The notes under the pieces: model-generated
What the model saw: the letters and a program-made list of their open reading frames with translations, nothing else
What the model was told of the DNA's origin: nothing
Databases searched by the model: none
Program-made: the position numbers and the translations under genes
Part shown: one piece after another, positions 1-63,300 of the stretch
Layout of the letters: the number at the start of each line of letters is the position of its first letter
Numbering within the stretch: position 1 is the stretch's first letter
Virus record (IMG/VR): IMGVR_UViG_3300008111_000027
Span: 62,001-125,300 of that record
DNA: 63,300 bases
Strand: one strand, 5' to 3'
DNA from: an uncultured virus (IMG/VR IMGVR_UViG_3300008111_000027)
Taxonomy: Duplodnaviria > Heunggongvirae > Uroviricota > Caudoviricetes

Positions 1-269
1 TGAAAAATCCATTCGTTTAATTTCTCAACAATTTTTATGTTGACAATATAGTTCGTATTAAACTGATTTACAGGAGACCACGACCCCCTTGGGGTTAAAA
101 CACCATATGTCCCATTTTTTTGACAAAAACCATATTGGTTTTTACTCAAGTAGCATTCCTTAAAAACCTCTCTCCATTCACTCAAAAAAAGGTCCTTGAT
201 AGGTCCCTTTATTGTGCAAATCTTTTTTACGTGGTTTTCTATGTTTCTTAAGTTTCCGGTGGAATACAT
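1..269 (-). CDS. hypothetical protein, partial (runs off window)
   Basis: ATG at 269 (MYSTGNLRNIENH...), reads open to the window edge; TATATTTG promoter-like element on the minus strand at about 290-297. Confidence 0.55.
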   Translation of the reverse strand, partial: MYSTGNLRNIENHVKKICTIKGPIKDLFLSEWREVFKECYLSKNQYGFCQKNGTYGVLTPRGSWSPVNQFNTNYIVNIKIVEKLNEWIF

Positions 270-324
270 TAATATTTGGAATATTAAAACAAATATACAG
301 ATATTTATTGATAAATCAAAGTTA

Positions 325-1443
325 ATGTCAACAACTGTCATTTCAAATACTGAAAAACAAAAATTGTACACCCAAGTGTTTCATTTATTGGGTTTACCCG
401 TTAGGGGAGTTGAACTCACAGAAGAACAAATGGACACCTTTTTAGAGTTGTCAGTATCTGAATATGAACAATATGTAAGTGATTGGTTGATTGAATCACA
501 GTGGTCAGCACTCGCTGGTCTTAATGTGGATACACAATCATTAACAAGAGCGTTTACCACAAGGAGTTTAGATTACGAGACACAATACACCCATTCTTAC
601 TCTAAGATTGTAGGTCTACAGACGGGTGGTAATAGTGAATTAAAAAAAGATTATATTTCATTATCTGCGAACACACAAACTTATGTGATTCCTGCTGGTA
701 GAGAGATTAATGAATTATTGTGGTTCTCAAGAGCGGAATTAACAGACTCAATTGTTGACCCATTTTTAGGCGGTTTTGGTGGTCTTGGGGGTGTTGCTTT
801 TGGTGGTGTCGGTGGATTTGCACAACAAGGAGCTTCGGGTTCTTATTTCTTATTACCAGCTTATGATTTATTATTAAGAATGGGCGATAGAAATATTAAA
901 AACCGATTAATTGGTGGTGACTTAACATATAGAATTACGGCAGGACCAAACGGAACAAAAATAGTTCACCTATACAATGTACCAGGTGGTAGATTTGATT
1001 TTGGTTCGATTCAAAACAATAGACAAAAAGTGTGGTATTGGTATTATGATACCACAGACCCCGATACTTGTTTAGACAAAAATAGTGGTATTGTAAAATT
1101 ACCTTCTGATGTTGAAACCGAAGAACTTACTTGGGACATGTTAAATAAACCAGCACAAAACTGGGTTAGGAAATATCTTATCGCATATTCAAAAGAAGGT
1201 TTAGGTAGAATATGGGGTAAATTCTCAGGTGATTTACAAGTACCTGATAGTTCTGTTAAGTTAGATTATTCAACATTGTTACAAGAAGGTAAAGATGAAA
1301 AATTAAAACTTATTGAGGAATTAATGAATCGTTTAGAAAGATTAAGACCCGATAAGTTAATGGAAAGAAAAGGAGCGGAAGCGGAAAACCTAAACAAAGC
1401 ACTTAAGTACAGACCTTTCCAATCACCATTTAACGTAATCTAA
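325..1443 (+). CDS. neck/head-completion protein (T4 gp13-like)
   Basis: LGxPVxxVEL N-terminus and W..KY....SKE.LGRIWGKF...Q.P C-terminus; ATG 325 follows a TATTTATT motif. Confidence 0.7.
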   Translation: MSTTVISNTEKQKLYTQVFHLLGLPVRGVELTEEQMDTFLELSVSEYEQYVSDWLIESQWSALAGLNVDTQSLTRAFTTRSLDYETQYTHSYSKIVGLQTGGNSELKKDYISLSANTQTYVIPAGREINELLWFSRAELTDSIVDPFLGGFGGLGGVAFGGVGGFAQQGASGSYFLLPAYDLLLRMGDRNIKNRLIGGDLTYRITAGPNGTKIVHLYNVPGGRFDFGSIQNNRQKVWYWYYDTTDPDTCLDKNSGIVKLPSDVETEELTWDMLNKPAQNWVRKYLIAYSKEGLGRIWGKFSGDLQVPDSSVKLDYSTLLQEGKDEKLKLIEELMNRLERLRPDKLMERKGAEAENLNKALKYRPFQSPFNVI

Positions 1444-4341
1444 TTAGATATTGGTTGCGTGATAAGCGTAATCATTACCGTTGGTCTGAATAATCTCATC
1501 CTCATTACTCTTGATACTTTCAGCTTGTAGAGATACCACTTTTCTATTCAAATCCACCCAATAAGGGTCTGCTAACTTCAAACTGTCCTCCACATACATA
1601 AAGAAAGGGTCTCTTTTTACTCTATTCCAAAATAGTACTTCACTATCAGATAGTGTCATTACCTCATCGTACTTATCTTGACCATCTTCCTTAAGAGGAA
1701 ACCCACTTACTAATTCACATTGAGCTCTTGTAAAATATTGTCTGTCTTCGGGTTTTTCAACCAAAATATCGTGACGTATTTCAGGGTTGAAAACAACTAA
1801 CAATGGTTCTATTCTCTTATTAAAATTAGTCAAGTATCTCGCCACGTTATAATCACCAGTCATGTCGGGATTGTTTGTTAACTCCTTTTCAGAAATCATG
1901 TAACAATTAATCTGTATGTAATTATCTGGCATTGGTTTACCGTGTAATTTAGTAAACTCCTCTTGTTGTTTTTTGGTTGGTTTTGTTATTTTCTGAACAT
2001 CACCGTCTGATTTTTTTTCACCATTATTAATATAGTAAATGGTCTCACCAAGACTGGCGGGATAGTTATTCTGAATAACCAACTCCATATGTGCTTGTCG
2101 AGACATCAAAGAACCAGCTTTCGTGGTTTTTTTAATATGTTTTTTGTAATCCTCGACCGATTGTTTTACACGAGACTTATTAGCCATTTTAGACAATGGG
2201 ATTTTCTTATCATAAATTTGTTGGACATATCTGTAATAAAGCTCAACAAAAGATAATCCATCGCCATTTAATAGGTGTTTTAATCCTTCATCTAAAAATT
2301 CTACAACATATTGTTGAAGTTTTTTTGATTTAATAGTATTCCCCGTAAGTTTGATTTTTTCTTTACCTTTTTTAAGAAGTTTAATGATGTAATTTTTTCT
2401 TGAAACGTTGATACACGCAGGTGCGGTGTAATCAATATCAAGACCCATTTCATTTCTCATAAAAGTGTCATTGAATTCCGCGGTATCTGCTTCGATACCA
2501 ACGTATTCTTTCCCTTCTTCTACTAATTCATTCAAACCTTTACCAATGTATATGTGGGTATCAATATCATCGGGAGTAGAAAAGTTAACACCGTCCGTAT
2601 CCATTACAAGAGGTTTATATCCTTTTTTCTCAAAGAACATAATCATCATACGAAGACACTGACGACCAGTACATGTGATGGTTTCACCCATGTTCATATC
2701 ACCCCATGGAAATACCTGTGGTGCGGACAAGGAACCAAAATAAGCGTTGATAAAAATCTTGATTGGTAATTGTTTACGGTCGTACATTTCTGCTTGTACG
2801 GGGTCACTATCTTTAAGTTCACCAGCAAGTCTTTTATATTTGATACGAATGTTTCTAAAGTACTTTAACATAGACTTCTGAACACCCATAACATCACATT
2901 CAGGAAATACATCATAAACCAATTGGATTGATGGGTAAAGAGATGCGTAGTCAAATTTTACAATATTCTTGGAGTATCCGACATTTAATAATCTTGAAAG
3001 ACCTCCTGTAATTGCTCTTTTTTCATCTTTGGTGGGTATTGCCAAACCGTTTTCATATGACCAAGCTAACATGATAATTTTCCAAAGTGTTGCAGTTCCC
3101 ATCGTTGCAATTCTTTCATAAGTTGTTGGTACCAATTTAGAAAGTAAGAACGTAGATTGAGAGAACGAATCATCCACAATCATTGTTTCGTACAAGTCAT
3201 CATCAAGATACTGTTCTACAATTCTTTGACCTGGCCATATTTCGTATTTATTAGGGTATTTGTCTAATAAATTTTCAGTACCGGGTTCACCAATCTTTTT
3301 GTATTTACCTGTTTTAGGGTTAACGTAATAACTATCATTTTCCAAATATATTTTTGAAATAAAAGCACCATCGACATATACCCGATTTGGTTTTTCTTTT
3401 TCCAAATATTGGGTAATGTATTTCAATCCCCAAGATTTAATTTCCGAATTAATTGCTTGTGCCCTTCTTACTGCGTGAGCGATATCAACAATATTATGAC
3501 CCCAAATGATATGTTGAGTGTAAGGTTCAATTTCATTTGCTAACTTTAATACACCTTCTTTTTGTTTAATCCCATCCGATGTGAGTATTGATGTACACTC
3601 AACAATATCAACACCTAAAATTTCGGCTCTTTTTAATATGAATGGAAAGTCAAATGACGCTGAATTATACCCACCAATAATTGTTGGTTTTAATTCTTTT
3701 ATTATTTCAAAAAATTCTTCGATACATTTTTTCTCACCATCAGGACCAAAAGCGGGTATGGTTTTTTGTAAACCACGGTTGTCCTTTACTCCAATAAGAA
3801 TTATCTCATTAGTCTCAGGTTCAAGGCCCGTGGTCTCGATATCGAATACAAATCGATGAACACCTGAATAATCATCAATACCTTTAAATAATCTTTTTTT
3901 CTTTTGAATAAGATATTGTTCTACAGGTGATAAAATAGTAAATAAGTGTTTAAAATTATCACCCCACGGGTCAATACCGCCTTGTTTGAAAAAACTAATT
4001 AATTCACGATAACCCTTTAGACTTTTTACTAAAAAATTTTGTCCATTTTCAAGTCTATCATTACCTTGGGTCTCAAGTTTATCAATAATAATACCGTATT
4101 CCCCCATTTTTTTCTTTTGTATGGATTTACTTCCTTGATAGAAATTACAAGAACTTAAATCACCAACCCATAGAAATGGAGTTAAAGTGTCGGGTTTTAC
4201 TACCTTACCCCTTACAGGGTCTTGAATAATTTTGTAAATTTTGTTGGTTTGGTAATCGTATTCAACCCCTACAATGTATTCTTCAGGGTCCCAACCATTT
4301 AAAAAACTTTCGATTACCTCTTGAGAAATAACTTCTGACAT
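1444..4341 (-). CDS. family B DNA polymerase
   Basis: ExoI FDIET, ExoII YNSASFD, polymerase motifs DYASLYPS, K..IN.YFG, DTDG. Confidence 0.95.
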   Translation of the reverse strand: MSEVISQEVIESFLNGWDPEEYIVGVEYDYQTNKIYKIIQDPVRGKVVKPDTLTPFLWVGDLSSCNFYQGSKSIQKKKMGEYGIIIDKLETQGNDRLENGQNFLVKSLKGYRELISFFKQGGIDPWGDNFKHLFTILSPVEQYLIQKKKRLFKGIDDYSGVHRFVFDIETTGLEPETNEIILIGVKDNRGLQKTIPAFGPDGEKKCIEEFFEIIKELKPTIIGGYNSASFDFPFILKRAEILGVDIVECTSILTSDGIKQKEGVLKLANEIEPYTQHIIWGHNIVDIAHAVRRAQAINSEIKSWGLKYITQYLEKEKPNRVYVDGAFISKIYLENDSYYVNPKTGKYKKIGEPGTENLLDKYPNKYEIWPGQRIVEQYLDDDLYETMIVDDSFSQSTFLLSKLVPTTYERIATMGTATLWKIIMLAWSYENGLAIPTKDEKRAITGGLSRLLNVGYSKNIVKFDYASLYPSIQLVYDVFPECDVMGVQKSMLKYFRNIRIKYKRLAGELKDSDPVQAEMYDRKQLPIKIFINAYFGSLSAPQVFPWGDMNMGETITCTGRQCLRMMIMFFEKKGYKPLVMDTDGVNFSTPDDIDTHIYIGKGLNELVEEGKEYVGIEADTAEFNDTFMRNEMGLDIDYTAPACINVSRKNYIIKLLKKGKEKIKLTGNTIKSKKLQQYVVEFLDEGLKHLLNGDGLSFVELYYRYVQQIYDKKIPLSKMANKSRVKQSVEDYKKHIKKTTKAGSLMSRQAHMELVIQNNYPASLGETIYYINNGEKKSDGDVQKITKPTKKQQEEFTKLHGKPMPDNYIQINCYMISEKELTNNPDMTGDYNVARYLTNFNKRIEPLLVVFNPEIRHDILVEKPEDRQYFTRAQCELVSGFPLKEDGQDKYDEVMTLSDSEVLFWNRVKRDPFFMYVEDSLKLADPYWVDLNRKVVSLQAESIKSNEDEIIQTNGNDYAYHATNI

Positions 4342-4428
4342 ATCGTATATTTTTGTTTTGACACATTTGCTTACAACACCGTGTTGTAGTTTGTCTTGCT
4401 AACAATTATACGAAATAATCATCACATA

Positions 4429-4797
4429 TCAAAATATGGTGATAAATAATTTTTCCTTTACAGGAAGAATCAGTTTTGTGGTTGGATTTAAGTTGGTATC
4501 TAAAAATTGAACTGTAACTTTACCTTCATACTTACCAATTCTTGCGGTTTGTGATTCTGTGAATTGGTGGGTAATATAATATTCGTCTGTGGTTTGATTG
4601 TACTTTTTGTCTCTTGTGGTGATTAAACAAGTTGAGTTTAGGATTTCAGGTTCACCTGTCTCAACATCAAACATATCAAAAGTAATATCACAACTTTCCA
4701 ACATATCGTTGAATCCGGATTTATCATTTTTTCCATCATCAATAAGTCTCATTTTTAATATCGGTTGTGAAGCACCTTGTCTTATAAAAAATTCCAT
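4429..4797 (-). CDS. BppU-N-like virion structural protein
   Basis: F.IRQG...P.L...L N-terminus, G.Y.G...V.F. Confidence 0.5.
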   Translation of the reverse strand: MEFFIRQGASQPILKMRLIDDGKNDKSGFNDMLESCDITFDMFDVETGEPEILNSTCLITTRDKKYNQTTDEYYITHQFTESQTARIGKYEGKVTVQFLDTNLNPTTKLILPVKEKLFITIF

Positions 4798-4802
4798 CTT
4801 AT

Positions 4803-5435
4803 TTAATATATTTTATTTAATACAAAAATGTCACTATATATTTTATTTGCGGGGTCACTTGAACTAAACTGAGCTGTTACTTCAATTGTATTTGAAACGG
4901 TGGTATCAAACGTAGTACTATTAACCGTATTGAACGCAAACCCACCTTGTGAACCATTAGATTGTTTTGTTGTATGAAATACACCAAGAGCAACTATACT
5001 GGCAACACCCGCAACACCGAGAGACCTAATTGTGAAATTTATAGAAAGTTGCCAAACGTCATCAACTGATGTTGTCATATTTTGAAGTCCAGAATCTGCT
5101 AAAATTACCGAACCAGTTTTAACTTTTATTCTTATATCATCACCATTTTTTGCGGATAAAAGACCACCAAAATCCGCTCTAAAGCTATCACCAACCCTAA
5201 ATCCATTAGCGGGAACACTTAAGGTTCCAACCCCACCGTCAATAACACTTAATTCTGATGTTGTACCACTTATAGTTACACTATTTCCTGTTTGAGAAAA
5301 CAAACCATAAACCGTTGGAAATGGAGCTAAAACACTATTTTTAACTCTATATGTGGTTCCACCTTGAGAAACAGCAAACTCCGCATTTGCGGTTAAACCT
5401 GTAAGTTCGGGTAATTGGGATATTGGTAAATTCAT
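4803..5435 (-). CDS. putative virion/tail fibre-associated protein
   Basis: ISQLPE N-terminal motif, beta-rich, late-promoter motif upstream. Confidence 0.5.
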   Translation of the reverse strand: MNLPISQLPELTGLTANAEFAVSQGGTTYRVKNSVLAPFPTVYGLFSQTGNSVTISGTTSELSVIDGGVGTLSVPANGFRVGDSFRADFGGLLSAKNGDDIRIKVKTGSVILADSGLQNMTTSVDDVWQLSINFTIRSLGVAGVASIVALGVFHTTKQSNGSQGGFAFNTVNSTTFDTTVSNTIEVTAQFSSSDPANKIYSDIFVLNKIY

Positions 5436-5464
5436 CTTATTTTATAAATATCTATTTTTATATT

Positions 5465-6391
5465 TTAATACGTTTGAGGTGTTTGATACGTATTTCTTGT
5501 GGTGGTAGAGTTAAATCCTGATACCGTATGTAACGTTGTCCAAGTTGTTCCATTATTACTACCGGCAATCGTCCATGATTTAGGGTCTCTACTTTCTTCA
5601 TCATTTGCGGTACCCCATCTATAACCCGTAAACGCCTTTGCACTACTAAATTGAAAAATAAAATTACTTACATTTCCATTTGTTACAAAATTCAAATCCA
5701 AAGCTTTAGTTGTTAAATTACCATCCGCTAACTTTGGAGGTTCCTCACCAACAGGGTTATTACCACTTGGGTTAGTTACCGTAACACCAGCCATACTTTG
5801 GTCTACACCACCTATTTGAAAAACGAATTCGGATGCTTGTATGCAATTCGCATTAGGTGGTGATGTTTTACTTTCAGTAATCTGCCACCTATAATATGTG
5901 TATGCGGGTCTTGATGGTGTTGGTGTTGGTGTTGGGGTAACCGACGGTGTTCTACTTGGTGTTATTGATGGTGTTACACTTGTTGAAGGTGTTCTACTTG
6001 GTGTAACAGACGGTGTAACAGATGGTGTTACACTTGGGGTTATAGACGGTGTAACAGATGGTGTTATCGATGGTGTTACACTTGTTGAAGGTGTCACTGT
6101 TGGGGTCGGAGATGGACCTGTTTCTATTTTTATTTTATAATAGTTTTCTTGGAAAATATAATCACCGTTTTCTTGTAGTAAAAAATTACCTGATAAATCT
6201 TCTACGTACAGTGTACAAGTACTACCAAACGCGGGAAAAAATAAAGAATATGTTCCATAAAAATAAGACGCAACATAATCATAGGGTAATACTTGGGTGC
6301 CAAGATTAATAGTACCACCAGTATCTGGATAATAAGTAATAACCGCACTTTGACCTGTATAATTTGTCGAAACTATTTTTAAAGTATCCAT
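5465..6391 (-). CDS. virion protein with Pro/Thr/Ser linker and discoidin (F5/8C)-like C-terminal domain
   Basis: (TPSV/TPSI)n linker; RDPKSW.I.GSN.G.TWT.L motif. Confidence 0.65.
5915..6110 (-). repeat. 12-nt-period coding repeat (TPSV/TPSI)
   Basis: tandem ggtgttacact/ggtgtaacaga units. Confidence 0.8.
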
Positions 6392-6423
6392 TTATTTAAA
6401 TTATATCAATTTGTATCATTTTT

Positions 6424-6630
6424 TTAAAGGCCAATCATACTATCCACACAATTTTCAACACATTCCGTTATGTCATAGTTGGGTTTAGTATCAACAAGAT
6501 AATGATGTCTTACTCTTACAAAATTTAATGGTTCTTCATAATATTGTACTCTTTTAAAATTAAAACAAGAAATACCCATATTATGTATGCCACCAGAATA
6601 TTGTGTACCACCAGCCCACGATTGAATCAT
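6424..6630 (-). CDS. short ORF, possibly the C-terminal part of the upstream LamG-like protein
   Basis: ATGA overlap with the stop of 6627-7628; ends like a LamG domain (YEEPL...V..HY). Confidence 0.45.
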   Translation of the reverse strand: MIQSWAGGTQYSGGIHNMGISCFNFKRVQYYEEPLNFVRVRHHYLVDTKPNYDITECVENCVDSMIGL

Positions 6631-7628
6631 TCTTCATATGTTGGAGTCGCTCCCGTTAACCAACTACTAATCGGGGTGGTCAATGTTCGACCTGTAATCA
6701 AATCATTCCAACCACCATCATTTTCTAATTCACAATCATTAAAATATTTATCTCTTTCAAAAGTTATTGTGATATTAAAATCTTTAGATGTTCCACTTGT
6801 ACATAAAACAGGTGTTTGACCTGAAGATGTATAAAAAGTTTCACTGTATCCACTGTTTGTTGTACAAATACCCGAATATCTTATTGCTCTCCATTGAATT
6901 CTACCGTCATTTGTAAAAGAAAAAGATAGGTTATTATCTGCGTAGTTTCTTAAATCAGATTCACCTCTCACACCTAAATAATAAATGGTTCTTCCGCTCG
7001 ACCAACCTGAATTATTTCTATTTAAAACCAAATCAATTGTCCATCCTTTTTCTGTTCTTCTTTTGACTTTGTAGGAACAATTATCAACCCCCGCACCATG
7101 ATTTATTTGATAAGCCCAAGGTTTTGCTTCAGATATTAAATCCTGAGGACAACAATCATCTCCTCCTAATTGTTCAGTACACGCATATGACGAAGAACCT
7201 AATCCCGATGTTTGTAAAGAAAATGGATTTGATAAAGCGTTGTTATAACCACTATTTATTAAATAATGAGTGTTATTATTCAGTGTATAAGAATAAACGT
7301 CGTTTTGTAATATAGTATCGGAATTACCTAATGTAGCCGTAAATGCAGAATATTGTAAAGTCCAAGAGAGTCCCAAATACACATAGGAAGCATCATTGAC
7401 TGTATTGTTATATTCAACCAAAGATATTGTATCTCTTGTACAATCGGTTCCCGATAAACCCGTTGTATTAATAGTCAATCCGGTATACACGATAGTGTTA
7501 TCTAAATCTAAAACCAAATCATCGTAATCTAATTCAGTTTTAGAGATTTCGTAATCGTAATATTCCGAAGAATCGAGTTGTAAATCTAATTTACTCCCCC
7601 AAAATTTAAGTATGTTTTGACTATTCAT
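6627..7628 (-). CDS. putative virion protein (LamG/concanavalin-like region)
   Basis: GWTIDLVLNR...IYYLG...NLSFSFT; late-promoter motif upstream. Confidence 0.5.
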   Translation of the reverse strand: MNSQNILKFWGSKLDLQLDSSEYYDYEISKTELDYDDLVLDLDNTIVYTGLTINTTGLSGTDCTRDTISLVEYNNTVNDASYVYLGLSWTLQYSAFTATLGNSDTILQNDVYSYTLNNNTHYLINSGYNNALSNPFSLQTSGLGSSSYACTEQLGGDDCCPQDLISEAKPWAYQINHGAGVDNCSYKVKRRTEKGWTIDLVLNRNNSGWSSGRTIYYLGVRGESDLRNYADNNLSFSFTNDGRIQWRAIRYSGICTTNSGYSETFYTSSGQTPVLCTSGTSKDFNITITFERDKYFNDCELENDGGWNDLITGRTLTTPISSWLTGATPTYEE

Positions 7629-7684
7629 GATATTCTATAAATATCTTTCCTTTCTTTTGATATTTATATTAAAAAGATAATTGC

Positions 7685-8446
7685 ATGGATAAATATGTTA
7701 AAAATATAATTGAAGAGACATTTGCGTCCAAAAAACAACAAAGATATTTCTACGCGAAAGCAAACGATAAGTCAATCCCAAAGAAAGAAAGAAAAAAATG
7801 GTCAAAGTGGGCCAAAGAATATTCTGATGATACCGACTTTGAGAAAATTCCAGAAAAGGTTGAAACTGAGGTAGATGAAATTGTTGATGAAAAAGGTAAC
7901 GTAGCAAGAAGAAAAATTCCAATTTCTAAAGCAAGTAAAGGTGGTTCTCACGCAATAACCGATAAAGTTGTCAAAACAGGTTTTGGTCAAATGGGTACAC
8001 ATGGTATTGCTCATGGGACAAATACAACCATAAAATATTGGACGGAGTCTGATTTAAGTAAAGCTTTAGGTTATGAAAAAACTTTAGGTCAGGACGAAGA
8101 CATTGAAGGTGCTTATGAATATTTTGAAGACGATTTAGGTATGAGTGATGATGAGAGCAAAGAAAGATTATCTTCCTATGGTTATGATGAAAAATTAAAA
8201 GGAGACAAGGTCAGACTTATTGAAAATCCTAAAAAATTTGTAAATGATTATGTTGAAAGTGTTCTTAATAAAAAATCTAACAGTAGTGATTTAGTAAAAA
8301 AAGACCAAACAGAAGATATTGAAACAGAATTAAGTCCAATTATTAAAAGACAGGTTATGTCTTTAAAAAATACTTTAGTAAAAAATAACGTATCTGTTGA
8401 AGATGTAATTAATATCCTTAAAAAGGAAGAAGATTCCGATGAATAA
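7685..8446 (+). CDS. hypothetical protein
   Basis: ORF; F.SKKQQRYFYAKA motif; late-promoter motif 7661-7668. Confidence 0.7.
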   Translation: MDKYVKNIIEETFASKKQQRYFYAKANDKSIPKKERKKWSKWAKEYSDDTDFEKIPEKVETEVDEIVDEKGNVARRKIPISKASKGGSHAITDKVVKTGFGQMGTHGIAHGTNTTIKYWTESDLSKALGYEKTLGQDEDIEGAYEYFEDDLGMSDDESKERLSSYGYDEKLKGDKVRLIENPKKFVNDYVESVLNKKSNSSDLVKKDQTEDIETELSPIIKRQVMSLKNTLVKNNVSVEDVINILKKEEDSDE

Positions 8447-8936
8447 AGAATTAAAAGGTAGAATTTTTGATATCCCGCAAGATATTTTAGACAAGATAAA
8501 CCACACTGTAGTTGGTTTAAACGGTGAAAATGTGCGAGGTATTGAAAGAGCTAAAAAACTTTTAATTGATAAAAAAGTAAAATACGGTCAACTTAAAAGA
8601 ATTATCCATGACATCCAAAATATGGATAAAATGCAAGAAAAAACTAAGTACGACTTATGTGGCGGAGACCTCATGGAAAAATGGGCTAAACAATTTTTAC
8701 AAGGAGAAAGAGATTTAGTAAGTAATAGAAAAGACTCCAAAAAAAGAGCCGATGAGATTACGTCAATGACAGGGGAAAGAAAAAACAGTCATTTAAAATC
8801 ACACAAAAAAAGATTTAGTTTTAAAATTCCAACAAATTTGATTAAGAGTAATTCTCATAAGACGAGTGTATCTCCACTTACATCAATGAAATTATTTGAA
8901 GAAATAGATAAAATAAAAAAATTAATTAGTTACTAA
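8439..8936 (+). CDS. hypothetical protein
   Basis: ORF coupled to the previous gene. Confidence 0.7.
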   Translation: MNKELKGRIFDIPQDILDKINHTVVGLNGENVRGIERAKKLLIDKKVKYGQLKRIIHDIQNMDKMQEKTKYDLCGGDLMEKWAKQFLQGERDLVSNRKDSKKRADEITSMTGERKNSHLKSHKKRFSFKIPTNLIKSNSHKTSVSPLTSMKLFEEIDKIKKLISY

Positions 8937-8937
8937 T

Positions 8938-9603
8938 ATGCCAACACAATTAGAAATAATCGGAGATAGAGAGAGAAACATTCTCATGTCAAGGAACGAA
9001 TACAATCTTGGAGATTTGTACAGTTCAAATAATACTGGTGCGTTATCAGACGGTGATGAAAGAGGAAAAGGTGAATTAAGCGGAAATATTGGTTCTAAAA
9101 CTGATATCATGGAAAGAACTTCTTTAGTCGCAAAAAATCCTTACGGTCCAACAAATCAGTATAACAGTGGTAATCCTAACGCACTGTCAGACGGTGATGA
9201 AAAAGGTAAAGGAGAACTGAATAATAGTATTGGTTCTAAAACCGACATCGCGGAAAGAAATAGTCTTTTAGCTAAAAATATTTACAATAACTCTTTTCAA
9301 TATTCTTCAGGTAATCCAAACGCTTTGTCAGATGGTGATGAAAGAGGTAGAGGAGAAAATAATACAGGTGGTGTAGGCACTGTTACCGACATAAATGAGA
9401 GGACAACTCTATTAGCTAAAAATATTTACAATAATAATTTTGGGTACTCAACCATTAACCCAAATGCAATATCAGATGGTGATGAAAGAGGTAGAGGAGA
9501 AAATAATACAGGTGGTGTAGGTACTGTTACCGACATAAATGAGAGGACAACTTTAGGCGCTAAAAACAAATACGGTAGTACAAAAACATATCCTGATTTT
9601 TAA
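8938..9603 (+). CDS. tandem-repeat protein (4 x 47-48 aa)
   Basis: A(L/I)SDGDE.G.GE....G..TDI.ER..L.AKN.Y repeated. Confidence 0.75.
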   Translation: MPTQLEIIGDRERNILMSRNEYNLGDLYSSNNTGALSDGDERGKGELSGNIGSKTDIMERTSLVAKNPYGPTNQYNSGNPNALSDGDEKGKGELNNSIGSKTDIAERNSLLAKNIYNNSFQYSSGNPNALSDGDERGRGENNTGGVGTVTDINERTTLLAKNIYNNNFGYSTINPNAISDGDERGRGENNTGGVGTVTDINERTTLGAKNKYGSTKTYPDF

Positions 9604-10457
9604 TGATAAACTTTGAATCAATATTAACAAACATTCTTACTGAGGCACCTTCAAGGGGTACCCAAAAAACTCTTGAATATGCTATTAAAAATAGGATGCC
9701 CGTTTCTTTTGATTATAGAGGACCAAAAGGTGAAGTTTTACCTGGTAGAAGAATTAAAGCCGAATTGGTTGCATCGGGATTAACTAAAAAAGGAAATTTA
9801 GCTGTCAGAGGGTGGGTACAACCACCGTCAGTTTCTAAAAAAGGATTTAGAGAGCATGGATGGAGAACATTTATTTTAGACAGAATATCATCTGGTTCAG
9901 TACAAGTTTACGAGGACGAACAATTCACACAAAAAAGACCCGGATATAAAGAAGGTGATGATAAAAGTTTTTCCACAACATATGTAACAAGTGATTGGGG
10001 AGCCGTGAAACAACCCCAACAAACAAAACCAACACCATCACCTGAACCAAAACGTAAAGAAGAACCAAGAAGACAGGAACTACCTCAACCAAAACCAAAA
10101 GAAAAACCAACGGTCACTCCGGTTGAAACACCAAAAAGAGAAGTCGAAGTTTTCAATGATTTAAAAACTAAAGTAAAAGTTGTTGACAATATAAAACAAA
10201 TTAATCCTGAAGATTTTAAAACCGCGATTGATGATTTATACAAAAAGAAAATGGATGATTGGAAAAAATCACAAACAGAAATTGGTGGAAATGTAAATGC
10301 GGGTGAGGGAACAAGAAGAAGAATGGAAAAAGATTCTGAGTCAGATTTAGATAGACTACTAAAACAAGATAATATTAAAGTTATTGAACCGTCATCGGAA
10401 GAACCCGTTGAACTGCAAGAACAATTAAAAAGAATCAAGACTTTAATTTTCTTTTAA
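9603..10457 (+). CDS. WYL-like domain protein
   Basis: L..AI.NR..V.F.Y...GRR...G....G...VRGW...GWRTF.LDRI. Confidence 0.6.
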   Translation: MINFESILTNILTEAPSRGTQKTLEYAIKNRMPVSFDYRGPKGEVLPGRRIKAELVASGLTKKGNLAVRGWVQPPSVSKKGFREHGWRTFILDRISSGSVQVYEDEQFTQKRPGYKEGDDKSFSTTYVTSDWGAVKQPQQTKPTPSPEPKRKEEPRRQELPQPKPKEKPTVTPVETPKREVEVFNDLKTKVKVVDNIKQINPEDFKTAIDDLYKKKMDDWKKSQTEIGGNVNAGEGTRRRMEKDSESDLDRLLKQDNIKVIEPSSEEPVELQEQLKRIKTLIFF

Positions 10458-10484
10458 AAATACTTATTTTATAAAAAAATCAAT

Positions 10485-11066
10485 ATGGAAAAAACAGGAC
10501 AAGGGGTGATATCACAAAATGACCTAATGCAAAGACTAGTACAAGCCAAAAAAATATTGAACAAAGTTGAAACTGGAGACTTTGAAACTGGCCATGTAAA
10601 CGAAGAAATATTAAGAAGTAACCCTGAAGATGTATTATCATCATCAAATCAAAATCCACAAATTAGACAACCACAACAACCTAATTTGCAAAAAATACAA
10701 GAATCCAAATTACCTGAAGCAATCAAAAGAGCGATGATTGAAAATCCGATACCTCAAATTAGTTTATCAGATTCTTTAGATTTAAACTTTGTTGAAAAAA
10801 CAAAAAAACTAATGGAATCTGAAGGTGTCGCCACAAAAAAATCTACACAACAAAGGAGTTCACAAGTGGATAGTTCAGATTTAGTTAAACAACTTACACC
10901 AATAATTGAAAACATTGTAAGAAAGACTGTAGTCGAAATTATGGATTCCAAACTCAATCAAATTTTAACGGCACAACAAACCATGAGTATCAATGAAAAT
11001 TTGGTATTAAAGGTTGGTGATTCTGTTTTTAAAGGTAAAATTACTGGCGTAAATAAATCTAAGTAA
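10485..11066 (+). CDS. hypothetical protein
   Basis: ORF in operon. Confidence 0.7.
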   Translation: MEKTGQGVISQNDLMQRLVQAKKILNKVETGDFETGHVNEEILRSNPEDVLSSSNQNPQIRQPQQPNLQKIQESKLPEAIKRAMIENPIPQISLSDSLDLNFVEKTKKLMESEGVATKKSTQQRSSQVDSSDLVKQLTPIIENIVRKTVVEIMDSKLNQILTAQQTMSINENLVLKVGDSVFKGKITGVNKSK

Positions 11067-11117
11067 GTTTGACTTTTCAATTTTTTTTCTTATAATTTAT
11101 AAAAAGGAAAAATTTGA

Positions 11118-12338
11118 ATGTCAAAAATTAGAATTTTAGCAATACCCCCCGATACACATGGTGTGGGTAAATATAGAATATTAGACCCATATAAATTTAT
11201 TGGAGACCATTATGCCGACGAATTTCATGTCGACATTGCATTATCTGTTGAAAACAGTGATAATTTTTTTAAGAACTACGATATTGTAGTATTCCATAGT
11301 TTTATCCATCAAACAAGTCACGAAGAAAATATTTCAAGAATTAAGTGGTTAAAATCCCAAGGTATTAAAATCGTAATGGATATTGATGACCATTGGTCTC
11401 CCGACCATAGACACCCAATGTATTTTCACATTAGAGAAAACGAGTTACCGAAGAAAAAAGCCGACATGATGAAAGAGTCGGACTACGTTACGTGTACGAC
11501 CGAATATTTTGCTGAAACTTTAAGAAAAAGATTAAATTTAAAAAATGTTTTAGTATTCCCCAATGCAATTGACCCGAATGAAAGTCAATTCCAACCTAAA
11601 CCCACAGAGTCAGATAGACTTAGATTTGGGTGGCTTGGAGGTTCAACTCACTTACATGATTTAGAACAAATTAGAGGTGGAATTTCAATGATTGCTAATC
11701 AATACGATAATATTCAATTTGTTTTGTGTGGTTACGATTTAAGGGGTTCAATCACGGAAGTAAATCCACAAACAGGCGAAAGAAAAACAAGACAAATTCA
11801 ACCCACCGAAACGGTTTGGTACAAATACGAACAAATATTTACGGACAATTACAAAACAGTTGACCCCGAGTATAAATCATATTTAATGAATTTTACACAA
11901 ACACCAGAAATTGACGTTAGTGATAAAAAATATAGAAGAGTTTGGACACAACCAATTGGTAGATATGGTTCTAATTATAACTTATTTGATGTATCTTTAG
12001 CACCAATCATACCATCAGAATTCAATTCCTGTAAATCACAATTAAAAATAATTGAGGCGGGCTTCCATAAAAAACCTATCATTGCAAGTGAAACAATGCC
12101 GTATACAATTGATTTAAAAACTGCATACAAAGAAGGTAAGTTATTAGATGACGGTAATGCTTTATTAGTACATGAAAACAAAAACCATAAACTGTGGTCA
12201 AAGTATATGAAATTATTAATAGACAATCCAAATATGGTTGAAGACTTGGGTAATAGATTATACGAAACAGTGAAAGACAAATACTCTTTAGTAACAGTTT
12301 CAAAAAACAGAACAGAATTTTTCAAATCAATAATTTAA
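11118..12338 (+). CDS. glycosyltransferase (GT-B, GT4-like)
   Basis: MDIDD, GWLGGSTH, DVSLAPI...FNSCKSQLKIIEAG. Confidence 0.85.
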   Translation: MSKIRILAIPPDTHGVGKYRILDPYKFIGDHYADEFHVDIALSVENSDNFFKNYDIVVFHSFIHQTSHEENISRIKWLKSQGIKIVMDIDDHWSPDHRHPMYFHIRENELPKKKADMMKESDYVTCTTEYFAETLRKRLNLKNVLVFPNAIDPNESQFQPKPTESDRLRFGWLGGSTHLHDLEQIRGGISMIANQYDNIQFVLCGYDLRGSITEVNPQTGERKTRQIQPTETVWYKYEQIFTDNYKTVDPEYKSYLMNFTQTPEIDVSDKKYRRVWTQPIGRYGSNYNLFDVSLAPIIPSEFNSCKSQLKIIEAGFHKKPIIASETMPYTIDLKTAYKEGKLLDDGNALLVHENKNHKLWSKYMKLLIDNPNMVEDLGNRLYETVKDKYSLVTVSKNRTEFFKSII

Positions 12339-12350
12339 AAACAAAAAACC

Positions 12351-12584
12351 ATGCATTATTTAGTAACAGTAGGTTATGAAACCGAAAATTTAGACAGAAA
12401 CGGTAATCCAAGATTACAAAAAGTTAAGTACATTGTAGAAGCTGAGTCGGTTGAAGAAGCGACTTTGGTTGTTTCAAAGTACAGAGCCGGAGACATGAGG
12501 TCTTCAGAAAGTTTGGCGATTGTAAAGATGCCAATCGAATGTATTATTGACCCACAAAATACTCCTGAGTACTTTAAAAAATAA
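12351..12584 (+). CDS. small protein, DUF4494-like
   Basis: V.YE...NG..QKVKYIVEAESVEEA. Confidence 0.5.
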   Translation: MHYLVTVGYETENLDRNGNPRLQKVKYIVEAESVEEATLVVSKYRAGDMRSSESLAIVKMPIECIIDPQNTPEYFKK

Positions 12585-12589
12585 TTAAA

Positions 12590-13156
12590 ATGTTAACCGC
12601 AGAACAAATAGAGTCAAACAAGAAAAAGTTTCTTGAAACGAACTCAAAATATAAAATTTTTACAGAAGAGTTGTTAGACTTTTTGGGTAATGACTTTTTT
12701 TTAGCACCAGCATCCACATCTTTAGACATGTATGGGTGTTTTCCGGGTGGTCTATTAAGTCATTGTTTTAAAGCTGCGAAGTATTCGGTTAAAACCAATG
12801 AACTACTCCCTGAAACAATGAGGGTAGAAACTTCTTCTATTTTGAAGTGTATATTTTTATCACAGATTGGTAAAACTTTTATGTTTAAACCAAACCCAAG
12901 TGAATGGCATAGAAAAAACCTTGGTAAAATGTACGAATTCAATGAACAAGAAGTTTCAATGAAATCAGGAGAACGAGCAGTATATTATGCGGTAAACAAT
13001 GGAGTAAAATTATCAGAAGATGAATTTCAATCAATTATGAATTCAGATAAAGAATCTGATGATAAAATGGCGAAATATCGTTCGGGTACTTTATCCAACG
13101 TAATAAGAATCGGTTTTGAACTATCAATCATAGAAGAAAAAAATGGACAAAAATGA
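12590..13156 (+). CDS. HD-fold (YhaM-like) protein with degenerate metal site
   Basis: APAS...GGLLSH, but LSQIGK in place of LHDIGK. Confidence 0.6.
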   Translation: MLTAEQIESNKKKFLETNSKYKIFTEELLDFLGNDFFLAPASTSLDMYGCFPGGLLSHCFKAAKYSVKTNELLPETMRVETSSILKCIFLSQIGKTFMFKPNPSEWHRKNLGKMYEFNEQEVSMKSGERAVYYAVNNGVKLSEDEFQSIMNSDKESDDKMAKYRSGTLSNVIRIGFELSIIEEKNGQK

Positions 13157-13748
13157 AATTGAGTCGTATATCAAACGACTACAAGAATTAGAAAAAGAAA
13201 TCCTTAGTGATAATTCTGACGACACATCAATTATGGGAGATTTAAATAATTTATTATTTAATCTCGGTGATGATATTAAAAATCAAGTTGAGGAACAGGT
13301 TAATCGTTTTGAAGTTAAAGTTAAAAGATTACATCCGAAAGCGGTAATTCCCAAATACGCAAAAGATGGGGACGCTGGTATGGATTTGGTTGCAACAGAA
13401 ATAATTTCAAATACCACATTTGATGTTACTTATGGTACAGGAATCGCCATGGAAATACCAAAAGGATACGTTGGTTTAGTTTTTCCTCGCTCTTCTATTA
13501 GAAAAACCGATTTATCACTTACAAATTGTGTTGGGGTTATTGACAGTGGATATAGAGGTGAAATCCAAGCAACATTTAAAAAAGTCTTTGGTAAAAACGA
13601 TGTCAGATTAGATGAATTAGATTATAAAGTGGGTGATAGAATTGCTCAAATAATGATAATACCTTATCCTTCTGTAACCTTTGTAGAGGTGGACGAATTG
13701 TCTCAAACAGATAGGGGTGAAGGTGGATTTGGTTCTACAGGTTCATAA
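13143..13748 (+). CDS. dut: dUTPase (trimeric) with N-terminal extension
   Basis: DAGMDL, PRSS, GVIDSGYRGE, RIAQ, RGEGGFGSTG. Confidence 0.95.
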   Translation: MDKNEIESYIKRLQELEKEILSDNSDDTSIMGDLNNLLFNLGDDIKNQVEEQVNRFEVKVKRLHPKAVIPKYAKDGDAGMDLVATEIISNTTFDVTYGTGIAMEIPKGYVGLVFPRSSIRKTDLSLTNCVGVIDSGYRGEIQATFKKVFGKNDVRLDELDYKVGDRIAQIMIIPYPSVTFVEVDELSQTDRGEGGFGSTGS

Positions 13749-13774
13749 TAATTATATTAATAAAAAACACTCAA

Positions 13775-14491
13775 TTGAGAAAATCAACAACAAAAACCGT
13801 AAATCTTGTAGAAGATAAAAAAACACCTAAAAAAGATAGAATTAGGCAAATAATAAAACAACCTAAAGAAAAATTTCTAACCAAGAATCAAGAAGACTAT
13901 TGGAGAACTTTAGGTGAAAACGAAATAACACTTTGTTTTGGTCCTGCTGGTGTTGGTAAATCATATATTGCAATGAAAAGGGCTGTTGATTTACTTTGGG
14001 ACGACAGTAATAAATACGAAAAAATTATCATTGTTAGACCAGCGGTTGAAGCTGAGGAAAAATTAGGTTCACTACCCGGTGGATTAGAAGAAAAACTTGA
14101 CCCATACATCTATCCTTCATATTATTTACTAAATAAAATAATTGGTAAAGATGCTAGAGAAAAATTAAAGGATGAAGGATTTATTGAAATTGCCGCATTG
14201 GCTTATATGAGAGGTTGGAATGTTGACAACACAATTTTAGTATTCGAAGAAGCTCAAAACACAACCCCGTCACAAATGAAACTTTTATTGACCCGTATTG
14301 GGTTCAATTCAAAGTTTTTTATTTCAGGAGATTTAGAACAATCAGACAAATTTAAAGACAAAACAAAAACCGGATTATACGACGCAAAAGTAAGACTTGG
14401 TGATTTAAAAAATGTCGGTGTATTTGAATTTGGTAATGAGGATATTGTTAGAAATCCAATCATCACTCAAATCTTAAAAAGGTACGATTAA
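13775..14491 (+). CDS. phoH: PhoH-family ATPase
   Basis: GPAGVGKS, RPAVE, LG.LPG, YMRG, EEAQN, GD..QSD, DIVRNP; TTG start. Confidence 0.92.
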   Translation: MRKSTTKTVNLVEDKKTPKKDRIRQIIKQPKEKFLTKNQEDYWRTLGENEITLCFGPAGVGKSYIAMKRAVDLLWDDSNKYEKIIIVRPAVEAEEKLGSLPGGLEEKLDPYIYPSYYLLNKIIGKDAREKLKDEGFIEIAALAYMRGWNVDNTILVFEEAQNTTPSQMKLLLTRIGFNSKFFISGDLEQSDKFKDKTKTGLYDAKVRLGDLKNVGVFEFGNEDIVRNPIITQILKRYD

Positions 14492-14528
14492 ACTTTACTT
14501 ATAATATTTTATCTATTATATTTCCTAT

Positions 14529-15209
14529 ATGGAAATATTTGTTAGTATTGATGGTGTTTTAAGAAACACGATACAGAAATTTGATTACCATTATAAAGAT
14601 TATTTCTTAAACACTGAAACAGACGAAGAAGAAAAGTTTGATTATGGTGTAAATGGTGTACCAATATCTATTGAAAATTTGTTAAGTACCTACAAGTTTC
14701 AATCAATCGATGAATTTAATAAATTTTTATATTTCGATTTCCCAATTGAAATATATGGACACGCCGGTTTAAGTTATAATCAAGCCGCCACTGAATTAAA
14801 CACATTCATTTTTGAAAACAAAAATGCTAAAATAACTTTAGTTGGTTTAAGTGAAAAAGGTAAAGCAAAACCTGCCACACTTTTCTTTCTTTCAAAAAAC
14901 GGTATTATGGCTGATAATATCGTTTTTTCAACGCCTGATGAGATAAAAAAATTATGGAAAAAATGTGATTTATGGATAACAGATGATATAAATGTTGTTT
15001 CACAATGTCCAATACACAAAAAGGTTATAAAATTTAATACCTTTTATAATAATAACTTTACAAATAAACTACAAATAAATAAATTATCAGAAATAAATAA
15101 AACATGGTTGAAATTTTCGGTAAAAACTATTATATCGATGTTGATGGAATCAGTAACAAATGTCAAACGGGTAATCAAATCCAAAATGAAGACGGAACCA
15201 CAACATTAG
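14529..15209 (+). CDS. HAD-like 5'(3')-deoxyribonucleotidase-like protein
   Basis: I.IDGVLRN motif I (first Asp replaced by Ser), ITDD. Confidence 0.55.
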   Translation: MEIFVSIDGVLRNTIQKFDYHYKDYFLNTETDEEEKFDYGVNGVPISIENLLSTYKFQSIDEFNKFLYFDFPIEIYGHAGLSYNQAATELNTFIFENKNAKITLVGLSEKGKAKPATLFFLSKNGIMADNIVFSTPDEIKKLWKKCDLWITDDINVVSQCPIHKKVIKFNTFYNNNFTNKLQINKLSEINKTWLKFSVKTIISMLMESVTNVKRVIKSKMKTEPQH

Positions 15210-15385
15210 AAATAAACCTATTCAAATATGAGATTATCAAAACTTGTATTGAAAGAATACTAAATGAGTTTGAAGAAGTGGATGAAGGATTAGGTGAATT
15301 CGGTGAAAACGGTTTATCAATATCTTTTAAAATTGCTTTTAACACACTAATAAAATATGACATATTAATATCAGAAGATGAATAA
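15104..15385 (+). CDS. hypothetical protein
   Basis: ORF, overlaps the previous gene, coupled to the next. Confidence 0.65.
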   Translation: MVEIFGKNYYIDVDGISNKCQTGNQIQNEDGTTTLEINLFKYEIIKTCIERILNEFEEVDEGLGEFGENGLSISFKIAFNTLIKYDILISEDE

Positions 15386-16451
15386 CAAAGAAAACATAGA
15401 AAAATTATCGGTGGCTTTAGAAAAACTAAACACCAAAACTAACACCATATATTTTTTGGTGTACGATACCAAAAACAACCCAAGAGCGTCAGTAAAACAC
15501 ATTTACGACATTGCTTTAACTTTAAAGCAAAATGGGTATAATTCAAAATTACTTGTTGAAGATAAAACATATTCAGGGGTTAACTCTTGGTTAGGGGATA
15601 CATACTCTGAATTGGAAATCGTAACAATTAAAGACGACCGAGTTGAAATTAAAATTGAAGACGTTATTATTGTTCCCGAGTACTATTCAAATGTTTTGGA
15701 GTCCATGACAAATATTAGATGTGTAAAAGTCATGTTAGTTCAACAAAAAGAATACATTTTTGAAACATTACCAATTGGTAGTAGATGGTCTGACTACGGA
15801 TTTGATAGAGTAATCACAACTACTGAATTTTCTAAAAAATACATTAGTGAGGTTTTCCCTGAGTCTTTAGTGCATATTATTCCTCCAATTATTAGTGATG
15901 AATTTAAGGTTAGTGATAAAAACACAAAACCAATCATTGCAATAATGTGTAAAGACAGGTCAACAAATAAGAGAATTATATCTGAATTTTATATTAGATA
16001 CCCACATTTGAGATGGTTGACTTTTAGAGACATGGTTAATATGTCTTACCAAGAATTCGCCGATAACCTAAGAGAATGTGTTGTTTCGGTATGGGTAGAT
16101 GAAGATTCCACATTTGGAACCTTCCCGTTAGAATCGATGAAGTCAGGAGTACCTGTAATCGGTAAAATACCAAAGAACGAACCAGATTGGTTAAGTGAGA
16201 ATGGAATGTGGACATATGACGATTCAAAAATTGTTGAAATCCTTGGAACATATATCAACGCTTGGTTAGAGGGAGTTGAAATTAATGATGATGTCAAAAA
16301 GAAAATGAAAGACACATTGTTACCATATGAATCAGATATTACAAAAAGTAACATATTAAATATTTTTGATTCATTCATAAATAAAAGAATTGACGCAATA
16401 GAAAAGGCGTTAAATAAAATAAAAGAAGAAAATAAAGAAGAAGTAGCATGA
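15378..16451 (+). CDS. glycosyltransferase (GT-B)
   Basis: IIVPE, STFGTFPLESMKSGVPVIG. Confidence 0.8.
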   Translation: MNNKENIEKLSVALEKLNTKTNTIYFLVYDTKNNPRASVKHIYDIALTLKQNGYNSKLLVEDKTYSGVNSWLGDTYSELEIVTIKDDRVEIKIEDVIIVPEYYSNVLESMTNIRCVKVMLVQQKEYIFETLPIGSRWSDYGFDRVITTTEFSKKYISEVFPESLVHIIPPIISDEFKVSDKNTKPIIAIMCKDRSTNKRIISEFYIRYPHLRWLTFRDMVNMSYQEFADNLRECVVSVWVDEDSTFGTFPLESMKSGVPVIGKIPKNEPDWLSENGMWTYDDSKIVEILGTYINAWLEGVEINDDVKKKMKDTLLPYESDITKSNILNIFDSFINKRIDAIEKALNKIKEENKEEVA

Positions 16452-17227
16452 AAGACATATCAATAATTTTACCCATTCATAAATGGGACGAGGAATATGA
16501 AACAATGTTTAAAAACGCATTCAGTTCAGTTGAACAATTTTATAACGATGTGAAATTGTTGATTGTTGGACCATCAAGTGTCGTTTCAAAAATAAACATT
16601 GAACAATCTAATTTAGAATATAAAATAATCGAAAACAGTGGAGAACATGATTTTTGTTCACAAATTAATCTTGGTATCACAAATTGTGACACAGAGTGGT
16701 TTTCAATTTTGGAAGTTGATGATGAGTACCACAAAAACTGGTTAACATTAGTAAACTCATACAGAAATGAAAACCCTGAAGTCGGTGCCTTTTTAAGTTT
16801 AGTAAAAGATATCAATGTTGAAGGTAAATTTTTAAGTTACACCAATGAATCGACTTGGGCTTACGGATTCACAGATAAACAGGGATTCTTAGATAATGAA
16901 GCCTTATTAGAATATCAAAACTTTCAAATTAATGGTGGTCTATACAAAACTTCTGTTATAACGGAGTATGGTAAATTAAAATCAAATATTAAACTAACGT
17001 TTGGTTATGAATTTTTATTAAGATTAACACATAACAATGTTATTGTGATGACGATTCCAAGATTAGGATACCAACACGTAAACTTTAGAGAGGATTCTTT
17101 ATTTTGGAATTATAAAAATTCAGAGAAAATGAGACTCTCACAAGAAGAGGTTAAATTTTGGTTAGACACTGCAAAAAAAGAGTTTTTCTTTAAAAATAAC
17201 AGAGACATAAACTATGTAGAAAATTAA
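16448..17227 (+). CDS. glycosyltransferase family 2
   Basis: ISIILPIH, N.GI, WFSILEVDD. Confidence 0.8.
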   Translation: MKDISIILPIHKWDEEYETMFKNAFSSVEQFYNDVKLLIVGPSSVVSKINIEQSNLEYKIIENSGEHDFCSQINLGITNCDTEWFSILEVDDEYHKNWLTLVNSYRNENPEVGAFLSLVKDINVEGKFLSYTNESTWAYGFTDKQGFLDNEALLEYQNFQINGGLYKTSVITEYGKLKSNIKLTFGYEFLLRLTHNNVIVMTIPRLGYQHVNFREDSLFWNYKNSEKMRLSQEEVKFWLDTAKKEFFFKNNRDINYVEN

Positions 17228-17230
17228 TAT

Positions 17231-17929
17231 ATGCCGCGTAAACGAACCCAAAAAATATATTTTGGGGAGGAGCAAGAACAAGCGGTTGTAAGATACCTAG
17301 AATCCGAATCCGATACAGAAAAGAATAAGATATTCAACGAATATTTAAGAGAACCTCTCACAATAATGGTCGAAAGTATAATTCGACGTTATAAATTGTA
17401 TAGAAAAGACTTTGAATTTGTGGACATACACGCAGATACAATGTCGTTTCTTATGACAAAAATTAACAAATTCGACCACACCAAAAACCATAAAGCTTAT
17501 TCTTATTTTGGGACCATCTGTAAAAATTATTTGATGGGTGCTATTCAAAAAGACACTAAGGAAATGAATCGAAGTGTCTCATATGATGACATATCATCTG
17601 ATTTAGAAGAAAGTGCGGAACACTCATACTCAATTGATGAATATCATATTGATTATAAAGATGTTATAATAAAATTTATAATTGAATTGGAAACTTTTAT
17701 GGAGGTCGAAGAGTTGAATGATAATGAACAAAAATTAGGATATGCATTGATTGAGATTTTTAGCAACTTTGAAAAAATATTTCAAGTGGGTGAGGGAAAT
17801 AAATTCAATAAAAATTTAATTCTTTTGTCACTAAGAGAAATGACTTCATTATCCACAAAAGAAATTAGACTTTCTTTAAAGAGATATAAAAAAGTTTACG
17901 AAGGAATCATGGTAGGATTCATAAATTAA
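17231..17929 (+). CDS. phage sigma factor, T4 gp55-like (late)
   Basis: IYF..E, KFD.....KAYSYFGTICKNYL resembles sigma region 2 of gp55. Confidence 0.65.
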   Translation: MPRKRTQKIYFGEEQEQAVVRYLESESDTEKNKIFNEYLREPLTIMVESIIRRYKLYRKDFEFVDIHADTMSFLMTKINKFDHTKNHKAYSYFGTICKNYLMGAIQKDTKEMNRSVSYDDISSDLEESAEHSYSIDEYHIDYKDVIIKFIIELETFMEVEELNDNEQKLGYALIEIFSNFEKIFQVGEGNKFNKNLILLSLREMTSLSTKEIRLSLKRYKKVYEGIMVGFIN

Positions 17930-17950
17930 CTATTTCTCTATTTATATATT

Positions 17951-18325
17951 ATGAGGGAAAAGAAAAACATAATATCATTAGACACCGACTCAGCATTGGC
18001 ATTAATGCAAGAAATCTACAATGATATTGTTGAACAGAAAAATACCGCGTCGATGATAACTAAAAAAATGTTAACATTTATGAAAGACGCTGAAGACATG
18101 AGTGTTATTGGTCCCGTCATTAAAGAACAACAAAAAATACTAAACGATTGTACTGAAAAGAAGATTTCGTTAGTTAAACTCCAAGGTGCTTTATTAAAAC
18201 AAACTCAAGGAAGTGGACCTAATTCAAGTGGAGGTAAATTACAACTTACTGATGAAGATAGGGTCATATTGGAAAAACTGATGAATGATACTGAGGGAGA
18301 GTCGTCAGGAACATATAGAGACTAA
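17951..18325 (+). CDS. hypothetical protein
   Basis: ORF after late-promoter motif 17939-17946. Confidence 0.7.
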   Translation: MREKKNIISLDTDSALALMQEIYNDIVEQKNTASMITKKMLTFMKDAEDMSVIGPVIKEQQKILNDCTEKKISLVKLQGALLKQTQGSGPNSSGGKLQLTDEDRVILEKLMNDTEGESSGTYRD

Positions 18326-20283
18326 TGGCTAATTCAAAAGAACCCAAAAAAAAACTTCAAGCTTCGATTGAGGCGATAAAAAAAATTAATGACGACCCAA
18401 AAGGTTCATTGGGTTCTGTTGCTGACTCTTATCAAAAAAACATACCGGACCCAAACGAGTTATTTTCTAAAAAAAGTGCGGACTTAAAAAACAAATTAAA
18501 ATCCAAGGTAGAAAATAATAAAGACATCTTTAAAGAATTGTTAGAAATTACAGAACAATTTATTACCAGTAACAAAAAAACAAAAACCGATACTACACCA
18601 ACAAAAAGTGACAGTGTACCTGTCAACGTTGATAAGAATCTTGTAAAAGGAAAAATAAAACGTTATGCGGTTTCTTCCGCAAAAACAACTTTACAATCTG
18701 CAAAACAAATAGCAATTAAACACTTTTCTGAAGCTCTTTTTATGGGTGATGGAATTTGTGGCAGTCAGTCTGTTTTTAACATAGATTCAATAGTTTTAAA
18801 ACCCGATGAATTTGACTTTTTAGATATTTTTACAATTGACCCCGATTCAGATTGTGGTCAATTAATTTATGAGAAAAAGTCACCGGATAAAAACAAACAA
18901 AAGGCGAATAGAAAATTTTATGATTTAATGTCTTCAGGAGGTTTATACACTTACTCATCAAACAATGGTAAAAACCTATTTAGTACTCAATGGAGTGCTT
19001 CAACACAACAATTTTTAATCACAGGATTAACTCAAGGTACAACGGGTACAACCAAAGTACAAGACTTCATCAAAGATTATTATGAGTCTTTGGAATTTCC
19101 TGATATTGAAGATATTATGAAGACCGCTATGATGTTAACTATACAAGGTGGTTCAAGTTGTAGTGACTCAAGTAAATTTACTGTATCATTAAATAAATCT
19201 CTAAGACTAATTGATAAATTATTCAAAGTGTGTGGTTCAAATACTCAAAAAGATGAGTTAAAGAATCAGACACCGGTTGATATGTTTAGTGAAAACGACC
19301 AAGATATTGAATTTTATTTTGATTTCGACGATGTAGAAGGTATTGACTTAGATGACGAACAAAATAGATTTAAAAGAGTATTAAGGTTTAAAGACTGTTA
19401 TAATTTTGAAATTCCTGTGGATGATATGCACGTGGAAGATTTCATTTACTTAACAAACAATCAGAGTGTAGATAAAGCGGTTGATAAAACTTTAGAAAAT
19501 TTATCCAAAGACGCTTTATCACAATCTGATTCTTCTTTTGATATTAGTGCATTTTTAAATAACCTATTAAACAATTTTATTATAAGTTTACCGAAGGCTT
19601 TGGTAATGTCAATTTTATCGGCTAAAATATTTTTACCAATTATAGTATTGTATAAAATATTTAAAACCGGATTGACTAATGTGTATTTAAATAGTAAAGA
19701 ACTAGCCAAGAAATTCTACAAAGCTATAGGTGCAATAATTAAAGATTTATTTTGGTTATTTATAAGAGAATTTTGGAGATTGATAAAAGTAGATTTATTG
19801 GCTTTTATTCAAAGTATTGTACAAAGAATTATTAAAAATAAGTATAAAAGATATCTACTAATTATTACATCATTAATTGCGTTATTGAGAAAAGCTTTAG
19901 AAACAGAAATTAATAATTGTTATGACTTGTTTCAAACAATTTTGTCAACAATTGAAGCTGCGTTATCACAAAAAGCACCAATAACAATACCGTCAATTCT
20001 TTTATTATTCTCAGATTCATTACCCGGATTTAGTCAAGACAGGGCGTTTATGAACATTATGAATAAACTAGAAGCTGCGGGAGTACCAACAGGGCCACTA
20101 TATGGTGAATCAAATGACATAGGTAATTTGGTAAAATCTGTTGTTGATGGGTACACCGAAGAAGAAGACGCTAATTCATTTGTAAAAATTGTATTAAAAG
20201 GTGGGACGTTACCCGGACCGCCACTTGCAGGGGGGGCGGTAATACCACCTGGTTTTATAACGGGCGTAGGTAAAAAACAATAA
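18325..20283 (+). CDS. hypothetical (likely virion) protein with hydrophobic helical C-half
   Basis: 652-aa ORF in late operon. Confidence 0.65.
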   Translation: MANSKEPKKKLQASIEAIKKINDDPKGSLGSVADSYQKNIPDPNELFSKKSADLKNKLKSKVENNKDIFKELLEITEQFITSNKKTKTDTTPTKSDSVPVNVDKNLVKGKIKRYAVSSAKTTLQSAKQIAIKHFSEALFMGDGICGSQSVFNIDSIVLKPDEFDFLDIFTIDPDSDCGQLIYEKKSPDKNKQKANRKFYDLMSSGGLYTYSSNNGKNLFSTQWSASTQQFLITGLTQGTTGTTKVQDFIKDYYESLEFPDIEDIMKTAMMLTIQGGSSCSDSSKFTVSLNKSLRLIDKLFKVCGSNTQKDELKNQTPVDMFSENDQDIEFYFDFDDVEGIDLDDEQNRFKRVLRFKDCYNFEIPVDDMHVEDFIYLTNNQSVDKAVDKTLENLSKDALSQSDSSFDISAFLNNLLNNFIISLPKALVMSILSAKIFLPIIVLYKIFKTGLTNVYLNSKELAKKFYKAIGAIIKDLFWLFIREFWRLIKVDLLAFIQSIVQRIIKNKYKRYLLIITSLIALLRKALETEINNCYDLFQTILSTIEAALSQKAPITIPSILLLFSDSLPGFSQDRAFMNIMNKLEAAGVPTGPLYGESNDIGNLVKSVVDGYTEEEDANSFVKIVLKGGTLPGPPLAGGAVIPPGFITGVGKKQ

Positions 20284-20284
20284 T

Positions 20285-20482
20285 ATGAATATTGAAAAAT
20301 TACAAAACATTGTAGAAAATGCTAAAGATAAATCAAATAAAGATTTATTTGATGCTGAGGAGTTTCTTTTTAAACAACACGAGGAATTAAAATTATACAT
20401 CGTTGAATTGACAAAAAAATTAGAGTTTATTGAGAATCTACATGAAACGATAACAACAGAGATTGAAAATAGAAAAATATAA
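20285..20482 (+). CDS. hypothetical coiled-coil protein
   Basis: ORF coupled on both sides. Confidence 0.6.
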   Translation: MNIEKLQNIVENAKDKSNKDLFDAEEFLFKQHEELKLYIVELTKKLEFIENLHETITTEIENRKI

Positions 20483-22041
20483 TGAAAATAGTTGACATTG
20501 GTGTTTGTTTAGATAATAACGACCCTAAAGGGTTAGGTAGAATTCGTGTAGTTGATTATGATGATTATATTGGTGGTAAATCAAACATTAAAGAGGGTAT
20601 ACAACATTGGAGTAAGGATGACCCTTTTGTTGCTGCACCATTTTTACCTAACAACATAAATTTTATACCTGAATTTAAACAAGCGGTAAAAATAATTCGT
20701 TATGATACGAATAAAACAACAGTAAACCAAGAATACATCGCTGGACCATTCTCAACAAGGTACGATTTTAATTCTCAAGAATTTAACACCCAAATATCTT
20801 TAACATCATATGGTGTATCTGTGGAGGATAAAGTGGATATTATAAAAAATGAAGAAGGTACACTACCCGAAAATTGTAAAAATGCATTATCAAAATATAA
20901 AGACTACTCTGTTGGTGGAAAATACGGCTCTGATGCTCTATTCACACAAGACGGATTAGTGTTAAGAGGTGGTAAATTAGTTCAAAAGGATGTTACCAGT
21001 GACCAAAACAGAGAACTCCTAACAAAAGGATTTCCGATTGTTTCCGATAAAGTTGCAAAACTTCATTTAAAAAAATTCGGACCAAAACAATTTGTAACAG
21101 AAGAGACAAAAAAAGAAAGTATCACTGAAAATTCAAATTTAAAATTCATAATAGAATACGATGTTGATAATCTTTCAAATCCAAACTATGTAAATTTTTA
21201 TTTGTACCAAATAAAACCAAATGTAACAAAAAAGTACAATTCAAGTAACTTTACTGAATCAACACAAATATTGGCTGGTGAATCCGTATTTTTATACGAG
21301 TCGGGTAACACATATACTTTTAGAAGTGAGTTAAACACAATAACAGATTATAGTGGGTCAACATTAACAAATAAAATAAAATTAATTTACCAAGAAATTA
21401 GAAACAAATTAACTCAAATTCAAAGTAATGGATTTAATGGTATTGTTTCATTTAAAATTTTGACTGATTTAATAGTTACACAATCAGATTCTAACATCTA
21501 TCCGTTTTTTTATAGACCAACAAGTGAATTTGAAAACCGAAGTGTTACTACAACAGAACAATCTGATAGATTAACGTTATTTAATAACATTAAATTACCG
21601 GGTTCAACATCTAAATCTAGTTTGGTTTATAGTAAAGACAAAGTAAATCCTAACACAAGAACAGTAGACAGAACGGTAAAAGTTTTAAAAACAGATACCA
21701 CGTCTTTTGAACAAACTTTTGGAAATATAACCGCGGATAAAATTTATTTACTTTCAACGGATACCAATTTTACTGATAAGAAAATTGATTTCCCTGTTTT
21801 AAACACTTATGAATATGAACAGTCTGATTATATTGAAAAGATAGAACCAAACACATATTCTTTAGTTAGAGGTGAAATACTATTAGATTTTATTGACGCT
21901 CTTTACAATGTTTTAACTGGTCATGTTCACAATATCAATAAAGAGTATGTTAAAAATGGATACTCTGACCACGCAAAATTGGAAATACTATATAATAAAT
22001 TAAGGGATGAGTTAACAAATAAATCTATTAAAATCAACTAA
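20482..22041 (+). CDS. baseplate hub/spike protein (gp5/VgrG OB-fold)
   Basis: DNNDPKGLGRIRV N-terminus; C-terminal HVH motif. Confidence 0.65.
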   Translation: MKIVDIGVCLDNNDPKGLGRIRVVDYDDYIGGKSNIKEGIQHWSKDDPFVAAPFLPNNINFIPEFKQAVKIIRYDTNKTTVNQEYIAGPFSTRYDFNSQEFNTQISLTSYGVSVEDKVDIIKNEEGTLPENCKNALSKYKDYSVGGKYGSDALFTQDGLVLRGGKLVQKDVTSDQNRELLTKGFPIVSDKVAKLHLKKFGPKQFVTEETKKESITENSNLKFIIEYDVDNLSNPNYVNFYLYQIKPNVTKKYNSSNFTESTQILAGESVFLYESGNTYTFRSELNTITDYSGSTLTNKIKLIYQEIRNKLTQIQSNGFNGIVSFKILTDLIVTQSDSNIYPFFYRPTSEFENRSVTTTEQSDRLTLFNNIKLPGSTSKSSLVYSKDKVNPNTRTVDRTVKVLKTDTTSFEQTFGNITADKIYLLSTDTNFTDKKIDFPVLNTYEYEQSDYIEKIEPNTYSLVRGEILLDFIDALYNVLTGHVHNINKEYVKNGYSDHAKLEILYNKLRDELTNKSIKIN

Positions 22042-22065
22042 AACGATATTTATACTATAAAAGGA

Positions 22066-23439
22066 ATGTCGTACTATCGCTCATATTTTTCAAAGAACAA
22101 TACTATCATAGAAAATAGTAGGGTCAACACCGCAAAAAATCCAACAACTGAGATTTATTATGGGGATGGGTTTTCCAGATTCATATTTAAAGTTGATTTT
22201 ACAGATTTACAAAGTAAAATATCTAATGGTGATTTAGTTATCACCACAGGAACTACTCATCATCTTAAAATGACTAACACGGTCGTTGGTGACCCTAAAT
22301 TAATAGGGGACAGTAAATCTAACGGAAAAGACCGTGCAACTTCTTTTGATTTAATATTATTTTCTATACCACAATCTTGGGATGAGGGTGTTGGATACGA
22401 TTACGAATTCACAACATATGACGATAGTTTAGGAAACAAATTGTACGATACAAGACCATCTAATTGGTACGACAGGACAACCACTTCAGGATGGACGTAT
22501 CCGGGTATTTATACAGGTGCAACCGTCTTAAGTACAATCCATTTTAATAATGGTAATGAAGACATTGACGTTGATATCACGAATTATGTAAATGGTATTA
22601 TTGTATCAGGAAACACCGACCACGGATTGGGTTTAGCATTTACATCAGCTTACGAAACAATCACGACTGGTGAAACACAACAATCTGTTGCATTCTTCTC
22701 AAAATATACACAAACTTTTTTTGAACCATTTGTTGAATCAACTTTTGATGATAGAATTGATGATAACCGACACAATTTTATAGAAGAGAGGTACAATAAC
22801 CTTTATTTGTATGTAACAAAAGGTTCTAATTATTACAATTTAACAAGCAACCCAACCGTTGACATTCTCAACTCAAGTAGTACCCCAATTTCAGGTCTCA
22901 CAGGTCTTACAACAACAAGAGTTAGAAAAGGGGTATACAAAGTTAGATTTGGATTGACAGGACAACTATGTGACGGTAAAAGATTTTTCTATGATAAATG
23001 GAAAGGACTATCAGTTGACGGTATATCCGTAAGTGACGTTACTCAAAAATTTGTACCAAAACCATACACATCAGGATATAGTATTGGTACGAACCCAACT
23101 GAAACTCAAAACTACAAAATTCAGTTCTCAGGCATAAAACAGAACGAAAAAATAATAAGAGGTGAATTAAAGAAAATTGTACTTTATCTCAAATCTATTG
23201 AACAGTCAAAAACAATATTGTTTGATGAAGTTTATTACCGAATCTTTATAAAAGAAGGTAAAACAAATGTAATTGTTTACGATTGGACAAAGGTTGATGT
23301 GACAAACGAAAACTCTTTCTATTTGGATACATCCTACATGATTCCAAGAGAATACTTTATGGAGTTTAAATCCAAGACATATACTGAGGAAATATTTTAC
23401 AATGACTACGTGAAGTTTGAAATATTATCAGAGATTTAA
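22066..23439 (+). CDS. virion structural protein
   Basis: late-promoter motif upstream; W.EG.GYD, DITNYV, GLGLAF, FFSKYT. Confidence 0.55.
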   Translation: MSYYRSYFSKNNTIIENSRVNTAKNPTTEIYYGDGFSRFIFKVDFTDLQSKISNGDLVITTGTTHHLKMTNTVVGDPKLIGDSKSNGKDRATSFDLILFSIPQSWDEGVGYDYEFTTYDDSLGNKLYDTRPSNWYDRTTTSGWTYPGIYTGATVLSTIHFNNGNEDIDVDITNYVNGIIVSGNTDHGLGLAFTSAYETITTGETQQSVAFFSKYTQTFFEPFVESTFDDRIDDNRHNFIEERYNNLYLYVTKGSNYYNLTSNPTVDILNSSSTPISGLTGLTTTRVRKGVYKVRFGLTGQLCDGKRFFYDKWKGLSVDGISVSDVTQKFVPKPYTSGYSIGTNPTETQNYKIQFSGIKQNEKIIRGELKKIVLYLKSIEQSKTILFDEVYYRIFIKEGKTNVIVYDWTKVDVTNENSFYLDTSYMIPREYFMEFKSKTYTEEIFYNDYVKFEILSEI

Positions 23440-23453
23440 AAATATTTATAACT

Positions 23454-23885
23454 ATGGATAATTTAGATAATTTAATCAAAAACCAACTTGATAGTTTCAA
23501 AGATGGTAATATCACTGAAAACTATATGTTTTTCAGTAACTTAAAACAATTACATAGACAGTGTCAAATGTTGTTGGAATTAGACCCATCTGTGGTTGAA
23601 TCTATTATACAAAATGGTCACGATTGGGCTGACGACCATGTCGCAGTTGCAAAAGAAAATATTGACCAAGTTTTTGATTTTATGATGAACACAACCAAAG
23701 AATCAATAAACGAGGCAAAATCAAACAAATTATGTGCAAGAGGTGTATCGGCCGCTAAATCAAAATTTAAAGTTTATCCAAGTGCATACGCAAATGGATA
23801 CGCTGTTCAAGTTTGTAAAGGTAAAATAAAAGGTCTCGACGGAAAGAAAAAATGTTCTGGCTCATATTGTTCAGGTAAAAAATAA
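23454..23885 (+). CDS. hypothetical protein
   Basis: ORF; AK.KF.VYPSAYANG motif. Confidence 0.7.
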   Translation: MDNLDNLIKNQLDSFKDGNITENYMFFSNLKQLHRQCQMLLELDPSVVESIIQNGHDWADDHVAVAKENIDQVFDFMMNTTKESINEAKSNKLCARGVSAAKSKFKVYPSAYANGYAVQVCKGKIKGLDGKKKCSGSYCSGKK

Positions 23886-24913
23886 TGGATAAAAAAATCG
23901 TTTGTGAATGTGGTTGGAATTGGTCTCTATCTGATGGTGGAGATGACCCATATACATGTCATAAATGTGGTCATGATAATACAGATAAGTACACAATGAA
24001 GATTTATATTAGTGAAGAAGATTTATCTTATGTAAATGAATCTATTGAATCTGGTGAGGTGATAAAAGAAGATTTATCCAGATGGTTCAAAGAAAAATGG
24101 GTCGATGTTTCCCGTAAGATTGATGGTAAACATCCACCTTGTGGTAGAAAATCTGCCAACGGTGAAGAAGGTAGAAAGGGTTACCCAAAATGTAGGCCAC
24201 AAAAAAAGGTTTCAAAAGAAACTCCAAAAATAGCTTCCTCATATAGTAAAAAAGAAAAAAAATCTATGACTTCTCAAAAGAGAAGGGCAGAAAAAAAAGA
24301 GCCCAAAATTGGTAAAGGTAATAAACCGACAATGACAAGATTTGATGAAAATATGGAAAACAATATTAAATTGGATTTATCTTTGATACGAGAATCAATT
24401 CAATATCCAAAATTGATTACTGAAAATGTGGAAATTTCAAACGCTTTGAAGTATCATGTTACTTCAAAAAAATCATTATTAGAAAATGTGTACAAATTAG
24501 GTACCGATAGTTTTTTTCAATTATTAGAAGAATGTAAAGAATTATATCTGAGTGGTTATATAGATTTATCAGATGAAGAAATTACATTCATTTACGAAAA
24601 CGAATATGGTCCAATTGAAGAAACTAATTATGAAGTCATTAACGTTTTAAACGAGGCGGAATACCAAGGAAGAAAGGTAGAACTTGGTAAAATTATGCAA
24701 GGTGATATAAAGAAATTTAAAGTTTACGTTAAAAACGATAAAGGAAAGGTTGTTAAAGTAAACTTTGGATTTGGTGGCAAATCCGCTAAGGGTAAAGTAA
24801 TGAGAATTAAAAAAAATAATCCCGAAAGAAGAAAATCATTTAGAGCCAGACACAATTGTAATAATCCTGGACCAAGATGGAAAGCGAGATATTGGGCTTG
24901 TAAAACTTGGTAA
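23885..24913 (+). CDS. multi-module hypothetical protein
   Basis: N-terminal CxC/CxxC, L.RWFKEKWVD module, AEYQGRKV...ARYWAC module. Confidence 0.7.
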   Translation: MDKKIVCECGWNWSLSDGGDDPYTCHKCGHDNTDKYTMKIYISEEDLSYVNESIESGEVIKEDLSRWFKEKWVDVSRKIDGKHPPCGRKSANGEEGRKGYPKCRPQKKVSKETPKIASSYSKKEKKSMTSQKRRAEKKEPKIGKGNKPTMTRFDENMENNIKLDLSLIRESIQYPKLITENVEISNALKYHVTSKKSLLENVYKLGTDSFFQLLEECKELYLSGYIDLSDEEITFIYENEYGPIEETNYEVINVLNEAEYQGRKVELGKIMQGDIKKFKVYVKNDKGKVVKVNFGFGGKSAKGKVMRIKKNNPERRKSFRARHNCNNPGPRWKARYWACKTW

Positions 24914-25354
24914 TTAATAATAATTAACAACAACCCCACATTCGAGGAGAAGTTGGAGTGATTTCTTTTGAGACTCTTCCCACTTTTCCTTATTTTTTGT
25001 GGTACACACCTCTTTACAGTAAACAGTTTTAATCCCACTATTTACTATACCTCTAGCACAGTCCATACAAGGTATTCCTGAAGTTAAATAAATTTTCGAA
25101 TTCTTCAAAGATACCCCTATTCTCGCTGCATTATAAATCGCGTTACGTTCAGCATGTTCAAACCAAAAGTACTTTTCAGGTCTTTCCTGACGTTCTTGTT
25201 TTGTGTCATCTAAACCTCTCGGAAAGGAATTATAACCCGTAGAAAGTACCTCATTATCCAATCCAACAACTACCGCACCTATTTGTGTGGATTCGTCTTT
25301 AGATTTTAATTTTACCTGTTCAGCAATGTTTAAGAAATAATCTGTCCAATTCAT
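24914..25354 (-). CDS. dCMP deaminase
   Basis: SKD, GYN, HAERNAI, PCMDC. Confidence 0.92.
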   Translation of the reverse strand: MNWTDYFLNIAEQVKLKSKDESTQIGAVVVGLDNEVLSTGYNSFPRGLDDTKQERQERPEKYFWFEHAERNAIYNAARIGVSLKNSKIYLTSGIPCMDCARGIVNSGIKTVYCKEVCTTKNKEKWEESQKKSLQLLLECGVVVNYY

Positions 25355-25704
25355 ATTAATTTTTGGTTTGAAATAAAATGTACTCTGTTATCGTAATATA
25401 ATCTAAGATTTTCAGCGAGACCCTTTTCTACTAATTTACCCATCTCTCTACAATTATCTGAATCACCAATATCAATACCAACAATAAATTTACCGTCAGG
25501 TGCCTTTTGATATGTGACAGGTCTAATGTACTTACCTTGGTCGTCCATGGTAAGATGTTTAACCATCTCATCTTTTGTTTGTTTACACTCAATATTCCTA
25601 CTTTCTATCAAACCTTTTAATACATCCAATCTTAATTTTTCATAATCAAACGGTTCGTTGGAATTGATGGTTTTTTGTATATCTTTTTTTGATATTTTTC
25701 CCAT
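25351..25704 (-). CDS. hypothetical protein
   Basis: ORF; probable start MGKISKK. Confidence 0.6.
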   Translation of the reverse strand: MGKISKKDIQKTINSNEPFDYEKLRLDVLKGLIESRNIECKQTKDEMVKHLTMDDQGKYIRPVTYQKAPDGKFIVGIDIGDSDNCREMGKLVEKGLAENLRLYYDNRVHFISNQKLI

Positions 25705-25734
25705 ATTACAAATATACGTAAAAAACACCGCAAT

Positions 25735-25761
25735 AAAAAAGGGGGACTAATGTCCCCCTTT
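25735..25761. terminator. intrinsic terminator downstream of the capsid gene
   Basis: AAAAAA-GGGGGAC TAAT GTCCCCC-TTT. Confidence 0.8.
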
Positions 25762-25782
25762 CTATTATGAGATTTTTTAAAA

Positions 25783-26214
25783 TTATCTCAAGGTGTCAAG
25801 ACTGAATGTAGACAAACCACTTACGTTTACCACACCAAAGTAACGGTTGTTAACCATTTTCTTAGCGTATCTGGTCATGATACCTTTGATTGGTGTAAAG
25901 TTGAATGGATTGTACATTGTAGGTGTCAATTGTAATGGAACGTATGGTGCGTAGATGTAACCAGCGTCCAACAATGATTTACCTTTGTGTCCAATGATGA
26001 TTTTACCTGCTGGTAAATACGGGTCTCTGAACACTTGGTAACGACCTGCTAATGAACCGATTTTCTCGATACCCATGTTGTATTGGTCTTGCTCAGGATT
26101 TGCGTTTGAAACGTGGAAGTATTCCAAGTCATCAAATACTGCAGATACCTCAGAAGATACAACAATCCAGTTAGCTCCACCTCTTAAGGTAGTTTTGTGG
26201 ATTTGAGCTGAGAT
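25783..26214 (-). CDS. major capsid protein, C-terminal part (frameshifted from the upstream part)
   Basis: ISAQIHKTTLRGGANWIVVS...DAGYIYAPYVPL...GIMTRYA, gp23-type C-terminus. Confidence 0.85.
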   Translation of the reverse strand: MSAQIHKTTLRGGANWIVVSSEVSAVFDDLEYFHVSNANPEQDQYNMGIEKIGSLAGRYQVFRDPYLPAGKIIIGHKGKSLLDAGYIYAPYVPLQLTPTMYNPFNFTPIKGIMTRYAKKMVNNRYFGVVNVSGLSTFSLDTLR

Positions 26215-28670
26215 TCGAATGATGAACCGTTGTTACCGTATCTCCATTCGTTGTAGTCCCACTTAGCTGTCCAAGCCGCACCTTTACGAAGGTCACGAAG
26301 GATTTCACGGTCGATTTCTGCTGCGATTTGCTCAGACAATAAAGCTGTCAATTCGGCTTCAGCATCGATGTTGTGGAATGCACTTACGTCTTGTGCCAAT
26401 TCAGGAGACCAGCTAGCTCTCAACTTTCTTTCAGTTACAGAAACTGTTACTGACTCAAGGTCGAAAGATACTTCACCGATTTCTTCTTCGAATTCTAATG
26501 AACTATATTCTCTCCAACTTACCTTAATGTCAGTTGATGCTAATGATGTATTAGCGGCAACTGTATAGTTTGTGAAACCTGTTGTTGTACCGTTATACTT
26601 TTGTAAGTCGATAGATAAGTAGATAACTCCTTCGGCGTCACAAATGTTAGCATATTTACCTGTTCTACCACTGTCTTTAGAACCGTACTCAACGATACCT
26701 TTACCGTATTTTTGAGTTACTACGTTAAAAGGAATGTTAGCAGCTACTGTAGCACCTAAGTGACTATACAATGAACTATCAAGACCTGATAGGGTATAAA
26801 CAGTTAATGATGCTAAGAACTCTTCAGTATCCATAACATGACCGTTAGGACCCGCAAGTTTACCAGCACCTTCGTAAGTTGTGAAACCTGTAATTTTAGC
26901 AATCACACTTGATACTGAGGTACCTGAAGCGATAGCTGATTGAGTTGAAGCAACACCGTTACTGAAAGTAACAAATTCAGATGTTACACCAGTAATTGTT
27001 GTGTAAGCACCTTTTGAGTAGTCAAACAAACCAGAATCAACTGAATCATCAGCTTCGTAGAAACGGTCATACAAGTTGTTACCAGTGTAACCGGCAGCTG
27101 GGTCAGTTTCAGAAGAAGGGAAACCGTATGGTTGACGGTGTGCACCTCCTGCAGTTCTGTCTTGGATTTTAGGTACGAAGTAGAACAATTTACCGATAGG
27201 TAAGTTCATTGCTTGTACAGATACGATGTCGTTCGCTAACAATTTAGAGAAAACACGACGGATGATAGGGAATACTACAGTTTCAAATGAACCTGAAGCA
27301 TCAGCCACAGCCGATTCGTTGATTAGGTATGAAGCTTGGTTTTCATACAATTGTGCGATGTTGTCTTTTTGGTGACCGTTAAGACCCTCAAGGAATCCTA
27401 AGTCGTCCCATTTTTTGATGGTATCTTCTGTCATTAAATCTTTCATTCTCTTGAATTGTGGATTCTCATATGCTTTTGATTCCGACAATACTTTTGAAGA
27501 AGAAGATGTTTGTGACGTTGTTATTTTATCAACCACTGATTCAGTTACAGGTTTTTTAGTATCTAATTCAGTTTTTATAGAACTATATAAGTTCTTAGAC
27601 TCTTTCAAGGTTGAAATTGAATCGAATCTTTTTAAGATGTTTAACTTCTCTTGTTTGGTGGTTGAGTGTTCAGTAAACAAACGAGTAGCGTAAGCTAAGT
27701 TGGCGTTAAATACAGCAACCTCATTTAACTTTTCTTTGAATAATACAAGAGCTTTCTTATACTCATCATTTTGTTTTCTAAGTTTGCTAACTTCTTCGTT
27801 GATTTCTTCTCTTTTATTACCGGCCTTAAATACATTTTTACTTTTAAGACCTCCATGGTAACCGTAACCTTTAGTACGAGCAGATTCTTCAACATCACCT
27901 TCTACAGGCTCATCACCTTCGTAAGTCTCGTCGACATATTCTTCAAGTGATTCATCTCCCATATTAGGGTCTTCATCACTCATCATGTCTTCATCAACAT
28001 CATCAAGTTCGATTTCGTAAACAGTTTCTTCAGTGTCATCCATCATTTCTTCCAATTCTTCATTTGAATATTCAGACTCATCACCCTCTTCTAAATCTTT
28101 ATCAGAGTGGTCTTCGTCGTGACCTTCATAGTAATCATCTTCAGACATCATGGTTTCATCCAAATCTTCCTCACCTAACTTAATGATATACTCATCATCA
28201 CCATCAGACAATTCAATGTGGTCATCATCTTTCTTAACGATTACACCATCCTCAGGACTCATTGCTTTGAAAACCTTTAAAATTTCGTCTTCATCGGCGT
28301 TGGTCATATCAACCACGTCATCACCCATATCGCCAAAGTCGTTCATGTTACCCATGTCGCCAAAGTCGTCATCAGATGAATCTTTTGAGTCGATGCCCTT
28401 AGATAGTTCGTCAGATGAATCATCATCTTCGTCCGATTTATCATCCCCTGTGTTATCGTCAGCATCAGCTGATACATCGTCTGCGGGGTCTTCTTCAGGA
28501 TTAGGTTGTTCTTTAACAACTTCTTCCTCATCTTCCATTGATTCTTTCAACAAATCGCCGATTTCTTGCTTCATAGTTGAAGCAAGTATACCTTTTGCGT
28601 TTGCCTTTACTGCCTCTTCAAGAGTCTGTACTTGAAGTAATGCTTGTTCTAGAATGGATTTTTCGCTCAT
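26184..28670 (-). CDS. prohead scaffold protein fused in frame to N-terminal/central major capsid protein (gp23-like)
   Basis: acidic coiled-coil first half, then KWD..GFL, LYENQ, IIRRVF, VSVQAM..P, RKLRASWSPELAQD...H.IDAEAEL. Confidence 0.85.
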   Translation of the reverse strand: MSEKSILEQALLQVQTLEEAVKANAKGILASTMKQEIGDLLKESMEDEEEVVKEQPNPEEDPADDVSADADDNTGDDKSDEDDDSSDELSKGIDSKDSSDDDFGDMGNMNDFGDMGDDVVDMTNADEDEILKVFKAMSPEDGVIVKKDDDHIELSDGDDEYIIKLGEEDLDETMMSEDDYYEGHDEDHSDKDLEEGDESEYSNEELEEMMDDTEETVYEIELDDVDEDMMSDEDPNMGDESLEEYVDETYEGDEPVEGDVEESARTKGYGYHGGLKSKNVFKAGNKREEINEEVSKLRKQNDEYKKALVLFKEKLNEVAVFNANLAYATRLFTEHSTTKQEKLNILKRFDSISTLKESKNLYSSIKTELDTKKPVTESVVDKITTSQTSSSSKVLSESKAYENPQFKRMKDLMTEDTIKKWDDLGFLEGLNGHQKDNIAQLYENQASYLINESAVADASGSFETVVFPIIRRVFSKLLANDIVSVQAMNLPIGKLFYFVPKIQDRTAGGAHRQPYGFPSSETDPAAGYTGNNLYDRFYEADDSVDSGLFDYSKGAYTTITGVTSEFVTFSNGVASTQSAIASGTSVSSVIAKITGFTTYEGAGKLAGPNGHVMDTEEFLASLTVYTLSGLDSSLYSHLGATVAANIPFNVVTQKYGKGIVEYGSKDSGRTGKYANICDAEGVIYLSIDLQKYNGTTTGFTNYTVAANTSLASTDIKVSWREYSSLEFEEEIGEVSFDLESVTVSVTERKLRASWSPELAQDVSAFHNIDAEAELTALLSEQIAAEIDREILRDLRKGAAWTAKWDYNEWRYGNNGSSFESQLKSTKLP

Positions 28671-28750
28671 TTTATTAAATATATTTACCTATAAATATGC
28701 TGATAATGTAAAAAAATACTGATTATAGTATGATAACCAATAATAAATTA

Positions 28751-29434
28751 TTATTTACCTAAATAACTATCCAACTTAGACATTAGATTTTTCATTCTAT
28801 TTGCGTCTGTTGGGTTTTCTTGAATTGATTCTTGGTATTGGTCCCTGTCTTTTAAATCGGAGAATACATAGGCACCTGGTGTACTTGGGGATGACACCAA
28901 ATCAAAACAAACTAATTCAAAATCTTCTTGAACAATGTTTTGACCTTTAATATTTTTTAAGGAACCAACACCTCTTGATGATATACCAAGTGTTGCACCA
29001 TTCATTAATAACATGGCGGCTTGGTCGCCTTTAGTACTAACAATACCCATTTTTTTCCAAGCGGGAGATGTGAACAATTTGATTTTACCCATTAGGATTT
29101 TACCATCCCACCAAGTTTCTAAAATTGAATGTGAAACTCTATCTAAATCTATTAGGGAAGAAGTTGGGTGATTTAATTCATTTAACGCACTACCCTTCTT
29201 TATAAGAGATTGATATTTTTCATTCTCTCTCTTAAGAATACTTTCAGGGTAGATTCTACCGTTTTTATTCGGTGTATCGTATTTTTGTAAAACAGCGTAA
29301 AGAACTACATCCTGAGAGTAGTCCACGTCTTTCATTTCAGAAATAATTTTCTGATTTTCTTTTGGTGATATATAACCAGCGTCGTATTCTATTAATATAC
29401 CTTTACCGGTTTCATTTGGGCCGAGTATTTTCAT
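28751..29434 (-). CDS. prohead maturation protease (gp21-like)
   Basis: NKNGRIYP, ELNHP, GISSRGVGS, FDLVSSPS. Confidence 0.92.
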   Translation of the reverse strand: MKILGPNETGKGILIEYDAGYISPKENQKIISEMKDVDYSQDVVLYAVLQKYDTPNKNGRIYPESILKRENEKYQSLIKKGSALNELNHPTSSLIDLDRVSHSILETWWDGKILMGKIKLFTSPAWKKMGIVSTKGDQAAMLLMNGATLGISSRGVGSLKNIKGQNIVQEDFELVCFDLVSSPSTPGAYVFSDLKDRDQYQESIQENPTDANRMKNLMSKLDSYLGK

Positions 29435-29469
29435 CCAACTTTTTTATAATAAATACCCCGAATACTGAA

Positions 29470-29895
29470 TTAATTCTTTTTTTCAAAGAAATTAAATAAA
29501 GTTTCGTCTGTCAGAACGGTATCTACTATAGATTCTGATAAGTTGGTGATAATACTTTTAACCTCTTTAGAACGCACATCAAAAAATTTATCAACGTACA
29601 AGGTAATTTCAAGGTCCATAAAAGACCTTTTGTTTGTCTTTATACCACTAGTTTTAATATCCAAGTCAACAATTGATTCTTTTTTGAATAAATCAGAATT
29701 TAAAGAATATACTTTTTCTTTTATCTGTCTTCTTGTTTTTGAAATCAATTTTTCAAAATCGTGGTCATTTATTAGTGGTTGAGTCCATGAGTTTAATTGG
29801 ACGTAGATTGTTTTTAAGTTCTTATAATCAACCGTACCGTATCCAATTTTTACATTATTGTGTACACCGATTGAAATAAACTTTCCTTTTTTCAT
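29470..29895 (-). CDS. hypothetical protein
   Basis: ORF in head module. Confidence 0.7.
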   Translation of the reverse strand: MKKGKFISIGVHNNVKIGYGTVDYKNLKTIYVQLNSWTQPLINDHDFEKLISKTRRQIKEKVYSLNSDLFKKESIVDLDIKTSGIKTNKRSFMDLEITLYVDKFFDVRSKEVKSIITNLSESIVDTVLTDETLFNFFEKKN

Positions 29896-29992
29896 TTAAT
29901 AATATCATACTTATATATTTTATGGTGTATTTAAAATATACAAAATAAACTTAACAAATCAAAACTTTTCATTTATATTTCAAAAAAAGATT

Positions 29993-30193
29993 ATGATAAT
30001 AGTAAACGTCAGTAAAGAAAAGAACCTTGAATCTGCATTAAAAAAATACAAATACAAGGTTCAGAAAACTAAACAAACCGAAAAACTTAGAGAAAAACAA
30101 GAATACACTAAACCATCGGTTGAAAGAAGGGGTAAAAAATTAAAGGCGATTTATAAGCAACAATTGTTTACCGACGAAGAAAAATCAAATTAA
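29993..30193 (+). CDS. rpsU: ribosomal protein bS21
   Basis: I.V....NLESALKKYK.KV......LRE...YTKPSVERR, 66 aa, basic. Confidence 0.88.
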   Translation: MIIVNVSKEKNLESALKKYKYKVQKTKQTEKLREKQEYTKPSVERRGKKLKAIYKQQLFTDEEKSN

Positions 30194-30925
30194 ACCGTTC
30201 TTTAATTCAATTAATTTATAGTAATTGAATTTTGAAATTTCCGATTTTTCCACTTCCGATTTTACATTCGTAAGTTTACTAACTACAGAATCTTCAGTAG
30301 ATTCTTTTAAGAGTGAATCTAATTTGTTATTGAGTTCTTTTTTAACAGAGTTCATTTCACTAATCAACTCCTCGTTAGTCATTGATACAATCTTATTAAA
30401 AGTTTCTTTTTGTTCCTCATTTAAAAAATCACCATACTTAATATTGAAATTATTTACCAATACCGTATTCAATAAAGAATGGTTTTCAATTTGAACTGAA
30501 GGTTTTTCAAAAACCTCTTTTTTCTTTTCTTTAATTAAATGAGACATTAAGTTTTCTCTAGCGTCAATCTTAGACGCGATATTGTGCATATTAGTCTCTT
30601 CTGAAAGAACATCCAAATCATTATAAAGTGAATTTGATTCCACCACAACGTCTTTGAGTGATTTACCAAACTCCTTCATTTCTTTTTTCAAAGATTTTGT
30701 TTTTTCAATCAAAATAGGTTCAATAGATTCCACATATAATTTGGCTTTATCTTTTGATGAAATGTTTAAGTTTTCAATATTTTCATAAAACATATACATT
30801 TCAGATAAAGATTTATTTGATTTTAGTTTATTTACTAAATCTTTAATTTCACCTTTATTATTTGAGGTGTAAGATTCGGTAAGTTTTGTTAACAGTTTTG
30901 TTTTTAATTCACCAAAGTTTGTCAT
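30185..30925 (-). CDS. hypothetical protein
   Basis: ORF downstream of portal. Confidence 0.7.
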   Translation of the reverse strand: MTNFGELKTKLLTKLTESYTSNNKGEIKDLVNKLKSNKSLSEMYMFYENIENLNISSKDKAKLYVESIEPILIEKTKSLKKEMKEFGKSLKDVVVESNSLYNDLDVLSEETNMHNIASKIDARENLMSHLIKEKKKEVFEKPSVQIENHSLLNTVLVNNFNIKYGDFLNEEQKETFNKIVSMTNEELISEMNSVKKELNNKLDSLLKESTEDSVVSKLTNVKSEVEKSEISKFNYYKLIELKNGLI

Positions 30926-30930
30926 TTTTA

Positions 30931-32739
30931 TTATTCGTTTAAGAAGTCTTTTAGTTTATTTTCTATTTCATAAATATTCTGTTGAGCTCTATTCATATCA
31001 AATAAATCTTCCAATTTATTGTTTTCACTCAACATACTTAAAATATTATGTTTTTTTGTTTCGTTTTCGCTTAATGGAGCTTCCCCTCCACCGGCTGGTG
31101 GCGGAGGTGGTGGTGCACCCGCACCCATATCCATTCCACCAGCTTCACCACCGGCAGTTTCACCACCCTCTTGTCTTTCTTCTTCAGGAACACCATATTT
31201 GGAATCAACATCATCAAATACACCACTTCGTTTAATAACGTTTTGTGTATTTGTCAATTCAAATCCAATTGCTCTTTCAATTCTTTGTTGTTGTAAATCA
31301 AGAATTACTTCACTATCACTCATACCAAGAATATTTTTCTTAGCCCAAGTATGTGAAACAGGAAGAATACCAATCTGAGATTGGTCTGAAGTTGCGTCTT
31401 TATATAGTGTAATTTTTTCTTTCCATTGTTCAATTCTTAATAAGTCAGACTGTGCCGACGGATTAGTTAAAGACAATGTAAAATTATCCAACTCATCTTC
31501 TAATCCAAGTAAATAAAGGTGTATTAGTGCAATTTTATTTAATTCTTGAATAATTGATTTTTGAATTCTATTAATTGTTCTCGCAAAACGTATATCCATT
31601 AACGCGAGAGTTTTACCATCACCTACAACCTCTTCAAACCCTAAGAAAGCTTTTGGTATACGAAGAGCCGCTAACATTTTCTTTTGGATATATTCAATAT
31701 CCGCAATCTCACCTAAGTTCTGTGCTCCCGCTAATGTTTCAATCGGGTTTGTTTGAGCAGGGTCACGAACAGGAATAAAATAATCTTGGTCAACCGCCAT
31801 TTGGTTATACCTCATATCAACCTGGCCGTTTCTTGAATCAACAATTTGGTCTCTTTTAAATTTATTTGCCACACGTTGAACATAAGCTTCGATATCTTTA
31901 TCGTCCATGTTTCCAACAAATATTTTAAAGACTCTTCTTTCAGGTGCTCTTGTTGTTCTGTAAATCAACATAGCGTCTTCAGCTAAAAGTAACTGTTTCC
32001 AAATCCTTCTGATTTTATCTAACATAGATGTACCATAAGGAAGTTTTCTATCATCACCTAATAACCTAAAATGTGCAATTTCCCAAGCTTGAAATTCTAA
32101 ATCTTTGTTCTTCCATTGGAATCTCAATTCCCTTGTAGGAAGTTGCATTGTGTTTTGTTGATTAGAAGTTTTACTCTCTTTTCCTTCGTGTCTTTCTATT
32201 TCAATATTTGGTAATTGTTGACACCCAATTATACCTCTTTCGGGGTCTATTTTAAGGTAAACAAAATTATCACCATATTTACAAACACCTCTTGTCCACA
32301 TCTGTAGATTGGTATTCAAATCCAATCTATTCATAAACAAATCTTCAAGAATGGATTTAATTCTTGTCGATTCTGAAAAAATAGTTAATATTTCACCCTT
32401 TTCTGATAGTGTTGTTGATTCTTCCGCATAAATGTCTAACGCTGCTGAAATTTCAGGAGTAAACTCCATTGATTCATAATCGTAGTAAGCTGATATCCTA
32501 TTTGGTTCATAGTATACAGATTGATTATAAAGAGATTGGTCAAGTTTTGTCCACTTATCCGCAACGTACTGGCTCTGTTGAGCTTGTAACATCGCCTTTT
32601 CGTATTCCTCTCTACTACTTGTTTTTAAAATTTGTTCTTTGTCAAAATTGAAAGACGGAGCTTCTTCAGGAGTTACCTTACCAGGAAACCCAAACATTTT
32701 TGTCAATCTCTGAAATACCGTCAAATTACTTTCCGCCAT
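30931..32739 (-). CDS. portal protein (gp20-like)
   Basis: PEISAALDI, EDAMLIYR..RAPERRVF, DYFIP.R, TL.GAQNL, L.IP. Confidence 0.93.
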   Translation of the reverse strand: MAESNLTVFQRLTKMFGFPGKVTPEEAPSFNFDKEQILKTSSREEYEKAMLQAQQSQYVADKWTKLDQSLYNQSVYYEPNRISAYYDYESMEFTPEISAALDIYAEESTTLSEKGEILTIFSESTRIKSILEDLFMNRLDLNTNLQMWTRGVCKYGDNFVYLKIDPERGIIGCQQLPNIEIERHEGKESKTSNQQNTMQLPTRELRFQWKNKDLEFQAWEIAHFRLLGDDRKLPYGTSMLDKIRRIWKQLLLAEDAMLIYRTTRAPERRVFKIFVGNMDDKDIEAYVQRVANKFKRDQIVDSRNGQVDMRYNQMAVDQDYFIPVRDPAQTNPIETLAGAQNLGEIADIEYIQKKMLAALRIPKAFLGFEEVVGDGKTLALMDIRFARTINRIQKSIIQELNKIALIHLYLLGLEDELDNFTLSLTNPSAQSDLLRIEQWKEKITLYKDATSDQSQIGILPVSHTWAKKNILGMSDSEVILDLQQQRIERAIGFELTNTQNVIKRSGVFDDVDSKYGVPEEERQEGGETAGGEAGGMDMGAGAPPPPPPAGGGEAPLSENETKKHNILSMLSENNKLEDLFDMNRAQQNIYEIENKLKDFLNE

Positions 32740-32791
32740 GTATATAAATAGTTTAAGAGAATATAATTAATTTTATTTTTATAATAAAGGA

Positions 32792-34567
32792 TTATCTTTT
32801 TTTACCAAATAACCAAGAATACTGTGCGTATTGTTCTTTTGTTGCATTGTTGTTGTGTCTTGGGACATTTGGGTCATTATCCATAGACATTGAACCTATT
32901 TGGTCAAATGCGGTACCATATGAATAAAAAGATTTATTTGGTTCATACGTCCTTTCAGATATTGTCCACGATTCTAACATCGCTTTATTTGCGTTTTCAT
33001 TTTTACTTAGTTGAGAGAAAGAAATGTCCCCAACATATAGAGCCATAGACATACTCATGATAGCATCATCGTGAGCTCCTTTCATGTGGTCTGGTCTACC
33101 ATTGATGTAAACAAATGTGTTTAATTCATTCATTAACCTTGCGGACCTAACCTGAAATCCTTTTCTTAATTGTTCTTCAAATGCCGCAACGATTTGAGTC
33201 CTCTTATTATTGAAATTAATACCGGGGATTTTCTCCATCGCTTTGGAATTATATTCCCAAATATTCTTTGTGTTGATACCATCAATATAGAGATTTTTGT
33301 AGTTCAATTCTTGTAGTTTTCTTGATGTTGCAACACCCATTCCACCAGTGATATCAACAACAATAAATGCTTCATAAAGAACACCCCATTTGTATGCGAC
33401 GGACGCCAAATCGTCAGGTGGTATTTTACCAATGTATTCAGCCACTTGTTCCCTCTCATCAAAGTCAATTATGTTTATTGATGAAAAGTCTTCACTATCC
33501 CCACGAGAAACATCAACACCCATTATGTATTTGTGTCCTTGAATTGGTTCTTTCCATTGCCAAAATGTTCCTTGCATGTATTTTTCCTTAGGGTCTCTCA
33601 ACATATTTTTTACAATATTGTCTTGAACATCTGAAGGAATTACACCATCACCTGAACCAAGAAAGTCACACTCTAATTCCTGTGCAATTTTTCTTCTATC
33701 AAATTTGAATTTTTTTGACATTGATTCAAACCAAGAAGATAAAGGTTTATAACCTTCTTCTTCGTATTGTTTATAGTTTTGAATTTCAAAGTCGGTCATT
33801 ACAACTTCGTCATCATCGTATTGCTCTCTATTCAACATGTAATGGACTATATCACTACACTTAACCCATCTTAAATCTTTTGTGTATCTCGGGTCTTTAA
33901 ACCATCTTAAATCGGTAATATGAAAATCGTTTACACCTCTAATCGCTTGGTCGTAAACACCGTAATAAATTGGGTCAAAACCGTTTGGTGTCGAAATAAG
34001 AATAATCTTACCACCCGTAGATAGAGACGCCATAGATGCAGCCCAAAAGTCTTCACCGGCTTCAATGTACGCAGCTTCGTCAAATACAAGTATAGTTGGT
34101 GTATAACCACGTAACGCATCCGCAGAAGTTGCTACAGCTTTTACCTCACATCCATTGTTTAATCTAAATCTACTTTCTGAGTTTTTATCGGGTGAAAACC
34201 CAACATTAATCCAATCAGGCCATTGGTCTAAGAAATTTCTAATCTTATTAGCCATTTCTACCGCAGTATCTTTTTTGTTCGCAATAACAAGAACCCTTTC
34301 AGGATTTTCAGGTTTTGCTAATTGTAACTTTTTAGAAATCCAAGCCGCGGTAACAGTTGTTACACCTGCCTGTCTATACTTTCTTGTGATATTTTCATTG
34401 TACGATTCGTAGTCTTTTAACAATTGAATTTGGTCAGGAAAAAGTTCTAACGGGACGTATCTTTTCTGAGTGTTATCGTAAGTCTGTAGATATGTTCTTA
34501 AAGCATATGGTGTATCTTTTAAAATACGGGCATACTCTTTTAATTGTTCTATTTTTTGATTACTCAT
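32792..34567 (-). CDS. terminase large subunit (gp17-like)
   Basis: RQAGVTT, LVFDEAA, ISTPNG, QELECDF, GVDVSRG, HDDAIM. Confidence 0.95.
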   Translation of the reverse strand: MSNQKIEQLKEYARILKDTPYALRTYLQTYDNTQKRYVPLELFPDQIQLLKDYESYNENITRKYRQAGVTTVTAAWISKKLQLAKPENPERVLVIANKKDTAVEMANKIRNFLDQWPDWINVGFSPDKNSESRFRLNNGCEVKAVATSADALRGYTPTILVFDEAAYIEAGEDFWAASMASLSTGGKIILISTPNGFDPIYYGVYDQAIRGVNDFHITDLRWFKDPRYTKDLRWVKCSDIVHYMLNREQYDDDEVVMTDFEIQNYKQYEEEGYKPLSSWFESMSKKFKFDRRKIAQELECDFLGSGDGVIPSDVQDNIVKNMLRDPKEKYMQGTFWQWKEPIQGHKYIMGVDVSRGDSEDFSSINIIDFDEREQVAEYIGKIPPDDLASVAYKWGVLYEAFIVVDITGGMGVATSRKLQELNYKNLYIDGINTKNIWEYNSKAMEKIPGINFNNKRTQIVAAFEEQLRKGFQVRSARLMNELNTFVYINGRPDHMKGAHDDAIMSMSMALYVGDISFSQLSKNENANKAMLESWTISERTYEPNKSFYSYGTAFDQIGSMSMDNDPNVPRHNNNATKEQYAQYSWLFGKKR

Positions 34568-34580
34568 ATATATAAATATG

Positions 34581-34606
34581 AAAAAGGGTGGTTAAAAACC
34601 ACCCTT
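34581..34606. terminator. intrinsic terminator
   Basis: AAAAAGGGTGGTT AA AACCACCCTT hairpin. Confidence 0.7.
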
Positions 34607-34613
34607 AAAACTT

Positions 34614-36053
34614 TTATACCGTAGGACCTTGTGGACCATCGTCATCCGATAATCGTATACCAATATCTCCTAAGAAATCTCTTAAATCATCATCATCTAT
34701 TTTATCGGTAACTTGTTCCAATTCTTGGTTAAATCTATTAATTGCTTCGTTATAATCTTTGTCTTGTAACATTTGACTAATTCCTTGAAGTAAAACACCC
34801 ATTAATCTTTTACCTTCACGAGAACCCGATACAACTTCTTTAGTGAAAACCAAGAACTCTTTTGCTGGTAATCTAAAAATACTTGTGATTAGGTAGTTTT
34901 GAAGATAATATGACTCTTCCTCATTAAAAATTTCATCGGGAAATTGTTGTCTGATTCTATCATAAATGGCGGGACCTAATCTTAAATCCCAAACCTCTTT
35001 TTCAAGAGTATCTTCCGATTGTTCAATTTCAGCGAATCTTGGGTCTTCTTTACCCTCATCATCTTTTGGTCTTCCTTGAATACCGAATAATTCATAAGTA
35101 CCCTTAATTAATTCATGTACTAAAATTGGAAAATTTACCGCTTCTACATAAACTGTTGGTGGTGTTGTACTACGTTTAACTTGTTCTTTTCCACCCATAC
35201 CAGCACCCCCCATCATACCTTTCATTTGATTATCACTTAATTGCCAATATAATGTGTCATTTATTGACATTAAAATACCATAGTTATTAACTATATTATT
35301 AGAACCAGTAATTTCTGCGAGTTTATCCGCGACGTATGAATACATGTAGTGACCTTTTTTTGATACACCTTGAATCATCGCGTTAATCATCCTTCTCTTA
35401 GCTTTTTCAAAATCCATTTTTTCCAAATCGGTTGCTAAATCCTTCTCAACATCAACAGGGTCGATGTTTGGTTGATTTTGCATTTCTCGGTTAAAACCTT
35501 CAGGATTTACTTGACCTTGACTAACAAGTTTGGCGTCGTATTGTATTTTATATTTTTTACTACCGTCGGGTAATCTATAAAAAACTTTATAAATTCCATT
35601 ATCAAATTCAATTCCTCCATTGTCACCCTCACTTAAGGTTGCAATTTCTTTTCTTGATAAAACAGGTATCTCATCAACAGCCAATTTAACACCTAATGCG
35701 ATTAATTCGGGTCTATGGTTTTGTTCTGTTTGAACAATTTCATTATGTGCCGTCATCATCATCTGAACCAACGGCATAATTCCGCCTTCATCATCTGTTA
35801 ATCTAACATTAGAACCTGTAAGTTCCCTTAATCTCGCAACAACTTGTCTATATCTTTCGGAGGCTAATAATTCCTGAAAGTTTTTATTAGGTTCTTGACC
35901 TGATTGAGGTAGTGGGACTTTCTTAAGAGGAGTATCACCTGTGGATAGTGCCCTTTGTATGTCTATATTCGGTCTATCTTCCGAATCAAAATCCATTGGC
36001 ATTTCGTTAATATCTTCCAGTAAAGATATTAAATCTTTCTTTTTGAATTTCAT
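34614..36053 (-). CDS. hypothetical protein with HExxK motif
   Basis: KRRMINAMIQG, FPILVHELIKG, WDLRLGP. Confidence 0.7.
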   Translation of the reverse strand: MKFKKKDLISLLEDINEMPMDFDSEDRPNIDIQRALSTGDTPLKKVPLPQSGQEPNKNFQELLASERYRQVVARLRELTGSNVRLTDDEGGIMPLVQMMMTAHNEIVQTEQNHRPELIALGVKLAVDEIPVLSRKEIATLSEGDNGGIEFDNGIYKVFYRLPDGSKKYKIQYDAKLVSQGQVNPEGFNREMQNQPNIDPVDVEKDLATDLEKMDFEKAKRRMINAMIQGVSKKGHYMYSYVADKLAEITGSNNIVNNYGILMSINDTLYWQLSDNQMKGMMGGAGMGGKEQVKRSTTPPTVYVEAVNFPILVHELIKGTYELFGIQGRPKDDEGKEDPRFAEIEQSEDTLEKEVWDLRLGPAIYDRIRQQFPDEIFNEEESYYLQNYLITSIFRLPAKEFLVFTKEVVSGSREGKRLMGVLLQGISQMLQDKDYNEAINRFNQELEQVTDKIDDDDLRDFLGDIGIRLSDDDGPQGPTV

Positions 36054-36655
36054 TTTTTGATTTTTTTCTTTTCGGCTAACGCCTTTGGTTTAGTATCGGG
36101 ACCTGGTTGTGGTTCAAACGGGTCAAATGGTTCGTCTTCTTGAGGTCTTGTTGGTGTTTTTGGTTTTGTTGGGGTTTCAACAGGTGTTTCAACAGGTGCG
36201 GGTTGCGCTGCGGCCATGATAGAATCATATGTCATAAACTCAGGTACACCATTGTGACCTTTTTTTGCTTTAGTTTTTGGCATAGGTTGGAACGTTGTTT
36301 CTATTTTCTCACTAATAATACTCATGATATCGTTTTTAGATGTGAATTGTGAATATTTTGATTCAGCTAAATCTAACACCCACTCTTCAATTTCATTAAC
36401 GTCTTGATGTTTCTTATCCTTACACTTACAGTTTTTCATACCACATTTTGGACAAACTTTTGATTCGTAAGTTTCAATAGTTTTACCAGCGGCTTTAGCT
36501 GCTGCAATATCTTTTAAATTATCTTTTTTAATCATAACAGCTTCTTTAAGAACTGTTTTTGATAGGGTAGATAATTCGTTATCATTTAAACGAGAAAGAG
36601 TTCTCTCTGAAAACCCTTCTATTATTAATTTTTCAATGATTAATTTTCTATTCAT
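36050..36655 (-). CDS. hypothetical protein
   Basis: ORF with CPKCGMKNCKC. Confidence 0.7.
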   Translation of the reverse strand: MNRKLIIEKLIIEGFSERTLSRLNDNELSTLSKTVLKEAVMIKKDNLKDIAAAKAAGKTIETYESKVCPKCGMKNCKCKDKKHQDVNEIEEWVLDLAESKYSQFTSKNDIMSIISEKIETTFQPMPKTKAKKGHNGVPEFMTYDSIMAAAQPAPVETPVETPTKPKTPTRPQEDEPFDPFEPQPGPDTKPKALAEKKKIKK

Positions 36656-37053
36656 GATTCTTTGAATTTTATTGATTTTTTTTCAAGGGATATTCCCCTT
36701 TCTTTTAATTTTTTTGAAACGTTTTCATATGATTCACCAAATCGAAAAAACAATCTGTCTTCTTCTAAATCAAAATTAGATTTTTCCCAAGCCATGGCTA
36801 TTATACCGTCCACAGCATCAATAACACCGAAATAGTCTGAATTTTGTATTAATTCAAAAACTATATCGGTGTCTTGAAGGAGACCTACTTGGTCTATATA
36901 TTCTATGTTTGGTGATTTAGATGTTGAGGTCGATGATGCGGGTACGTCAAACCATTCGTCCATGTCTATTTCAGTTGATTCACTAAAGATGAATTCATAC
37001 TGTTTTTGACCCTTATAATCGGTTCCGATTTCGTTGACATAGATAAGACGCAT
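36652..37053 (-). CDS. hypothetical protein
   Basis: ORF coupled to neighbours. Confidence 0.7.
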   Translation of the reverse strand: MRLIYVNEIGTDYKGQKQYEFIFSESTEIDMDEWFDVPASSTSTSKSPNIEYIDQVGLLQDTDIVFELIQNSDYFGVIDAVDGIIAMAWEKSNFDLEEDRLFFRFGESYENVSKKLKERGISLEKKSIKFKES

Positions 37054-37054
37054 T

Positions 37055-38092
37055 TTACTTAAAGTATTTACCTAAAGTATCAGATATAGTTTTGTTGATT
37101 TCTTTTTTTATTTCATCTAAATCAATTTCTTTAACATCATCACCACCCAAATCTGCGTATTTAGATAAATCAATTTCTTCATCGGTTGACATTGGTGTGT
37201 TTATAAAACTTTCCAATTTGTCCATTGCGTGCATTTCACCTAAATCATCATCTGCGGTTGGTTCAGCTGGTGTTGTTTCATCATCAGAAGGAACGTCAGA
37301 CATATCATCAGAAGGTTCGTCAGATAACGCAACATCATCTTCTATGTCTCTATCAAATTTTTTACCAATTTCTTCAATATCATCATCTTCTAATTTGTCT
37401 AAATCAACAGCCGAGATAATCATGTTAAGTACGTATTTAATATCGTCACTTTCCATTTTATCTTTTTGGTCTCTCAATTCTTGACCCAATTTTCCAGCAA
37501 ATTTTTGGATTTCGGCCATATAATCAGAAGGTTTACCTGATTCATCAGATGGTAAATCATCACCCATTTCATCTCCTTCAGGTGACATCGGAACATCCCC
37601 TTCAGGTGCCATCGGAACATCACCACCCATTTCGGGTGATGGTGGTACGTCACCCTCAGGAGCTACGGGAGCTGGCGGAACCTCACCCATTTCTGGTGAT
37701 GGAACAGGAGCTTCGTTAGCGGGTTCTGAAGTTGGTTTTTGTTTTAAAACGTACTTAGTCGCTTCATTTAATTCACCTCCCGATAATAACTCTAATCTTT
37801 TTAGTGCTTCAGCATATGAATTAAATCTGTTTTTATTTTTCATGAAAAGACCACCAATGTAGTCTAATGAATTTTCGTTTAAACCTTTTTTTACGTAGTA
37901 TCCATCTTTTTCTCTTACAATACCAAATCTGAAACCACTTACGGATTCAGAAAGATATTCAGTTTTAGATACTGGTGATTGGTTAGGGGTAGATGATTTT
38001 TTATCATTACCGTAATAGGTCAACTCGAGGATACGTCTTAGTTTGTCGTCTCCGTTAAGTTTTTCGCTTCCTAATGGTTTTAAATCTGCCAT
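37055..38092 (-). CDS. acidic hypothetical protein (possibly head-associated)
   Basis: ORF; Pro/Glu/Asp-rich; late-promoter motif 38130-38137. Confidence 0.7.
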   Translation of the reverse strand: MADLKPLGSEKLNGDDKLRRILELTYYGNDKKSSTPNQSPVSKTEYLSESVSGFRFGIVREKDGYYVKKGLNENSLDYIGGLFMKNKNRFNSYAEALKRLELLSGGELNEATKYVLKQKPTSEPANEAPVPSPEMGEVPPAPVAPEGDVPPSPEMGGDVPMAPEGDVPMSPEGDEMGDDLPSDESGKPSDYMAEIQKFAGKLGQELRDQKDKMESDDIKYVLNMIISAVDLDKLEDDDIEEIGKKFDRDIEDDVALSDEPSDDMSDVPSDDETTPAEPTADDDLGEMHAMDKLESFINTPMSTDEEIDLSKYADLGGDDVKEIDLDEIKKEINKTISDTLGKYFK

Positions 38093-38166
38093 TTCTTTAA
38101 ATGTTGATAATTATATTATTCTTGTATCCTATAAATACATGCATATAGATAAAAAATTTATTGTTT

Positions 38167-38955
38167 CTATTGCGGTAAGGACAATTTTTTATTTCGTATT
38201 GAACTTTTGATATTAAAAAGTTTTTCGATAAACCCATTTCTTCTTAATAATTTGAAGGTTAAATTTTCATAAGAATACTCACCTCCTTTTTCTAATCCCG
38301 ACTGTCTGAATTTTTTAAGTTTATCTTTTAGGGTTTTTATTTCTTTTGAAACGTCTTGACCTTTGTTGTTTAAGTCTTCTAAACGTTCTACCTCTTTCGC
38401 ATATTCTTCAGACTTTTCTAAAATTTTCTTCTCATCTATATCGAAAGCCGACTCAATTTTTTTAGGTTCAACAATCCATTCGTTATTTAAAATTGAATAA
38501 ACACCCGTAGCAACATATTTGTCATCTACGTCTTGAACGTACATTTCGACCTCGTATCCTTTTATTTTAATGTCTGTGGTTTCATTCCACAATCTTCTTT
38601 TGACATCAAAAAACTCTTGCACAATTTGATGATAAACGACCAAGTCTTTGTTTTCGGACTCATCAAATTCGTCATAATCGATTAATATGTGAATATCAAC
38701 GTCTGAATATTCAGACCAATTATAGTTTGCTAATGAACCAATAAAAATAATATCGTAAATGAAAAAATTAACTCCAACAAAGTCAATAAATTCTTCTGTT
38801 ATTTCTAACATTTTTTTTCTGACTTCAGAATTTAAAATAGATTTACCATTATTAATATCAAAGATATTTTTTGGTAATGTCTCTTTTGGAACAAAAGACT
38901 TTACAATCTCTTGGTCCTTTTCCATATCTTCAATTATTTCATCAATTACACTCAT
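38167..38955 (-). CDS. nucleotidyltransferase (Pol beta-like fold)
   Basis: GSLANYNWSEYSDVDIHI (GS...DxD) and VEMYVQD. Confidence 0.75.
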   Translation of the reverse strand: MSVIDEIIEDMEKDQEIVKSFVPKETLPKNIFDINNGKSILNSEVRKKMLEITEEFIDFVGVNFFIYDIIFIGSLANYNWSEYSDVDIHILIDYDEFDESENKDLVVYHQIVQEFFDVKRRLWNETTDIKIKGYEVEMYVQDVDDKYVATGVYSILNNEWIVEPKKIESAFDIDEKKILEKSEEYAKEVERLEDLNNKGQDVSKEIKTLKDKLKKFRQSGLEKGGEYSYENLTFKLLRRNGFIEKLFNIKSSIRNKKLSLPQ

Positions 38956-39197
38956 TTGATTTTTTTATATTTGTACGTTCTCGATATATTCGAATTAAAA
39001 AATTTACCTTGAGATTCCGATTTTTTAAAATTTTCAAAAATCTCTAGCGGCACATTTTCATACTCATAAATAGAGCCATTATTAAATTCAATCGATAAAT
39101 GGTTTTCAGAGGAATTATAAATCGCTCGATTCAGATTTGATGATGAAACCACAACCTCTGTAATGTTACCTTCTGTTTTTTCTAAAATAATTGACAT
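38952..39197 (-). CDS. KTSC domain protein
   Basis: SSNL....Y......L.IEF.NG..YEY.NVP.......S.GKFFN.NI. Confidence 0.85.
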   Translation of the reverse strand: MSIILEKTEGNITEVVVSSSNLNRAIYNSSENHLSIEFNNGSIYEYENVPLEIFENFKKSESQGKFFNSNISRTYKYKKIK

Positions 39198-39368
39198 AAT
39201 TTTTTTTTAGATATTAGTATACATAATAAATATCAAATAAAAAACCCCTTGTAGGGGTGTCATTTTTTATTTATGTTTGTAGAAACTGATATTCCTAAAA
39301 ACAACTTCTCGGAGTCAACATTTGTTTTTACGGGATTCTTTTTGTATACTTAAAGAAAATTATTTCGT

Positions 39369-41387
39369 ATGTCAGTAGATTTTTTCGAAGAAGGAAACAC
39401 AACCAACCCAAAGAAAACAAGGAAGGGTTCAACCACCCCTATCCTTGATAACTTTTCAAGAGATTTGAATAAAATGGTTGAAGAGGGTAAAGTAGACCCC
39501 GTTATAGGTCGAGATAGTGAGGTCAAGAGAATTGCACAGATATTATCTCGAAAAAAGAAAAACAACGTAGTAATAGTTGGTGATGCGGGTGTTGGTAAAT
39601 CAGCGTTGGTTGAAAAATTAGCACAAATGATTGTCAAGGGAGATTGTCCATCAAATCTTTTAGATAAGAGAATAGTCTCGTTAGATTTAACATCCTTAGT
39701 TGCTGGCACGAAATATAGAGGACAGTTTGAAGAAAGGATTAAAGCTATTCTAAATGAATTACAGAACGAACCAAACGTAATTGTATTCATAGATGAGATT
39801 CACACTATGGTTGGAGCGGGTAATGCTAGTGGTTCAATGGATGCTGCTAATATTATGAAACCCGCTTTAGCAAGGGGTGAAATTCAATGTATTGGTGCAA
39901 CAACATTTGACGAATTTAAAAAACATATCGAAAAAGATGGTGCGTTGGTTCGTAGATTCCAAAAGATAATCCTTAAAGAACCAACTAAAGAAGAAACCGT
40001 ACAAATTCTAAATAACCTAAGAGATTCTTATCAAAACTTCCATAAAGTTTTTTACGAACCGGAAGTTTTTGAAACTATTGTTAGTCTCTCATCTAGATTT
40101 ATCACGGACCGTCAGTTCCCCGATAAGGCGATTGACGTAATGGACGAATTAGGTTCTGATAAAAAAATCAACACAAAGATTCCCGAAATTATTGAAAAAC
40201 TTAAAAAGGAATCTGATGATTTGAAGGATAAAAAAATACAAGTCGTTAAAAGTCAAAACTACGAACAGGCAGCTAAGTTACGTGATGAAGAAAGAAAGTT
40301 ATTAAGTAAGTTAGATGAAGAGAAAAAGAAATGGTTAGATAAACAAAAAGACAATAAAACACCAGTAACAATTGCTGATGTTTACGAGATAATATCACAA
40401 ATAACTGGAGTACCTCTTTCTAAAATTGATGACAGAGAAACAACAAATCTATTAAATTTAGAAGAAAAATTAAAATCTAAAGTGATTGGACAGGACGAGG
40501 CAATATCAATCATCTCTAAAGCCATTAGAAGAAATAGAGTTGGTATCAAAGATACCAATAAACCAATCGGTTCTTTTATTTTCTTAGGTTCAACAGGTGT
40601 TGGTAAAACGTATCTCGCTAAAAGTATCGCCGAACTACTTTTTGGGGATGCTGAAAAAGTAATTCGTGTTGACATGAGTGAGTACATGGAAAAACACAAT
40701 GTTGCTAAATTAATCGGGTCACCTCCAGGATATGTTGGTTATGATGAAGGTGGACAACTCACTGAAAAAATCAAAAATAATCCATTCTCAGTAGTTCTAT
40801 TTGATGAGGTTGAAAAAGCACATAAAGATGTGTTCAACATTCTACTTCAAATATTGGATGAGGGGCACTTGACAGATTCTTTTGGAAGAAAAGTGAATTT
40901 TACCAACACTATTGTGATTATGACATCTAACATCGGTGCTAAAAAAGTATCCGAATTCGGTAAGGGTGTTGGGTTTAGTTCGTCGTCATCAACGTCTCAA
41001 AACTATGAAGTCAAAAAGTCAATTGTTCAAAAATCACTCAAACAACATTTTAATCCTGAGTTTTTAAATCGAGTAGATGATATAATCAGTTTTAATTCTT
41101 TAGATAAAGATGTGATTAAAAAGATTATTGAGATTGAATTGAATAAATTAGTAATCCGACTTAAAGAAAAGAATTTTAAAGTTTCTTTTGATAAAACAAT
41201 TGTAGAAAGGATATCTGAATTGAATACACAAGAAGATTTTGGTGCGAGACCTATTAAAAGAATTATCCAAAATATGTGTGAAGATTATTTAAGTGATTCA
41301 ATTTTAAGAGGTGAAATCAAAGAAAACGAAACAATTAATTTGAAAATTAAAGACGGAGAAATAAAAATTTTTAAAAAAAAGGGGTAA
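39369..41387 (+). CDS. clpC: ClpC-like Clp/Hsp100 ATPase lacking the N-terminal domain
   Basis: two AAA+ modules (GDAGVGKS, GSTGVGKT), UVR-like YEQAAKLRDEE, VGF loop, GARP. Confidence 0.88.
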   Translation: MSVDFFEEGNTTNPKKTRKGSTTPILDNFSRDLNKMVEEGKVDPVIGRDSEVKRIAQILSRKKKNNVVIVGDAGVGKSALVEKLAQMIVKGDCPSNLLDKRIVSLDLTSLVAGTKYRGQFEERIKAILNELQNEPNVIVFIDEIHTMVGAGNASGSMDAANIMKPALARGEIQCIGATTFDEFKKHIEKDGALVRRFQKIILKEPTKEETVQILNNLRDSYQNFHKVFYEPEVFETIVSLSSRFITDRQFPDKAIDVMDELGSDKKINTKIPEIIEKLKKESDDLKDKKIQVVKSQNYEQAAKLRDEERKLLSKLDEEKKKWLDKQKDNKTPVTIADVYEIISQITGVPLSKIDDRETTNLLNLEEKLKSKVIGQDEAISIISKAIRRNRVGIKDTNKPIGSFIFLGSTGVGKTYLAKSIAELLFGDAEKVIRVDMSEYMEKHNVAKLIGSPPGYVGYDEGGQLTEKIKNNPFSVVLFDEVEKAHKDVFNILLQILDEGHLTDSFGRKVNFTNTIVIMTSNIGAKKVSEFGKGVGFSSSSSTSQNYEVKKSIVQKSLKQHFNPEFLNRVDDIISFNSLDKDVIKKIIEIELNKLVIRLKEKNFKVSFDKTIVERISELNTQEDFGARPIKRIIQNMCEDYLSDSILRGEIKENETINLKIKDGEIKIFKKKG

Positions 41388-41427
41388 ATATTCAGACTTT
41401 TTAAAAAAACATATATATTTATATTCA

Positions 41428-41523
41428 CACAGGATATCTTTGCCGATTTCCTCTCGTTTTATAGTCCGTGGTGTTGAATCCACAAAATGACCGCAAACCC
41501 CCGACTCACCGTTGGGGGTTTTT
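41428..41523 (+). ncRNA. candidate standalone small RNA
   Basis: promoter motifs 41416-41423 and 41435-41442, no ORF, ends in AACCCCCGAC/GTTGGGGGTT-U terminator. Confidence 0.35.
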
Positions 41524-41579
41524 ATTTTTTTTGGTATTCTAAAAATTAATACGTATATTTGTGATAAATCTAATTTATC

Positions 41580-41993
41580 ATGGAATATACAAAAGATTTG
41601 ATTTTAGTGAGAGGGTTACCTGGTTCGGGTAAATCTACTTTAGGGGAGATAATTTTATACACTCCAAATAACCCGTTGAAACCATTGTCTGCGGACGATT
41701 ACTTTACAGATAAAGAGGGTAATTATAATTTCGACCCAACAAAATTAAGGGAAGCACATAATGATTGTCAACAAAGATGTGCCAATTTAATGATGAATAG
41801 TGTTGTTAGGGTTGTTGTTTCAAACACTTTTACACAAGAATGGGAAATGGAGCCATATTTTGAAATGGCTAAAAGATATGGTTACAGAGTTCACACTATT
41901 GTGGTTGAAAACAGACACGGTGGTGAGAACATACATGGAGTTCCTGAAGACAAATTAGAGATTATGAAAAATCGTTTTGAAATTAAGTTGTGA
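41580..41993 (+). CDS. P-loop kinase (AAA_33 / polynucleotide kinase-like)
   Basis: LVRGLPGSGKST, SADDYF, VVVSNTF, HGVP. Confidence 0.85.
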   Translation: MEYTKDLILVRGLPGSGKSTLGEIILYTPNNPLKPLSADDYFTDKEGNYNFDPTKLREAHNDCQQRCANLMMNSVVRVVVSNTFTQEWEMEPYFEMAKRYGYRVHTIVVENRHGGENIHGVPEDKLEIMKNRFEIKL

Positions 41994-43075
41994 TTGAAGT
42001 TTTAGAGAGATATCATAAGGATGGTTTGTTAATGAAACAAACTCACCCAACCAAAGATTTGTACATATGGAATTACACACCAAGAGTACAATATGAATCT
42101 TTGTGGGATGATATTACTATGCAATGTCGTGGTCTTATTACAACCCATTCAGGAGAAGTAATATCAAAACCATTTGGTAAATTTTTCAACTACGAAGAGG
42201 TTATTGATAAAAATTTAATTCCTTGGGATAGTGAGTATACTCACATCCAAGATAAAATGGATGGTTCTCTTGGAATCCTTTTCTTTTATGATGGTGAATG
42301 GATTATGTCAACAAGAGGTTCTTTTACCTCGGAACAATCCATTCGTGGTTTAGAAATTCTTAAATCAAAATATGATTTAAGTAAATTCATGAAGGAAGTT
42401 ACCTATTTATGTGAAATTATTTATCCCGAAAATAGGATAGTAGTGAACTATGGTTGTGATAAGATTACCTTTTTATCTGTAACAACACCCATAGGAGAAT
42501 TAAACTGGCACACCGCTCGAGCAATTTTTCATTCATCGGATATTGAAGAGAAAGATATTGTCGATAGCACTATGGTAACCTTCAACAAGGAAACATTTGA
42601 CAACTATAAAAAACTAAACACCCCAAATAGTGAAGGGTTTGTTATTCGTTTCTACCCATCGAACTTTAGAATGAAAATAAAATTCGAAGAGTATGTTCGT
42701 TTACATAGAATACTAACTAATGTGTCAAGTAGAGATATTTGGGAATATCTTAAAGAAGATAAACCATTTGATGAGTTACTTGAGAAGGTACCAGATGAAT
42801 TTAATAGTTGGGTGAAAGAAACGGTAAAGGACTTTGTGATTCGATTTGAAAATATCGAAAAGGAATATAAATGGATATTCAACAAAATTCGTAACGTTTA
42901 TTTTGAATCATACCAAAAAGAATTTACCCGAGCGGAGTTTGCTGAATTAGCTAAAAGATATTCCCACCCTTCAATACTGTTTAATATGTTGGATGGTAAA
43001 TCATATAAAAATATAATATGGAAAATATTATATCCACCATATTCAAAACCATTTAAAAAAGATGAAGAGAATTAG
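41990..43075 (+). CDS. RNA ligase, T4 Rnl1-like
   Basis: CRGLI, KFFN, KMDGSLG, TRGSF, EIIYP.NRIVV.Y, EGFV, KIKF..Y. Confidence 0.9.
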   Translation: MIEVLERYHKDGLLMKQTHPTKDLYIWNYTPRVQYESLWDDITMQCRGLITTHSGEVISKPFGKFFNYEEVIDKNLIPWDSEYTHIQDKMDGSLGILFFYDGEWIMSTRGSFTSEQSIRGLEILKSKYDLSKFMKEVTYLCEIIYPENRIVVNYGCDKITFLSVTTPIGELNWHTARAIFHSSDIEEKDIVDSTMVTFNKETFDNYKKLNTPNSEGFVIRFYPSNFRMKIKFEEYVRLHRILTNVSSRDIWEYLKEDKPFDELLEKVPDEFNSWVKETVKDFVIRFENIEKEYKWIFNKIRNVYFESYQKEFTRAEFAELAKRYSHPSILFNMLDGKSYKNIIWKILYPPYSKPFKKDEEN

Positions 43076-43502
43076 TAAGAAAAATCATACAATGAAAAAA
43101 AGAATTTATTTAGATGACGTTAGAACACCAGTACTAAAGGACGAATGGGTCATTGTTCGAACATATGAGGAGTTTGTTGAGAAAGTATCAGAAATTGGAT
43201 TGGAGAATATTAGTTTAATTTCTCTTGACCATGATTTAGGTGATACCGCAATGGCTGAATGGCATCGTAATGTTTATCATAATTACGAATTAGACTACAA
43301 CAACATCAAAGAAAAAACAGGTATGGATTGTACCAAGTGGTTAGTGGAACAATGGTTGGATGGTAAACCAGTTGTTGATGTTGTTATACATTCAGCTAAC
43401 GCGATTGGTAGTGCCAATATGATGGGTTACATCAACAATTACAGACACATCCATAGATTACCACAAAATTGTGTACGGGTTCAGATTGAACATACTGTAT
43501 AA
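43062..43502 (+). CDS. receiver-like domain (cyclic-phosphate-processing type, RNA-repair associated)
   Basis: IYLDDVR, SLDHDLG, TGMD, IHSAN; true start may be MKKRIYLDD. Confidence 0.75.
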   Translation: MKRISKKNHTMKKRIYLDDVRTPVLKDEWVIVRTYEEFVEKVSEIGLENISLISLDHDLGDTAMAEWHRNVYHNYELDYNNIKEKTGMDCTKWLVEQWLDGKPVVDVVIHSANAIGSANMMGYINNYRHIHRLPQNCVRVQIEHTV

Positions 43503-43585
43503 AATACTTTAAACAATTTGGGGTAAAGTTTGTTTATGTCGACTTTATTGTTCATATTTGTGATGAACCAATAATTAAATCGACA

Positions 43586-43930
43586 ATGTCAACAAAACTA
43601 CCTAAAAAACCAAATGACACCGTAATCAAGAAGTTAATACTAAAACAAGACTATAAAAGTTTTGGTGATTTTTACAACGTCAATAAAGAACTTATTTATC
43701 GCACCTTAGCGAATCTATTTAAAAGTCTCAAAAGAAAAGATAAAAACAATGTAACTTTAGTCTTGGGCGCTAAGATAAATGGTTTACAGTGGGAGACCGA
43801 ATTAAAATTTAAGAGACAAGAATCAATAGTATTAGTTAGAGATATCTTACCTTTCTTTGAAACCAATGAAGATTATGAAACATGTGGTGAGATTACCGAC
43901 ACTTACAATAAAATAATTCAAATTCAATAA
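43586..43930 (+). CDS. hypothetical protein
   Basis: ORF; FF...EDYE.C. Confidence 0.65.
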   Translation: MSTKLPKKPNDTVIKKLILKQDYKSFGDFYNVNKELIYRTLANLFKSLKRKDKNNVTLVLGAKINGLQWETELKFKRQESIVLVRDILPFFETNEDYETCGEITDTYNKIIQIQ

Positions 43931-46209
43931 GACGAAGAAGATAAGTTAGCATCTCCTTTTACAATATACTTGATGTTAAAAGTAACTGATGTATTTGTAA
44001 AATTTATTGAGAAATTATTTGATGGAGTGACTGTATTGAAGTTTGATATTGTTAACGAATTAAAATCATTCGCGGTGTACCAATAAACCTCATCAAATGT
44101 TATCATACTTGTTAAATTAGCACCTAATAAGTACGCATCCGATATTGTTACCTTACCATCTTTATTAATATCGCCAGCTTTCATTTTCGGGCCATTATTC
44201 AATACTACACCGGGTTGTAATAAACTCGGTGTATTTTCGTTTTGTGACTCATTAAAAACATTATCAAAATCTGCGGACGTTAATGATGATGAAAACGAAG
44301 GAACTATTTTATAAGTTGAGTTATATTTTGTTGGGTTTAAAGTGTAAGTACCTGTTGTACCAACCGTGACAGTTTGTAACAGTGTCTCAACACCATTTTC
44401 AACCAAATATAATTTTACTTGTGGTCTTACCGATAAACCTGTAGGTATCGTAATTGTACCGATTATTGTTTCAGTTATAATCGTTACAGAACCTGATGAA
44501 CTATAAGCGAAACCACAAGTACCACTTTGTAATTGAGCTCTGAACAATGTTTTGACGGTTATATTTGTGTATGAATAAGTTGTCGATGTGTTTACAATGT
44601 CAGTCCATGTTACACCATCATTTGTTGAACGTTGCCATTTAACAATTGTACCCGTGTAACTACTTAGTGTAAGTGTTCCTGAGTTTGTTGTAGAAGTATG
44701 TGTTGATGAAGATATAGAACCACCAACAGGAGGTGTTCCCGATGTAACTGTGATTATTTTAGAATCAGAAAAGACCGCACTACCACAATTTGGAGTTTGA
44801 ACTTCTACCCTATAATAATAAGTTCCGGCGCTACTAATTGTTTCGGTAAGACTTGTGGTTGTATTTGATATATCGGTCCATGTTGTTCCATTAGTTGAGC
44901 GTTGCCATTTATTTACATTACCTTGTTGACCAGATAATGTTAATTCGGATTGCCCTCCCGCACATATACTATTATTTACCGCAAATACTGAACCTGATTT
45001 TGTTGGTTTTACAGACAGATAAACACTTGATGTTACTAAACCTGTACAACTCACAGGACTTGTTGAATTTATTACCGCTCTGTAGTATGTGGTTTTAGTT
45101 AAGTTGGTTACTGTTATACTTGAAGATGTACTCGATATTGTGGTTGCTGCGGTAAAAAAGTTATCAAAAGAAGATTCCCATCTAACAATACTACCTGTAT
45201 ACCCATTTAACGTTAAAGTTGTGCTGTTACTACCCGAACAAACATTTATGTTACCACCACTTATGTAACCACTTGAAGCGTTACTGATTTCAACATTCCT
45301 TGTTAATATTGTGATACTTGATGTTTGGTCGTTTGGCATGTCTCCATATTCACAAATATAACCGGGTAAGTTAGTGTTAGGTAAATCATTCCATTGTCCA
45401 CTGTTCGCGGAATAAAATTGTGCATAATGTTCACCACCCGCATTATTTGGTTCACCACCAGCCCATTTTGAGTATTGACCCGTTACCGCGGTACTACCGT
45501 TAGAAAACTGTGTCCCCTTCTCAGGACCTGACACCCAATGCCATTTTTGTTCTACCGCCGCTTGTGAAGTATAAACGGTAGAACCCTTAGCGGTATTAAC
45601 CTGACTCATCTCATCCGACGCCCCAAACCAACCATCTGATGACATTAATTTCCAAATAAAATTATTTTCAGCTTCAGAAGACATGGTCGCTAAATAACCG
45701 GCTCTACCAAAATAAGACCTTAACTCAGAATTAGTTTTTGCGGTTGTCCATGAACCTGATGATGAAACATATTCATAAAAATGTTCAGTTAATGGGTTGT
45801 AAAAAACTAAACCAGCAACAAATGTGACTCTCCTTTGTAGTGGGTAACAAGTTGATGTTGTTGATTTAAATTCAACACCTCTCAATACTGTTTGCCAATC
45901 ACTTGCACTTGCTGTGCCCGAAAATACTAATATACCTGTGGTAGTATTAAAAGAAGCACTCACACCTGTTGGTAAAGTTGATGTTGACCTCAATTGGTCG
46001 CCACTTGTGTACGTTTGAGATATTTGAACTCTAAATCCATTTATTGTCCCATTTGCTGTAATTGTTAAATTAGGGTCAACCTTGGTCCATGTATTGTAAG
46101 TAGATGATACCACACCCGTACTACTTGTACCCAATGACATTGTTGTTGCTTGTGAAAAAGCTAAGACAGGTAACAACAAAAACAATATAAAAAATAGTAC
46201 ATTTCTCAT
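43924..46209 (-). CDS. secreted protein: C-type-lectin-like domain, Ig-like repeats, dockerin-like C-terminus
   Basis: signal peptide; GYLAT..S.AEN, W.GGEPNN, WNDL, YICEY; GDINKDGKVTISDA. Confidence 0.75.
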   Translation of the reverse strand: MRNVLFFILFLLLPVLAFSQATTMSLGTSSTGVVSSTYNTWTKVDPNLTITANGTINGFRVQISQTYTSGDQLRSTSTLPTGVSASFNTTTGILVFSGTASASDWQTVLRGVEFKSTTSTCYPLQRRVTFVAGLVFYNPLTEHFYEYVSSSGSWTTAKTNSELRSYFGRAGYLATMSSEAENNFIWKLMSSDGWFGASDEMSQVNTAKGSTVYTSQAAVEQKWHWVSGPEKGTQFSNGSTAVTGQYSKWAGGEPNNAGGEHYAQFYSANSGQWNDLPNTNLPGYICEYGDMPNDQTSSITILTRNVEISNASSGYISGGNINVCSGSNSTTLTLNGYTGSIVRWESSFDNFFTAATTISSTSSSITVTNLTKTTYYRAVINSTSPVSCTGLVTSSVYLSVKPTKSGSVFAVNNSICAGGQSELTLSGQQGNVNKWQRSTNGTTWTDISNTTTSLTETISSAGTYYYRVEVQTPNCGSAVFSDSKIITVTSGTPPVGGSISSSTHTSTTNSGTLTLSSYTGTIVKWQRSTNDGVTWTDIVNTSTTYSYTNITVKTLFRAQLQSGTCGFAYSSSGSVTIITETIIGTITIPTGLSVRPQVKLYLVENGVETLLQTVTVGTTGTYTLNPTKYNSTYKIVPSFSSSLTSADFDNVFNESQNENTPSLLQPGVVLNNGPKMKAGDINKDGKVTISDAYLLGANLTSMITFDEVYWYTANDFNSLTISNFNTVTPSNNFSINFTNTSVTFNIKYIVKGDANLSSSSY

Positions 46210-48002
46210 AAATTTATCTTACTACCAATTAAAAAGAATGACAAAATCGGAAATTCCGGATTTGTACTCATATTTGCTTTATAGTTGACATTTAACTTAA
46301 ATCTTTTTGATATTTGATAATCAATACCCGTCCCAATAAACCCACTCACGTATCTATCACTTATTGATACTTTGTCTTTGGTTGAATAAACCAATGGTGT
46401 AGAAATAACATATAATTCAGGACTAACTATCATTTTTTTACTAACCTTAATTGGTCTTGTATAAAAAGCGGTAATTGATGGTGAATAATAACCACTTTTT
46501 TCTTCTGATATTATCGTGGCTGCACCACTTATATTAAAACCTGTTACACCGTATTTTCCACCATTTAAAATCCCACTATAACCAACAAAACCCAAGTAGT
46601 TTCCGTAAGTATATACACCCGTTAAATTTAAATTATGTATGAATTTTAATTTTTTTGATTTACTGTAATGTATTTTAGTGTATTTAGCCGAAACAGCAAA
46701 CTGTTTAAAGTTTAACCATACCATACCAGTAACACCATAACTTGATAAACCCGTCATTGACGATTTACTTGTACCTATATTAACAATAGGTGTAAATGTT
46801 CTATTCAAGTTTTGTGCTGAGGTAATATCAGAAGAAACTATTATAGGGTTTGACCTCGCACTACCACTACCCCCTGATTTACCTTTACCACCACTATTAG
46901 AACCTCCACCCGCATTATTATCATTGTGTGCATCATTATTCATTTGTGTTGTGGCACCAACTTCCTCACCCTTTTGATTATTTGTGTTGGTGTTATTAGT
47001 ATTACTTGAACCGCTTCCACCTGTTGTATTTGTACCACTAGTGGTACCACCATTAGAACCCCCACTATTACCATTTGTAGAACCACCTGTGGTATTACCA
47101 TTAGAACCGTTTGTATTAGAACCTCCACTATTTGAATTGTTGGTATTACTACCACCACTACCACTTGTGGTTGCCGAACCGTTTGTATTAGTTGTTGAAC
47201 CACCCGAAGTATTTGTAGATGTTCCATTGTTACCGGTTGTTGTGTTCGTATTATTAGACGAACTATTGTTAGTACCACCAGAACCACCACTATTGGTTGA
47301 ACCTGAATTGTTGTTAGTAGACGTGTTTGTTCCTACAGACGGTTGAGTCGTTGAATTTCCACCTTGAGTTGTGTTACCTGAACCTGATGTCCCTCCACCA
47401 TTCGTTGTATTCCCATTTCCTGATGTTGAACCACTTCCTCCATTTGAGTTATTAGTTCCTGAATTCGTTTGGGATTGTCCTCCAGTTTGAGTTGAAGTAG
47501 TACTCGTTGTATTTGATTGAGATGAATTATTTCCATTTGTTTGGGATGAATTATTATTTTTCTTTTTTTCAGAATTTTTATTGTCTTTTCCACCAGCATC
47601 ACTACTTGACGAACCACTTTCTAAACTTGTTGATTGTGATTGACTGCTTGACAAAATAGAACTAACAACTGACTGAATCGTACCTCCAATTATTTGTGCG
47701 GTTATCTGATTTTGAATTACCTGACCTTGTTGTTGTGAACAGGGATTGGTCTGTCTGTATTTTGTGTAAACCTGATTTACCCAATTTGAAAAATTACCAT
47801 TTGACAAATCATTAGCATCAAAGTAACCAACATTATCTAAAAAAATAATCATTGTTTTACCACCCTGTATTGGTACACTAAACATAGTTACCTCTTTTGT
47901 ACAAGGGTCGATAAAGGTATATGTTGATACCTGTGCTTTCGATATGTTACATACGAAAATAAGAAAAAAACTTAATATTAACGTTTTAAAATTCATAACC
48001 AT
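46206..48002 (-). CDS. secreted protein with G/S/T/N low-complexity stalk and beta-barrel-like C-terminus
   Basis: signal peptide, about 250-aa GSTN region, alternating-hydrophobic strands at the C-terminus. Confidence 0.65.
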   Translation of the reverse strand: MVMNFKTLILSFFLIFVCNISKAQVSTYTFIDPCTKEVTMFSVPIQGGKTMIIFLDNVGYFDANDLSNGNFSNWVNQVYTKYRQTNPCSQQQGQVIQNQITAQIIGGTIQSVVSSILSSSQSQSTSLESGSSSSDAGGKDNKNSEKKKNNNSSQTNGNNSSQSNTTSTTSTQTGGQSQTNSGTNNSNGGSGSTSGNGNTTNGGGTSGSGNTTQGGNSTTQPSVGTNTSTNNNSGSTNSGGSGGTNNSSSNNTNTTTGNNGTSTNTSGGSTTNTNGSATTSGSGGSNTNNSNSGGSNTNGSNGNTTGGSTNGNSGGSNGGTTSGTNTTGGSGSSNTNNTNTNNQKGEEVGATTQMNNDAHNDNNAGGGSNSGGKGKSGGSGSARSNPIIVSSDITSAQNLNRTFTPIVNIGTSKSSMTGLSSYGVTGMVWLNFKQFAVSAKYTKIHYSKSKKLKFIHNLNLTGVYTYGNYLGFVGYSGILNGGKYGVTGFNISGAATIISEEKSGYYSPSITAFYTRPIKVSKKMIVSPELYVISTPLVYSTKDKVSISDRYVSGFIGTGIDYQISKRFKLNVNYKANMSTNPEFPILSFFLIGSKINL

Positions 48003-48006
48003 ATTA

Positions 48007-48030
48007 AAAAGGGGGTTTAACCCCCCTTTT
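48007..48030. terminator. bidirectional intrinsic terminator
   Basis: AAAAGGGGG TTTAAC CCCCCTTTT. Confidence 0.7.
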
Positions 48031-48053
48031 ATTAACTTTTAAACATTATGAAG

Positions 48054-48812
48054 TTATTTTGGGAATACACCCTTTTTTATCATTCTTAATAGAATTCTTG
48101 AACAAGCAATATCTAATGCTTTTTTTGTACTAATACCTATTGTTGATTGATTAAACTTCACTTCACTTAAATTATCATCATTCAAAAGACTGAGTTCTCT
48201 TACTGTTACCGCTTCACCTAAACCACTTGCGGCGATTATTTGACCGGTTTCTGCGTCTGTAAATCTAACCTGTAAACCTAATCTAGTTACAACGGTATTT
48301 TTAACACCATTACTAAGATTTACGGTTTCATCCTCACTCACTGAAAATTCATAAACTTCAATTGTCACAAAATAATGTGCCAATCTTATCTTACCTCTAC
48401 CATTTAATGTGTCATAACTAATACCGGCTTGAGATGCTTGGTATTGTTTCACCATACGATTTTTGATTTCAGTTTTGTCTTCGGTAAATGTGAATCTATT
48501 TAAATTCTCCAAATATTCAAGTGTAATATTGGCAACACCCAAACCAACTTTTTTTTCTTTTAGTTCGGGATATTGTTCATACACCTCATCACTAATACCA
48601 ATTTTCAAAATTTGTATTGGGATTTGAGGGCCATCATAATCCATAAGAGAATCTATAGACACATTTGTTTCAAAAGACGCTTTATATTGTTCTGTTTGTG
48701 TCTTACCCACAACTTGAGCACTTACCGTATTAGCAAATAGTAACATCGCCAAAAACCATAGTATTACTAAAACAATTGGAGATAAAATTTTCTTAAATAA
48801 GAAATTTTTCAT
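48054..48812 (-). CDS. CsgG/FlgT-like (curli-secretion-channel-like) protein
   Basis: GLGVANI..EYL....RF...E, V.EFSV, LQVRFTDAETGQII.ASG.GE. Confidence 0.6.
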   Translation of the reverse strand: MKNFLFKKILSPIVLVILWFLAMLLFANTVSAQVVGKTQTEQYKASFETNVSIDSLMDYDGPQIPIQILKIGISDEVYEQYPELKEKKVGLGVANITLEYLENLNRFTFTEDKTEIKNRMVKQYQASQAGISYDTLNGRGKIRLAHYFVTIEVYEFSVSEDETVNLSNGVKNTVVTRLGLQVRFTDAETGQIIAASGLGEAVTVRELSLLNDDNLSEVKFNQSTIGISTKKALDIACSRILLRMIKKGVFPK

Positions 48813-48813
48813 A

Positions 48814-49362
48814 TTACTCAGGGTCTTTAATCTTACCACATTTCAAACATTCTAAATCACCGTCATTATCTTGGTCGCCCCAAACGTGCTCACATTGACG
48901 ATGTTCAAAATATTCATCTATGATACCATCATTATCAAAATCTAAACCATCCATTACACCATCACCATCTTCGTCTATTTCCACACCAACTTGGGGGGTG
49001 ACTTGAGGAGTGACTTGAGGGGTAGATTCATCTAAACTTTGATTGATTGGTGTTTTCATATCGGCGGTGTTTGACAAAGATGTACCATCTTCCTCATCCA
49101 TTTTTTGTACTAACATTTTATCTTTATCGGTATCACTGAACCAATAGTCAATGATTTTACCATAAGAACCAATGAAAGCACCAAGAAGTAAAAGAAGAAG
49201 TTCTTTCCATTCTCCACCTATTTCATTTTTACCAATTATGGCGGCAAATATTCCAGCCATAATAAACATAAATCCACCTAAAACAATCGCGGTAATAAAC
49301 CACCTTCTTTTCATCATTGAATTAAGAAGGTCTTTAAATCCGGTTGGTTGATTATTTACCAT
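48814..49362 (-). CDS. two-TM membrane protein with Ca-binding DxDxDG repeats
   Basis: hydrophobic helices, IIDYWFS; DEDGDG, DFDNDG, DQDNDG. Confidence 0.65.
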   Translation of the reverse strand: MVNNQPTGFKDLLNSMMKRRWFITAIVLGGFMFIMAGIFAAIIGKNEIGGEWKELLLLLLGAFIGSYGKIIDYWFSDTDKDKMLVQKMDEEDGTSLSNTADMKTPINQSLDESTPQVTPQVTPQVGVEIDEDGDGVMDGLDFDNDGIIDEYFEHRQCEHVWGDQDNDGDLECLKCGKIKDPE

Positions 49363-49694
49363 TGTGGTTCTTTTTCTTTAAATTCATCACCTTCTTTTTT
49401 AGGTTTAGAAGGTTCTGATTTGGATGGTTTTTCAACCACTCTTTCTTTTATAATTGTAGTATTTCCCCCACCACTTGATGATGTGTTCTTAGAAGAATTA
49501 TCTACATTTAAATTAATAACAGGTGCCGATTGTTGAGTTGGTGTGGGTTCATTTTTTTCTTCACCACCACCCATAAGAGTAGTAGTAAACCATGTACCAC
49601 CAGCTAAAATTGCGGTTGAAATAGTTCCGATTAATGTTTTCTTAAGGCCTGACCATGTTCCGTCAGATTCTGGTACGTTTGTTTCGTCGCTCAT
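49356..49694 (-). CDS. single-TM hypothetical protein
   Basis: one hydrophobic segment. Confidence 0.6.
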   Translation of the reverse strand: MSDETNVPESDGTWSGLKKTLIGTISTAILAGGTWFTTTLMGGGEEKNEPTPTQQSAPVINLNVDNSSKNTSSSGGGNTTIIKERVVEKPSKSEPSKPKKEGDEFKEKEPQW

Positions 49695-49698
49695 AGTT

Positions 49699-51615
49699 TT
49701 AAACTTTTATAAATTGTCTTGTTAATTGTTTATTATAATTATTCAAAATCAGATAATAATTACCTGATGATGCAGAACTCATATCAATTTGTTTGTAGGC
49801 AGTTGTTTCCATATAGTTAGTGGTAACAGAACCAACTTGTTTAATTAGTTGACCTCTATTATCATAGATGGAAACATTCATTGACATGTTTGGGTTGGGA
49901 AATTTTACTTCTAATTCAAACCAACCACCAGTTGGGTTTGGACGAATTGATGCTGTAATTTCATCAATGTCTTGATTCATAGGTGGTGCCATTTTGTACA
50001 TAATAACAGCAACACTACTAACTAAGTCAATATTCAAGTGGTCACCTCTTTCATCGGATGCGTCCATTAATTGTCTAACGTAAATATTACTCACAATATC
50101 ATTATTTCCAATAGGTGAAAATTTTAATTTAAATGGTGTTGCTTGACCAATTAAACCATCTTTAAATTGGTTATTCATACCACCAAATCTAATTGTACCA
50201 GCAGTTGCGTCATGTGTAACGTACTGTAACCATGGACCTCCGTTAAAATTAGATATGATTTCTTCAAATTTAACCTTGTTTTTATCATATTTCATTTCAA
50301 ACTGTAGACCATAATTATTATCACCATTAGTGTTTACATTAAATGGTACGTATATTGGTTGATTACCTGATGATGCGGTATTAGGTATCTCAACATCTAA
50401 TTTACCTTTAAACACCGCCTTAGCTACTAATACACCTGATGAGTTCCATACTCTCGATGAGTAAGTTCTGTCAACATCACCTTGAATAAAGTACTTAATG
50501 TTTACTGTCTTATTAGTTAATCCAACACTATCAGTAATAAAATTGGTGGCGGTTAAATGATTTGGCCAATCATTCCATTGTGTTGAACCTAACACTAATG
50601 AATCATAAACATCAGCGTGGAATGTTCTAATCATGGTTGTGGTGTCAATTTTTTTCATACCACTAACGTTTGCATAAATCAAGTATGGGTCACCACCATC
50701 TAACTTTCCGTTTTGGTTCATATCACCTATTAGATAAGCCAAGCCATTTTTCAAATATTGTTGACCAAATCCTTGGTTTACATCAGTTACTGTATATTCA
50801 TCATATGTTTTTACCGCGTCTGATATTGTCACTGCGTAATCTCTGAAAACTTCCATACTATCCGCGGGGAATCTTACAAGTAATTTATACTTAGTATTTT
50901 TATCTACGTTGTTAAGTGAGTAGAAACCCGCAGTGTCACAAAGTGCTGATGATACAAATGTACCTGTGTTGTATTTTGTACATATAACTGTTGGTCTTCT
51001 ACCATTTAGTTTCATTGTTGGCGGTAATTCAACAACACCACTGATAACCAAGTTACCCAAAAGTTCAAGATGCATGTCTTGAACATCTAAGATTGCAATG
51101 TTATCACCTATTGTAGTACCGTCATATTTGAACATTCGAGCCCAGTTTATTTCAACACTGTCCGCGTCGAAGTTCGATTCAACATCGTTGATGATAAATT
51201 TGTTGTGAATCAAAAAGGTGTCTTGGGTGATTTGAGAACCACTTGACAAAACCAAAAAGTTTCTTGCCACAGTGTAATTTGTATCCGTTGAATATGAGTA
51301 CAAACCAGTTCCCGAACTGTAGCTTGAGTATTTGTAGTTGTTAAAGAACTTAATCGAAAGTGCTGGTGTCATAGTACTCACAGTTGGGTCGACAGTTGTT
51401 GATACGTGAGTGAAAAGTTGTTTTCTATATTGAAAATCAACTTGGAAAGTTCTAACATCAACAGAAGATGCTGGTGTGTATTTAAACACAACATCAAGGG
51501 TGTCACCCCTTTTGATTGTTTTATACGCAACAGGATTACCAATCTGTGGCGTAGTTTGAGAAAACGCGGTCGTCGTAAAAATTAACGCGGTTAGGATAAA
51601 TAATAATTTTTTCAT
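49699..51615 (-). CDS. secreted cohesin/dockerin-like protein with T9SS type A C-terminal sorting domain
   Basis: signal peptide; FQVDFQY and GLQFEMKYD cohesin-like strands; GDMNQNGKLDGGD; PNPT...IYD.RGQLI...SGNYYL...RQFIKV. Confidence 0.72.
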   Translation of the reverse strand: MKKLLFILTALIFTTTAFSQTTPQIGNPVAYKTIKRGDTLDVVFKYTPASSVDVRTFQVDFQYRKQLFTHVSTTVDPTVSTMTPALSIKFFNNYKYSSYSSGTGLYSYSTDTNYTVARNFLVLSSGSQITQDTFLIHNKFIINDVESNFDADSVEINWARMFKYDGTTIGDNIAILDVQDMHLELLGNLVISGVVELPPTMKLNGRRPTVICTKYNTGTFVSSALCDTAGFYSLNNVDKNTKYKLLVRFPADSMEVFRDYAVTISDAVKTYDEYTVTDVNQGFGQQYLKNGLAYLIGDMNQNGKLDGGDPYLIYANVSGMKKIDTTTMIRTFHADVYDSLVLGSTQWNDWPNHLTATNFITDSVGLTNKTVNIKYFIQGDVDRTYSSRVWNSSGVLVAKAVFKGKLDVEIPNTASSGNQPIYVPFNVNTNGDNNYGLQFEMKYDKNKVKFEEIISNFNGGPWLQYVTHDATAGTIRFGGMNNQFKDGLIGQATPFKLKFSPIGNNDIVSNIYVRQLMDASDERGDHLNIDLVSSVAVIMYKMAPPMNQDIDEITASIRPNPTGGWFELEVKFPNPNMSMNVSIYDNRGQLIKQVGSVTTNYMETTAYKQIDMSSASSGNYYLILNNYNKQLTRQFIKV

Positions 51616-52109
51616 AGTATTAGTTTGTTTATTAGGTTTTGAGTTGTTTTCTTTAATGCCGAACTAGCAGATTGTTGATTGAATTTACCACCCTCATCAA
51701 TCATTATGGTTGAGGTTGAAATTTCGGTTGATTTACCTTCCGAAAATTCCTGTTTAATTTTTTTATCACCTTTGTACAATACACCTTTCATTCTTATGAC
51801 GGTGGTTGTTTTGTCTTCGTGAAAAATACTAACCCCCGAGTTAGTCGTTACAATGTCAAAAAATATGAGTTCAACTTTAATTTTGTAGTCTGCTTTATTT
51901 TTATCTGTAATCAGAATTAAACTATCCTGTTCATTGATGATTTCTTCAATTATATTTTTAACACCGAAAGCCAAATTCTTATTTTCGGTGAACGGACCAA
52001 TTTTAATGTTATTGATTACCGTATCAACAACAATAGTTTGGGCATTCAGATTCGAAAATCCAAATGATATTAGAAATAATAATAATATGATGGGCAGTCT
52101 CTTCATCAC
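51612..52109 (-). CDS. secreted protein, possibly CsgG/LptE-like
   Basis: signal peptide; FGVKNIIEE and FNQ..S.A.KK shared with 48054-48812. Confidence 0.55.
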   Translation of the reverse strand: MMKRLPIILLLFLISFGFSNLNAQTIVVDTVINNIKIGPFTENKNLAFGVKNIIEEIINEQDSLILITDKNKADYKIKVELIFFDIVTTNSGVSIFHEDKTTTVIRMKGVLYKGDKKIKQEFSEGKSTEISTSTIMIDEGGKFNQQSASSALKKTTQNLINKLIL

Positions 52110-52146
52110 AAAAAAGAAAAAATGGGGTTATCTAACCCCATAATTT

Positions 52147-52401
52147 TTACTCAGAAACTTCGTCGTCTGATTTCTTTTTATGTGAGAACTTATCTAAAGT
52201 ATCTGCACCCATTCCAATAGCGGTAATGACCATCACCGCGTTTACCAATTCTTCTGATGGTTTAATGTCACCATGTGTAAAAGAATTTGCCATCATGGTT
52301 CCGCAAAGGAATAATGCACCTAAAAGGGCGATTACCGGTTTGATTGAAGTTGACCCTCTTTCATCTTTGAAAAGGTCAATAATCCATTTTTTGAAGTTCA
52401 T
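52147..52401 (-). CDS. small two-TM protein (holin-like)
   Basis: D.RG..S.K, two hydrophobic helices, charged tail. Confidence 0.55.
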   Translation of the reverse strand: MNFKKWIIDLFKDERGSTSIKPVIALLGALFLCGTMMANSFTHGDIKPSEELVNAVMVITAIGMGADTLDKFSHKKKSDDEVSE

Positions 52402-52522
52402 AGTTGTAATTTAGTTTAGTTTATTTATTTGGTTTACTATAAATACCTCGGCAATCGAGATTGTTATATATATTTTTTTAAAAAAATTTCAAACTTTTCT
52501 TGTTTTTCAGCATACTTATTAT

Positions 52523-52530
52523 TATCTTTG
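52523..52530 (+). promoter_or_regulatory. Bacteroidota-type -7 promoter element of tRNA operon 1
   Basis: TATCTTTG matches TAnnTTTG. Confidence 0.7.
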
Positions 52531-52560
52531 TAAAAGATTTTAAAATTAAATAAAACTTCA

Positions 52561-52650
52561 ATGAGACGCTTTACACATACAATGTCATTTACAATCTGTT
52601 CAAAATGGGCGGAGGTGGCTGATATTTGCATGTCCCGAGGTGTCTTGTAA
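52561..52650 (+). CDS. leader peptide 1 (29 aa, MRRFTHTMSFTICSKWAEVADICMSRGVL)
   Basis: ATG..TAA between promoter and terminator; codons match operon 1 anticodons; contains antiterminator TCCCGAGGT. Confidence 0.8.
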   Translation: MRRFTHTMSFTICSKWAEVADICMSRGVL

Positions 52651-52677
52651 GTTGTTTAGTTTAAAACGATATAAAGG

Positions 52678-52706
52678 AACCTCGGGAGAAATCTCGAGGT
52701 TTTTTT
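52678..52706 (+). terminator. attenuator terminator of tRNA operon 1
   Basis: AACCTCGGGA GAAA TCTCGAGGTT + U tract. Confidence 0.88.
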
Positions 52707-52713
52707 GTTTTAT

Positions 52714-52783
52714 GGGCCTGATGTCAACGGCAGACCGTCTGATTTGCAATCAGAACGATTGGGTTCGATTCCCACAGTGTCCA
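52714..52783 (+). tRNA. tRNA-Ala(TGC), acceptor stem imperfect
   Basis: TCTGA TTTGCAA TCAGA arm; G3:U70; GTTCGATTC. Confidence 0.75.
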
Positions 52784-52784
52784 C

Positions 52785-52822
52785 AAATCTGGGTGTCACA
52801 GGTTCAATTCCTGTCGGTACCA
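52785..52822 (+). pseudogene. 3' half of a tRNA, probably tRNA-Phe(GAA)
   Basis: AAA TCTGG GTGTC ACAGG TTCAATT CCTGT CGGTACC A; no 5' half. Confidence 0.65.
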
Positions 52823-52827
52823 CATTT

Positions 52828-52901
52828 GTCTTCGTAGCTCAATTGGTTAGAGCACCACACTTTTAATGTGGGGGTTATGCGTTCGAGTCGCATCGGGGAC
52901 A
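52828..52901 (+). tRNA. tRNA-Lys(TTT)
   Basis: CCACA CTTTTAA TGTGG. Confidence 0.93.
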
Positions 52902-52902
52902 C

Positions 52903-53039
52903 AAAGGTTGATTGGGGAATGATACATCAATATCTCGAGAGTGAATATTGGATGATGTATTCGGAGTTTGCAGATATTCACCTGAAGTAACGCCAATCGT
53001 AAAAGAGGATGTCCACTGAACCATCTTCCTCTTTCCTTT
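52903..53039 (+). ncRNA. unknown structured RNA A
   Basis: AAAGG/CCTTT closing stem, GATTGG/CCAATC, ATACATCA/TGATGTAT, AAGAGGA/TCCTCTT. Confidence 0.5.
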
Positions 53040-53042
53040 CAT

Positions 53043-53115
53043 AGTTCCTTAGCTCAGTTGGGAGAGCGTCTGCCTTACATGCAGAGGGTCGTCGGTTCGA
53101 ATCCGACAGGGACTA
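53043..53115 (+). tRNA. tRNA-Val(TAC)
   Basis: TCTGC CTTACAT GCAGA. Confidence 0.93.
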
Positions 53116-53123
53116 CACAATAC

Positions 53124-53194
53124 ACAGGTGTAGTGAAAGGGTATCATACCGGTCTCCAAAACCGTTGTTGGGAGTTCGAATCTCTCCACCTGTG
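53124..53194 (+). tRNA. tRNA-Trp(CCA)
   Basis: CGGT CTCCAAA ACCG. Confidence 0.9.
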
Positions 53195-53216
53195 CAAACT
53201 TTTAAAAATAAACGAC

Positions 53217-53645
53217 ATGGAAAGAAATGATAACATCAACGCCGTCAAAATGAAATTTGAAGCGGAGAAAATGAAACTAAAAGAAGAGAGGGAAAGAATG
53301 ATTAGGAATCATTGGGAGAATTTACCAAAGATTAATAATCCCGAAGATGTCCCAACTCTTCCAAGAGTGGATGAAAAAGAATGGAGAGAGTTCTATGTTC
53401 CGAAACTAATTGACGCAGGTGCGATTCCTAAAAAAGATTTAGTAAATGGTCAAATTTATATTGGTGAACATAGAAATACCACAATCGCAAGATGGAATCA
53501 AGAGACAAACAAATTTATACACATGAGATATAAGTTTGGTTGGAGAGAGGATGATTGTAACCATTTTGAAGATGATGATGGATTTGCATTGTTCGTTCCA
53601 ATTAGATTGGGGACCCAAGAAGAATGGGATGAACGAATTAAGTAA
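53217..53645 (+). CDS. hypothetical protein within tRNA operon
   Basis: ATG 53217; the ORF-track extension overlaps tRNAs. Confidence 0.7.
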   Translation: MERNDNINAVKMKFEAEKMKLKEERERMIRNHWENLPKINNPEDVPTLPRVDEKEWREFYVPKLIDAGAIPKKDLVNGQIYIGEHRNTTIARWNQETNKFIHMRYKFGWREDDCNHFEDDDGFALFVPIRLGTQEEWDERIK

Positions 53646-53646
53646 T

Positions 53647-53721
53647 GGTTCTTTGGTGTAATGGATAGCACGCAACGCTACGGACGTTGAAGTAAGGGTT
53701 CGAGTCCTTTAGGAATCACCA
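53647..53721 (+). tRNA. tRNA-Arg(ACG)
   Basis: CAACG CTACGGA CGTTG; encoded CCA. Confidence 0.92.
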
Positions 53722-53722
53722 C

Positions 53723-53796
53723 GGTCCTGTACCCAAGTGGCTTAAGGGGGGAGTCTGCAAAACTCTTATTCGGTGGTTCGAATCCACTCGGGACCT
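53723..53796 (+). tRNA. tRNA-Cys(GCA)
   Basis: GGAGT CTGCAAA ACTCT; U73. Confidence 0.92.
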
Positions 53797-53858
53797 CAAT
53801 ATAAGGTGTGAGACTTATAATGGTTCATTATAAGGTTTGAACCTTATAATTTATAAAT

Positions 53859-53936
53859 GGTAGATATAGTTCAGTTGGTTAGAACGTCTGATTGTGGTCC
53901 AGAAGGTCGTCGGTTCGAATCCGATTATTTACCCCA
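53859..53936 (+). tRNA. tRNA-His(GTG)
   Basis: loop TTGTGGT; G-1 and C73; CCA. Confidence 0.9.
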
Positions 53937-53939
53937 AAT

Positions 53940-54016
53940 TGGAATATAGCTCAATTGGTTAGAGCATTCGTCTGATACGCGAAAGGTTATAGGTTCGATT
54001 CCTATTATTCCAACCA
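53940..54016 (+). tRNA. tRNA-Ile(GAT)
   Basis: TTCGT CTGATAC GCGAA; CCA. Confidence 0.92.
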
Positions 54017-54021
54017 AACAT

Positions 54022-54099
54022 TGCGGGATGCGTAGAAAGTGGTCATCTCGTCAGTCTCATAAGCTGAAGTTCCCGGTTCGAGTCCGGGTCCCGCAACCA
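54022..54099 (+). tRNA. tRNA-Met(CAT), probably elongator
   Basis: TCAGT CTCATAA GCTGA; CCA. Confidence 0.85.
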
Positions 54100-54139
54100 A
54101 ACATTTTGAAATATGGAATTTACTTCTTATATTTTATTT

Positions 54140-54150
54140 GTTCTTTGAAA
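54140..54150 (+). promoter_or_regulatory. boxA-like antitermination element
   Basis: GTTCTTTGAAA; same motif at 55385, 61092, 62841. Confidence 0.6.
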
Positions 54151-54155
54151 TATAT

Positions 54156-54227
54156 CGTGGGGTAGAGCAGTGGTAGCTCGTTAGGCTCATAACCTAAAGG
54201 TCGTCGGTTCGAATCCGACCCCCGCAA
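54156..54227 (+). tRNA. tRNA-fMet(CAT), initiator-like
   Basis: C1:A72 mismatch; TTAGG CTCATAA CCTAA. Confidence 0.85.
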
Positions 54228-54233
54228 CAAATG

Positions 54234-54316
54234 GTCATAATTAGGGTCGAGCCACATCTTGCCACGGTTATGACAAGGGTCAGAAGGAACAGAGGTGGCC
54301 GTGACTACTCTGACCC
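54234..54316 (+). ncRNA. unknown two-hairpin RNA B
   Basis: GTCATAA/TTATGAC and GGGTCAGA/TCTGACCC stems with complementary loops. Confidence 0.5.
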
Positions 54317-54322
54317 ACTATT

Positions 54323-54396
54323 GCCTCCTTAGCTCAGTTGGCCAGAGCAGCTGATTTGTAATCAGCGGGTCGTTGGTTCGAATCCGACAGGAGGCT
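54323..54396 (+). tRNA. tRNA-Thr(TGT)
   Basis: GCTGA TTTGTAA TCAGC. Confidence 0.93.
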
Positions 54397-54402
54397 CCGA
54401 TT

Positions 54403-54474
54403 GGTCTCATAGTTAATCGGCTATAATATCGCCCTGTCACGGCGAAGTGCCGGGTTCGATTCCCGGTGGGACCG
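54403..54474 (+). tRNA. tRNA-Asp(GTC)
   Basis: TCGCC CTGTCAC GGCGA. Confidence 0.93.
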
Positions 54475-54477
54475 CAA

Positions 54478-54683
54478 TGAGTAAGAGATACTCAGAGTCT
54501 TCGAATCAAGACTTTAAGAATGATTCCGCAGAAAGTCTACGGCGCGAGTGGGACTTCATGGGAACAAAGGAGAGCGACACACCTCCTCCCAGTAGTGTTG
54601 ACTTTTTTTAACGGGGACGCCCTTCAGGTTGTTTGAAAGAAAATAAACCGAAATGACTACTCACCGTAATCTCAGGTGGGGTA
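54478..54683 (+). ncRNA. unknown multi-hairpin RNA C
   Basis: series of hairpins (TGAGTA/TACTCA, AGTCTT/AAGACT, TACTCACC/GGTGGGGTA), GC-richer than the genome, no ORF. Confidence 0.5.
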
Positions 54684-54686
54684 ATT

Positions 54687-54774
54687 GGAGAGTTGGTAGA
54701 GTTGGTTTATTGCACCTGACTTGAAATCAGGAGAACTCGTGAGGGTTCCGGGGGTTCGAATCCCTCACTCTCCT
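54687..54774 (+). tRNA. tRNA-Ser(TGA)
   Basis: CCTGA CTTGAAA TCAGG; long variable arm. Confidence 0.92.
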
Positions 54775-54780
54775 CAAATT

Positions 54781-54852
54781 GGCCCGGTCGTCTATCGGTT
54801 AGGACACGTCCCTTTCACGGATGAAAGCGGGGTTCGATTCCCCGTCGGGCTA
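54781..54852 (+). tRNA. tRNA-Glu(TTC)
   Basis: CGTCC CTTTCAC GGATG. Confidence 0.92.
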
Positions 54853-54880
54853 CACTGAAATTAAATTAAAAAAAACCAAT

Positions 54881-55123
54881 ATGTTAGAAAAAATTTTAGA
54901 ACAATACGAAGATGAACAAATCTTAATTGCTGATGGATTTGATGATGCGGTAATAGGAATTGAAACATCTTCAATGAGATTAATCTATTCTGTTGAGAAG
55001 TGTATCACTATACTTATGAATCAAGGAATGGATATGACAGAAGCGGTAGAATATTTTGAATTTAATGTTTCCGGTTCTTACGTTGGTGAAAAGACTCCAA
55101 TATGGTGTGAAGATTTATTTTAA
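54881..55123 (+). CDS. conserved phage hypothetical protein
   Basis: ADGFDDAVIG...EAVEYFEFNV.G.YVGE.TP. Confidence 0.75.
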   Translation: MLEKILEQYEDEQILIADGFDDAVIGIETSSMRLIYSVEKCITILMNQGMDMTEAVEYFEFNVSGSYVGEKTPIWCEDLF

Positions 55124-55162
55124 TTTTTTTTTAAAAAAACTTGGAAATTAAAAAACTTTTTG

Positions 55163-55170
55163 TATCTTTG
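55163..55170 (+). promoter_or_regulatory. Bacteroidota-type -7 promoter element of tRNA operon 2
   Basis: TATCTTTG; TTG about 20 nt upstream. Confidence 0.7.
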
Positions 55171-55187
55171 TGATAGTTATAAACAAA

Positions 55188-55292
55188 ATGATGAAAATGG
55201 TTTACATACAACAACCCTTGAACAACCCACTAAGTGGTAATGGGAGAGGTATATATTTATGTGACCCATGTTCGGAGTTTTTAAAAGTGTAA
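55188..55292 (+). CDS. leader peptide 2 (34 aa, MMKMVYIQQPLNNPLSGNGRGIYLCDPCSEFLKV)
   Basis: ATG..TAA between promoter and terminator; codons match operon 2 anticodons; contains antiterminator GTTCGGAGTTTT. Confidence 0.8.
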   Translation: MMKMVYIQQPLNNPLSGNGRGIYLCDPCSEFLKV

Positions 55293-55313
55293 GGAACTTA
55301 ACCTACTAATAAG

Positions 55314-55346
55314 AAGACCCGAACTCAAAAAAAGTTCGGGTTTTTT
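55314..55346 (+). terminator. attenuator terminator of tRNA operon 2
   Basis: AAGACCCGAACT CAAAAAA AGTTCGGGTTTT + U tract. Confidence 0.88.
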
Positions 55347-55412
55347 GTTTTTAAGATTTTGTTGTTTATATTTTGATTAGATTTGTTCTTTGACATATTG
55401 GAATTGGTAAAT

Positions 55413-55497
55413 GCCGAGGTGATGGAATGGTAGACATGAGGGACTTAAAATCCCTTGGACAGTAATGTTCGTGTGGGTTCGACTCCCATCCTCGGTA
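55413..55497 (+). tRNA. tRNA-Leu(TAA)
   Basis: AGGGA CTTAAAA TCCCT; long variable arm. Confidence 0.93.
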
Positions 55498-55499
55498 CA

Positions 55500-55700
55500 A
55501 AAATGAAAAACTCCTTACAGAGGACGGATTAGCACCGTTGAAAGAAACTTTGGCTCTTGGGATTAGCTACCCAAATGAGTTACATGACCCAAAGTGAACT
55601 GTGATGGACCCTGCTCTGATGTGCACGTCAACAGGTGGACAGTAAACTATGTCCAATCAAATCTACAACTACGGTGAGCGTAGAAGGAGGTTTTCATTTT
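55500..55700 (+). ncRNA. unknown ~200-nt structured RNA D
   Basis: AAAATGAAAAACTCCTT / AAGGAGGTTTTCATTTT closing stem enclosing several hairpins. Confidence 0.6.
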
Positions 55701-55703
55701 AAT

Positions 55704-55775
55704 GGGCCCATAGTTAAAGGGATATAACTTCTCACTTCTAATGAGATGTTCCAAGTTCGAGTCTTGGTGGGCCTA
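55704..55775 (+). tRNA. tRNA-Arg(TCT)
   Basis: TCTCA CTTCTAA TGAGA. Confidence 0.92.
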
Positions 55776-55777
55776 CT

Positions 55778-55917
55778 AAGATAGTGGTCACTCTTACAAT
55801 GAAAGTCGACAAAGTAGTTGTAAGGTTCATAGTGTTCATCACCCTCGGCCGGTGCACTGATAAAACTCAGAAGAAGCCGTTAAGATTGGAGCGAGACGGG
55901 TACTCCATCACTATCTT
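55778..55917 (+). ncRNA. unknown ~140-nt structured RNA E
   Basis: AAGATAGTG/CACTATCTT closing stem; CTTACAA/TTGTAAG; TGGAG/CTCCA. Confidence 0.55.
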
Positions 55918-55924
55918 TTTTAAT

Positions 55925-55998
55925 AGGGAAGTAGCGCAGTTGGTTAGCGCACCTGGTTTGGGACCAGGGGGTCGCAGGTTCGAGTCCTGTTTTCCCTA
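55925..55998 (+). tRNA. tRNA-Pro(TGG)
   Basis: CCTGG TTTGGGA CCAGG. Confidence 0.93.
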
Positions 55999-56003
55999 CA
56001 AAT

Positions 56004-56075
56004 TCCTTGATAGCTCAGTGGTAGAGCAAACGGCTGTTAACCGTTGGGTCCCAAGTTCGAATCTTGGTCGGGGAG
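56004..56075 (+). tRNA. tRNA-Asn(GTT)
   Basis: AACGG CTGTTAA CCGTT. Confidence 0.93.
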
Positions 56076-56082
56076 CAAAAAA

Positions 56083-56146
56083 ATCGCTGATGGAAACATC
56101 GAAGGTGTGTAATGCTAGCAACACCGTAGGTTAAGCGATGTCCTAC
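56083..56146 (+). ncRNA. unknown small junction/pseudoknot RNA F
   Basis: ATCGCT/AGCGAT, GATG-GAAA-CATC, GGTGT/ACACC, GTAGG/CCTAC. Confidence 0.45.
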
Positions 56147-56151
56147 ACTTT

Positions 56152-56232
56152 GCCGAAGTGGTGGAATGGTAGACACACGACACTTAGGATGTCGCGCGTA
56201 ATTGCGTGGGGGTTCGAGTCCCTTCTTCGGTA
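56152..56232 (+). tRNA. tRNA-Leu(TAG)
   Basis: CGACA CTTAGGA TGTCG. Confidence 0.92.
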
Positions 56233-56238
56233 CAACAA

Positions 56239-56321
56239 TGAAAGGTGGGTGAGTGGTTAAAACCGGCAGACTGTAAATTTGCTCTCTTCGGGGTACGGGG
56301 GTTCGAATCCCTCCCTTTCAA
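56239..56321 (+). tRNA. tRNA-Tyr(GTA)
   Basis: GCAGA CTGTAAA TTTGC; long variable arm. Confidence 0.9.
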
Positions 56322-56335
56322 CAAAAAGTAATAGT

Positions 56336-56887
56336 ATGGAAAGAAATAACATTATTAAAAGTATGATGGATTCAATCACTCCTGAAATGGAGGAAAGGTT
56401 CAAACAAGAAAGAATCGAGTGGAAAAATAGTTTAACCGCAGAATATCAACTTGGTCATTATGTTGGTTTGGAAATCGTTCACAATTATCTCCCAACCCTA
56501 TCAACTGATATGTTACAAACTCGTAATGTCATTGAGGTATCTGAAGAAGATTCATTAGAGAATGAAAGATTGGACACCGAATGGTATGTAACAACACAAC
56601 ATGGTGGGGAATGGAATGGTAAGGATGAAAGTGGCAATAAAGAAAAATGGGACTTATACCACCAACACAATAAAATGTTGGAAAGGAAATACCTACCCAA
56701 TCCTCTTTATTGTCACATGGGTGTTTTGAACATTCGAGATATGGATGATTTCAAAAAAGGTTTAAGATTTGCATTATGGGATTGTGATATGTGTTCTTAT
56801 AACATCGAACTTGAGAACATAAAAATCTATGACGAAGAACATTTAATGAGTACGATTATAGAGTTTTCGTTGGATTTGGTGGTGTAG
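56336..56887 (+). CDS. hypothetical protein within tRNA operon
   Basis: ATG 56336; stop lies inside the next tRNA. Confidence 0.7.
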   Translation: MERNNIIKSMMDSITPEMEERFKQERIEWKNSLTAEYQLGHYVGLEIVHNYLPTLSTDMLQTRNVIEVSEEDSLENERLDTEWYVTTQHGGEWNGKDESGNKEKWDLYHQHNKMLERKYLPNPLYCHMGVLNIRDMDDFKKGLRFALWDCDMCSYNIELENIKIYDEEHLMSTIIEFSLDLVV

Positions 56888-56954
56888 CTCAATTGGTGAG
56901 AGCAGGACGCTTATACCGTCAAGGTTATGGGTTCAAATCCCGTCACCACTACCA
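56878..56954 (+). tRNA. tRNA-Ile(TAT)
   Basis: GACG CTTATAC CGTC; CCA. Confidence 0.88.
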
Positions 56955-56956
56955 TT

Positions 56957-57030
56957 GGTCCCTTAGCTCAGTTGGTTAGAGCACCCGACTCATAATCGGT
57001 AGGTCCACGGTTCAAGCCCGTGAGGGACCA
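56957..57030 (+). tRNA. tRNA-Ile2(CAT), lysidine type (inferred)
   Basis: CCGA CTCATAA TCGG; GGTCCCTTAGCTCAG body typical of Ile2. Confidence 0.8.
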
Positions 57031-57055
57031 CGAGATATTTATATATAAAAAAATC

Positions 57056-57508
57056 ATGGGAATTGAATTAAAAAAGAAAAAACAACTTATCGAAAGATTA
57101 AACAAAAGATTATTATCTGAAGCCGAAATGGAGTGTCCTAAAGCAACTCAAGATTTAGAGTTGAACACTAATAATAGAGACAAATCAATAAAAGCGGATT
57201 ATATAAAATATGGTCCACTTAATATTGATGAACCCGGTGATTATTGGGAAATGGTTGCATCCGATTGGAATACGACTGTTGAAGCCGCTAAAAAATCACT
57301 ATGTGGTAATTGTGTTGCATTTGATATATCACCAAGAATGGATGAATGTATGCCAGGTTCGGTTTCTGATGATAGTGGTAGATTAGGATACTGTTGGATG
57401 CATCACTTTAAATGTCACTCCGCAAGAACATGTAAAACATGGGCAAAAGGTGGTCCGATTACCGAAAATACGGTGTCATATGAGTGGCAACAAAAAAATC
57501 AAAAATAA
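57056..57508 (+). CDS. Cys/His-rich hypothetical protein
   Basis: CGNCVAFD, GYCWMHHFKCHSARTC; late-promoter motif 57036-57043. Confidence 0.72.
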   Translation: MGIELKKKKQLIERLNKRLLSEAEMECPKATQDLELNTNNRDKSIKADYIKYGPLNIDEPGDYWEMVASDWNTTVEAAKKSLCGNCVAFDISPRMDECMPGSVSDDSGRLGYCWMHHFKCHSARTCKTWAKGGPITENTVSYEWQQKNQK

Positions 57509-57577
57509 TATCATCATGTGGTCGCACCCTTAACTCCAAAACCTGTTAAGGAAATCGTTATGGGAAGACCACTCCAC

Positions 57578-57649
57578 GCGATAGTCGTATAACGGTTATT
57601 ATACCACCTTGCCAAGGTGGGGACGATGGTTCAATTCCATTCTGTCGCT
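57578..57649 (+). tRNA. tRNA-Gly(GCC)
   Basis: CCACC TTGCCAA GGTGG. Confidence 0.92.
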
Positions 57650-57696
57650 CACTTTTATCGGACAACCAATATTTATTATTACATAATGGTTGTCCA

Positions 57697-58101
57697 ATGA
57701 GAAATAGAGAAAAAAAAGAAAAACAATGTTTGAATTGTGGTTGTGAAATTCCTAATAGGAATCTTTACTGTAATAATAAGTGTCAATTCGAATATCAAAG
57801 AAAAAATATTTTCAAATCTTTAGAGGAAAATAATTTTGAAAGATATACAAGATGTGACACAATCCACGAGATAACAAAAAAATATTTGATAGAAAAATTT
57901 GGTGAAAAATGTATGGTTTGTGAATGGGATAAAGTGAATGAACATACAGGGATAGTCCCAATCCAAATTAATCATATAGATGGTAACCCACATAATCATG
58001 ATTTATCAAATGTTGAGTTACTCTGTCCTAACTGTCATTCTTTAACAGAATTTTTTGGTCGAAGAGGTAAGGGTAGGAAATGGAGATATCAAAGTAAGTA
58101 G
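57697..58101 (+). CDS. HNH homing endonuclease
   Basis: CLNC..YC..KC; C..C; HIDGN..N....N..LLCPNCH. Confidence 0.88.
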   Translation: MRNREKKEKQCLNCGCEIPNRNLYCNNKCQFEYQRKNIFKSLEENNFERYTRCDTIHEITKKYLIEKFGEKCMVCEWDKVNEHTGIVPIQINHIDGNPHNHDLSNVELLCPNCHSLTEFFGRRGKGRKWRYQSK

Positions 58102-58165
58102 ACCTTAAAAAGGGCCCTTCCGTTGCGTACGAAAACGGCTTGTTGGGCCCGGGTCTACCTTTTAA

Positions 58166-58237
58166 GCGAATATCGTATAACGGTCATTACTTCAGACTTC
58201 CAATCTGAAGATGCCAGTTCGATTCTGGCTATTCGCT
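58166..58237 (+). tRNA. tRNA-Gly(TCC)
   Basis: TCAGA CTTCCAA TCTGA. Confidence 0.92.
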
Positions 58238-58242
58238 CATAT

Positions 58243-58313
58243 TGCCCTTTCGTCTAATGGCAGGACATGTGGTTTTGGTCCACAGTGTGGAGGTTCGAAT
58301 CCTTCAGGGGCAA
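58243..58313 (+). tRNA. tRNA-Gln(TTG)
   Basis: TGTGG TTTTGGT CCACA; U1:A72. Confidence 0.9.
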
Positions 58314-58334
58314 CTAATCAATTCCAATATAACA

Positions 58335-58420
58335 GGAAGGTTACCCAAGTTGGTGAAGGGGTCAGTTTGCTAAACTGATAGGGTGTCACAGCCGCGAGGG
58401 TTCGAGCCCCTCACCTTCCG
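58335..58420 (+). tRNA. tRNA-Ser(GCT)
   Basis: TCAGT TTGCTAA ACTGA; long variable arm. Confidence 0.92.
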
Positions 58421-58447
58421 CAGAGTACTTATAGAATATAGAATGGT

Positions 58448-58909
58448 ATGCAAAAATTTAGAACATTGTACGGAACACCTATAACCGACGTTATAGATTA
58501 CATCAAAGATTATTTGGTGGATAAATCTGATGTGGAGATACTGATTGGTTCAGATTCACAATCGTTTAGTAATTCCAAAACGGTTTACGGGGTGGTTATT
58601 GCACTTTACACAAAAGGTAAGGGTGCACACGTATTGTGCACTAAAGACACAACACCATTTGAAAAAGATACATCAAGTAGACTAATGACTGAAGTGTGGA
58701 AGGCGGTTGAAGTTGCTGAACACTTGAGAAACAATGGTTTACCAAAAGCCACTTGGATTGATATTGACCTTAATCCTGACCCCAAATACAAATCAAATAA
58801 GGTTTTGAGACAAGCCGTTGGTTTGGTTGAGGGCATGGGGTACAAGGTTAGATACAAACATGCGGGCGCTATGGTTACTTACAGTGCCAACCATTTAGTA
58901 AGGATTTAA
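58448..58909 (+). CDS. RNase H-like YkuK (DUF458) family protein
   Basis: IGSDSQ, GKGAHV, RL..EV, IDIDLNPD...SN. Confidence 0.8.
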   Translation: MQKFRTLYGTPITDVIDYIKDYLVDKSDVEILIGSDSQSFSNSKTVYGVVIALYTKGKGAHVLCTKDTTPFEKDTSSRLMTEVWKAVEVAEHLRNNGLPKATWIDIDLNPDPKYKSNKVLRQAVGLVEGMGYKVRYKHAGAMVTYSANHLVRI

Positions 58910-59006
58910 AAATTTTTTTTGATTTTTTTTAAAAAAAACTTTGTTTTTAGAAAAAGTGTGCATATCTTTGTACCACTACAATAAATTACAACATTAATAC
59001 GACATT

Positions 59007-61079
59007 ATGACAACAAGGAATTTAGCAGCATTTCAAAAAGGTTTGGTATGTTCACCAAACGACGGTCAAGATAATAGAATCGCTGTAGCGACCGTACAAT
59101 CCCACTTAATGCAATGGGGTTACATGTTAGACGAAGATGCTTTCTTCGCGTTATCCAAATCAGATTTATCGTTTATTCAAAACTTCAATGACGAGGTATT
59201 GAATCATTTGAAAAATGTAATGGGGGGTAATCGTAATTACCAACCACTATATAAGAATTTCCCACAAGAAGTGATGGTTATGTCCGACTTCGAATTGTAT
59301 ATGAACGCAATTATACACTATTGGAGTAACGGTCAATGGGAACCATCAACTCATACTTATGAAAAAGAAATCAAGTTTGAGAAAATCAAATACAACTTGA
59401 TTAAGTATGGTACTTCTGAAAGATTCTCAAAAATCTTCACTGACTTGGTATCAATCAACACATCATTAACACCTCAAGACCTTGAGATTGTTAAATGGTT
59501 TGTATCAAGTGGTGAAACATTGATTTTTCCTGACACAATTCCTTTCAAAGAGAATTTGTGTACACTCGCGGGAATGGGAATCGAGGGATTACCAGTAAAG
59601 ACTTCAACCGACGTTTTAAGAATAGCCGTTCATCTTTCAGGTGGAGACATCAGTTTACCTAAAGTTCCTGAAAAGGAAATTAGACTAAACAGATGGTCTT
59701 CTACCAAAGGAGTAAATCCTGAAAGAGAAAAGTTCAAATTCAAGAAATTCACTCGTAAAGAGAGAAAATACATCTTGGGTTTACTTGAGAACACAAACTG
59801 TGACCCAAGAGAAATGGTTTTAAGAGACCAACGATGGGTTCGTTTAGGTGAAATCTTACACCCGGGTGAGTATAAAAACCAATTCCCTAAATCTTTTGAC
59901 GCGTTCAATAAGATTAGAAACGAGAAAGTTAAATCTTGGTTCTCTCTTGTAAATGAAGGTTTCAATAAAGGTATAGAGAATGGTTTGAGAGTATTGTCTC
60001 AAAGACCCGGTGAATTCTCTCGTCGATTAGATTGGTTGGTTCGTACATATCCACAAGATATTGAAACAATCATGAAATTCTTCGGAGAAGCGGTAAAAGG
60101 TACATCGAACAAAGTATTGTTTGAAGTTTACACTCACTTTGAAGGTCGTACTGAACCTAAAACAAATAGGTCGGTTATGATTAAAGGAGCGAGAAAACGT
60201 ACCGAATTACCATCACTACCAGCAATCCCTAAAGAGATTGTGGAAACCATCCACTCTAAATTATTTGAAACACTTAGAGATAAGTTTTCATTAATGGAAT
60301 CTTTGGGTAACTGTTGGATTGATGAGGAATTAAAAAAGATTCCTCTCCCAACCAACATGAGAAGTATGAACTTCTCAACCAAACCCATCATTAGAGGTCA
60401 GCGAGTTCCACTCGATAACCCTGATGCAAAAGTTATTAGACCATTTGTTCATTGGATGGACAAGCGTGGTTCTGAAGACTTGGATTTGAGTGTTACATTT
60501 GTTGGTGAGAAAGTGTCAGAAGTACTATCTTTCAGTAATTTGAGAGTCGGTAATTCTTGTCACTCGGGGGATGTGAGACACAGACAGGGTCCTTGTGCGG
60601 AGTACATCGACATCGACATTAAAGATGCGTTAAGTCGTGGATTCAAGTACGGAGTCATTGATGTGAGAAACTACAATGGAGGTACATTAAGTTCACTTGA
60701 AACATCCTTTGGTATCATGGAGAGAGAACACCCTGAATCAAATAAAACGTGGTTACCTGAGACAATTTCAAATTGTCAATCATTAGAATCTGAGTCATCA
60801 AACACTTTGATTGCGATTATTGACTTTGAAACCAAAGAGTACATCATGTTGGACATTGATTCAAGTGGTTTTGTAACCGCCAGGAGCGACTTCAAAAACA
60901 CCCTTAAAGTAATTCAACAATACGCTGAGTTACCAAAAGTAAGTGTTTATGACCTTATTCTTCTACACGTAGAAGGTCGAGGAAAACAAGTTACTCTTGA
61001 CGAGAATGTGGATACACATTTCAAGTACGAGGACTTCTGTTACTCTTATGAAGAGACAGGTAAATTGATGGGTGTCTAA
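59007..61079 (+). CDS. large protein with C-terminal TerD-like domain
   Basis: PLYKNFP..V, IPFKENL, TDVLR, LHPGEY, RPGEFSRRLD, DLDLS, HSGDV, AEYIDID; promoter TATCTTTG 58963-58970. Confidence 0.75.
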   Translation: MTTRNLAAFQKGLVCSPNDGQDNRIAVATVQSHLMQWGYMLDEDAFFALSKSDLSFIQNFNDEVLNHLKNVMGGNRNYQPLYKNFPQEVMVMSDFELYMNAIIHYWSNGQWEPSTHTYEKEIKFEKIKYNLIKYGTSERFSKIFTDLVSINTSLTPQDLEIVKWFVSSGETLIFPDTIPFKENLCTLAGMGIEGLPVKTSTDVLRIAVHLSGGDISLPKVPEKEIRLNRWSSTKGVNPEREKFKFKKFTRKERKYILGLLENTNCDPREMVLRDQRWVRLGEILHPGEYKNQFPKSFDAFNKIRNEKVKSWFSLVNEGFNKGIENGLRVLSQRPGEFSRRLDWLVRTYPQDIETIMKFFGEAVKGTSNKVLFEVYTHFEGRTEPKTNRSVMIKGARKRTELPSLPAIPKEIVETIHSKLFETLRDKFSLMESLGNCWIDEELKKIPLPTNMRSMNFSTKPIIRGQRVPLDNPDAKVIRPFVHWMDKRGSEDLDLSVTFVGEKVSEVLSFSNLRVGNSCHSGDVRHRQGPCAEYIDIDIKDALSRGFKYGVIDVRNYNGGTLSSLETSFGIMEREHPESNKTWLPETISNCQSLESESSNTLIAIIDFETKEYIMLDIDSSGFVTARSDFKNTLKVIQQYAELPKVSVYDLILLHVEGRGKQVTLDENVDTHFKYEDFCYSYEETGKLMGV

Positions 61080-61107
61080 ACCCACCCATCAGTTCTTTGA
61101 AATATTA

Positions 61108-61502
61108 TATGTGGCTATGTGAGCCATTGAGAGGATAGTCAACTGTCCATTACATCAAACCACGGAGTGGTTCTGTTTTGGACCTTAGCGGTGACAAAAG
61201 TATCAATGCAAACGTCTTACTTCTAACACACAACTATCAGATACATCGTTAGACACACAATCTCCACATAACTTCTTAGACGGCTATGTATTGGGTTACT
61301 TCTATCAAACAATTGGATGTTAAACCACCCGCACTCTTTCCGTTAATCATCTTAAGTGGCTATCTATCAACTTACTTCTAAAATTTAAGCTAAAAATCAA
61401 AAATCAGTTGTAGTCTTTCCACTTTTAAAATACACATGGCTATGTGTTCAGTTACTTCTACTTTGACTATTAATCAAAACCAATTACTGACACAGTTTCC
61501 AT
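61108..61502 (+). ncRNA. array of four related structured RNAs (GGCTAT...TTACTTCTA...T(T/C)TCC)
   Basis: units 61108-61270, 61279-61344, 61354-61424, 61436-61502 with covarying stems; boxA-like motif at 61092. Confidence 0.75.
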
Positions 61503-61544
61503 TTTTTAAAAACAACAAAATAAACAACATTTAAAACAACAATT

Positions 61545-61991
61545 ATGTCAACAAAGACCACCGATGAAAAAGTAAAAGAACTATTTGATTTAGTTCAAAG
61601 TAAAAAATTAGCAATTGAAAAAGCCGAAAGGCCTTGTTGGAAAACCAGTGGTAACTTCGGTTACTCAGCAAATTCCGCACATGACAGAACATCGATTCCA
61701 ACTATTACAGATGTACGTAAAATCGTAGAGATGTACGCATTTCTTATGGAAAGAAAAGATAAATCCGAATCTGCAGCCAAAGAACTTGGTGTGAATTATA
61801 AATTCACTTGGTTAGGATTTACTGTCGATGAGTGGAAAGACGATTTTCAAACAAGAGTTAATCAAATTTCAATTCAAGAAAAACGTAAAGAACTTTCTGA
61901 AATCGAATCTCGTTTGAACTCATTAATTTCACCAGAATTAAAAGCTCAAATGGAATTGGAAGCAATTACAGAGTTACTTAACGAAAAGTAA
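61545..61991 (+). CDS. hypothetical coiled-coil protein
   Basis: ORF directly after the RNA array; F.WLGFTV.EW..D. Confidence 0.75.
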   Translation: MSTKTTDEKVKELFDLVQSKKLAIEKAERPCWKTSGNFGYSANSAHDRTSIPTITDVRKIVEMYAFLMERKDKSESAAKELGVNYKFTWLGFTVDEWKDDFQTRVNQISIQEKRKELSEIESRLNSLISPELKAQMELEAITELLNEK

Positions 61992-62050
61992 TTTCTTGGT
62001 TTTTTGAAACCAAGTGGTGGAGTCGAACCGTAAAACCGGTCGTCCCGAGG

Positions 62051-62081
62051 AAGGGTTGGGTAACCGACCCTTTCTTTTTTT
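62051..62081 (+). terminator. intrinsic terminator
   Basis: AAGGGTTGG GTAA CCGACCCTT + U tract. Confidence 0.75.
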
Positions 62082-62107
62082 GAATATTTTTTAGTATATT
62101 TACATAT

Positions 62108-62827
62108 ATGAGAATTGTTTGTATATCCGACACCCATTCCTTACATGAAGGAATGTTATATAACATCCCAAATGGGGATATATTAATCCATGCTGGTGAT
62201 TGTACAAACGTCGGTCGACAAAACGAGGTGAGAGAGTTTATTGAATGGTTTCAAAACATTGAAGGTTTTACCTATAAAATTTTCATTGCGGGTAATCATG
62301 ATTTTGCGTTTGAAAGGGAACCAACATGGTTAAATTTATATTTGGACCCAAACATATTGGCGGAACATAATGTTACATATTTGGAAGACGGTGAATTAGA
62401 AATAGTTAGTTCGGAATTTTCAAGACCTATAAAAATATATGGTTCACCATGGCAACCTGAATTTTTTGATTGGGCATTCAACTTACCAAGAAATGGGGAT
62501 GTCTTGAAATCGAGATGGGATGACATACCTAACAATACTGACATATTAATTACTCACGGTCCACCACATGGAATTAGAGATTTTACACCTAATAACTTAC
62601 AGGTTGGATGTGAATTATTAAGAGAACGTGTTGAAGTTTTAAAACCACTTTTACATGTTTTTGGTCATATACATGGTGCTTATGGTATTGTGGAAATGAA
62701 TGATACTGTATTTGTAAATGCATCAACGTGTACTGAAAGGTATCAACCAATAAATAAACCATGGGTTTTTGATTTAACAGAAATTGATGGTATATTTACA
62801 ATAAATTTTATAGACGAAGAAAATTAA
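62108..62827 (+). CDS. metallophosphoesterase (calcineurin-like)
   Basis: SDTH, HAGD, GNHD, THGPP, GHIH. Confidence 0.92.
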   Translation: MRIVCISDTHSLHEGMLYNIPNGDILIHAGDCTNVGRQNEVREFIEWFQNIEGFTYKIFIAGNHDFAFEREPTWLNLYLDPNILAEHNVTYLEDGELEIVSSEFSRPIKIYGSPWQPEFFDWAFNLPRNGDVLKSRWDDIPNNTDILITHGPPHGIRDFTPNNLQVGCELLRERVEVLKPLLHVFGHIHGAYGIVEMNDTVFVNASTCTERYQPINKPWVFDLTEIDGIFTINFIDEEN

Positions 62828-62854
62828 CTATCTTTGTCCTGTTCTTTGACTTAT

Positions 62855-63253
62855 GGGGGTGTATGGAATCGATTGGCGTACATATGGTAAATGGGCACGT
62901 AGTCAGACTTCATCTATGACTTTAATCCATGGTGGAAATTTTTAAGCGGCAACGTTTACAACAACATGGAAGTAGCAGGTCTTCTTGCAACTTCTAAAGT
63001 TGCGGCCTAATTGGTCGTAACTGACGGGTCGATGGACACATAACCTTGGAACAGAAGTCCTTACGGTGTGATACCACCTTAGAGTGTCAAAGGTCTCGTT
63101 CAGAGTGCTACCTATTAAAGTGAACTCGACACAGTTGATGGTAACGATGTCAAAATAGGAACCACCTATTTGTCGGTTATGAATAATCGAATAAACGTGT
63201 AGTCCATTTATGGTATTGCGAGCAAGACGCGGGTTCGAAACCCGCCACCTCCA
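62855..63253 (+). ncRNA. ssrA: tmRNA
   Basis: GGGGGTG/CACCTCC-A acceptor with G3:U, T-arm GCGGG TTCGAAA CCCGC, tag ORF 62948-63010 GNVYNNMEVAGLLATSKVAA*. Confidence 0.92.
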
Positions 63254-63261
63254 CAAAAAAG

Positions 63262-63287
63262 AAACCCACCAATTGGTGGGTTTTTTT
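63262..63287 (+). terminator. intrinsic terminator after tmRNA
   Basis: AAACCCACC AATT GGTGGGTTT + U tract. Confidence 0.85.
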
Positions 63288-63300
63288 GTTTATTCTTTAG

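Follow-up and report, generated by a model that had tools for sequence, protein, structure and literature searches.

Codon-matched leader ORFs as candidate attenuators of two phage tRNA blocks

Two blocks of tRNA genes were found in the window (the whole 63,300-nt stretch of an uncultured Caudoviricetes genome analyzed here), each preceded by a promoter, a short ORF of 29 or 34 codons and an intrinsic terminator. Comparison with related phages makes it likely that both are transcription attenuators of the ribosome-mediated (leader-peptide) type, and that they control how much transcription from a strong host-type promoter reads through into the phage tRNA block. The architecture of the units, the conservation of their ORFs, the match and covariation of codons with anticodons, and the alternative RNA pairings with their own covariation were observed in silico. 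The attenuation reading, originally put forward in a preliminary description of this DNA, is supported by the codon/anticodon covariation, permutation tests, pairing covariation, and open frames.

In the proposed mechanism, a ribosome would translate the leader ORF while RNA polymerase approaches the terminator; the codons that the block's own tRNAs decode are present in this ORF, in most cases a single time. With fast decoding of all of them, the ribosome would arrive at the final six to eight codons and mask the antiterminator strand, the terminator hairpin would form, and transcription would end. Slow decoding at any of these codons, because the cognate tRNA is scarce, cleaved or uncharged, would cause the ribosome to lag, allowing the antiterminator to pair with the 5′ arm of the terminator and the polymerase to enter the tRNA genes. 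Anticodon-nuclease defence, given as an example in the preliminary description, would be one possible trigger. Leader translation, a race of the ribosome against the polymerase, the sense in which read-through responds and what triggers it physiologically are parts of a model that we infer from the arrangement of the units.

Both units have the order of elements claimed in the preliminary description, and in both the 3′ end of the ORF is complementary to the 5′ arm of the terminator, also as claimed (Table 1). The promoters were assigned by the -33/-7 pattern that we take, from the literature, to be the Bacteroidota-type consensus; promoter 1 is kept in the leader-1 relatives, and promoter 2 is likewise kept in relatives. 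A terminator consensus scan listed only terminator 2 of the window's two. Five protein genes, as well as a conserved motif, are located within the tRNA operons of the preliminary description; block 2 contains three protein genes together with a freshwater-1 RNA. The Ala(TGC)-like tRNA was missed by ARAGORN in the window, and tRNA-Ala(tgc) was called at this place in the related loci L006, L008, L015, L019, and L025. Unlike the window copy, tRNA-Phe(gaa) is intact in L002-L005. The window also encodes a PNK-like ATPase and an Rnl1-like RNA ligase, which would be compatible with a phage that suffers from tRNA damage.

Table 1. Positions of the elements of the two units and of the genes that follow them.
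Feature	Position	Strand	Details
Promoter 1	52500..52530	+	TTG, 20-nt spacer, TATCTTTG (52523-52530); Bacteroidota-type -33/-7 pattern
Leader ORF 1	52561..52650	+	29 codons, MRRFTHTMSFTICSKWAEVADICMSRGVL
Antiterminator strand 1	52632..52647	+	within last six codons of ORF 1
Intrinsic terminator 1	52675..52711	+	hairpin 52675-52704, 13-bp stem, GAAA loop, T-tract to 52711
Ala(TGC)-like tRNA	52714..52783	+	Rfam tRNA model 31.8 bits; 3 nt past terminator 1 T-tract
tRNA-Phe(GAA) remnant	52784..52827	+	66-nt deletion, from alignment with L002 and L006
tRNA block 1	52828..54853	+	Lys, Val, Trp, Arg(ACG), Cys, His, Ile(GAT), Met x2, Thr, Asp, Ser(TGA), Glu
Protein gene inside block 1	53217-53645		one gene
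Promoter 2	55141..55170	+	TTG, 19-nt spacer, TATCTTTG (55163-55170)
Leader ORF 2	55188..55292	+	34 codons, MMKMVYIQQPLNNPLSGNGRGIYLCDPCSEFLKV
Antiterminator strand 2	55269..55283	+	close to ORF 2 end
Intrinsic terminator 2	55313..55352	+	hairpin 55313-55345, 13-bp stem, 7-nt loop, T-tract to 55352
TAGATTTG box, then conserved motif TTCTTTGACATAT	55378..55398	+	15 nt ahead of tRNA-Leu
tRNA block 2	55413..58421	+	Leu(TAA), Arg(TCT), Pro, Asn, Leu(TAG), Tyr, Ile(TAT), Met, Gly(GCC), Gly(TCC), Gln, Ser(GCT)

The codon match of the window leaders was evaluated under strict wobble, with expectations drawn from phage codon usage. With the tRNA set of 100%-identical loci, 21/28 codons of leader 1 are matched (expected fraction 0.44), leaving 7/28 unmatched, and 19/28 are matched with the window's own ARAGORN set; in leader 2, 22/33 are matched (expected 0.38) and 11/33 are not. 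Every tRNA specificity of each operon is sampled, as had been noted: 13/13 for leader 1 (fewer than 1 in 5000 simulations) and 12/12 for leader 2 (P = 0.0016). The unbroken runs of 22 and 19 matched codons that had been counted earlier shorten to 14 and 14 under strict wobble, lengths reached in 15 (leader 1) and 6 (leader 2) of 200,000 simulations. A run of 19 in leader 2 is obtained only if Pro-UGG reads CCC, and a run of 24 in leader 1 (codons 3-26) only by allowing tRNA-Phe, the Ala-like tRNA and four-way wobble. Operon-specific codons are distributed unevenly over the two leaders (leader by operon-specific codons, 19,3/9,20; Fisher P = 1.5e-4). The proposed sorting of split amino acids between the leaders is imperfect, with AGA at codon 2 of leader 1 and TCG in leader 2. 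TTT codons remain in the window despite the truncation of its tRNA-Phe. Most leader codons are present only once, and sensitivity to one tRNA may be low compared with that of tandem-codon leaders.

At the level of sequence comparison, the decisive evidence for a codon-matched design is provided by the relatives. A total of 60 units with 39 distinct peptides were found in 42/44 sources (the window and 41/43 related phage loci), and they belong to many unrelated leader families, which have in common only the ORF and its matched codons. In a test of the kind suggested in the preliminary description, 206/368 leader codons of 14 non-redundant units matched the downstream tRNAs, compared to 115.0 ± 11.9 (maximum 170) upon permutation of the operons, and none of 200,000 permutations reached 206. 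With 19 units, including one non-leader control, the match was 277/529 versus 161 ± 13.5 (0/200,000 permutations as high). The leaders sample 115 of 120 tRNA species, versus about 64.7 expected from phage codon usage, and within the same phage, codons of the own operon outnumber those of the sibling operon by 128 to 29, with Fisher P < 0.05 in 5/5 pairs. Since phage tRNAs tend to match common phage codons, a partial match, as in the fractions expected for the window leaders, would be seen for any phage ORF. That the match is nothing but chance or a by-product of composition is nevertheless scarcely credible; this explanation was rejected by the permutation, codon-usage and within-phage tests, and the control, a terminator merely following a long gene ahead of tRNAs, gave only 3/35 matched codons.

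Matches are concentrated in the core of the ORF (165/242 codons, compared to 16/42 for codons 2-4 and 25/84 for the last six), as predicted by the attenuator geometry. Leader codons also vary with the tRNA genes of their blocks. Leader 2 contains 2, 2, and 2 Thr codons where tRNA-Thr resides in block 2, and 0, 0, 0, 0, 0, 1, and 1 where it resides in block 1, and the leader of L028 gained Asn, Pro, and Gln codons and lost those for His, Lys, and Arg(CGN), in parallel to its tRNAs. The covariation is imperfect, in that leader 1 of L021 and L023 retains three Thr codons though tRNA-Thr has moved to block 2.

The leaders might instead sense amino-acid supply via uncharged tRNA, and would then report general starvation rather than the abundance or integrity of tRNAs. 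Attenuators of the trp, his, leu, thr, and ilv operons are established to respond to charged tRNA, as classical leader-peptide attenuators do, and charging and abundance are inseparable from sequence data. We consider this alternative quite improbable, because extra tRNA gives no relief of amino-acid starvation, so that the output would be unfit for the input. Furthermore, synonymous choice within amino acids tracks the anticodons of the block (74/101 versus 53.6 expected; 2/200,000 simulations as high), and isoacceptors of one amino acid are divided over the two leaders within a phage. Both observations favor tRNA species over amino acids as the quantity that is read.

Homologous leaders retain an open frame from ATG to stop in 15/15 members of the leader-1 family (28-33 codons) and 10/10 of the leader-2 family (32-36 codons), as expected from the preliminary description. 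The leader-1 family tolerates an in-frame 6-nt indel, and variation is most frequent at third codon positions (13, versus 4 at first and 7 at second, in leader 1; 15, versus 7 and 5, in leader 2). This substitution pattern is of the coding type. The stop codon is 19-35 nt from the terminator in the listed leader ORFs, a range that leaves out four wrong-frame longest-ORF picks and the control. Nucleotide conservation over the first 18 codons of leader 1 exceeds the needs of codon sampling, which indicates that a further constraint acts on this 5′ half, for example from the encoded peptide or from a pause hairpin. This conservation, and the fold of the leader-1 region into a long hairpin plus the terminator (MFE -59.9 kcal/mol, z = -7.05), could also be accounted for if the leaders were untranslated structured RNAs, either sRNAs or T-box-like elements that bind tRNAs directly by codon-like triplets. 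The retained frames, in-frame indels and third-position excess make such an explanation very improbable, as does the finding that unrelated families have only the ORF and its matched codons in common; an Rfam search of the leaders gave no match to any family, including the T-box, at E <= 1.

The attenuator reading also involves mutually exclusive pairings. Antiterminator 1 is the best complement of the 5′ arm of terminator 1 (-19.4 kcal/mol; 0/500 shuffles as good), and antiterminator 2 that of terminator 2 (-14.3 kcal/mol; 2/500 shuffles as good). In fold simulations, antiterminator 1 pairs with a probability of about 0.9 while the 3′ arm has yet to be made, and the pairing probability of antiterminator 2 falls from 0.92 to 0.12 with the ribosomal A site at codons 32-34; the simulated, ribosome-masked RNAs behave as the model requires. 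In 18/19 units, the best complement of the terminator arm falls in the interval from -24 to +1 nt relative to the stop codon, despite differing arm sequences. Covariation of both helices, which the preliminary description had named as a check, was found in the leader-1 family. The antiterminator has 99.1% paired cells and compensatory changes in 3/8 pairs (score 0.257 versus 0.165 ± 0.022; 0/500 shuffles), and terminator 1 has 95.9% paired cells, with 3/13 pairs compensatory. Taken singly, the antiterminator energy is unremarkable in 7/19 units (more than 5% of shuffles as good), and about half of the units do no better than shuffles in the probability-based simulation.

For the proposed control of the tRNA operons by the leaders, "gate" may be too strong a word, given the elements between terminator and tRNAs. 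A conserved 17-mer is present 11-14 nt ahead of many first tRNAs, to which the leader-2 family adds a TAnnTTTG box past the terminator. Either element may permit attenuator-independent transcription, and the TAGATTTG box and TTCTTTGACATAT in the window are possibly an internal promoter or a processing signal. It is conceivable, though unlikely, that the tRNA blocks are driven mainly from such starts of their own, and that promoter, short ORF and terminator yield a separate short transcript, such as a trans-acting RNA or peptide that is released at the terminator, with at most minor regulated read-through. The GTTCTTTGACATATTGG motif precedes tRNA 5′ ends by 11-14 nt, 23/31 distinct copies are within 30 nt of a tRNA, and all four copies in the 125-kb record are at or beside stable-RNA genes; in the leader-2 family, the box is 0-8 nt upstream of the motif and is itself preceded, by about 20 nt, by the TTTG of the T-tract. 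However, the first tRNA of leader-1 family members begins 3-10 nt past the T-tract, leaving no room for a promoter, and the terminator-to-tRNA gap is <50 nt in most families. The spacing of box and motif varies while the distance from motif to tRNA is fixed, a pattern equally compatible with a processing signal and with a promoter, and a separate transcript would leave the matching of codons to blocks and the covarying antiterminator unexplained. Two contigs from one RNA library span each terminator into the first tRNA; as contigs show neither ends nor levels, and DNA carry-over is possible, they provide a weak hint of read-through.

The putative attenuators resemble the multivalent leaders of enterobacteria, in which thr carries Thr and Ile codons and ilvGMEDA carries Ile, Leu, and Val codons. 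Common features are a promoter-proximal short ORF whose regulatory codons specify at least two amino acids, an antiterminator that is overlapped by the terminating ribosome and forms only in place of the terminator, and an intrinsic terminator immediately ahead of the regulated genes. The phage units differ in regulating tRNA genes rather than biosynthetic enzymes, in sampling up to 19 tRNA species, mostly with one codon each and no tandem runs, in a synonymous codon choice that follows anticodons, and in their phage setting with Bacteroidota-type promoters; there is no sequence similarity and no match to an Rfam leader family. In E. coli, pheST is attenuated by a leader peptide (pheM) rich in cognate codons. 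There, too, a translation-apparatus gene is placed under a cognate-codon leader, closing a loop on decoding capacity, but for one amino acid, with a synthetase as the product, and in a cell. T-box riboswitches likewise read tRNA status through an antiterminator/terminator switch upstream of translation-related genes; they bind one uncharged tRNA directly and without a ribosome, whereas the phage units have an ORF, many codons and no T-box match. The arrays themselves, with interspersed small ORFs and homing endonuclease genes, are similar to the tRNA clusters of T4, T5, and huge phages. The nearest INPHARED match is LR756501, a 735-kb huge-phage record (44% protein identity), and no tRNA was found in the 40-kb stretch of it that was examined. 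In the literature, as far as its texts were accessible, neither a cis-regulatory sensor for phage tRNA clusters nor an account of codon-matched attenuators before phage tRNA genes was found.

The units probably measure how fast the codon set of their own operon is decoded, such that a tRNA set is made when its codons are read slowly. Newly made phage tRNAs would speed up decoding and turn the unit off again, and each block would thereby be provided with a closed feedback loop on tRNA supply.

The two leaders of the window were found to be spelled largely in the codons read by the tRNAs that follow them, as the preliminary description had claimed. Strict wobble pairing was assumed (U34 reading A and G; G34, C and U; A34, U, C, and A; C34, G), and the null was taken from the codon usage of the phage itself (36,374 codons). 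Under these rules, 21 of the 28 codons of leader 1 match the tRNAs of block 1 (expected fraction 0.44, binomial P = 9e-4), and 22 of the 33 codons of leader 2 match those of block 2 (expected fraction 0.38, P = 9e-4). The tRNA set used for leader 1 was that of L002, a related phage locus with a 100% identical leader, because the tRNA-Phe of the window is incomplete; the ARAGORN set of the window itself gives 19/28. Every tRNA specificity of each operon is sampled by its leader, also as proposed (13/13 species for leader 1 and 12/12 for leader 2; simulation means, 7.0 and 7.4; P < 2e-4 and P = 0.0016). Block-specific codons are distributed between the leaders accordingly (leader by block, 19, 3; 9, 20; Fisher P = 1.5e-4). 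Split amino acids do not sort perfectly by leader: the second codon of leader 1 is AGA, and leader 2 contains TCG. The unbroken runs of 22 and 19 matching codons described initially shrink to 14 and 14 under strict rules, lengths that were reached by 15 (leader 1) and 6 (leader 2) of 200,000 simulations. The run of 19 in leader 2 is recovered if Pro-UGG reads CCC, whereas the longest count for leader 1, 24 codons, requires that Phe, the Ala-like tRNA, and four-way wobble all be accepted.

The preliminary description had named further tests in related phages, namely open frames in homologous leaders, codon/anticodon covariation, and covariation of the antiterminator/terminator pairing, besides a permutation test using phage codon usage. 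A protein encoded in block 1 (53217-53642), used as query, returned 43 viral-contig loci with 100% to 42% identity (L numbers; a suffix letter denotes the unit within a locus). A mechanical scan for units, requiring a terminator at most 260 nt upstream of a tRNA and an ATG-initiated ORF ending -12 to 110 nt before that terminator, recovered 60 units with 39 distinct peptides in 42 of 44 sources (the window and 41 of the 43 loci). The longest-ORF rule picked the wrong frame in L017 (GTG start), L019, L025, and L035b; for L035b, the first ATG after the promoter box was taken as the leader instead of a longer alternative frame, a choice that raises the codon match. The terminator preceding Ile and Ser tRNAs in L030 and L032-L034 was rejected as a leader unit, being the end of a gene of >150 codons, and was retained as a negative control. 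Homologous leaders proved to be open throughout (15/15 for leader 1, 28-33 codons; 10/10 for leader 2, 32-36 codons), with an in-frame 6-nt indel among family members and an excess of third-position change: close relatives vary at 4, 7, and 13 sites in the first, second, and third codon positions of leader 1 and at 7, 5, and 15 sites in those of leader 2.

Many leaders of the relatives show no sequence kinship to those of the window, yet their content visibly tracks their tRNAs. A 23-codon leader containing R-P-Q-Q-H-P-Q precedes tRNAs Arg, Pro, His, Gln, and Gln; one with eight Leu and four Arg codons precedes tRNAs Leu, Arg, and Leu; another, with four Ala and four Arg codons, precedes tRNAs Ala and Arg; and one 32-codon leader samples 19/19 tRNA species. 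Operon permutation was applied to a main set of 14 units, one per leader family, from which near-identical copies, homologous variants, and the one non-leader were left out. Codon and anticodon content were found to covary strongly: 206 of 368 codons match under strict wobble, against 115.0 +/- 11.9 in permutations (maximum 170), and 222 of 368 under lenient wobble, against 124.1 +/- 13.2. The same held for 19 units, comprising the main set, four homologous variants, and the non-leader (277/529 against 161.0 +/- 13.5), and in each of these analyses 0 of 200,000 permutations reached the observed value. The leaders sample 115 of 120 tRNA species, compared with ~64.7 expected from codon usage. 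The non-leader control matches at 3/35 codons. In the five phages with two units, own-block codons outnumber sibling-block codons by 128 to 29, every pair being significant at P < 0.05. For amino acids with a codon box that the block serves only in part, the cognate codon is chosen in 74 of 101 cases (53.6 expected; 2 of 200,000 simulations as high), showing that the leaders match anticodons and not just amino acids. The match is concentrated in the core of the ORF (165/242 codons), compared with codons 2-4 (16/42) and the last six codons (25/84); AAA is the second codon in 7 of the 14 leaders.

Exchanges of tRNA genes within families provide natural experiments. Leader 2 carries 2, 2, and 2 ACR codons in the three loci with tRNA-Thr(UGU) in block 2 (L017, L021, and L023), and 0, 0, 0, 0, 0, 1, and 1 in the seven loci with this tRNA in block 1. 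Where tRNA-Val is gone from block 1, leader 1 contains 0, 1, 0, and 0 GTR codons, versus 1-3 elsewhere. In L028, tRNAs Pro, Asn, Trp, and Gln head the block that follows the leader-1 homologue; codons for Asn, Pro, and Gln have become abundant in the middle of this leader, and those for His and Lys, together with CGN, have been lost. Leader 1 nevertheless retains three Thr codons in L021 and L023, which counts against the model.

In both units of the window, the end of the ORF is complementary to the 5′ arm of the terminator, as first described. The best complement lies at 52632-52647 in unit 1 (-19.4 kcal/mol; 0/500 shuffles as good) and at 55269-55283 in unit 2 (-14.3 kcal/mol; 2/500 shuffles as good). 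In 18 of 19 units, the best partner of the 5′ arm is located between -24 and +1 nt relative to the stop codon, the exception being L033c (+5 to +12), even though the arm sequences differ between families. Duplex energies are matched by at most 5% of shuffles in 12 of the 19 units and are unremarkable in the other 7. Energies and positions were used instead of antiterminator occupancies from partition functions, because the latter were noisy, A/T-rich stem extensions inflating the measure; by occupancy, roughly half of the 19 units failed to score above 12 shuffles. Covariation of the pairing was borne out in an alignment of the leader-1 family (15 sequences), in which 99.1% of cells in the antiterminator helix are paired, 3 of 8 pairs change on both sides, and the covariation score is 0.257, versus 0.165 +/- 0.022 for shuffled alignments (0/500) and at most 0.09 when the helix is slid. 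In the terminator of this family, 95.9% of cells are paired and 3 of 13 pairs show compensatory changes; the same three 5′-arm positions covary with both the antiterminator and the terminator 3′ partner.

When the transcript is folded up to the terminator loop, the 5′ arm pairs with the ORF end with a probability of ~0.9. In fold simulations, masking by a ribosome with its A site in the last ~8 codons reduces the probability of this pairing, to 0.16-0.65 in leader 1 and to 0.12-0.63 in leader 2. Among leader ORFs, with wrong-frame picks and the control left out, 19-35 nt separate the stop codon from the terminator stem downstream, so that a terminating ribosome cannot melt the terminator. With regard to the protector or pause hairpin (1:2 pairing) that lies upstream in classical attenuators, the minimum free energy (MFE) structure of leader 1 contains a long hairpin (z = -7.05) whose inner stem is kept in sequence across relatives; the fold of leader 2 has z = -2.96. 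The first ~18 codons of leader 1 (52575-52632), which form the inner hairpin of the MFE structure, are almost invariant in nucleotides among relatives in which the neighbouring protein has diverged to ~55% identity. A hairpin at which the polymerase pauses, or selection on the peptide, may account for this conservation.

The window forms the second half of an IMG/VR virus record of 125.3 kb (CheckV completeness 41%) and encodes a portal, terminase, major head protein, DNA polymerase, PNK-like ATPase, and Rnl1-like RNA ligase. All 25 ARAGORN tRNAs of the whole record and a tmRNA lie at 52828-63254 on the plus strand; downstream of the leaders there are 25 tRNA genes, together with a small number of short phage ORFs without assigned function. 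The parts of the two units and neighbouring features are listed in the table.

Positions of the two putative attenuator units, the conserved motif, and associated genes in the window
Feature	Position	Strand	Remarks
PNK-like ATPase (phrog_2071/505) adjoining Rnl1-like RNA ligase (phrog_562)	41580-43072	+	~10 kb upstream of tRNA region
Unit 1 putative promoter	52500-52530	+	TTG, 20-nt spacer, TATCTTTG
Unit 1 leader ORF	52561-52650	+	ATG start; 29 codons
Unit 1 intrinsic terminator	52675-52711	+	13-bp hairpin and T-tract
Ala(TGC)-like tRNA	52714-52783	+	3 nt past unit 1 T-tract; imperfect acceptor stem; Rfam tRNA model only, 31.8 bits; missed by ARAGORN here
Protein genes among tRNAs	53217-53645, 54881-55123, 56336-56887, 57056-57508		Small; without assigned function
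Motif core copies	54141-54153, 55386-55398, 61093-61105, 62842-62854	+	
Unit 2 putative promoter	55141-55170	+	TTG, 19-nt spacer, TATCTTTG
Unit 2 leader ORF	55188-55292	+	34 codons
Unit 2 intrinsic terminator	55313-55352	+	Hairpin and T-tract
tRNA-Leu	55413 (start)	+	First tRNA after unit 2 terminator
Freshwater-1 RNA (RF02979)	55600-55661	+	Between tRNA-Leu and tRNA-Arg of block 2; 84.7 bits, gathering score 72
HNH endonuclease gene	57697-58101	+	Within tRNA block 2
tmRNA	62829-63254	+	Own TATCTTTG box; unusual 20-residue tag peptide; ARAGORN; Rfam 80.8 bits

The Bacteroidota-type sigma-A promoter consensus consists of a -33 TTG and a -7 TAnnTTTG, separated by ~19-21 nt. This pattern is found at both window leaders and is kept in relatives; alone it is weak evidence, because the 8-mer by itself occurs in the window no more often than expected (97 occurrences versus 96.7). 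A regular tRNA-Ala occupies the position of the Ala(TGC)-like tRNA in L006, L008, L015, L019, and L025. At 52784-52827, the window lacks 66 nt present in L002-L005, which are otherwise 100%-identical contigs, and therefore keeps only the 3′ part of tRNA-Phe(GAA); the loss may have arisen naturally or during assembly. Several other long spacers also lie among the tRNAs (52903-53042, 54229-54322, 54476-54686, and 55777-55924). A metallophosphoesterase gene lies directly upstream of the phage tmRNA. Suppressor-type tRNAs with anticodon CTA (reading TAG) or TTA (reading TAA) are present in relatives (L007:17976, L012:18478, L015:16558, L023:14212; L020:2558, L042:3788), and none was found in the window. 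In T4, a PNK and Rnl1 pair repairs cleaved tRNA.

A second conserved element bears on how strictly the attenuators would act. The motif GTTCTTTGACATATTGG occurs 11-14 nt before many tRNAs, and, of its 31 distinct copies across loci, 23 are no more than 30 nt away from the start of a tRNA. Its core, TTCTTTGA[CA]ATAT (full form GTTCTTTGACATATTGG in relatives), has four copies in the whole 125-kb record, with copies 1-15 nt before tRNA-Met (54156), tRNA-Leu (55413), and the tmRNA; the region after the copy at 61093 showed no fold signal (z = 0.2) and no convincing ORF. In the leader-2 family, a TAnnTTTG box precedes the motif by 0-8 nt. The motif may act as an internal promoter or may signal precursor processing; if it is a promoter, the attenuators tune the expression of the tRNA blocks and do not gate it. 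In one RNA library, a contig covering 52631-52787 bridges terminator 1 into the first tRNA without differences, and a contig covering 55181-55428 bridges terminator 2 into the first tRNA with four differences. These contigs are weak evidence, because transcript ends and levels cannot be read from them and the library may include carried-over DNA. The RNA runs were assembled contigs with small word shares, for which uncovered parts, depth, and contig ends are uninformative; the protein gene at 53232-53543 was left uncovered by all four runs and was therefore unusable as a silent-stretch control.

The anatomy of the units fits classical ribosome-mediated attenuation, with which they share a conserved short ORF, cognate codons, a terminator, and an antiterminator at the ORF end; leaders of small blocks use their few codons repeatedly, as classical leaders do. 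To our knowledge, however, the genes regulated by all ribosome-mediated attenuators are those for amino-acid biosynthesis or synthetases, unlike the tRNA blocks described here. The Rfam leader families (Trp, His, Leu, Thr, etc.), like all other Rfam families, gave no match to 52500-52720 or 55130-55360 at E <= 1; the sole Leu_leader match is at 63223-63287 (23.7 bits, below the threshold of 50), and the T-box riboswitch model had no match in 51500-63300 at E <= 1. A nucleotide search of cultured or deposited phages gave only tRNA-level matches. The nearest record in a protein search is an unannotated 735-kb uncultured phage, in a 40-kb stretch of which no tRNA was found, and no cultured phage with such a unit was found in INPHARED with one marker protein as query. 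In the portions of the literature returned by full-text searches, nothing describes leader peptides that control tRNA genes, whether of phages or of other origin. The mechanism is a textbook one, which cannot be said of the genes regulated, the extent of multiplexing, or the viral setting.

From translation of the leader onward, we infer the following steps. Fast decoding would let the ribosome cover the antiterminator, and transcription would stop; slow decoding of any sampled codon would leave the antiterminator free, and the tRNA block would be transcribed, its tRNAs then restoring decoding speed. Since most codons occur once, a unit would sum small delays over the whole codon set of its block. 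A shortfall in the sampled tRNAs might arise from a host pool ill-suited to phage codons, from host tRNA decay during infection, or from anticodon-nuclease cleavage. We lean slightly towards the view that large Bacteroidota phages carry a closed-loop "decoding speedometer" for each tRNA block, a mini-gene with one codon per tRNA that times the ribosome against RNA polymerase, such that a shortfall switches on the block that replaces the missing tRNAs and the new tRNAs switch it off. Leaders and tRNA cassettes would co-evolve as modules, so that a leader could be read as the manifest of its block.

If true, this would be the first cis-regulatory sensor known to control viral tRNA genes, and its multiplexing, with up to 19 tRNA species sampled in 32 codons, would exceed that of every known attenuator. 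It would extend an established mechanism to another class of regulated genes and to far higher multiplexing. It would supply an annotation rule, by which the leader peptide predicts the tRNA block, and, for synthetic biology, the leaders suggest small programmable sensors that report how particular codons are decoded. We know of no mechanistic explanation so far for the expression of phage tRNA arrays or their sorting into blocks. A codon-matched attenuator for each block would mean that tRNAs are supplied on demand, the sensed quantity being the decoding speed of specific codons, and phages could thereby detect and offset tRNA loss, including that caused by host tRNA-cleaving defences, without a protein sensor.

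Follow-up and report, generated by a model that had tools for sequence, protein, structure and literature searches.

A putative leader-peptide attenuator upstream of a tRNA operon in an uncultured large tailed phage

The tRNA operons and the features that precede them

The window analysed here, a stretch of 63,300 nucleotides, is the second half of one 125,300-base record of an uncultured virus. It encodes a DNA polymerase, a major head protein, a portal protein, a large terminase and a Lon-like protease (PHROGs), and because of these genes we assign it to a large tailed phage. For the portal protein, the nearest cultured relatives were Microcystis phage Mel-JY01 (43%) and Flavobacterium phage immuto (37%). 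Between 52714 and 58421, 26 tRNA genes lie on the + strand, 25 of them detected by ARAGORN and one by Rfam only, with a few ORFs scattered among them. Relatives were collected from IMG/VR by two protein-anchored scans and three pattern scans, which yielded many loci with related tRNA arrays; a metagenome search with a loose 15-base degenerate pattern returned at least 120 stretches, with one true homolog (L211) among the matches listed. The features at the first tRNA operon are as follows.

52500..52530, + strand: promoter-like site of the Bacteroidota type (TTG at 52500-02, 20 nt, TATCTTTG at 52523-30)
52543..52662, + strand: long hairpin, referred to as 1:2
52561..52650, + strand: leader ORF 1, 29 codons plus TAA (ATG at 52561, TAA at 52648-50)
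52633..52646, + strand: antiterminator segment (segment 2), TCCCGAGGT at 52633-41 plus a 4-bp extension at 52643-46
52672..52707, + strand: intrinsic terminator 1 (from folding; conserved in 12/12 homologs)
52714..54853, + strand: tRNA operon 1 (ARAGORN, Rfam, relatives)
52714-52783, + strand: tRNA-Ala, found by Rfam only (31.8 bits, cut-off 29) and missed by ARAGORN
about 52785-52824, + strand: tRNA-Phe fragment, about 70 nt deleted relative to the relative L089

Operon 1 begins with Ala(UGC, atypical), the Phe fragment, Lys, Val and Trp, followed by an ORF at 53217-53645, and continues with Arg(ACG), Cys, His, Ile(GAU), Met, Met, Thr, Asp, Ser(UGA) and Glu. L089 carries an intact tRNA-Phe, and its leader is 100% identical to leader 1 of the window. 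Since the gene is intact there and the window is about 70 nt shorter, the two TTT codons, kept in leader 1 although tRNA-Phe is truncated, refer to a recently lost gene. An ORF at 54477-54611, in the spacer between tRNA-Asp and tRNA-Ser, is rich in Ser and Glu codons and stands before tRNA-Ser and tRNA-Glu. It was considered as a third leader and ruled out, as relatives do not keep its frame and it is not followed by a canonical terminator.

Leader ORF 1 is the first AUG ORF after the promoter-like box, and its peptide is MRRFTHTMSFTICSKWAEVADICMSRGVL. The arrangement TTG-N20-TATCTTTG fits the Bacteroidota promoter consensus; it probably serves as the promoter of leader 1, with a predicted transcription start near 52537. 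The TATCTTTG box is invariant in 9 aligned relatives, and the window contains 11 copies where 4.1 are expected (0/100 shuffles), including copies upstream of leader 2, of an ORF at 59007 and of the tmRNA (62855-63254). The looser form TAnnTTTG was found 97 times in the window against 96.7 expected and, at this frequency, is by itself no evidence.

Terminator 1 consists of the arms ACCTCGGGA (52679-87) and TCTCGAGGT (52692-700), separated by a GAAA loop and followed by U7, with a folding energy of -19.6 kcal/mol (z -5.1). The tRNA-Ala gene starts 7 nt past the U tract. A simple consensus terminator scan listed the second terminator of the region (55312-46) and did not list terminator 1.

A first-pass annotation made from the sequence alone had described an attenuator at this place, and its coordinates and sequences for the leader all proved correct when checked against the sequence. 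As it had claimed, TCCCGAGGT at 52633-41 is the exact reverse complement of ACCTCGGGA at 52679-87, giving a perfect 9-bp match, and the stop codon is separated from the terminator 5' arm by 28 nt. The 9-bp segment lies 7-15 nt before the stop codon. The antiterminator duplex has an energy of -17.6 kcal/mol, and 0/300 shuffles fold as well; the complete antiterminator hairpin (52630-52690; z -6.8, 0/200 shuffles), in which four more pairs are added to the nine, is more stable than the terminator (-25.3 vs -19.6 kcal/mol). The annotation had made its reading depend on conservation of this pairing in relatives. All nine pairs are kept in 10 of the 12 homologs and eight of nine in the other 2, with 92% of cells paired across homologs. 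In L021 and L022, a double change from C-G to U-A keeps the antiterminator pairing perfect, and this single compensatory event among 12 close homologs makes the covariation thin.

One side of the 1:2 hairpin is formed by the 5' UTR, the start codon and the first half of the ORF, and the other side by the remaining half of the ORF, which contains segment 2. This hairpin reaches -37.3 kcal/mol (z -4.8, 0/200 shuffles), and 89% of its cells pair in the 12 homologs. Its covariation in these homologs was not above that of shuffles, a result that supports neither side.

A second unit of the same layout lies downstream of operon 1.

55163..55347, + strand: candidate second attenuator (from sequence, folding, relatives and codon match)
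55163-70, + strand: its TATCTTTG box
55188-55292, + strand: leader ORF 2, peptide MMKMVYIQQPLNNPLSGNGRGIYLCDPCSEFLKV
55269-80, + strand: antiterminator segment of the second unit
55317-25 and 55333-41, + strand: arms of terminator 2, plus a U tract
55413..58421, + strand: tRNA operon 2 (ARAGORN, Rfam)
55600-55661: freshwater-1 RNA

Operon 2 contains Leu(UAA), Arg(UCU), Pro, Asn, Leu(UAG), Tyr, Ile(UAU), Met, Gly(GCC), Gly(UCC), Gln and Ser(GCU), in this order, interspersed with ORFs and the freshwater-1 RNA. Here the antiterminator is weaker than the terminator (-15.6 vs -18.3 kcal/mol in the window). A promoter-like TAnnTTTG box is located between terminator 2 and tRNA-Leu and is kept in most relatives, so operon 2 may also be transcribed independently, bypassing attenuator 2.

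Leader codons and the tRNAs downstream

The first-pass annotation had read codons 3-24 of leader 1 as covering exactly R, F, T, H, M, S, I, C, K, W, A, E, V and D. This reading was borne out, and these are the 14 specificities of operon 1, with Phe present as a fragment, so that coverage is 14/14 under strict wobble. Codon 2 (AGA) is the exception to the match, as had also been stated, and it varies freely in relatives (AGA, ATA, ACA, AAA). The match extends to isoacceptors (CGC, TCA, ATC/ATT). Against operon 2, leader 1 covers only 5 of 12 anticodons. Each of the 14 specificities has a codon within positions 3-21, and we propose these positions as the sensor codons, with at least one for each operon-1 specificity.

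To express chance, we drew 400,000 random 28-codon ORFs from the codon usage of the phage and scored them under strict wobble. Coverage of 14/14 was reached by 4 of the 400,000. An unbroken run of 17 codons in leader 1 covers 13 anticodons; none of the 400,000 random ORFs reached 13, the maximum being 12. Among the 473 ATG ORFs of 20-45 codons in all six frames of the 125-kb genome, leader 1 was the top outlier (13 vs 8 for the next best). The codon match of leader 1 is far beyond chance. Leader 2 covers all 12 operon-2 tRNAs, isoacceptors included (AGA, AGT, ATA), and only 8/14 of operon 1. A run coverage of at least 10, as in leader 2, was reached by 10 of 400,000 random ORFs, and among the 473 small ORFs of the genome leader 2 was the top outlier for operon 2 (10 vs 8).

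We then compared the leaders of relatives. The frame of leader 1 is open, with the stop at the same place, in all 12 distinct homologs. One lineage carries a 6-nt in-frame insertion, and among the homologs of leader 2 one lineage has one +3 and one -3 indel. Keeping the frame through indels is a sign of translation, suggesting that the leader ORF is probably translated. The middle of the peptide, TICSKWAEVAD, is well conserved among close relatives. In L085 and L008, ACA and ATG have changed places and the codon for Arg is found at position 20 instead of position 3; the codon set is kept and the sequence is not.

An automatic screen for a small ATG ORF followed by a hairpin with a T run and a tRNA within 120 nt identified 46 distinct units. 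A cognate leader codon, the start codon being uncounted, was present for 401 of the 416 downstream tRNA species, and 35 of the 46 units were fully covered. Several of the uncovered tRNAs were Met, or Leu-UAG where the leader has CTT. Leaders were clustered at 60% peptide identity and one unit was taken per cluster, giving 16 representatives; for each leader the best candidate ORF was used, alike for matched and mismatched pairings. The mean match score F of leaders with their own operons was 0.657, compared with 0.444 (sd 0.030) for permuted pairings, and 0 of 200,000 permutations scored as high; coverage was 0.961 for matched and 0.653 for mismatched pairs, with some of the 16 units being distant homologs of each other and therefore not fully independent. 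Furthermore, in these 16 units the share of cognate codons is 63% in the ORF body and 28% over the last eight codons (Fisher 2e-11). In 16/16 units the leader pairs best with the terminator 5' arm within the last 25 nt of the ORF, and both regularities agree with trp-type attenuation. The duplex clearly beats shuffles in only 8 of the 16 (at most 8/300); for the other 8, between 22 and 191 of 300 shuffles fold as well.

The clearest case, a natural experiment, is provided by L273 and L274. Their leaders agree in length, in the first codons and in the last 11, and differ in the body, which is rewritten. In L274, the codons CAT, AAA, TGT and CGT have disappeared along with the tRNAs for His, Lys, Cys and Arg, and AAT, CCG/CCT and CAA have come in along with those for Asn, Pro and Gln. 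Codons change with the tRNA set. Similar agreement is seen in other units. The leader of L275, which begins MKMLLCHISMSLSHSMS, precedes Cys, Met, His, Ser, Leu-CAA and Leu-UAA tRNAs and holds both TTG and TTA; that of L281, which includes GRPQQHPQ, precedes Arg, Pro, His, Gln-CUG and Gln-UUG tRNAs and holds both CAG and CAA; L290 has a Ser-rich leader with three Ser tRNAs downstream; and the leader of L283 covers 17 of 17 downstream tRNAs. In L092 and L094, where the tRNA operon is gone and replaced, the leader homolog has segment 2 deleted and the U tract lost: the element decays together with its operon. The tracking is imperfect, as codons of lost tRNAs can be retained. L020 has lost the Phe, Lys and Val tRNAs, yet its leader keeps TTT, AAA and GTG, and L007 is without Ile(UAU) and Gly(GCC), yet its leader keeps ATA and GGT.

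A proposed switch and competing explanations

The locus carries an ORF, three mutually exclusive pairings and a terminator, all conserved in relatives, and a codon match that repeats at operon 2 and co-varies with tRNA content across relatives. These features support the first-pass reading of a leader-peptide attenuator. We consider it likely, with a probability of about 0.7, that the element is a trp-type ribosome-mediated transcription attenuator of a phage tRNA operon that senses the decoding speed of the operon's own codons, as judged from sequence comparison and folding models. With one codon for each tRNA of the block and a switchable stop, the tRNAs are probably made only when their codons are read slowly.

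We infer the direction of the switch and its physiological trigger as follows. Transcription would begin near 52537, and a ribosome would load at the first AUG (52561) while the polymerase advances. When codons 3-21 are decoded fast, the ribosome would reach the end of the ORF and cover 52633-41, the terminator (52679-52700 plus U7) would form, and transcription would stop 7 nt before the first tRNA. When the leader is untranslated, the 1:2 hairpin would sequester 52633-41 and the terminator would likewise form. When a ribosome is slowed on any sensor codon, 52633-41 would stay free and pair with the terminator 5' arm; with this arm occupied, the polymerase would read through into the tRNA genes. 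The outcome would be negative feedback, in which the tRNA block is on while its codons are decoded slowly and off once supply is restored. Slow decoding could possibly arise from host tRNAs that are scarce, degraded in infection or cut by a defence nuclease. Most specificities are represented by one or two codons each, with no tandem runs, so the element may respond only weakly to any one tRNA; the leader may sense the summed decoding time of the whole codon set rather than a single tRNA.

We modelled this behaviour by constrained equilibrium folding of the transcript as far as the 3' end of the terminator stem, with ribosome positions masked. In the absence of a ribosome, the terminator formed with a probability of 0.97. 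A single ribosome with its A site on codons 2-8 gave the antiterminator with a probability of 0.97-0.99. With a single ribosome beyond codon 8 the terminator formed, as segment 2 was recaptured by the 5' region released behind the ribosome. With ribosomes in a queue the antiterminator was obtained also at codons 12-18 or 12-19, depending on the assumed footprint, and at codons 9-11 no antiterminator formed even with queued ribosomes. In a kinetic view, with all RNA 5' of the leading ribosome unavailable, the antiterminator formed up to codon 20-21, and with the A site from codon 22 to the stop the terminator formed. Equilibrium folding with one ribosome thus predicts read-through only for stalls at codons 2-8; in these models, read-through at stalls up to codon 20-21 would depend on ribosome queues or on kinetic control, and a stall at codons 22-24 could not work.

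That the classical read-out is supported by equilibrium folding for early codons only leaves space for a different switch, with a translated leader and operon-matched codons, in which either hairpin opening governs RNase processing or stability, or control is feed-forward, with good decoding giving more tRNA. The 1:2 hairpin, very stable at -37.3 kcal/mol, sequesters the start codon, and a conserved motif, GTTCTTTGA, lies upstream of several stable RNAs and may be a processing signal. Against this stands the anatomy of termination control, a hairpin plus U7 placed 7 nt before the first tRNA with a perfect 9-bp competitor, together with an antiterminator position that is identical in 16/16 units. 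A ribosome placed at the stop codon led to the terminator in the folds and not to read-through. We regard a different switch as unlikely. The conservation of TICSKWAEVAD among close relatives and the presence of a promoter-like box and a terminator of its own would also suit a self-contained small gene, encoding a functional 29-aa peptide or a small RNA, with the tRNAs transcribed from elsewhere and the codon match as a by-product; the further promoter-like box downstream of terminator 2 points the same way. However, between the U tract (52706) and tRNA-Ala (52714) there is no room for a promoter, and the codon match would require an extraordinary coincidence at both operons and again in 16 diverged units. 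Leader peptides are free to diverge, as L273 and L274 show, and it is the set of codons that stays in step with the tRNAs; a pure RNA would not preserve a frame through indels. A self-contained gene is thus very improbable.

Because the triplets match anticodons at the isoacceptor level, the leader RNA might also be imagined to sense tRNAs directly and without a ribosome, its triplets pairing with anticodons in a T-box-like manner with many specifiers. Three-base pairing without a ribosome is too weak for this. No T-box or other riboswitch model matched the region, even at E up to 5, and the triplets stand in one frame from AUG to stop, a frame that indels keep. Such direct sensing is hardly credible, and the ribosome-mediated attenuator is the reading that we carry forward.

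Relation to known systems and other phages

Leader-peptide attenuators control amino-acid operons in E. coli and Salmonella, as in trpL, hisL, pheL, leuL and the multivalent thrL and ilvL. Like these leaders, the phage element has a short ORF between the promoter and the first gene, regulatory codons upstream of a segment that pairs with a protector or the terminator 5' arm, and an intrinsic terminator before the first gene, and in both cases decoding speed, that is, the supply of charged tRNA, would be sensed. Unlike trpL-type leaders, which serve enzymes of amino-acid biosynthesis, the phage element would control tRNAs. It represents 14 specificities (17 in L283), mostly once or twice, whereas trpL-type leaders have tandem runs for one to three amino acids. 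It further differs in its matching at the anticodon level, its Bacteroidota-type promoter and its lack of a Shine-Dalgarno sequence. Judged by sequence features, the element qualifies as a leader-peptide attenuator and is not a member of the known operon leaders. No leader family of Rfam matched at the gathering threshold. His_leader (RF00514) aligned to 52579-52709 with 25.4 bits against a cut-off of 49, and Thr_leader (RF00506) to 55271-55349 with 22.1 bits against a cut-off of 55; both scores are below the cut-off, and we rejected membership in these families. T-box riboswitches resemble the element in that tRNA status is sensed and an antiterminator/terminator switch lies upstream of translation-related genes. 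A T-box binds one uncharged tRNA directly and without an ORF, whereas the phage element has a conserved ORF.

The role of phage tRNA genes has been debated for decades, between codon compensation and replacement of depleted host tRNAs, and to our knowledge the control of their expression is barely known. As far as the accessible text of two reports goes, phage tRNAs replace host tRNAs lost in infection or defence (eLife 2023, PMC10264068; Nature 2024, PMC11464382). The portions of these reports available to us concern what the tRNAs do and not a sensor that switches the array on, which is what the phage element would be. In the accessible full-text literature, which leaves subscription journals largely outside, we found no account of leader-peptide or attenuator control of tRNA operons.

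We lean towards a wider view, in which the tRNA arrays of Bacteroidota phages would be supply circuits that regulate themselves. A multivalent leader-peptide attenuator, with one test codon for every encoded tRNA, would stand before each block and switch it on upon scarcity or degradation of host tRNAs or their cleavage by tRNA-targeting defences, and the leader would be rewritten in step with tRNA gene gain, loss and movement between blocks. If the attenuator reading is true, the phage treats tRNAs as an on-demand supply, and tRNA arrays would be tied directly to tRNA depletion in infection and defence. Leader-peptide attenuation would then take in RNA genes in addition to enzyme operons, with 14-17 amino acids sensed by one leader in place of one to three. 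The codons of a leader would allow prediction of which tRNAs share one transcription unit, and the element would offer a small, naturally occurring reporter of how fast chosen codons are decoded.

Four RNA libraries (X15-X18) were available as contigs only, in which uncovered stretches (e.g. 53263-53583) carry no meaning. Most of their pieces on the window are only 90-95% alike and represent tRNAs of other organisms. Two contigs of X15, at 52631-52787 and 55181-55428, each span a terminator, from the leader into the first tRNA. They are weakly suggestive of read-through transcripts, as contigs show no ends or levels and may reflect DNA carry-over.

BLAST against cultured and deposited phages returned tRNA-level matches only, with no record covering 80% of the query, and a search via the ORF at 53217-53642 gave no useful cultured relative. 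Flavobacterium phage immuto, with 4 annotated tRNAs, has no leader/terminator unit, and in Bacteroides phage crAss001 no hairpin plus T run was found anywhere in 600-6200. Since both phages are without such a unit, the device is not universal. The crAss001 array comprises 23 tRNAs (ARAGORN), and a promoter-like box stands directly before it.

Sequence elements ahead of stable RNA genes

Between the second attenuator's terminator and tRNA-Leu there is a promoter-like TAnnTTTG box with a GTTCTTTGACAT motif, and tRNA operon 2 could be transcribed from this box without attenuator control. In related phage loci from the IMG/VR scans (L005, L006, L021, L022, L122, L261, L267, and L271), the position of the box before tRNA-Leu was kept, but its sequence was not. 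The GTTCTTTGACAT motif follows the box either immediately on its 3′ side or 4–7 nt further on, in the window and in its relatives.

A longer motif, (T/C)(T/A)GTTCTTTGA(A/C)NTAT, was found immediately 5′ of stable RNA genes, namely tRNA-Met, tRNA-Leu, and tmRNA, and in relatives tRNA-Phe, with five matches against 0.97 expected (0/100 shuffles). GTTCTTTGA is also present in the cultured Flavobacterium phage immuto, where it follows tRNA-Cys. The motif may act as a signal for processing or as part of a promoter. Upstream of the phage tmRNA lies a TATCTTTG box, the same as that ahead of both leaders.

55378-55398: promoter-like TAnnTTTG box and GTTCTTTGACAT motif
54138-54153, 55383-55398, 61090-61105, 62839-62854, and ~644-652 of related locus L293: (T/C)(T/A)GTTCTTTGA(A/C)NTAT motif
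62829-63254: phage tmRNA including the upstream box, tag peptide GNVYNNMEVAGLLATSKVAA

Start of tRNA operon 1 and a decayed leader

The first gene of operon 1 is an atypical tRNA-Ala that was missed by ARAGORN and, judged by eye, has mismatches in its acceptor stem; in other relatives this site is taken by a different tRNA-Ala that scores well. Only the 3′ part of the following tRNA-Phe is left, about 70 nt being deleted relative to L089, a locus whose leader is 100% identical to that of the window and whose tRNA-Phe is whole, with the GTTCTTTGA motif ahead of the gene. Loci L092 and L094 hold a decayed copy of leader 1, in which the ORF start and core are retained, the antiterminator segment is deleted, and the terminator now has no U tract; the tRNA operon downstream is absent.

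52714-52783: tRNA-Ala, anticodon UGC (Rfam, 31.8 bits)
52784-52827: tRNA-Phe, 3′ part
~2920-3100 of L092 and L094: decayed leader 1 copy

Spacers, insertions, and other genes

The spacer that separates tRNA-Asp from tRNA-Ser is conserved at its ends (a GAGTA...TACTC hairpin and CGTAATCTCAGG) and varies in the middle. A 44-codon ORF within it showed no conservation; the spacer may be a structured RNA. Within operon 2, a freshwater-1 RNA occupies the interval between tRNA-Leu(UAA) and tRNA-Arg(UCU). Since L007, L018, and L020 have just 5–9 nt at this site, the RNA is an insert in the phage tRNA array. Two of the ORFs interspersed with tRNA genes match PHROG families of unknown function. The phage also encodes a Lon-like protease.

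54476-54686: tRNA-Asp/tRNA-Ser spacer, 211 nt
55600-55661: freshwater-1 RNA (RF02979, 84.7 bits)
57697-58101: HNH endonuclease ORF among tRNA genes
53217-53645, 54881-55123, 56336-56887, 57056-57508: four conserved small ORFs among tRNA genes, of unknown function
39369-41387: Lon-like ATP-dependent protease, 672 aa (phrog_4871, E = 1e-244)

What the first reader, a model, noticed from the sequence alone, without database searches (positions are those of the whole stretch)
55188..55346. Attenuator 2: leader MMKMVYIQQPLNNPLSGNGRGIYLCDPCSEFLKV samples all operon 2 anticodons
Codons 6-24 (TAC ATA CAA CAA CCC TTG AAC AAC CCA CTA AGT GGT AAT GGG AGA GGT ATA TAT TTA) are all in boxes read by operon 2 tRNAs: Tyr, Ile-TAT/CAT, Gln, Pro, Leu-TAA, Asn, Leu-TAG, Ser-GCT, Gly-GCC, Gly-TCC, Arg-TCT. 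GTTCGG-A-GTTTT (55270-55281) can pair with the terminator 5' arm AAGACCCGAAC (55314-55324): 11 bp, one bulge, one GU. The sequence is unrelated to attenuator 1 but the architecture is the same, and a boxA-like motif follows at 55385.
Basis: partly seen in the sequence, partly recalled or inferred. Interest (0 to 1): 0.9.

Follow-up and report, generated by a model that had tools for sequence, protein, structure and literature searches.

The report
Codon-matched leader attenuator before phage tRNAs
A tiny translated "test" gene, spelled in the codons that the downstream phage tRNA genes read and wired to a switchable transcription stop, probably lets the phage make these tRNAs when ribosomes decode those codons slowly, a control not found in print for tRNA genes.

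Summary
The ORF at 55188-55292, its 19 consecutive operon-2 codons, the terminator at 55312-55346, the alternative pairing 55270-55281 with 55314-55324 and the boxA-like motif at 55385 are all present.

The attenuator reading is supported by comparison, not by experiment.
- **Conserved ORF:** it is kept in 13 relatives. All 5 indels upstream of the stop region are multiples of 3.
- **Covarying hairpin:** it pairs codons 2-7 with codons 24-29.
- **Class-wide pattern:** in 45 automatically detected ORF+terminator+tRNA units from diverse viral contigs, unrelated leaders match their own downstream tRNA set. In 16 of 45 units the leader beat or tied every decoy ORF. The own set ranked first for 12 of 20 representatives, and 0 of 20,000 permutations reached the observed score.
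- **boxA:** the 17-mer is the Bacteroidota rRNA-spacer element.
- **RNA:** one metatranscriptome contig ends inside the terminator's U tract.

Caveats:
- A promoter-like box lies between terminator and boxA in this family.
- Most relatives break the 19-codon run with a Ser codon.
- One lineage keeps the leader with only 4 tRNAs.

Eight literature searches found no such control of tRNA genes. This scan has noted the same class before on other DNA. Verdict: a new variant of leader-peptide attenuation, confidence about 0.7.

The parts
55141..55170 (+). Promoter-like P1: TTG 55141-55143, a 19-nt spacer, then the Bacteroidota-type -7 box TATCTTTG at 55163-55170. The ATG lies 17 nt after the box.
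   Evidence: Read. The TAnnTTTG regex hit lies at -25 from the ATG. The box is conserved in all relatives. The consensus TTG/TAnnTTTG is recalled from the literature and was not tested here.
55188..55292 (+). Leader ORF of 34 codons plus TAA: MMKMVYIQQPLNNPLSGNGRGIYLCDPCSEFLKV.
   Evidence: Conserved as a 32-36-codon ORF in 13 of 13 family members. All 5 indels upstream of the stop region are multiples of 3. No Pfam family.
55203..55259 (+). Sampler block, codons 6-24. All 19 codons lie in boxes read by operon-2 tRNAs, and 11 anticodon species are covered.
55185..55208 (+). Region 1, the 5' strand of the anti-antiterminator. It contains both ATGs and codons 1-7.
   Evidence: MFE fold. Covariation on alignment A2.
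55258..55281 (+). Region 2. It pairs with region 1 or, through GTTCGGAGTTTT (55270-55281), with the terminator's 5' arm. It ends 8 nt before the stop codon.
55312..55346 (+). Intrinsic terminator: 5' arm (region 3) 55312-55325, loop 55326-55332, 3' arm (region 4) 55333-55346. The T run is 55341-55346.
   Evidence: An RNA contig in run X15 ends at 55345.
55367..55385 (+). P2-like promoter motifs: imperfect TATATTTTG at 55367-55375 and TAGATTTG at 55378-55385. Most relatives have an exact TATATTTG or TATCTTTG here.
55385..55401 (+). boxA-like GTTCTTTGACATATTGG, an rrn-type antitermination signal, 12 nt upstream of tRNA-Leu(TAA).
55413..58421 (+). Operon 2, the gated genes: tRNA Leu-TAA, Arg-TCT, Pro-TGG, Asn-GTT, Leu-TAG, Tyr-GTA, Ile-TAT, CAT, Gly-GCC, Gly-TCC, Gln-TTG and Ser-GCT. 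Small ORFs and the freshwater-1 RNA lie between them.
52561..52706 (+). Sister element (attenuator 1), used as an internal replicate. Leader MRRFTHTMSFTICSKWAEVADICMSRGVL is at 52561-52650, region 2 TCCCGAGGT at 52633-52641 and the terminator at 52678-52706. The first tRNA-like gene starts at 52714.

Best explanation
The element is a ribosome-mediated (leader-peptide) transcription attenuator that gates transcription into the phage's second tRNA operon.

**Proposed mechanism (inferred, not shown):**
1. Transcripts from P1, and possibly read-through from operon 1, carry a 34-codon ORF.
2. The ORF's central 19 codons lie between RNA regions 1 and 2. They are the codons decoded by the tRNAs encoded downstream.
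3. If these codons are read fast, the ribosome reaches the stop codon and covers region 2. Regions 3 and 4 then form the terminator, and a roughly 170-nt leader RNA is released.
4. If any of these codons is read slowly, the ribosome stalls upstream of region 2 while region 1 is occupied or unwound. GUUCGGAGUUUU then pairs with the terminator's 5' arm.
5. RNA polymerase reads through, passes the rrn-type boxA and transcribes the tRNA array processively.
6. New tRNAs speed up leader translation and close the loop.

The likely signal is a shortage or damage of the matching tRNAs in the infected cell.

**Shown here:** the sequence anatomy, its conservation, covariation of helix 1:2, and class-wide matching of leader codons to downstream tRNAs.
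**Inferred:** translation of the ORF, stalling, regulated read-through, the role of boxA and the nature of the signal.
For: **Anatomy**
- Promoter-like box, ORF, 1:2, 2:3 and 3:4 pairings, then boxA and tRNAs.
- Energies: 1:2 alone -23.9, 2:3 alone -15.6, terminator -18.3 kcal/mol. The full-length MFE (1:2 + 3:4) is -43.6, against -38.6 with 2:3 enforced.
- The sampler block ends 11 nt before GUUCGG. The tail codons that overlie region 2 are not operon-2 codons. This fits a ribosome footprint.

**Signs of translation**
- 13 of 13 family members keep a 32-36-codon ORF.
- 5 of 5 indels upstream of the stop region are 3 nt long.
- Variable columns by codon position are 6, 4 and 11.

**Structure**
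- The inner part of helix 1:2 has 13 pairs, 5 changed on both sides, and 92% of cells paired.
- For the whole structure (helix 1:2 plus the inner hairpins), the covariation score is 0.168, against 0.100 +/- 0.012 in shuffles (0 of 500 reach it) and 0.03-0.06 when slid.
- The 2:3 duplex is -14.6, against -7.2 +/- 3.1 for controls, p = 0.013.

**Internal replicate**
- Leader 1 is unrelated in sequence. Once Ala and Phe, intact in relatives, are counted, it has 24 consecutive operon-1 codons covering 14 of 14 classes.
- P(all 14 classes in 28 random codons) = 4e-5.
- Its region 2 is a perfect 9-bp complement of the terminator arm. Relatives L088 and L095 show a compensatory C-G to U-A change.
- No promoter fits in the 7 nt between its terminator and the first tRNA.

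**Class-wide evidence**
- 45 distinct ORF+terminator+tRNA/boxA units were detected without using codon content.
- In 16 of 45 (12 families by eye) the leader's own-set codon run beats or ties every decoy short ORF of its locus.
- Own tRNA set ranks first for 12 of 20 representatives and within the top 2 for 16 of 20. Mean z is 2.64, against -0.02 +/- 0.30 permuted (0 of 20,000 reach it).
- 14 of 16 codon-matched units have an antiterminator duplex at p <= 0.05.
- 11 of 16 have no TAnnTTTG between terminator and first tRNA.

**Family covariation**
- In L233 and L298, tRNA-Thr sits in operon 2, and the leader-2 homologue has Thr codons in its block.

**boxA**
- The same 17-mer lies 26-200 nt upstream of 23S rRNA in 19 of 20 Bacteroidota loci tested.

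**RNA**
- One 193-nt metatranscriptome contig matches 55153-55345 exactly.
- The flanking bin 54868-55081 has depth 0 in all 4 RNA runs.
Against: - There is no experiment. The RNA support is one contig at depth 2.3. It starts at 55153, upstream of the predicted P1 start, and contigs cannot prove transcript ends.
- A promoter-like -7 box lies between terminator and boxA in 4 of 4 leader-2-family units and in most relatives. Operon 2 may therefore be transcribed without passing the terminator.
- Most relatives have Ser TCA/TCT, read by operon-1 Ser-TGA, at codon 11. Some have ACG or CAC.
- The L093 lineage (5 contigs) keeps the leader, but its 46-kb fragment holds only 4 tRNAs. Only 8 of 33 codons are matched there.
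- The core AGTGGTAATGGGAGAGGT is invariant, third positions included, in the 12 close relatives. This hints at an extra RNA-level constraint or at low divergence.
- Folding 55178-55330 without a ribosome already gives 2:3 plus the inner part of 1:2. The ribosome-free default is therefore not clearly 'terminate'.
- A longer set-2 run (23) exists elsewhere in a non-coding frame.
- The antiterminator core is invariant. Covariation support for 2:3 is weak (14 of 500 shuffles reach it).
- More tRNA would not relieve amino-acid starvation, so the physiological signal is uncertain.
Confidence: 0.7

Rival explanations
1. Vestigial or bypassed attenuator. In this phage family the hairpin at 55312-55346 mainly ends operon-1 and P1 transcripts. 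Operon 2 is driven by its own promoter P2 just upstream of boxA. The leader therefore no longer controls the tRNAs, or controls them only marginally.
For: - A TAnnTTTG-type box lies 8-14 nt upstream of boxA in most relatives, with an imperfect or overlapping one in the window.
- No terminator stands between tRNA-Glu (54853) and 55312.
- The RNA contig starts at 55153, upstream of the P1 start site.
- The L093 lineage keeps the leader without the matching tRNAs.
Against: - The leader ORF, its sampler block and helix 1:2 are under visible constraint in this very family.
- The leader codons match the downstream operon, not the upstream one.
- The window's own P2 box is imperfect.
- 0 of 78 host boxA sites and only 10 of 82 phage boxA sites have such a box.
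Confidence: 0.12
2. Independent small gene. P1 to terminator is a self-contained unit that makes a 34-residue peptide or a roughly 170-nt small RNA with a function of its own. It has no regulatory link to the tRNAs.
For: - It has its own promoter-like box and a strong terminator.
- A discrete 193-nt RNA contig covers it.
- Its core is invariant at nucleotide level.
Against: - It does not explain why unrelated leaders in at least 12 families are spelled in the codons of their own downstream tRNAs.
- It does not explain why the ORF's 3' part mimics the terminator's 3' arm.
- It does not explain why 11 of 16 matched units leave no promoter motif before the tRNAs.
- No Pfam family and no Rfam family.
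Confidence: 0.08
3. Translation-independent RNA switch. The structured leader senses tRNA or another ligand directly, as a T-box or riboswitch does, and the ORF is incidental.
For: - A covarying long hairpin and an inner CCAC/GUGG hairpin.
- The invariant core.
Against: - No T-box or other Rfam match at E <= 1 over the leader, apart from a microRNA-precursor model (RF04128, 23.3 bits against a gathering score of 211) that I dismiss as spurious.
- In-frame indels and retention of the ORF.
- The matching is at the level of codon boxes across unrelated sequences, which a single ligand pocket cannot explain.
Confidence: 0.05
4. Chance ORF next to an ordinary terminator.
For: - Short ORFs abound in AT-rich DNA.
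- One longer set-2 run exists elsewhere.
Against: The decoy test gives p_emp = 0.001. Conservation, covariation and the class-wide permutation result also argue against chance.
Confidence: 0.01

Closest known systems
Leader-peptide transcription attenuators of amino-acid operons (trpL, hisL, leuL, pheL, and the multivalent thr and ilv leaders) and of pheST
   Same: Short leader ORF rich in regulatory codons. Regions 1:2, 2:3 and 3:4 with mutually exclusive antiterminator and terminator. Region 2 lies just upstream of the stop codon. The read-out is ribosome speed.
   Different: - The gated genes are tRNA genes, not enzymes.
- The regulatory codons are a mixed 'sampler' of 11 tRNA species rather than runs of one to three amino acids.
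- The element is in a phage of Bacteroidota-type signals.
- No sequence or Rfam relation.
- The output, tRNA, acts directly on the sensed step.
T-box riboswitches
   Same: They couple the state of a tRNA pool to terminator read-through upstream of translation-related genes.
   Different: T-boxes bind uncharged tRNA directly through a specifier codon and the T-box sequence, without translation. No such features or Rfam match are present here, and an ORF is conserved.
rrn boxA (NusB/NusE) antitermination of rRNA operons
   Same: The identical 17-mer GTTCTTTGACATRTTGG lies in the 16S-23S spacer just upstream of 23S in Bacteroidota. In this phage it lies between the attenuator and the first tRNA.
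   Different: Here it serves a phage tRNA array and sits downstream of a conditional terminator. Binding of Nus factors was not tested.
Same class noted earlier by this scan on other DNA (e1-5886956, e1-5943215, e1-5835092 and others)
   Same: Promoter, codon-matched leader ORF, switchable terminator and phage tRNA array.
   Different: These are other genomes and other leader sequences. They are AI notes, not publications.

Membership tests
Ribosome-mediated leader-peptide attenuator | Short ORF in the transcribed leader between the promoter and the first regulated gene | tested here: met
   The ORF at 55188-55292 lies 17 nt after a TAnnTTTG box and 121 nt before tRNA-Leu. It is conserved in 13 of 13 relatives.
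Ribosome-mediated leader-peptide attenuator | ORF enriched in codons tied to the product of the regulated genes | tested here: met
   19 consecutive operon-2 codons. The maximum among 759 decoy ORFs is 13. The own set ranks first of 20.
Ribosome-mediated leader-peptide attenuator | Intrinsic terminator between the ORF and the regulated genes | tested here: met
   55312-55346, 14 pairs plus T6, -18.3 kcal/mol.
Ribosome-mediated leader-peptide attenuator | Antiterminator exclusive with the terminator, placed so that a ribosome at the stop codon masks it | tested here: met
   The 11-bp 2:3 pairing is -14.6 against -7.2 +/- 3.1, p = 0.013. Region 2 ends 8 nt before the stop. The covariation is only weak.
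Ribosome-mediated leader-peptide attenuator | Upstream 1:2 hairpin competing with the antiterminator | tested here: met
   13-pair helix, 5 pairs changed on both sides, 92% paired. For the whole structure, 0 of 500 shuffles reach the covariation score.
Ribosome-mediated leader-peptide attenuator | Read-through rises when the regulatory codons are decoded slowly | not testable with these tools
   Needs reporter assays, in vitro assays or Term-seq. The only hint is one RNA contig ending at 55345.
Known Rfam leader families (Trp, His, Leu, Thr, Phe leaders) | Match to the family covariance model | tested here: not met
   No leader-family hit over 55100-55420 at E <= 1.
T-box riboswitch | Stem I/specifier and T-box sequence (Rfam model) | tested here: not met
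   No match at E <= 1.
rrn-type boxA antitermination site | Sequence identity with the host-phylum rRNA-operon boxA at its usual place | tested here: met
   The 17-mer was found in more than 122 stretches of genome contigs, mostly Bacteroidota. It lies in the 16S-23S spacer upstream of 23S in 19 of 20 loci tested.
rrn-type boxA antitermination site | Binding of NusB/NusE and terminator-resistant elongation | not testable with these tools
   No assay is available.

The most novel reading that the evidence does not exclude
Phages of Bacteroidota, and probably other phages, carry a widespread class of 'decoding-speed sensors'. These are codon-sampler leader peptides that gate each tRNA array by attenuation. 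The phage switches on exactly the block of tRNAs whose codons the infected cell reads slowly, for instance after host tRNA degradation or anticodon-nuclease defence. It then hands the polymerase to an rRNA-type boxA antitermination system. tRNA supply would thus be under direct, product-specific feedback, a logic not described for any tRNA gene.
Probability: 0.6. Interest if true: 0.9.

Novelty: new variant of a known kind. Interest (0 to 1): 0.85.

Why it matters
Why phages carry tRNA genes, and how those genes are controlled, is an open question. A leader whose codons mirror the downstream tRNAs gives a concrete, testable answer. Expression would be triggered by slow decoding of exactly those codons and shut off by the tRNAs themselves.

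This would extend leader-peptide attenuation from sensing amino-acid supply to sensing tRNA supply. It would link phage tRNA arrays to host tRNA-targeting defences. It would also supply natural, modular multi-codon sensors for synthetic biology.

The association of an rrn-type boxA with phage tRNA arrays suggests that these phages also borrow the host's rRNA antitermination machinery.

Tried and rejected
- **blastn against phage records:** blastn of 54860-55420 against 50,697 records found no match.
- **Rfam at E <= 1:** no family explains the leader.
- **Pfam:** nothing for either leader peptide.
- **Sigma-70 promoter scan:** uninformative, 13 found against 16.3 expected. This consensus does not suit the organism.
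- **Run length alone as a statistic:** weakened by a 23-codon run in a non-coding frame. I replaced it with the decoy-ORF test.
- **Whole-ORF binomial tests:** diluted by the unmatched head and tail codons, so I used run-based tests.
- **Exact-core search AGTGGTAATGGGAGAGGT:** 23 loci, of which L086 and L101 were chance hits and were dropped.
- **False or uninformative auto-detected units:** the 45 units include ORFs that overlap tRNA genes (for example in L252, L277, L289 and L301). They also include units with near-complete tRNA sets, where the test has no power. All were kept in the denominators.
- **RNA contig coverage gaps:** 55346-55424 and most protein genes are uncovered, and this cannot be interpreted.
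- **Scan notes for this genome:** none.
- **Bacteroid-trp (RF01692):** it is listed as a Bacteroidetes cis-regulatory candidate in a table of PMC2864571 (passage seen). That it is a Trp-codon leader is only my recollection.
- two calls failed on my own frame errors and were corrected (resent as 15 and 57).

Full report
**Setting.** The window is the second half of a 125.3-kb, 34% G+C virus record. It carries 25 tRNA genes and a tmRNA, all on the + strand.
- The tRNA genes fall into two blocks. Operon 1 runs from 52714 to 54853 and operon 2 from 55413 to 58421.
- Promoter-like boxes are of the TTG/TAnnTTTG kind. I recall this as the Bacteroidota consensus.
- The closest public DNA is freshwater viral contigs.

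**Observation.**
- ATG 55188 to TAA 55292 encodes MMKMVYIQQPLNNPLSGNGRGIYLCDPCSEFLKV.
- Codons 6-24 all fall in boxes read by the operon-2 tRNAs. Codons 1-5 and 8 of the 10 tail codons fall in operon-1 boxes or Phe.
- Set-2 codons are 0.40 of the codons in 72 long ORFs.
- Among 759 short ATG ORFs of the genome, the longest set-2 run is 13, against 19 here.
- A stop-blind six-frame scan shows one longer run (23) and two runs of 18 in non-coding frames. Run length alone is therefore rare, not unique.
- All 11 unambiguous anticodon species are sampled. P = 0.036 given 19 set-2 codons.
- The terminator at 55312-55346 is the best terminator-like site in 52300-58700.
- The stated 11-bp alternative pairing is exact.

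- The MFE fold pairs 55185-55208 (start codons and codons 1-7) with 55258-55281. This gives the classical regions 1, 2, 3 and 4.
- The energies are -23.9 for 1:2, -15.6 for 2:3 and -18.3 for 3:4 kcal/mol. Full length favours 1:2 + 3:4 (-43.6) over a fold with 2:3 enforced (-38.6).
- The sampler block occupies the stretch between regions 1 and 2. It ends 11 nt before GUUCGG, about one ribosome half-footprint.
- The tail codons that overlie region 2 are not operon-2 codons. A stall anywhere in codons 6 to about 22 would leave region 2 free. A ribosome at the stop codon would cover it.
- One caution: without region 4, the fold of 55178-55330 already contains 2:3 plus the inner part of 1:2. The ribosome-free default is therefore uncertain.

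**Relatives of this leader.**
- The 80-residue ORF upstream has 242 relatives in viral contigs. Nine of the 35 loci inspected keep the tRNA synteny, and eight of those carry the leader.
- An exact-core search gave 23 loci. Two were chance hits and were dropped, leaving 12 distinct sequences including the window.
- Two more divergent homologues, L233 and L298, came from the boxA scan.
- All 13 aligned members keep a 32-36-codon ORF.
- The 5 indels upstream of the stop region are each 3 nt. A sixth, of 4 nt, lies at the stop of L093.
- On this alignment the inner part of helix 1:2 has 13 pairs, 5 of them changed on both sides, with 92% of cells paired. Over the whole structure, which also includes the outer part of 1:2 and the inner hairpins, covariation exceeds all 500 shuffles and all slid controls.
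- The 2:3 core is invariant, so it is uninformative. Its extension covaries only weakly (14 of 500).

**Results against a strict reading.**
- Most relatives have Ser TCA/TCT at codon 11, and some have ACG or CAC.
- The 18-nt core is invariant in the close set.
- The L093 lineage keeps the leader, although its 46-kb fragment holds only four tRNAs.

**Internal replicate.**
- Leader 1 (52561-52650) is unrelated in sequence.
- In relatives, operon 1 begins with tRNA-Ala(TGC) and tRNA-Phe(GAA).
- The window keeps a weak Ala-like tRNA (31.8 bits). It has a 67-nt gap relative to L282 that spans a boxA and the 5' part of tRNA-Phe.
- Counting Ala and Phe, leader 1 has 24 consecutive operon-1 codons covering 14 of 14 classes. 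P = 4e-5 for 28 random codons.
- Its region 2 (TCCCGAGGT) is a perfect complement of the terminator arm: -19.4 against -7.4 +/- 2.6 kcal/mol, p = 0.003.
- L088 and L095 carry TCTCGAGGT opposite ACCTCGAGA, a compensatory change.
- Only 7 nt separate its terminator from the first tRNA. That operon can be reached only through the terminator.

**The class.**
It typically lies 24-29 nt upstream of a tRNA.
- I took 80 loci with 8-kb flanks plus this genome. I detected units as ORF of 15-50 codons, then terminator, then tRNA or boxA, without looking at codons. This gave 45 distinct leaders.
- In 16 of 45 the longest run of codons read by the unit's own downstream tRNAs beats or ties every decoy short ORF of the locus. 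About 1 would be expected by chance.
- Examples:

| Locus | Own-set run | Background | Downstream tRNAs |
|---|---|---|---|
| L228 | 17 of 33 | 0.33 | Pro, Gln, Tyr, Thr, Gly, Lys |
| L236 | 11 of 18 | 0.23 | |
| L270 | 15 of 29 | 0.35 | Asp, Glu, Val, Leu, Ala, Trp |
| L292 | 10 of 25 | 0.12 | Arg, Leu, Gln |

- The remaining 29 include false units and units with near-complete tRNA sets, where the test has no power.
- I cross-paired 20 representative leaders with 20 tRNA sets. The representatives were picked by eye and some are homologous. The own set ranked first in 12 and in the top two in 16. Mean z was 2.64, against -0.02 +/- 0.30 permuted, and 0 of 20,000 permutations reached it.
- 14 of 16 matched units have an antiterminator duplex at p <= 0.05. 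So do 5 of 10 clearly unmatched units, several of which head near-complete arrays.
- In L233 and L298, tRNA-Thr sits in operon 2, and the leader-2 homologue carries Thr codons in its block.

**boxA and P2.**
- The 17-mer is abundant in Bacteroidota genomes.
- In 19 of 20 loci tested it lies in the 16S-23S spacer, 26-200 nt upstream of 23S.
- None of 78 host sites has a TAnnTTTG box within 45 nt upstream, against 10 of 82 phage sites.
- Among the 16 matched units, 5 have such a box between terminator and first tRNA. These include all 4 leader-2-family units.
- The window's own box is imperfect (TATATTTTG), with a second one overlapping boxA.
- This is the main reason to keep a bypass rival.

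**RNA.**
- Six RNA runs hold parts of the stretch. Contigs of four were laid.
- One 193-nt contig of X15 matches 55153-55345 without a difference and ends inside the U tract. The upstream bin 54868-55081 is empty in all four runs.
- Perfect contigs cover 55469-55780 in all four runs.
- Contigs cannot prove transcript ends, and the 5' end lies upstream of the predicted P1 start. I count this as a weak hint that RNA ends at the terminator.

**Known systems and novelty.**
- The element works like the trp, his and ilv type of attenuator and meets five of its structural criteria here.
- It matches no Rfam leader or T-box model.
- It gates tRNA genes with a mixed-codon sampler.
- Eight full-text searches (listings and abstracts seen, passages of PMC3082878 and PMC2864571 read) returned no description of leader-peptide control of tRNA genes.
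- This scan's own notes describe the same class on other DNA. I reached my reading before seeing them.

**Verdict.** This is a real, conserved, codon-matched leader with terminator and antiterminator. It is most likely a decoding-speed attenuator for phage tRNA operon 2, with confidence 0.7. It is a new variant of a known mechanism.

Noticed in passing
window 55385-55401; loci L109-L304: The rrn-type boxA 17-mer GTTCTTTGACATRTTGG recurs in more than 116 viral contigs, usually 24-29 nt upstream of a tRNA inside phage tRNA arrays. The same 17-mer sits just upstream of 23S rRNA in Bacteroidota. Phage tRNA arrays seem to borrow rRNA-operon antitermination.
   Followed up: partly
window 55600-55661: A freshwater-1 RNA (RF02979, 84.7 bits, gathering score 72) lies between tRNA-Leu(TAA) and tRNA-Arg(TCT) inside operon 2. 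Perfect RNA contigs covering 55469-55780 occur in four metatranscriptome runs. The motif is therefore expressed, and here it is part of a phage tRNA operon.
   Followed up: partly
window 52714-52827: A degenerate tRNA-Ala(TGC)-like gene (31.8 bits, not called by ARAGORN) is followed by the 3' remnant of tRNA-Phe(GAA). The window has a 67-nt gap relative to L282 that spans a boxA and the tRNA's 5' part. Leader 1 still carries two Phe codons.
   Followed up: yes
window 62855-63254: Phage-encoded tmRNA (ARAGORN tag GNVYNNMEVAGLLATSKVAA; Rfam 80.8 bits) lies a few kb downstream of the tRNA operons.
   Followed up: no
window 54029-54099: An odd tRNA(CAT) with the anticodon at position 30 and only 35.1 Rfam bits. 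It is one of three CAT genes, and which is initiator, elongator or Ile2 is unresolved.
   Followed up: no
window 54881-55120: An 80-residue ORF of no Pfam family lies between the two operons. It has 242 relatives in viral contigs, most of them not next to tRNA genes.
   Followed up: partly
window 57697-58098, 58448-58906, 62108-62824: Protein genes interspersed in or after the array: a weak HNH/treble-clef match (below cut-off), an RNase H-like PF04308 domain (63.5 bits) and a calcineurin-like metallophosphoesterase (55.2 bits).
   Followed up: no
L093, L098-L100, L105 (one lineage): These contigs keep the leader-2 homologue, but only four tRNA genes follow in a 46-kb fragment. This is a mismatch between leader and array that a census should look at.
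   Followed up: partly
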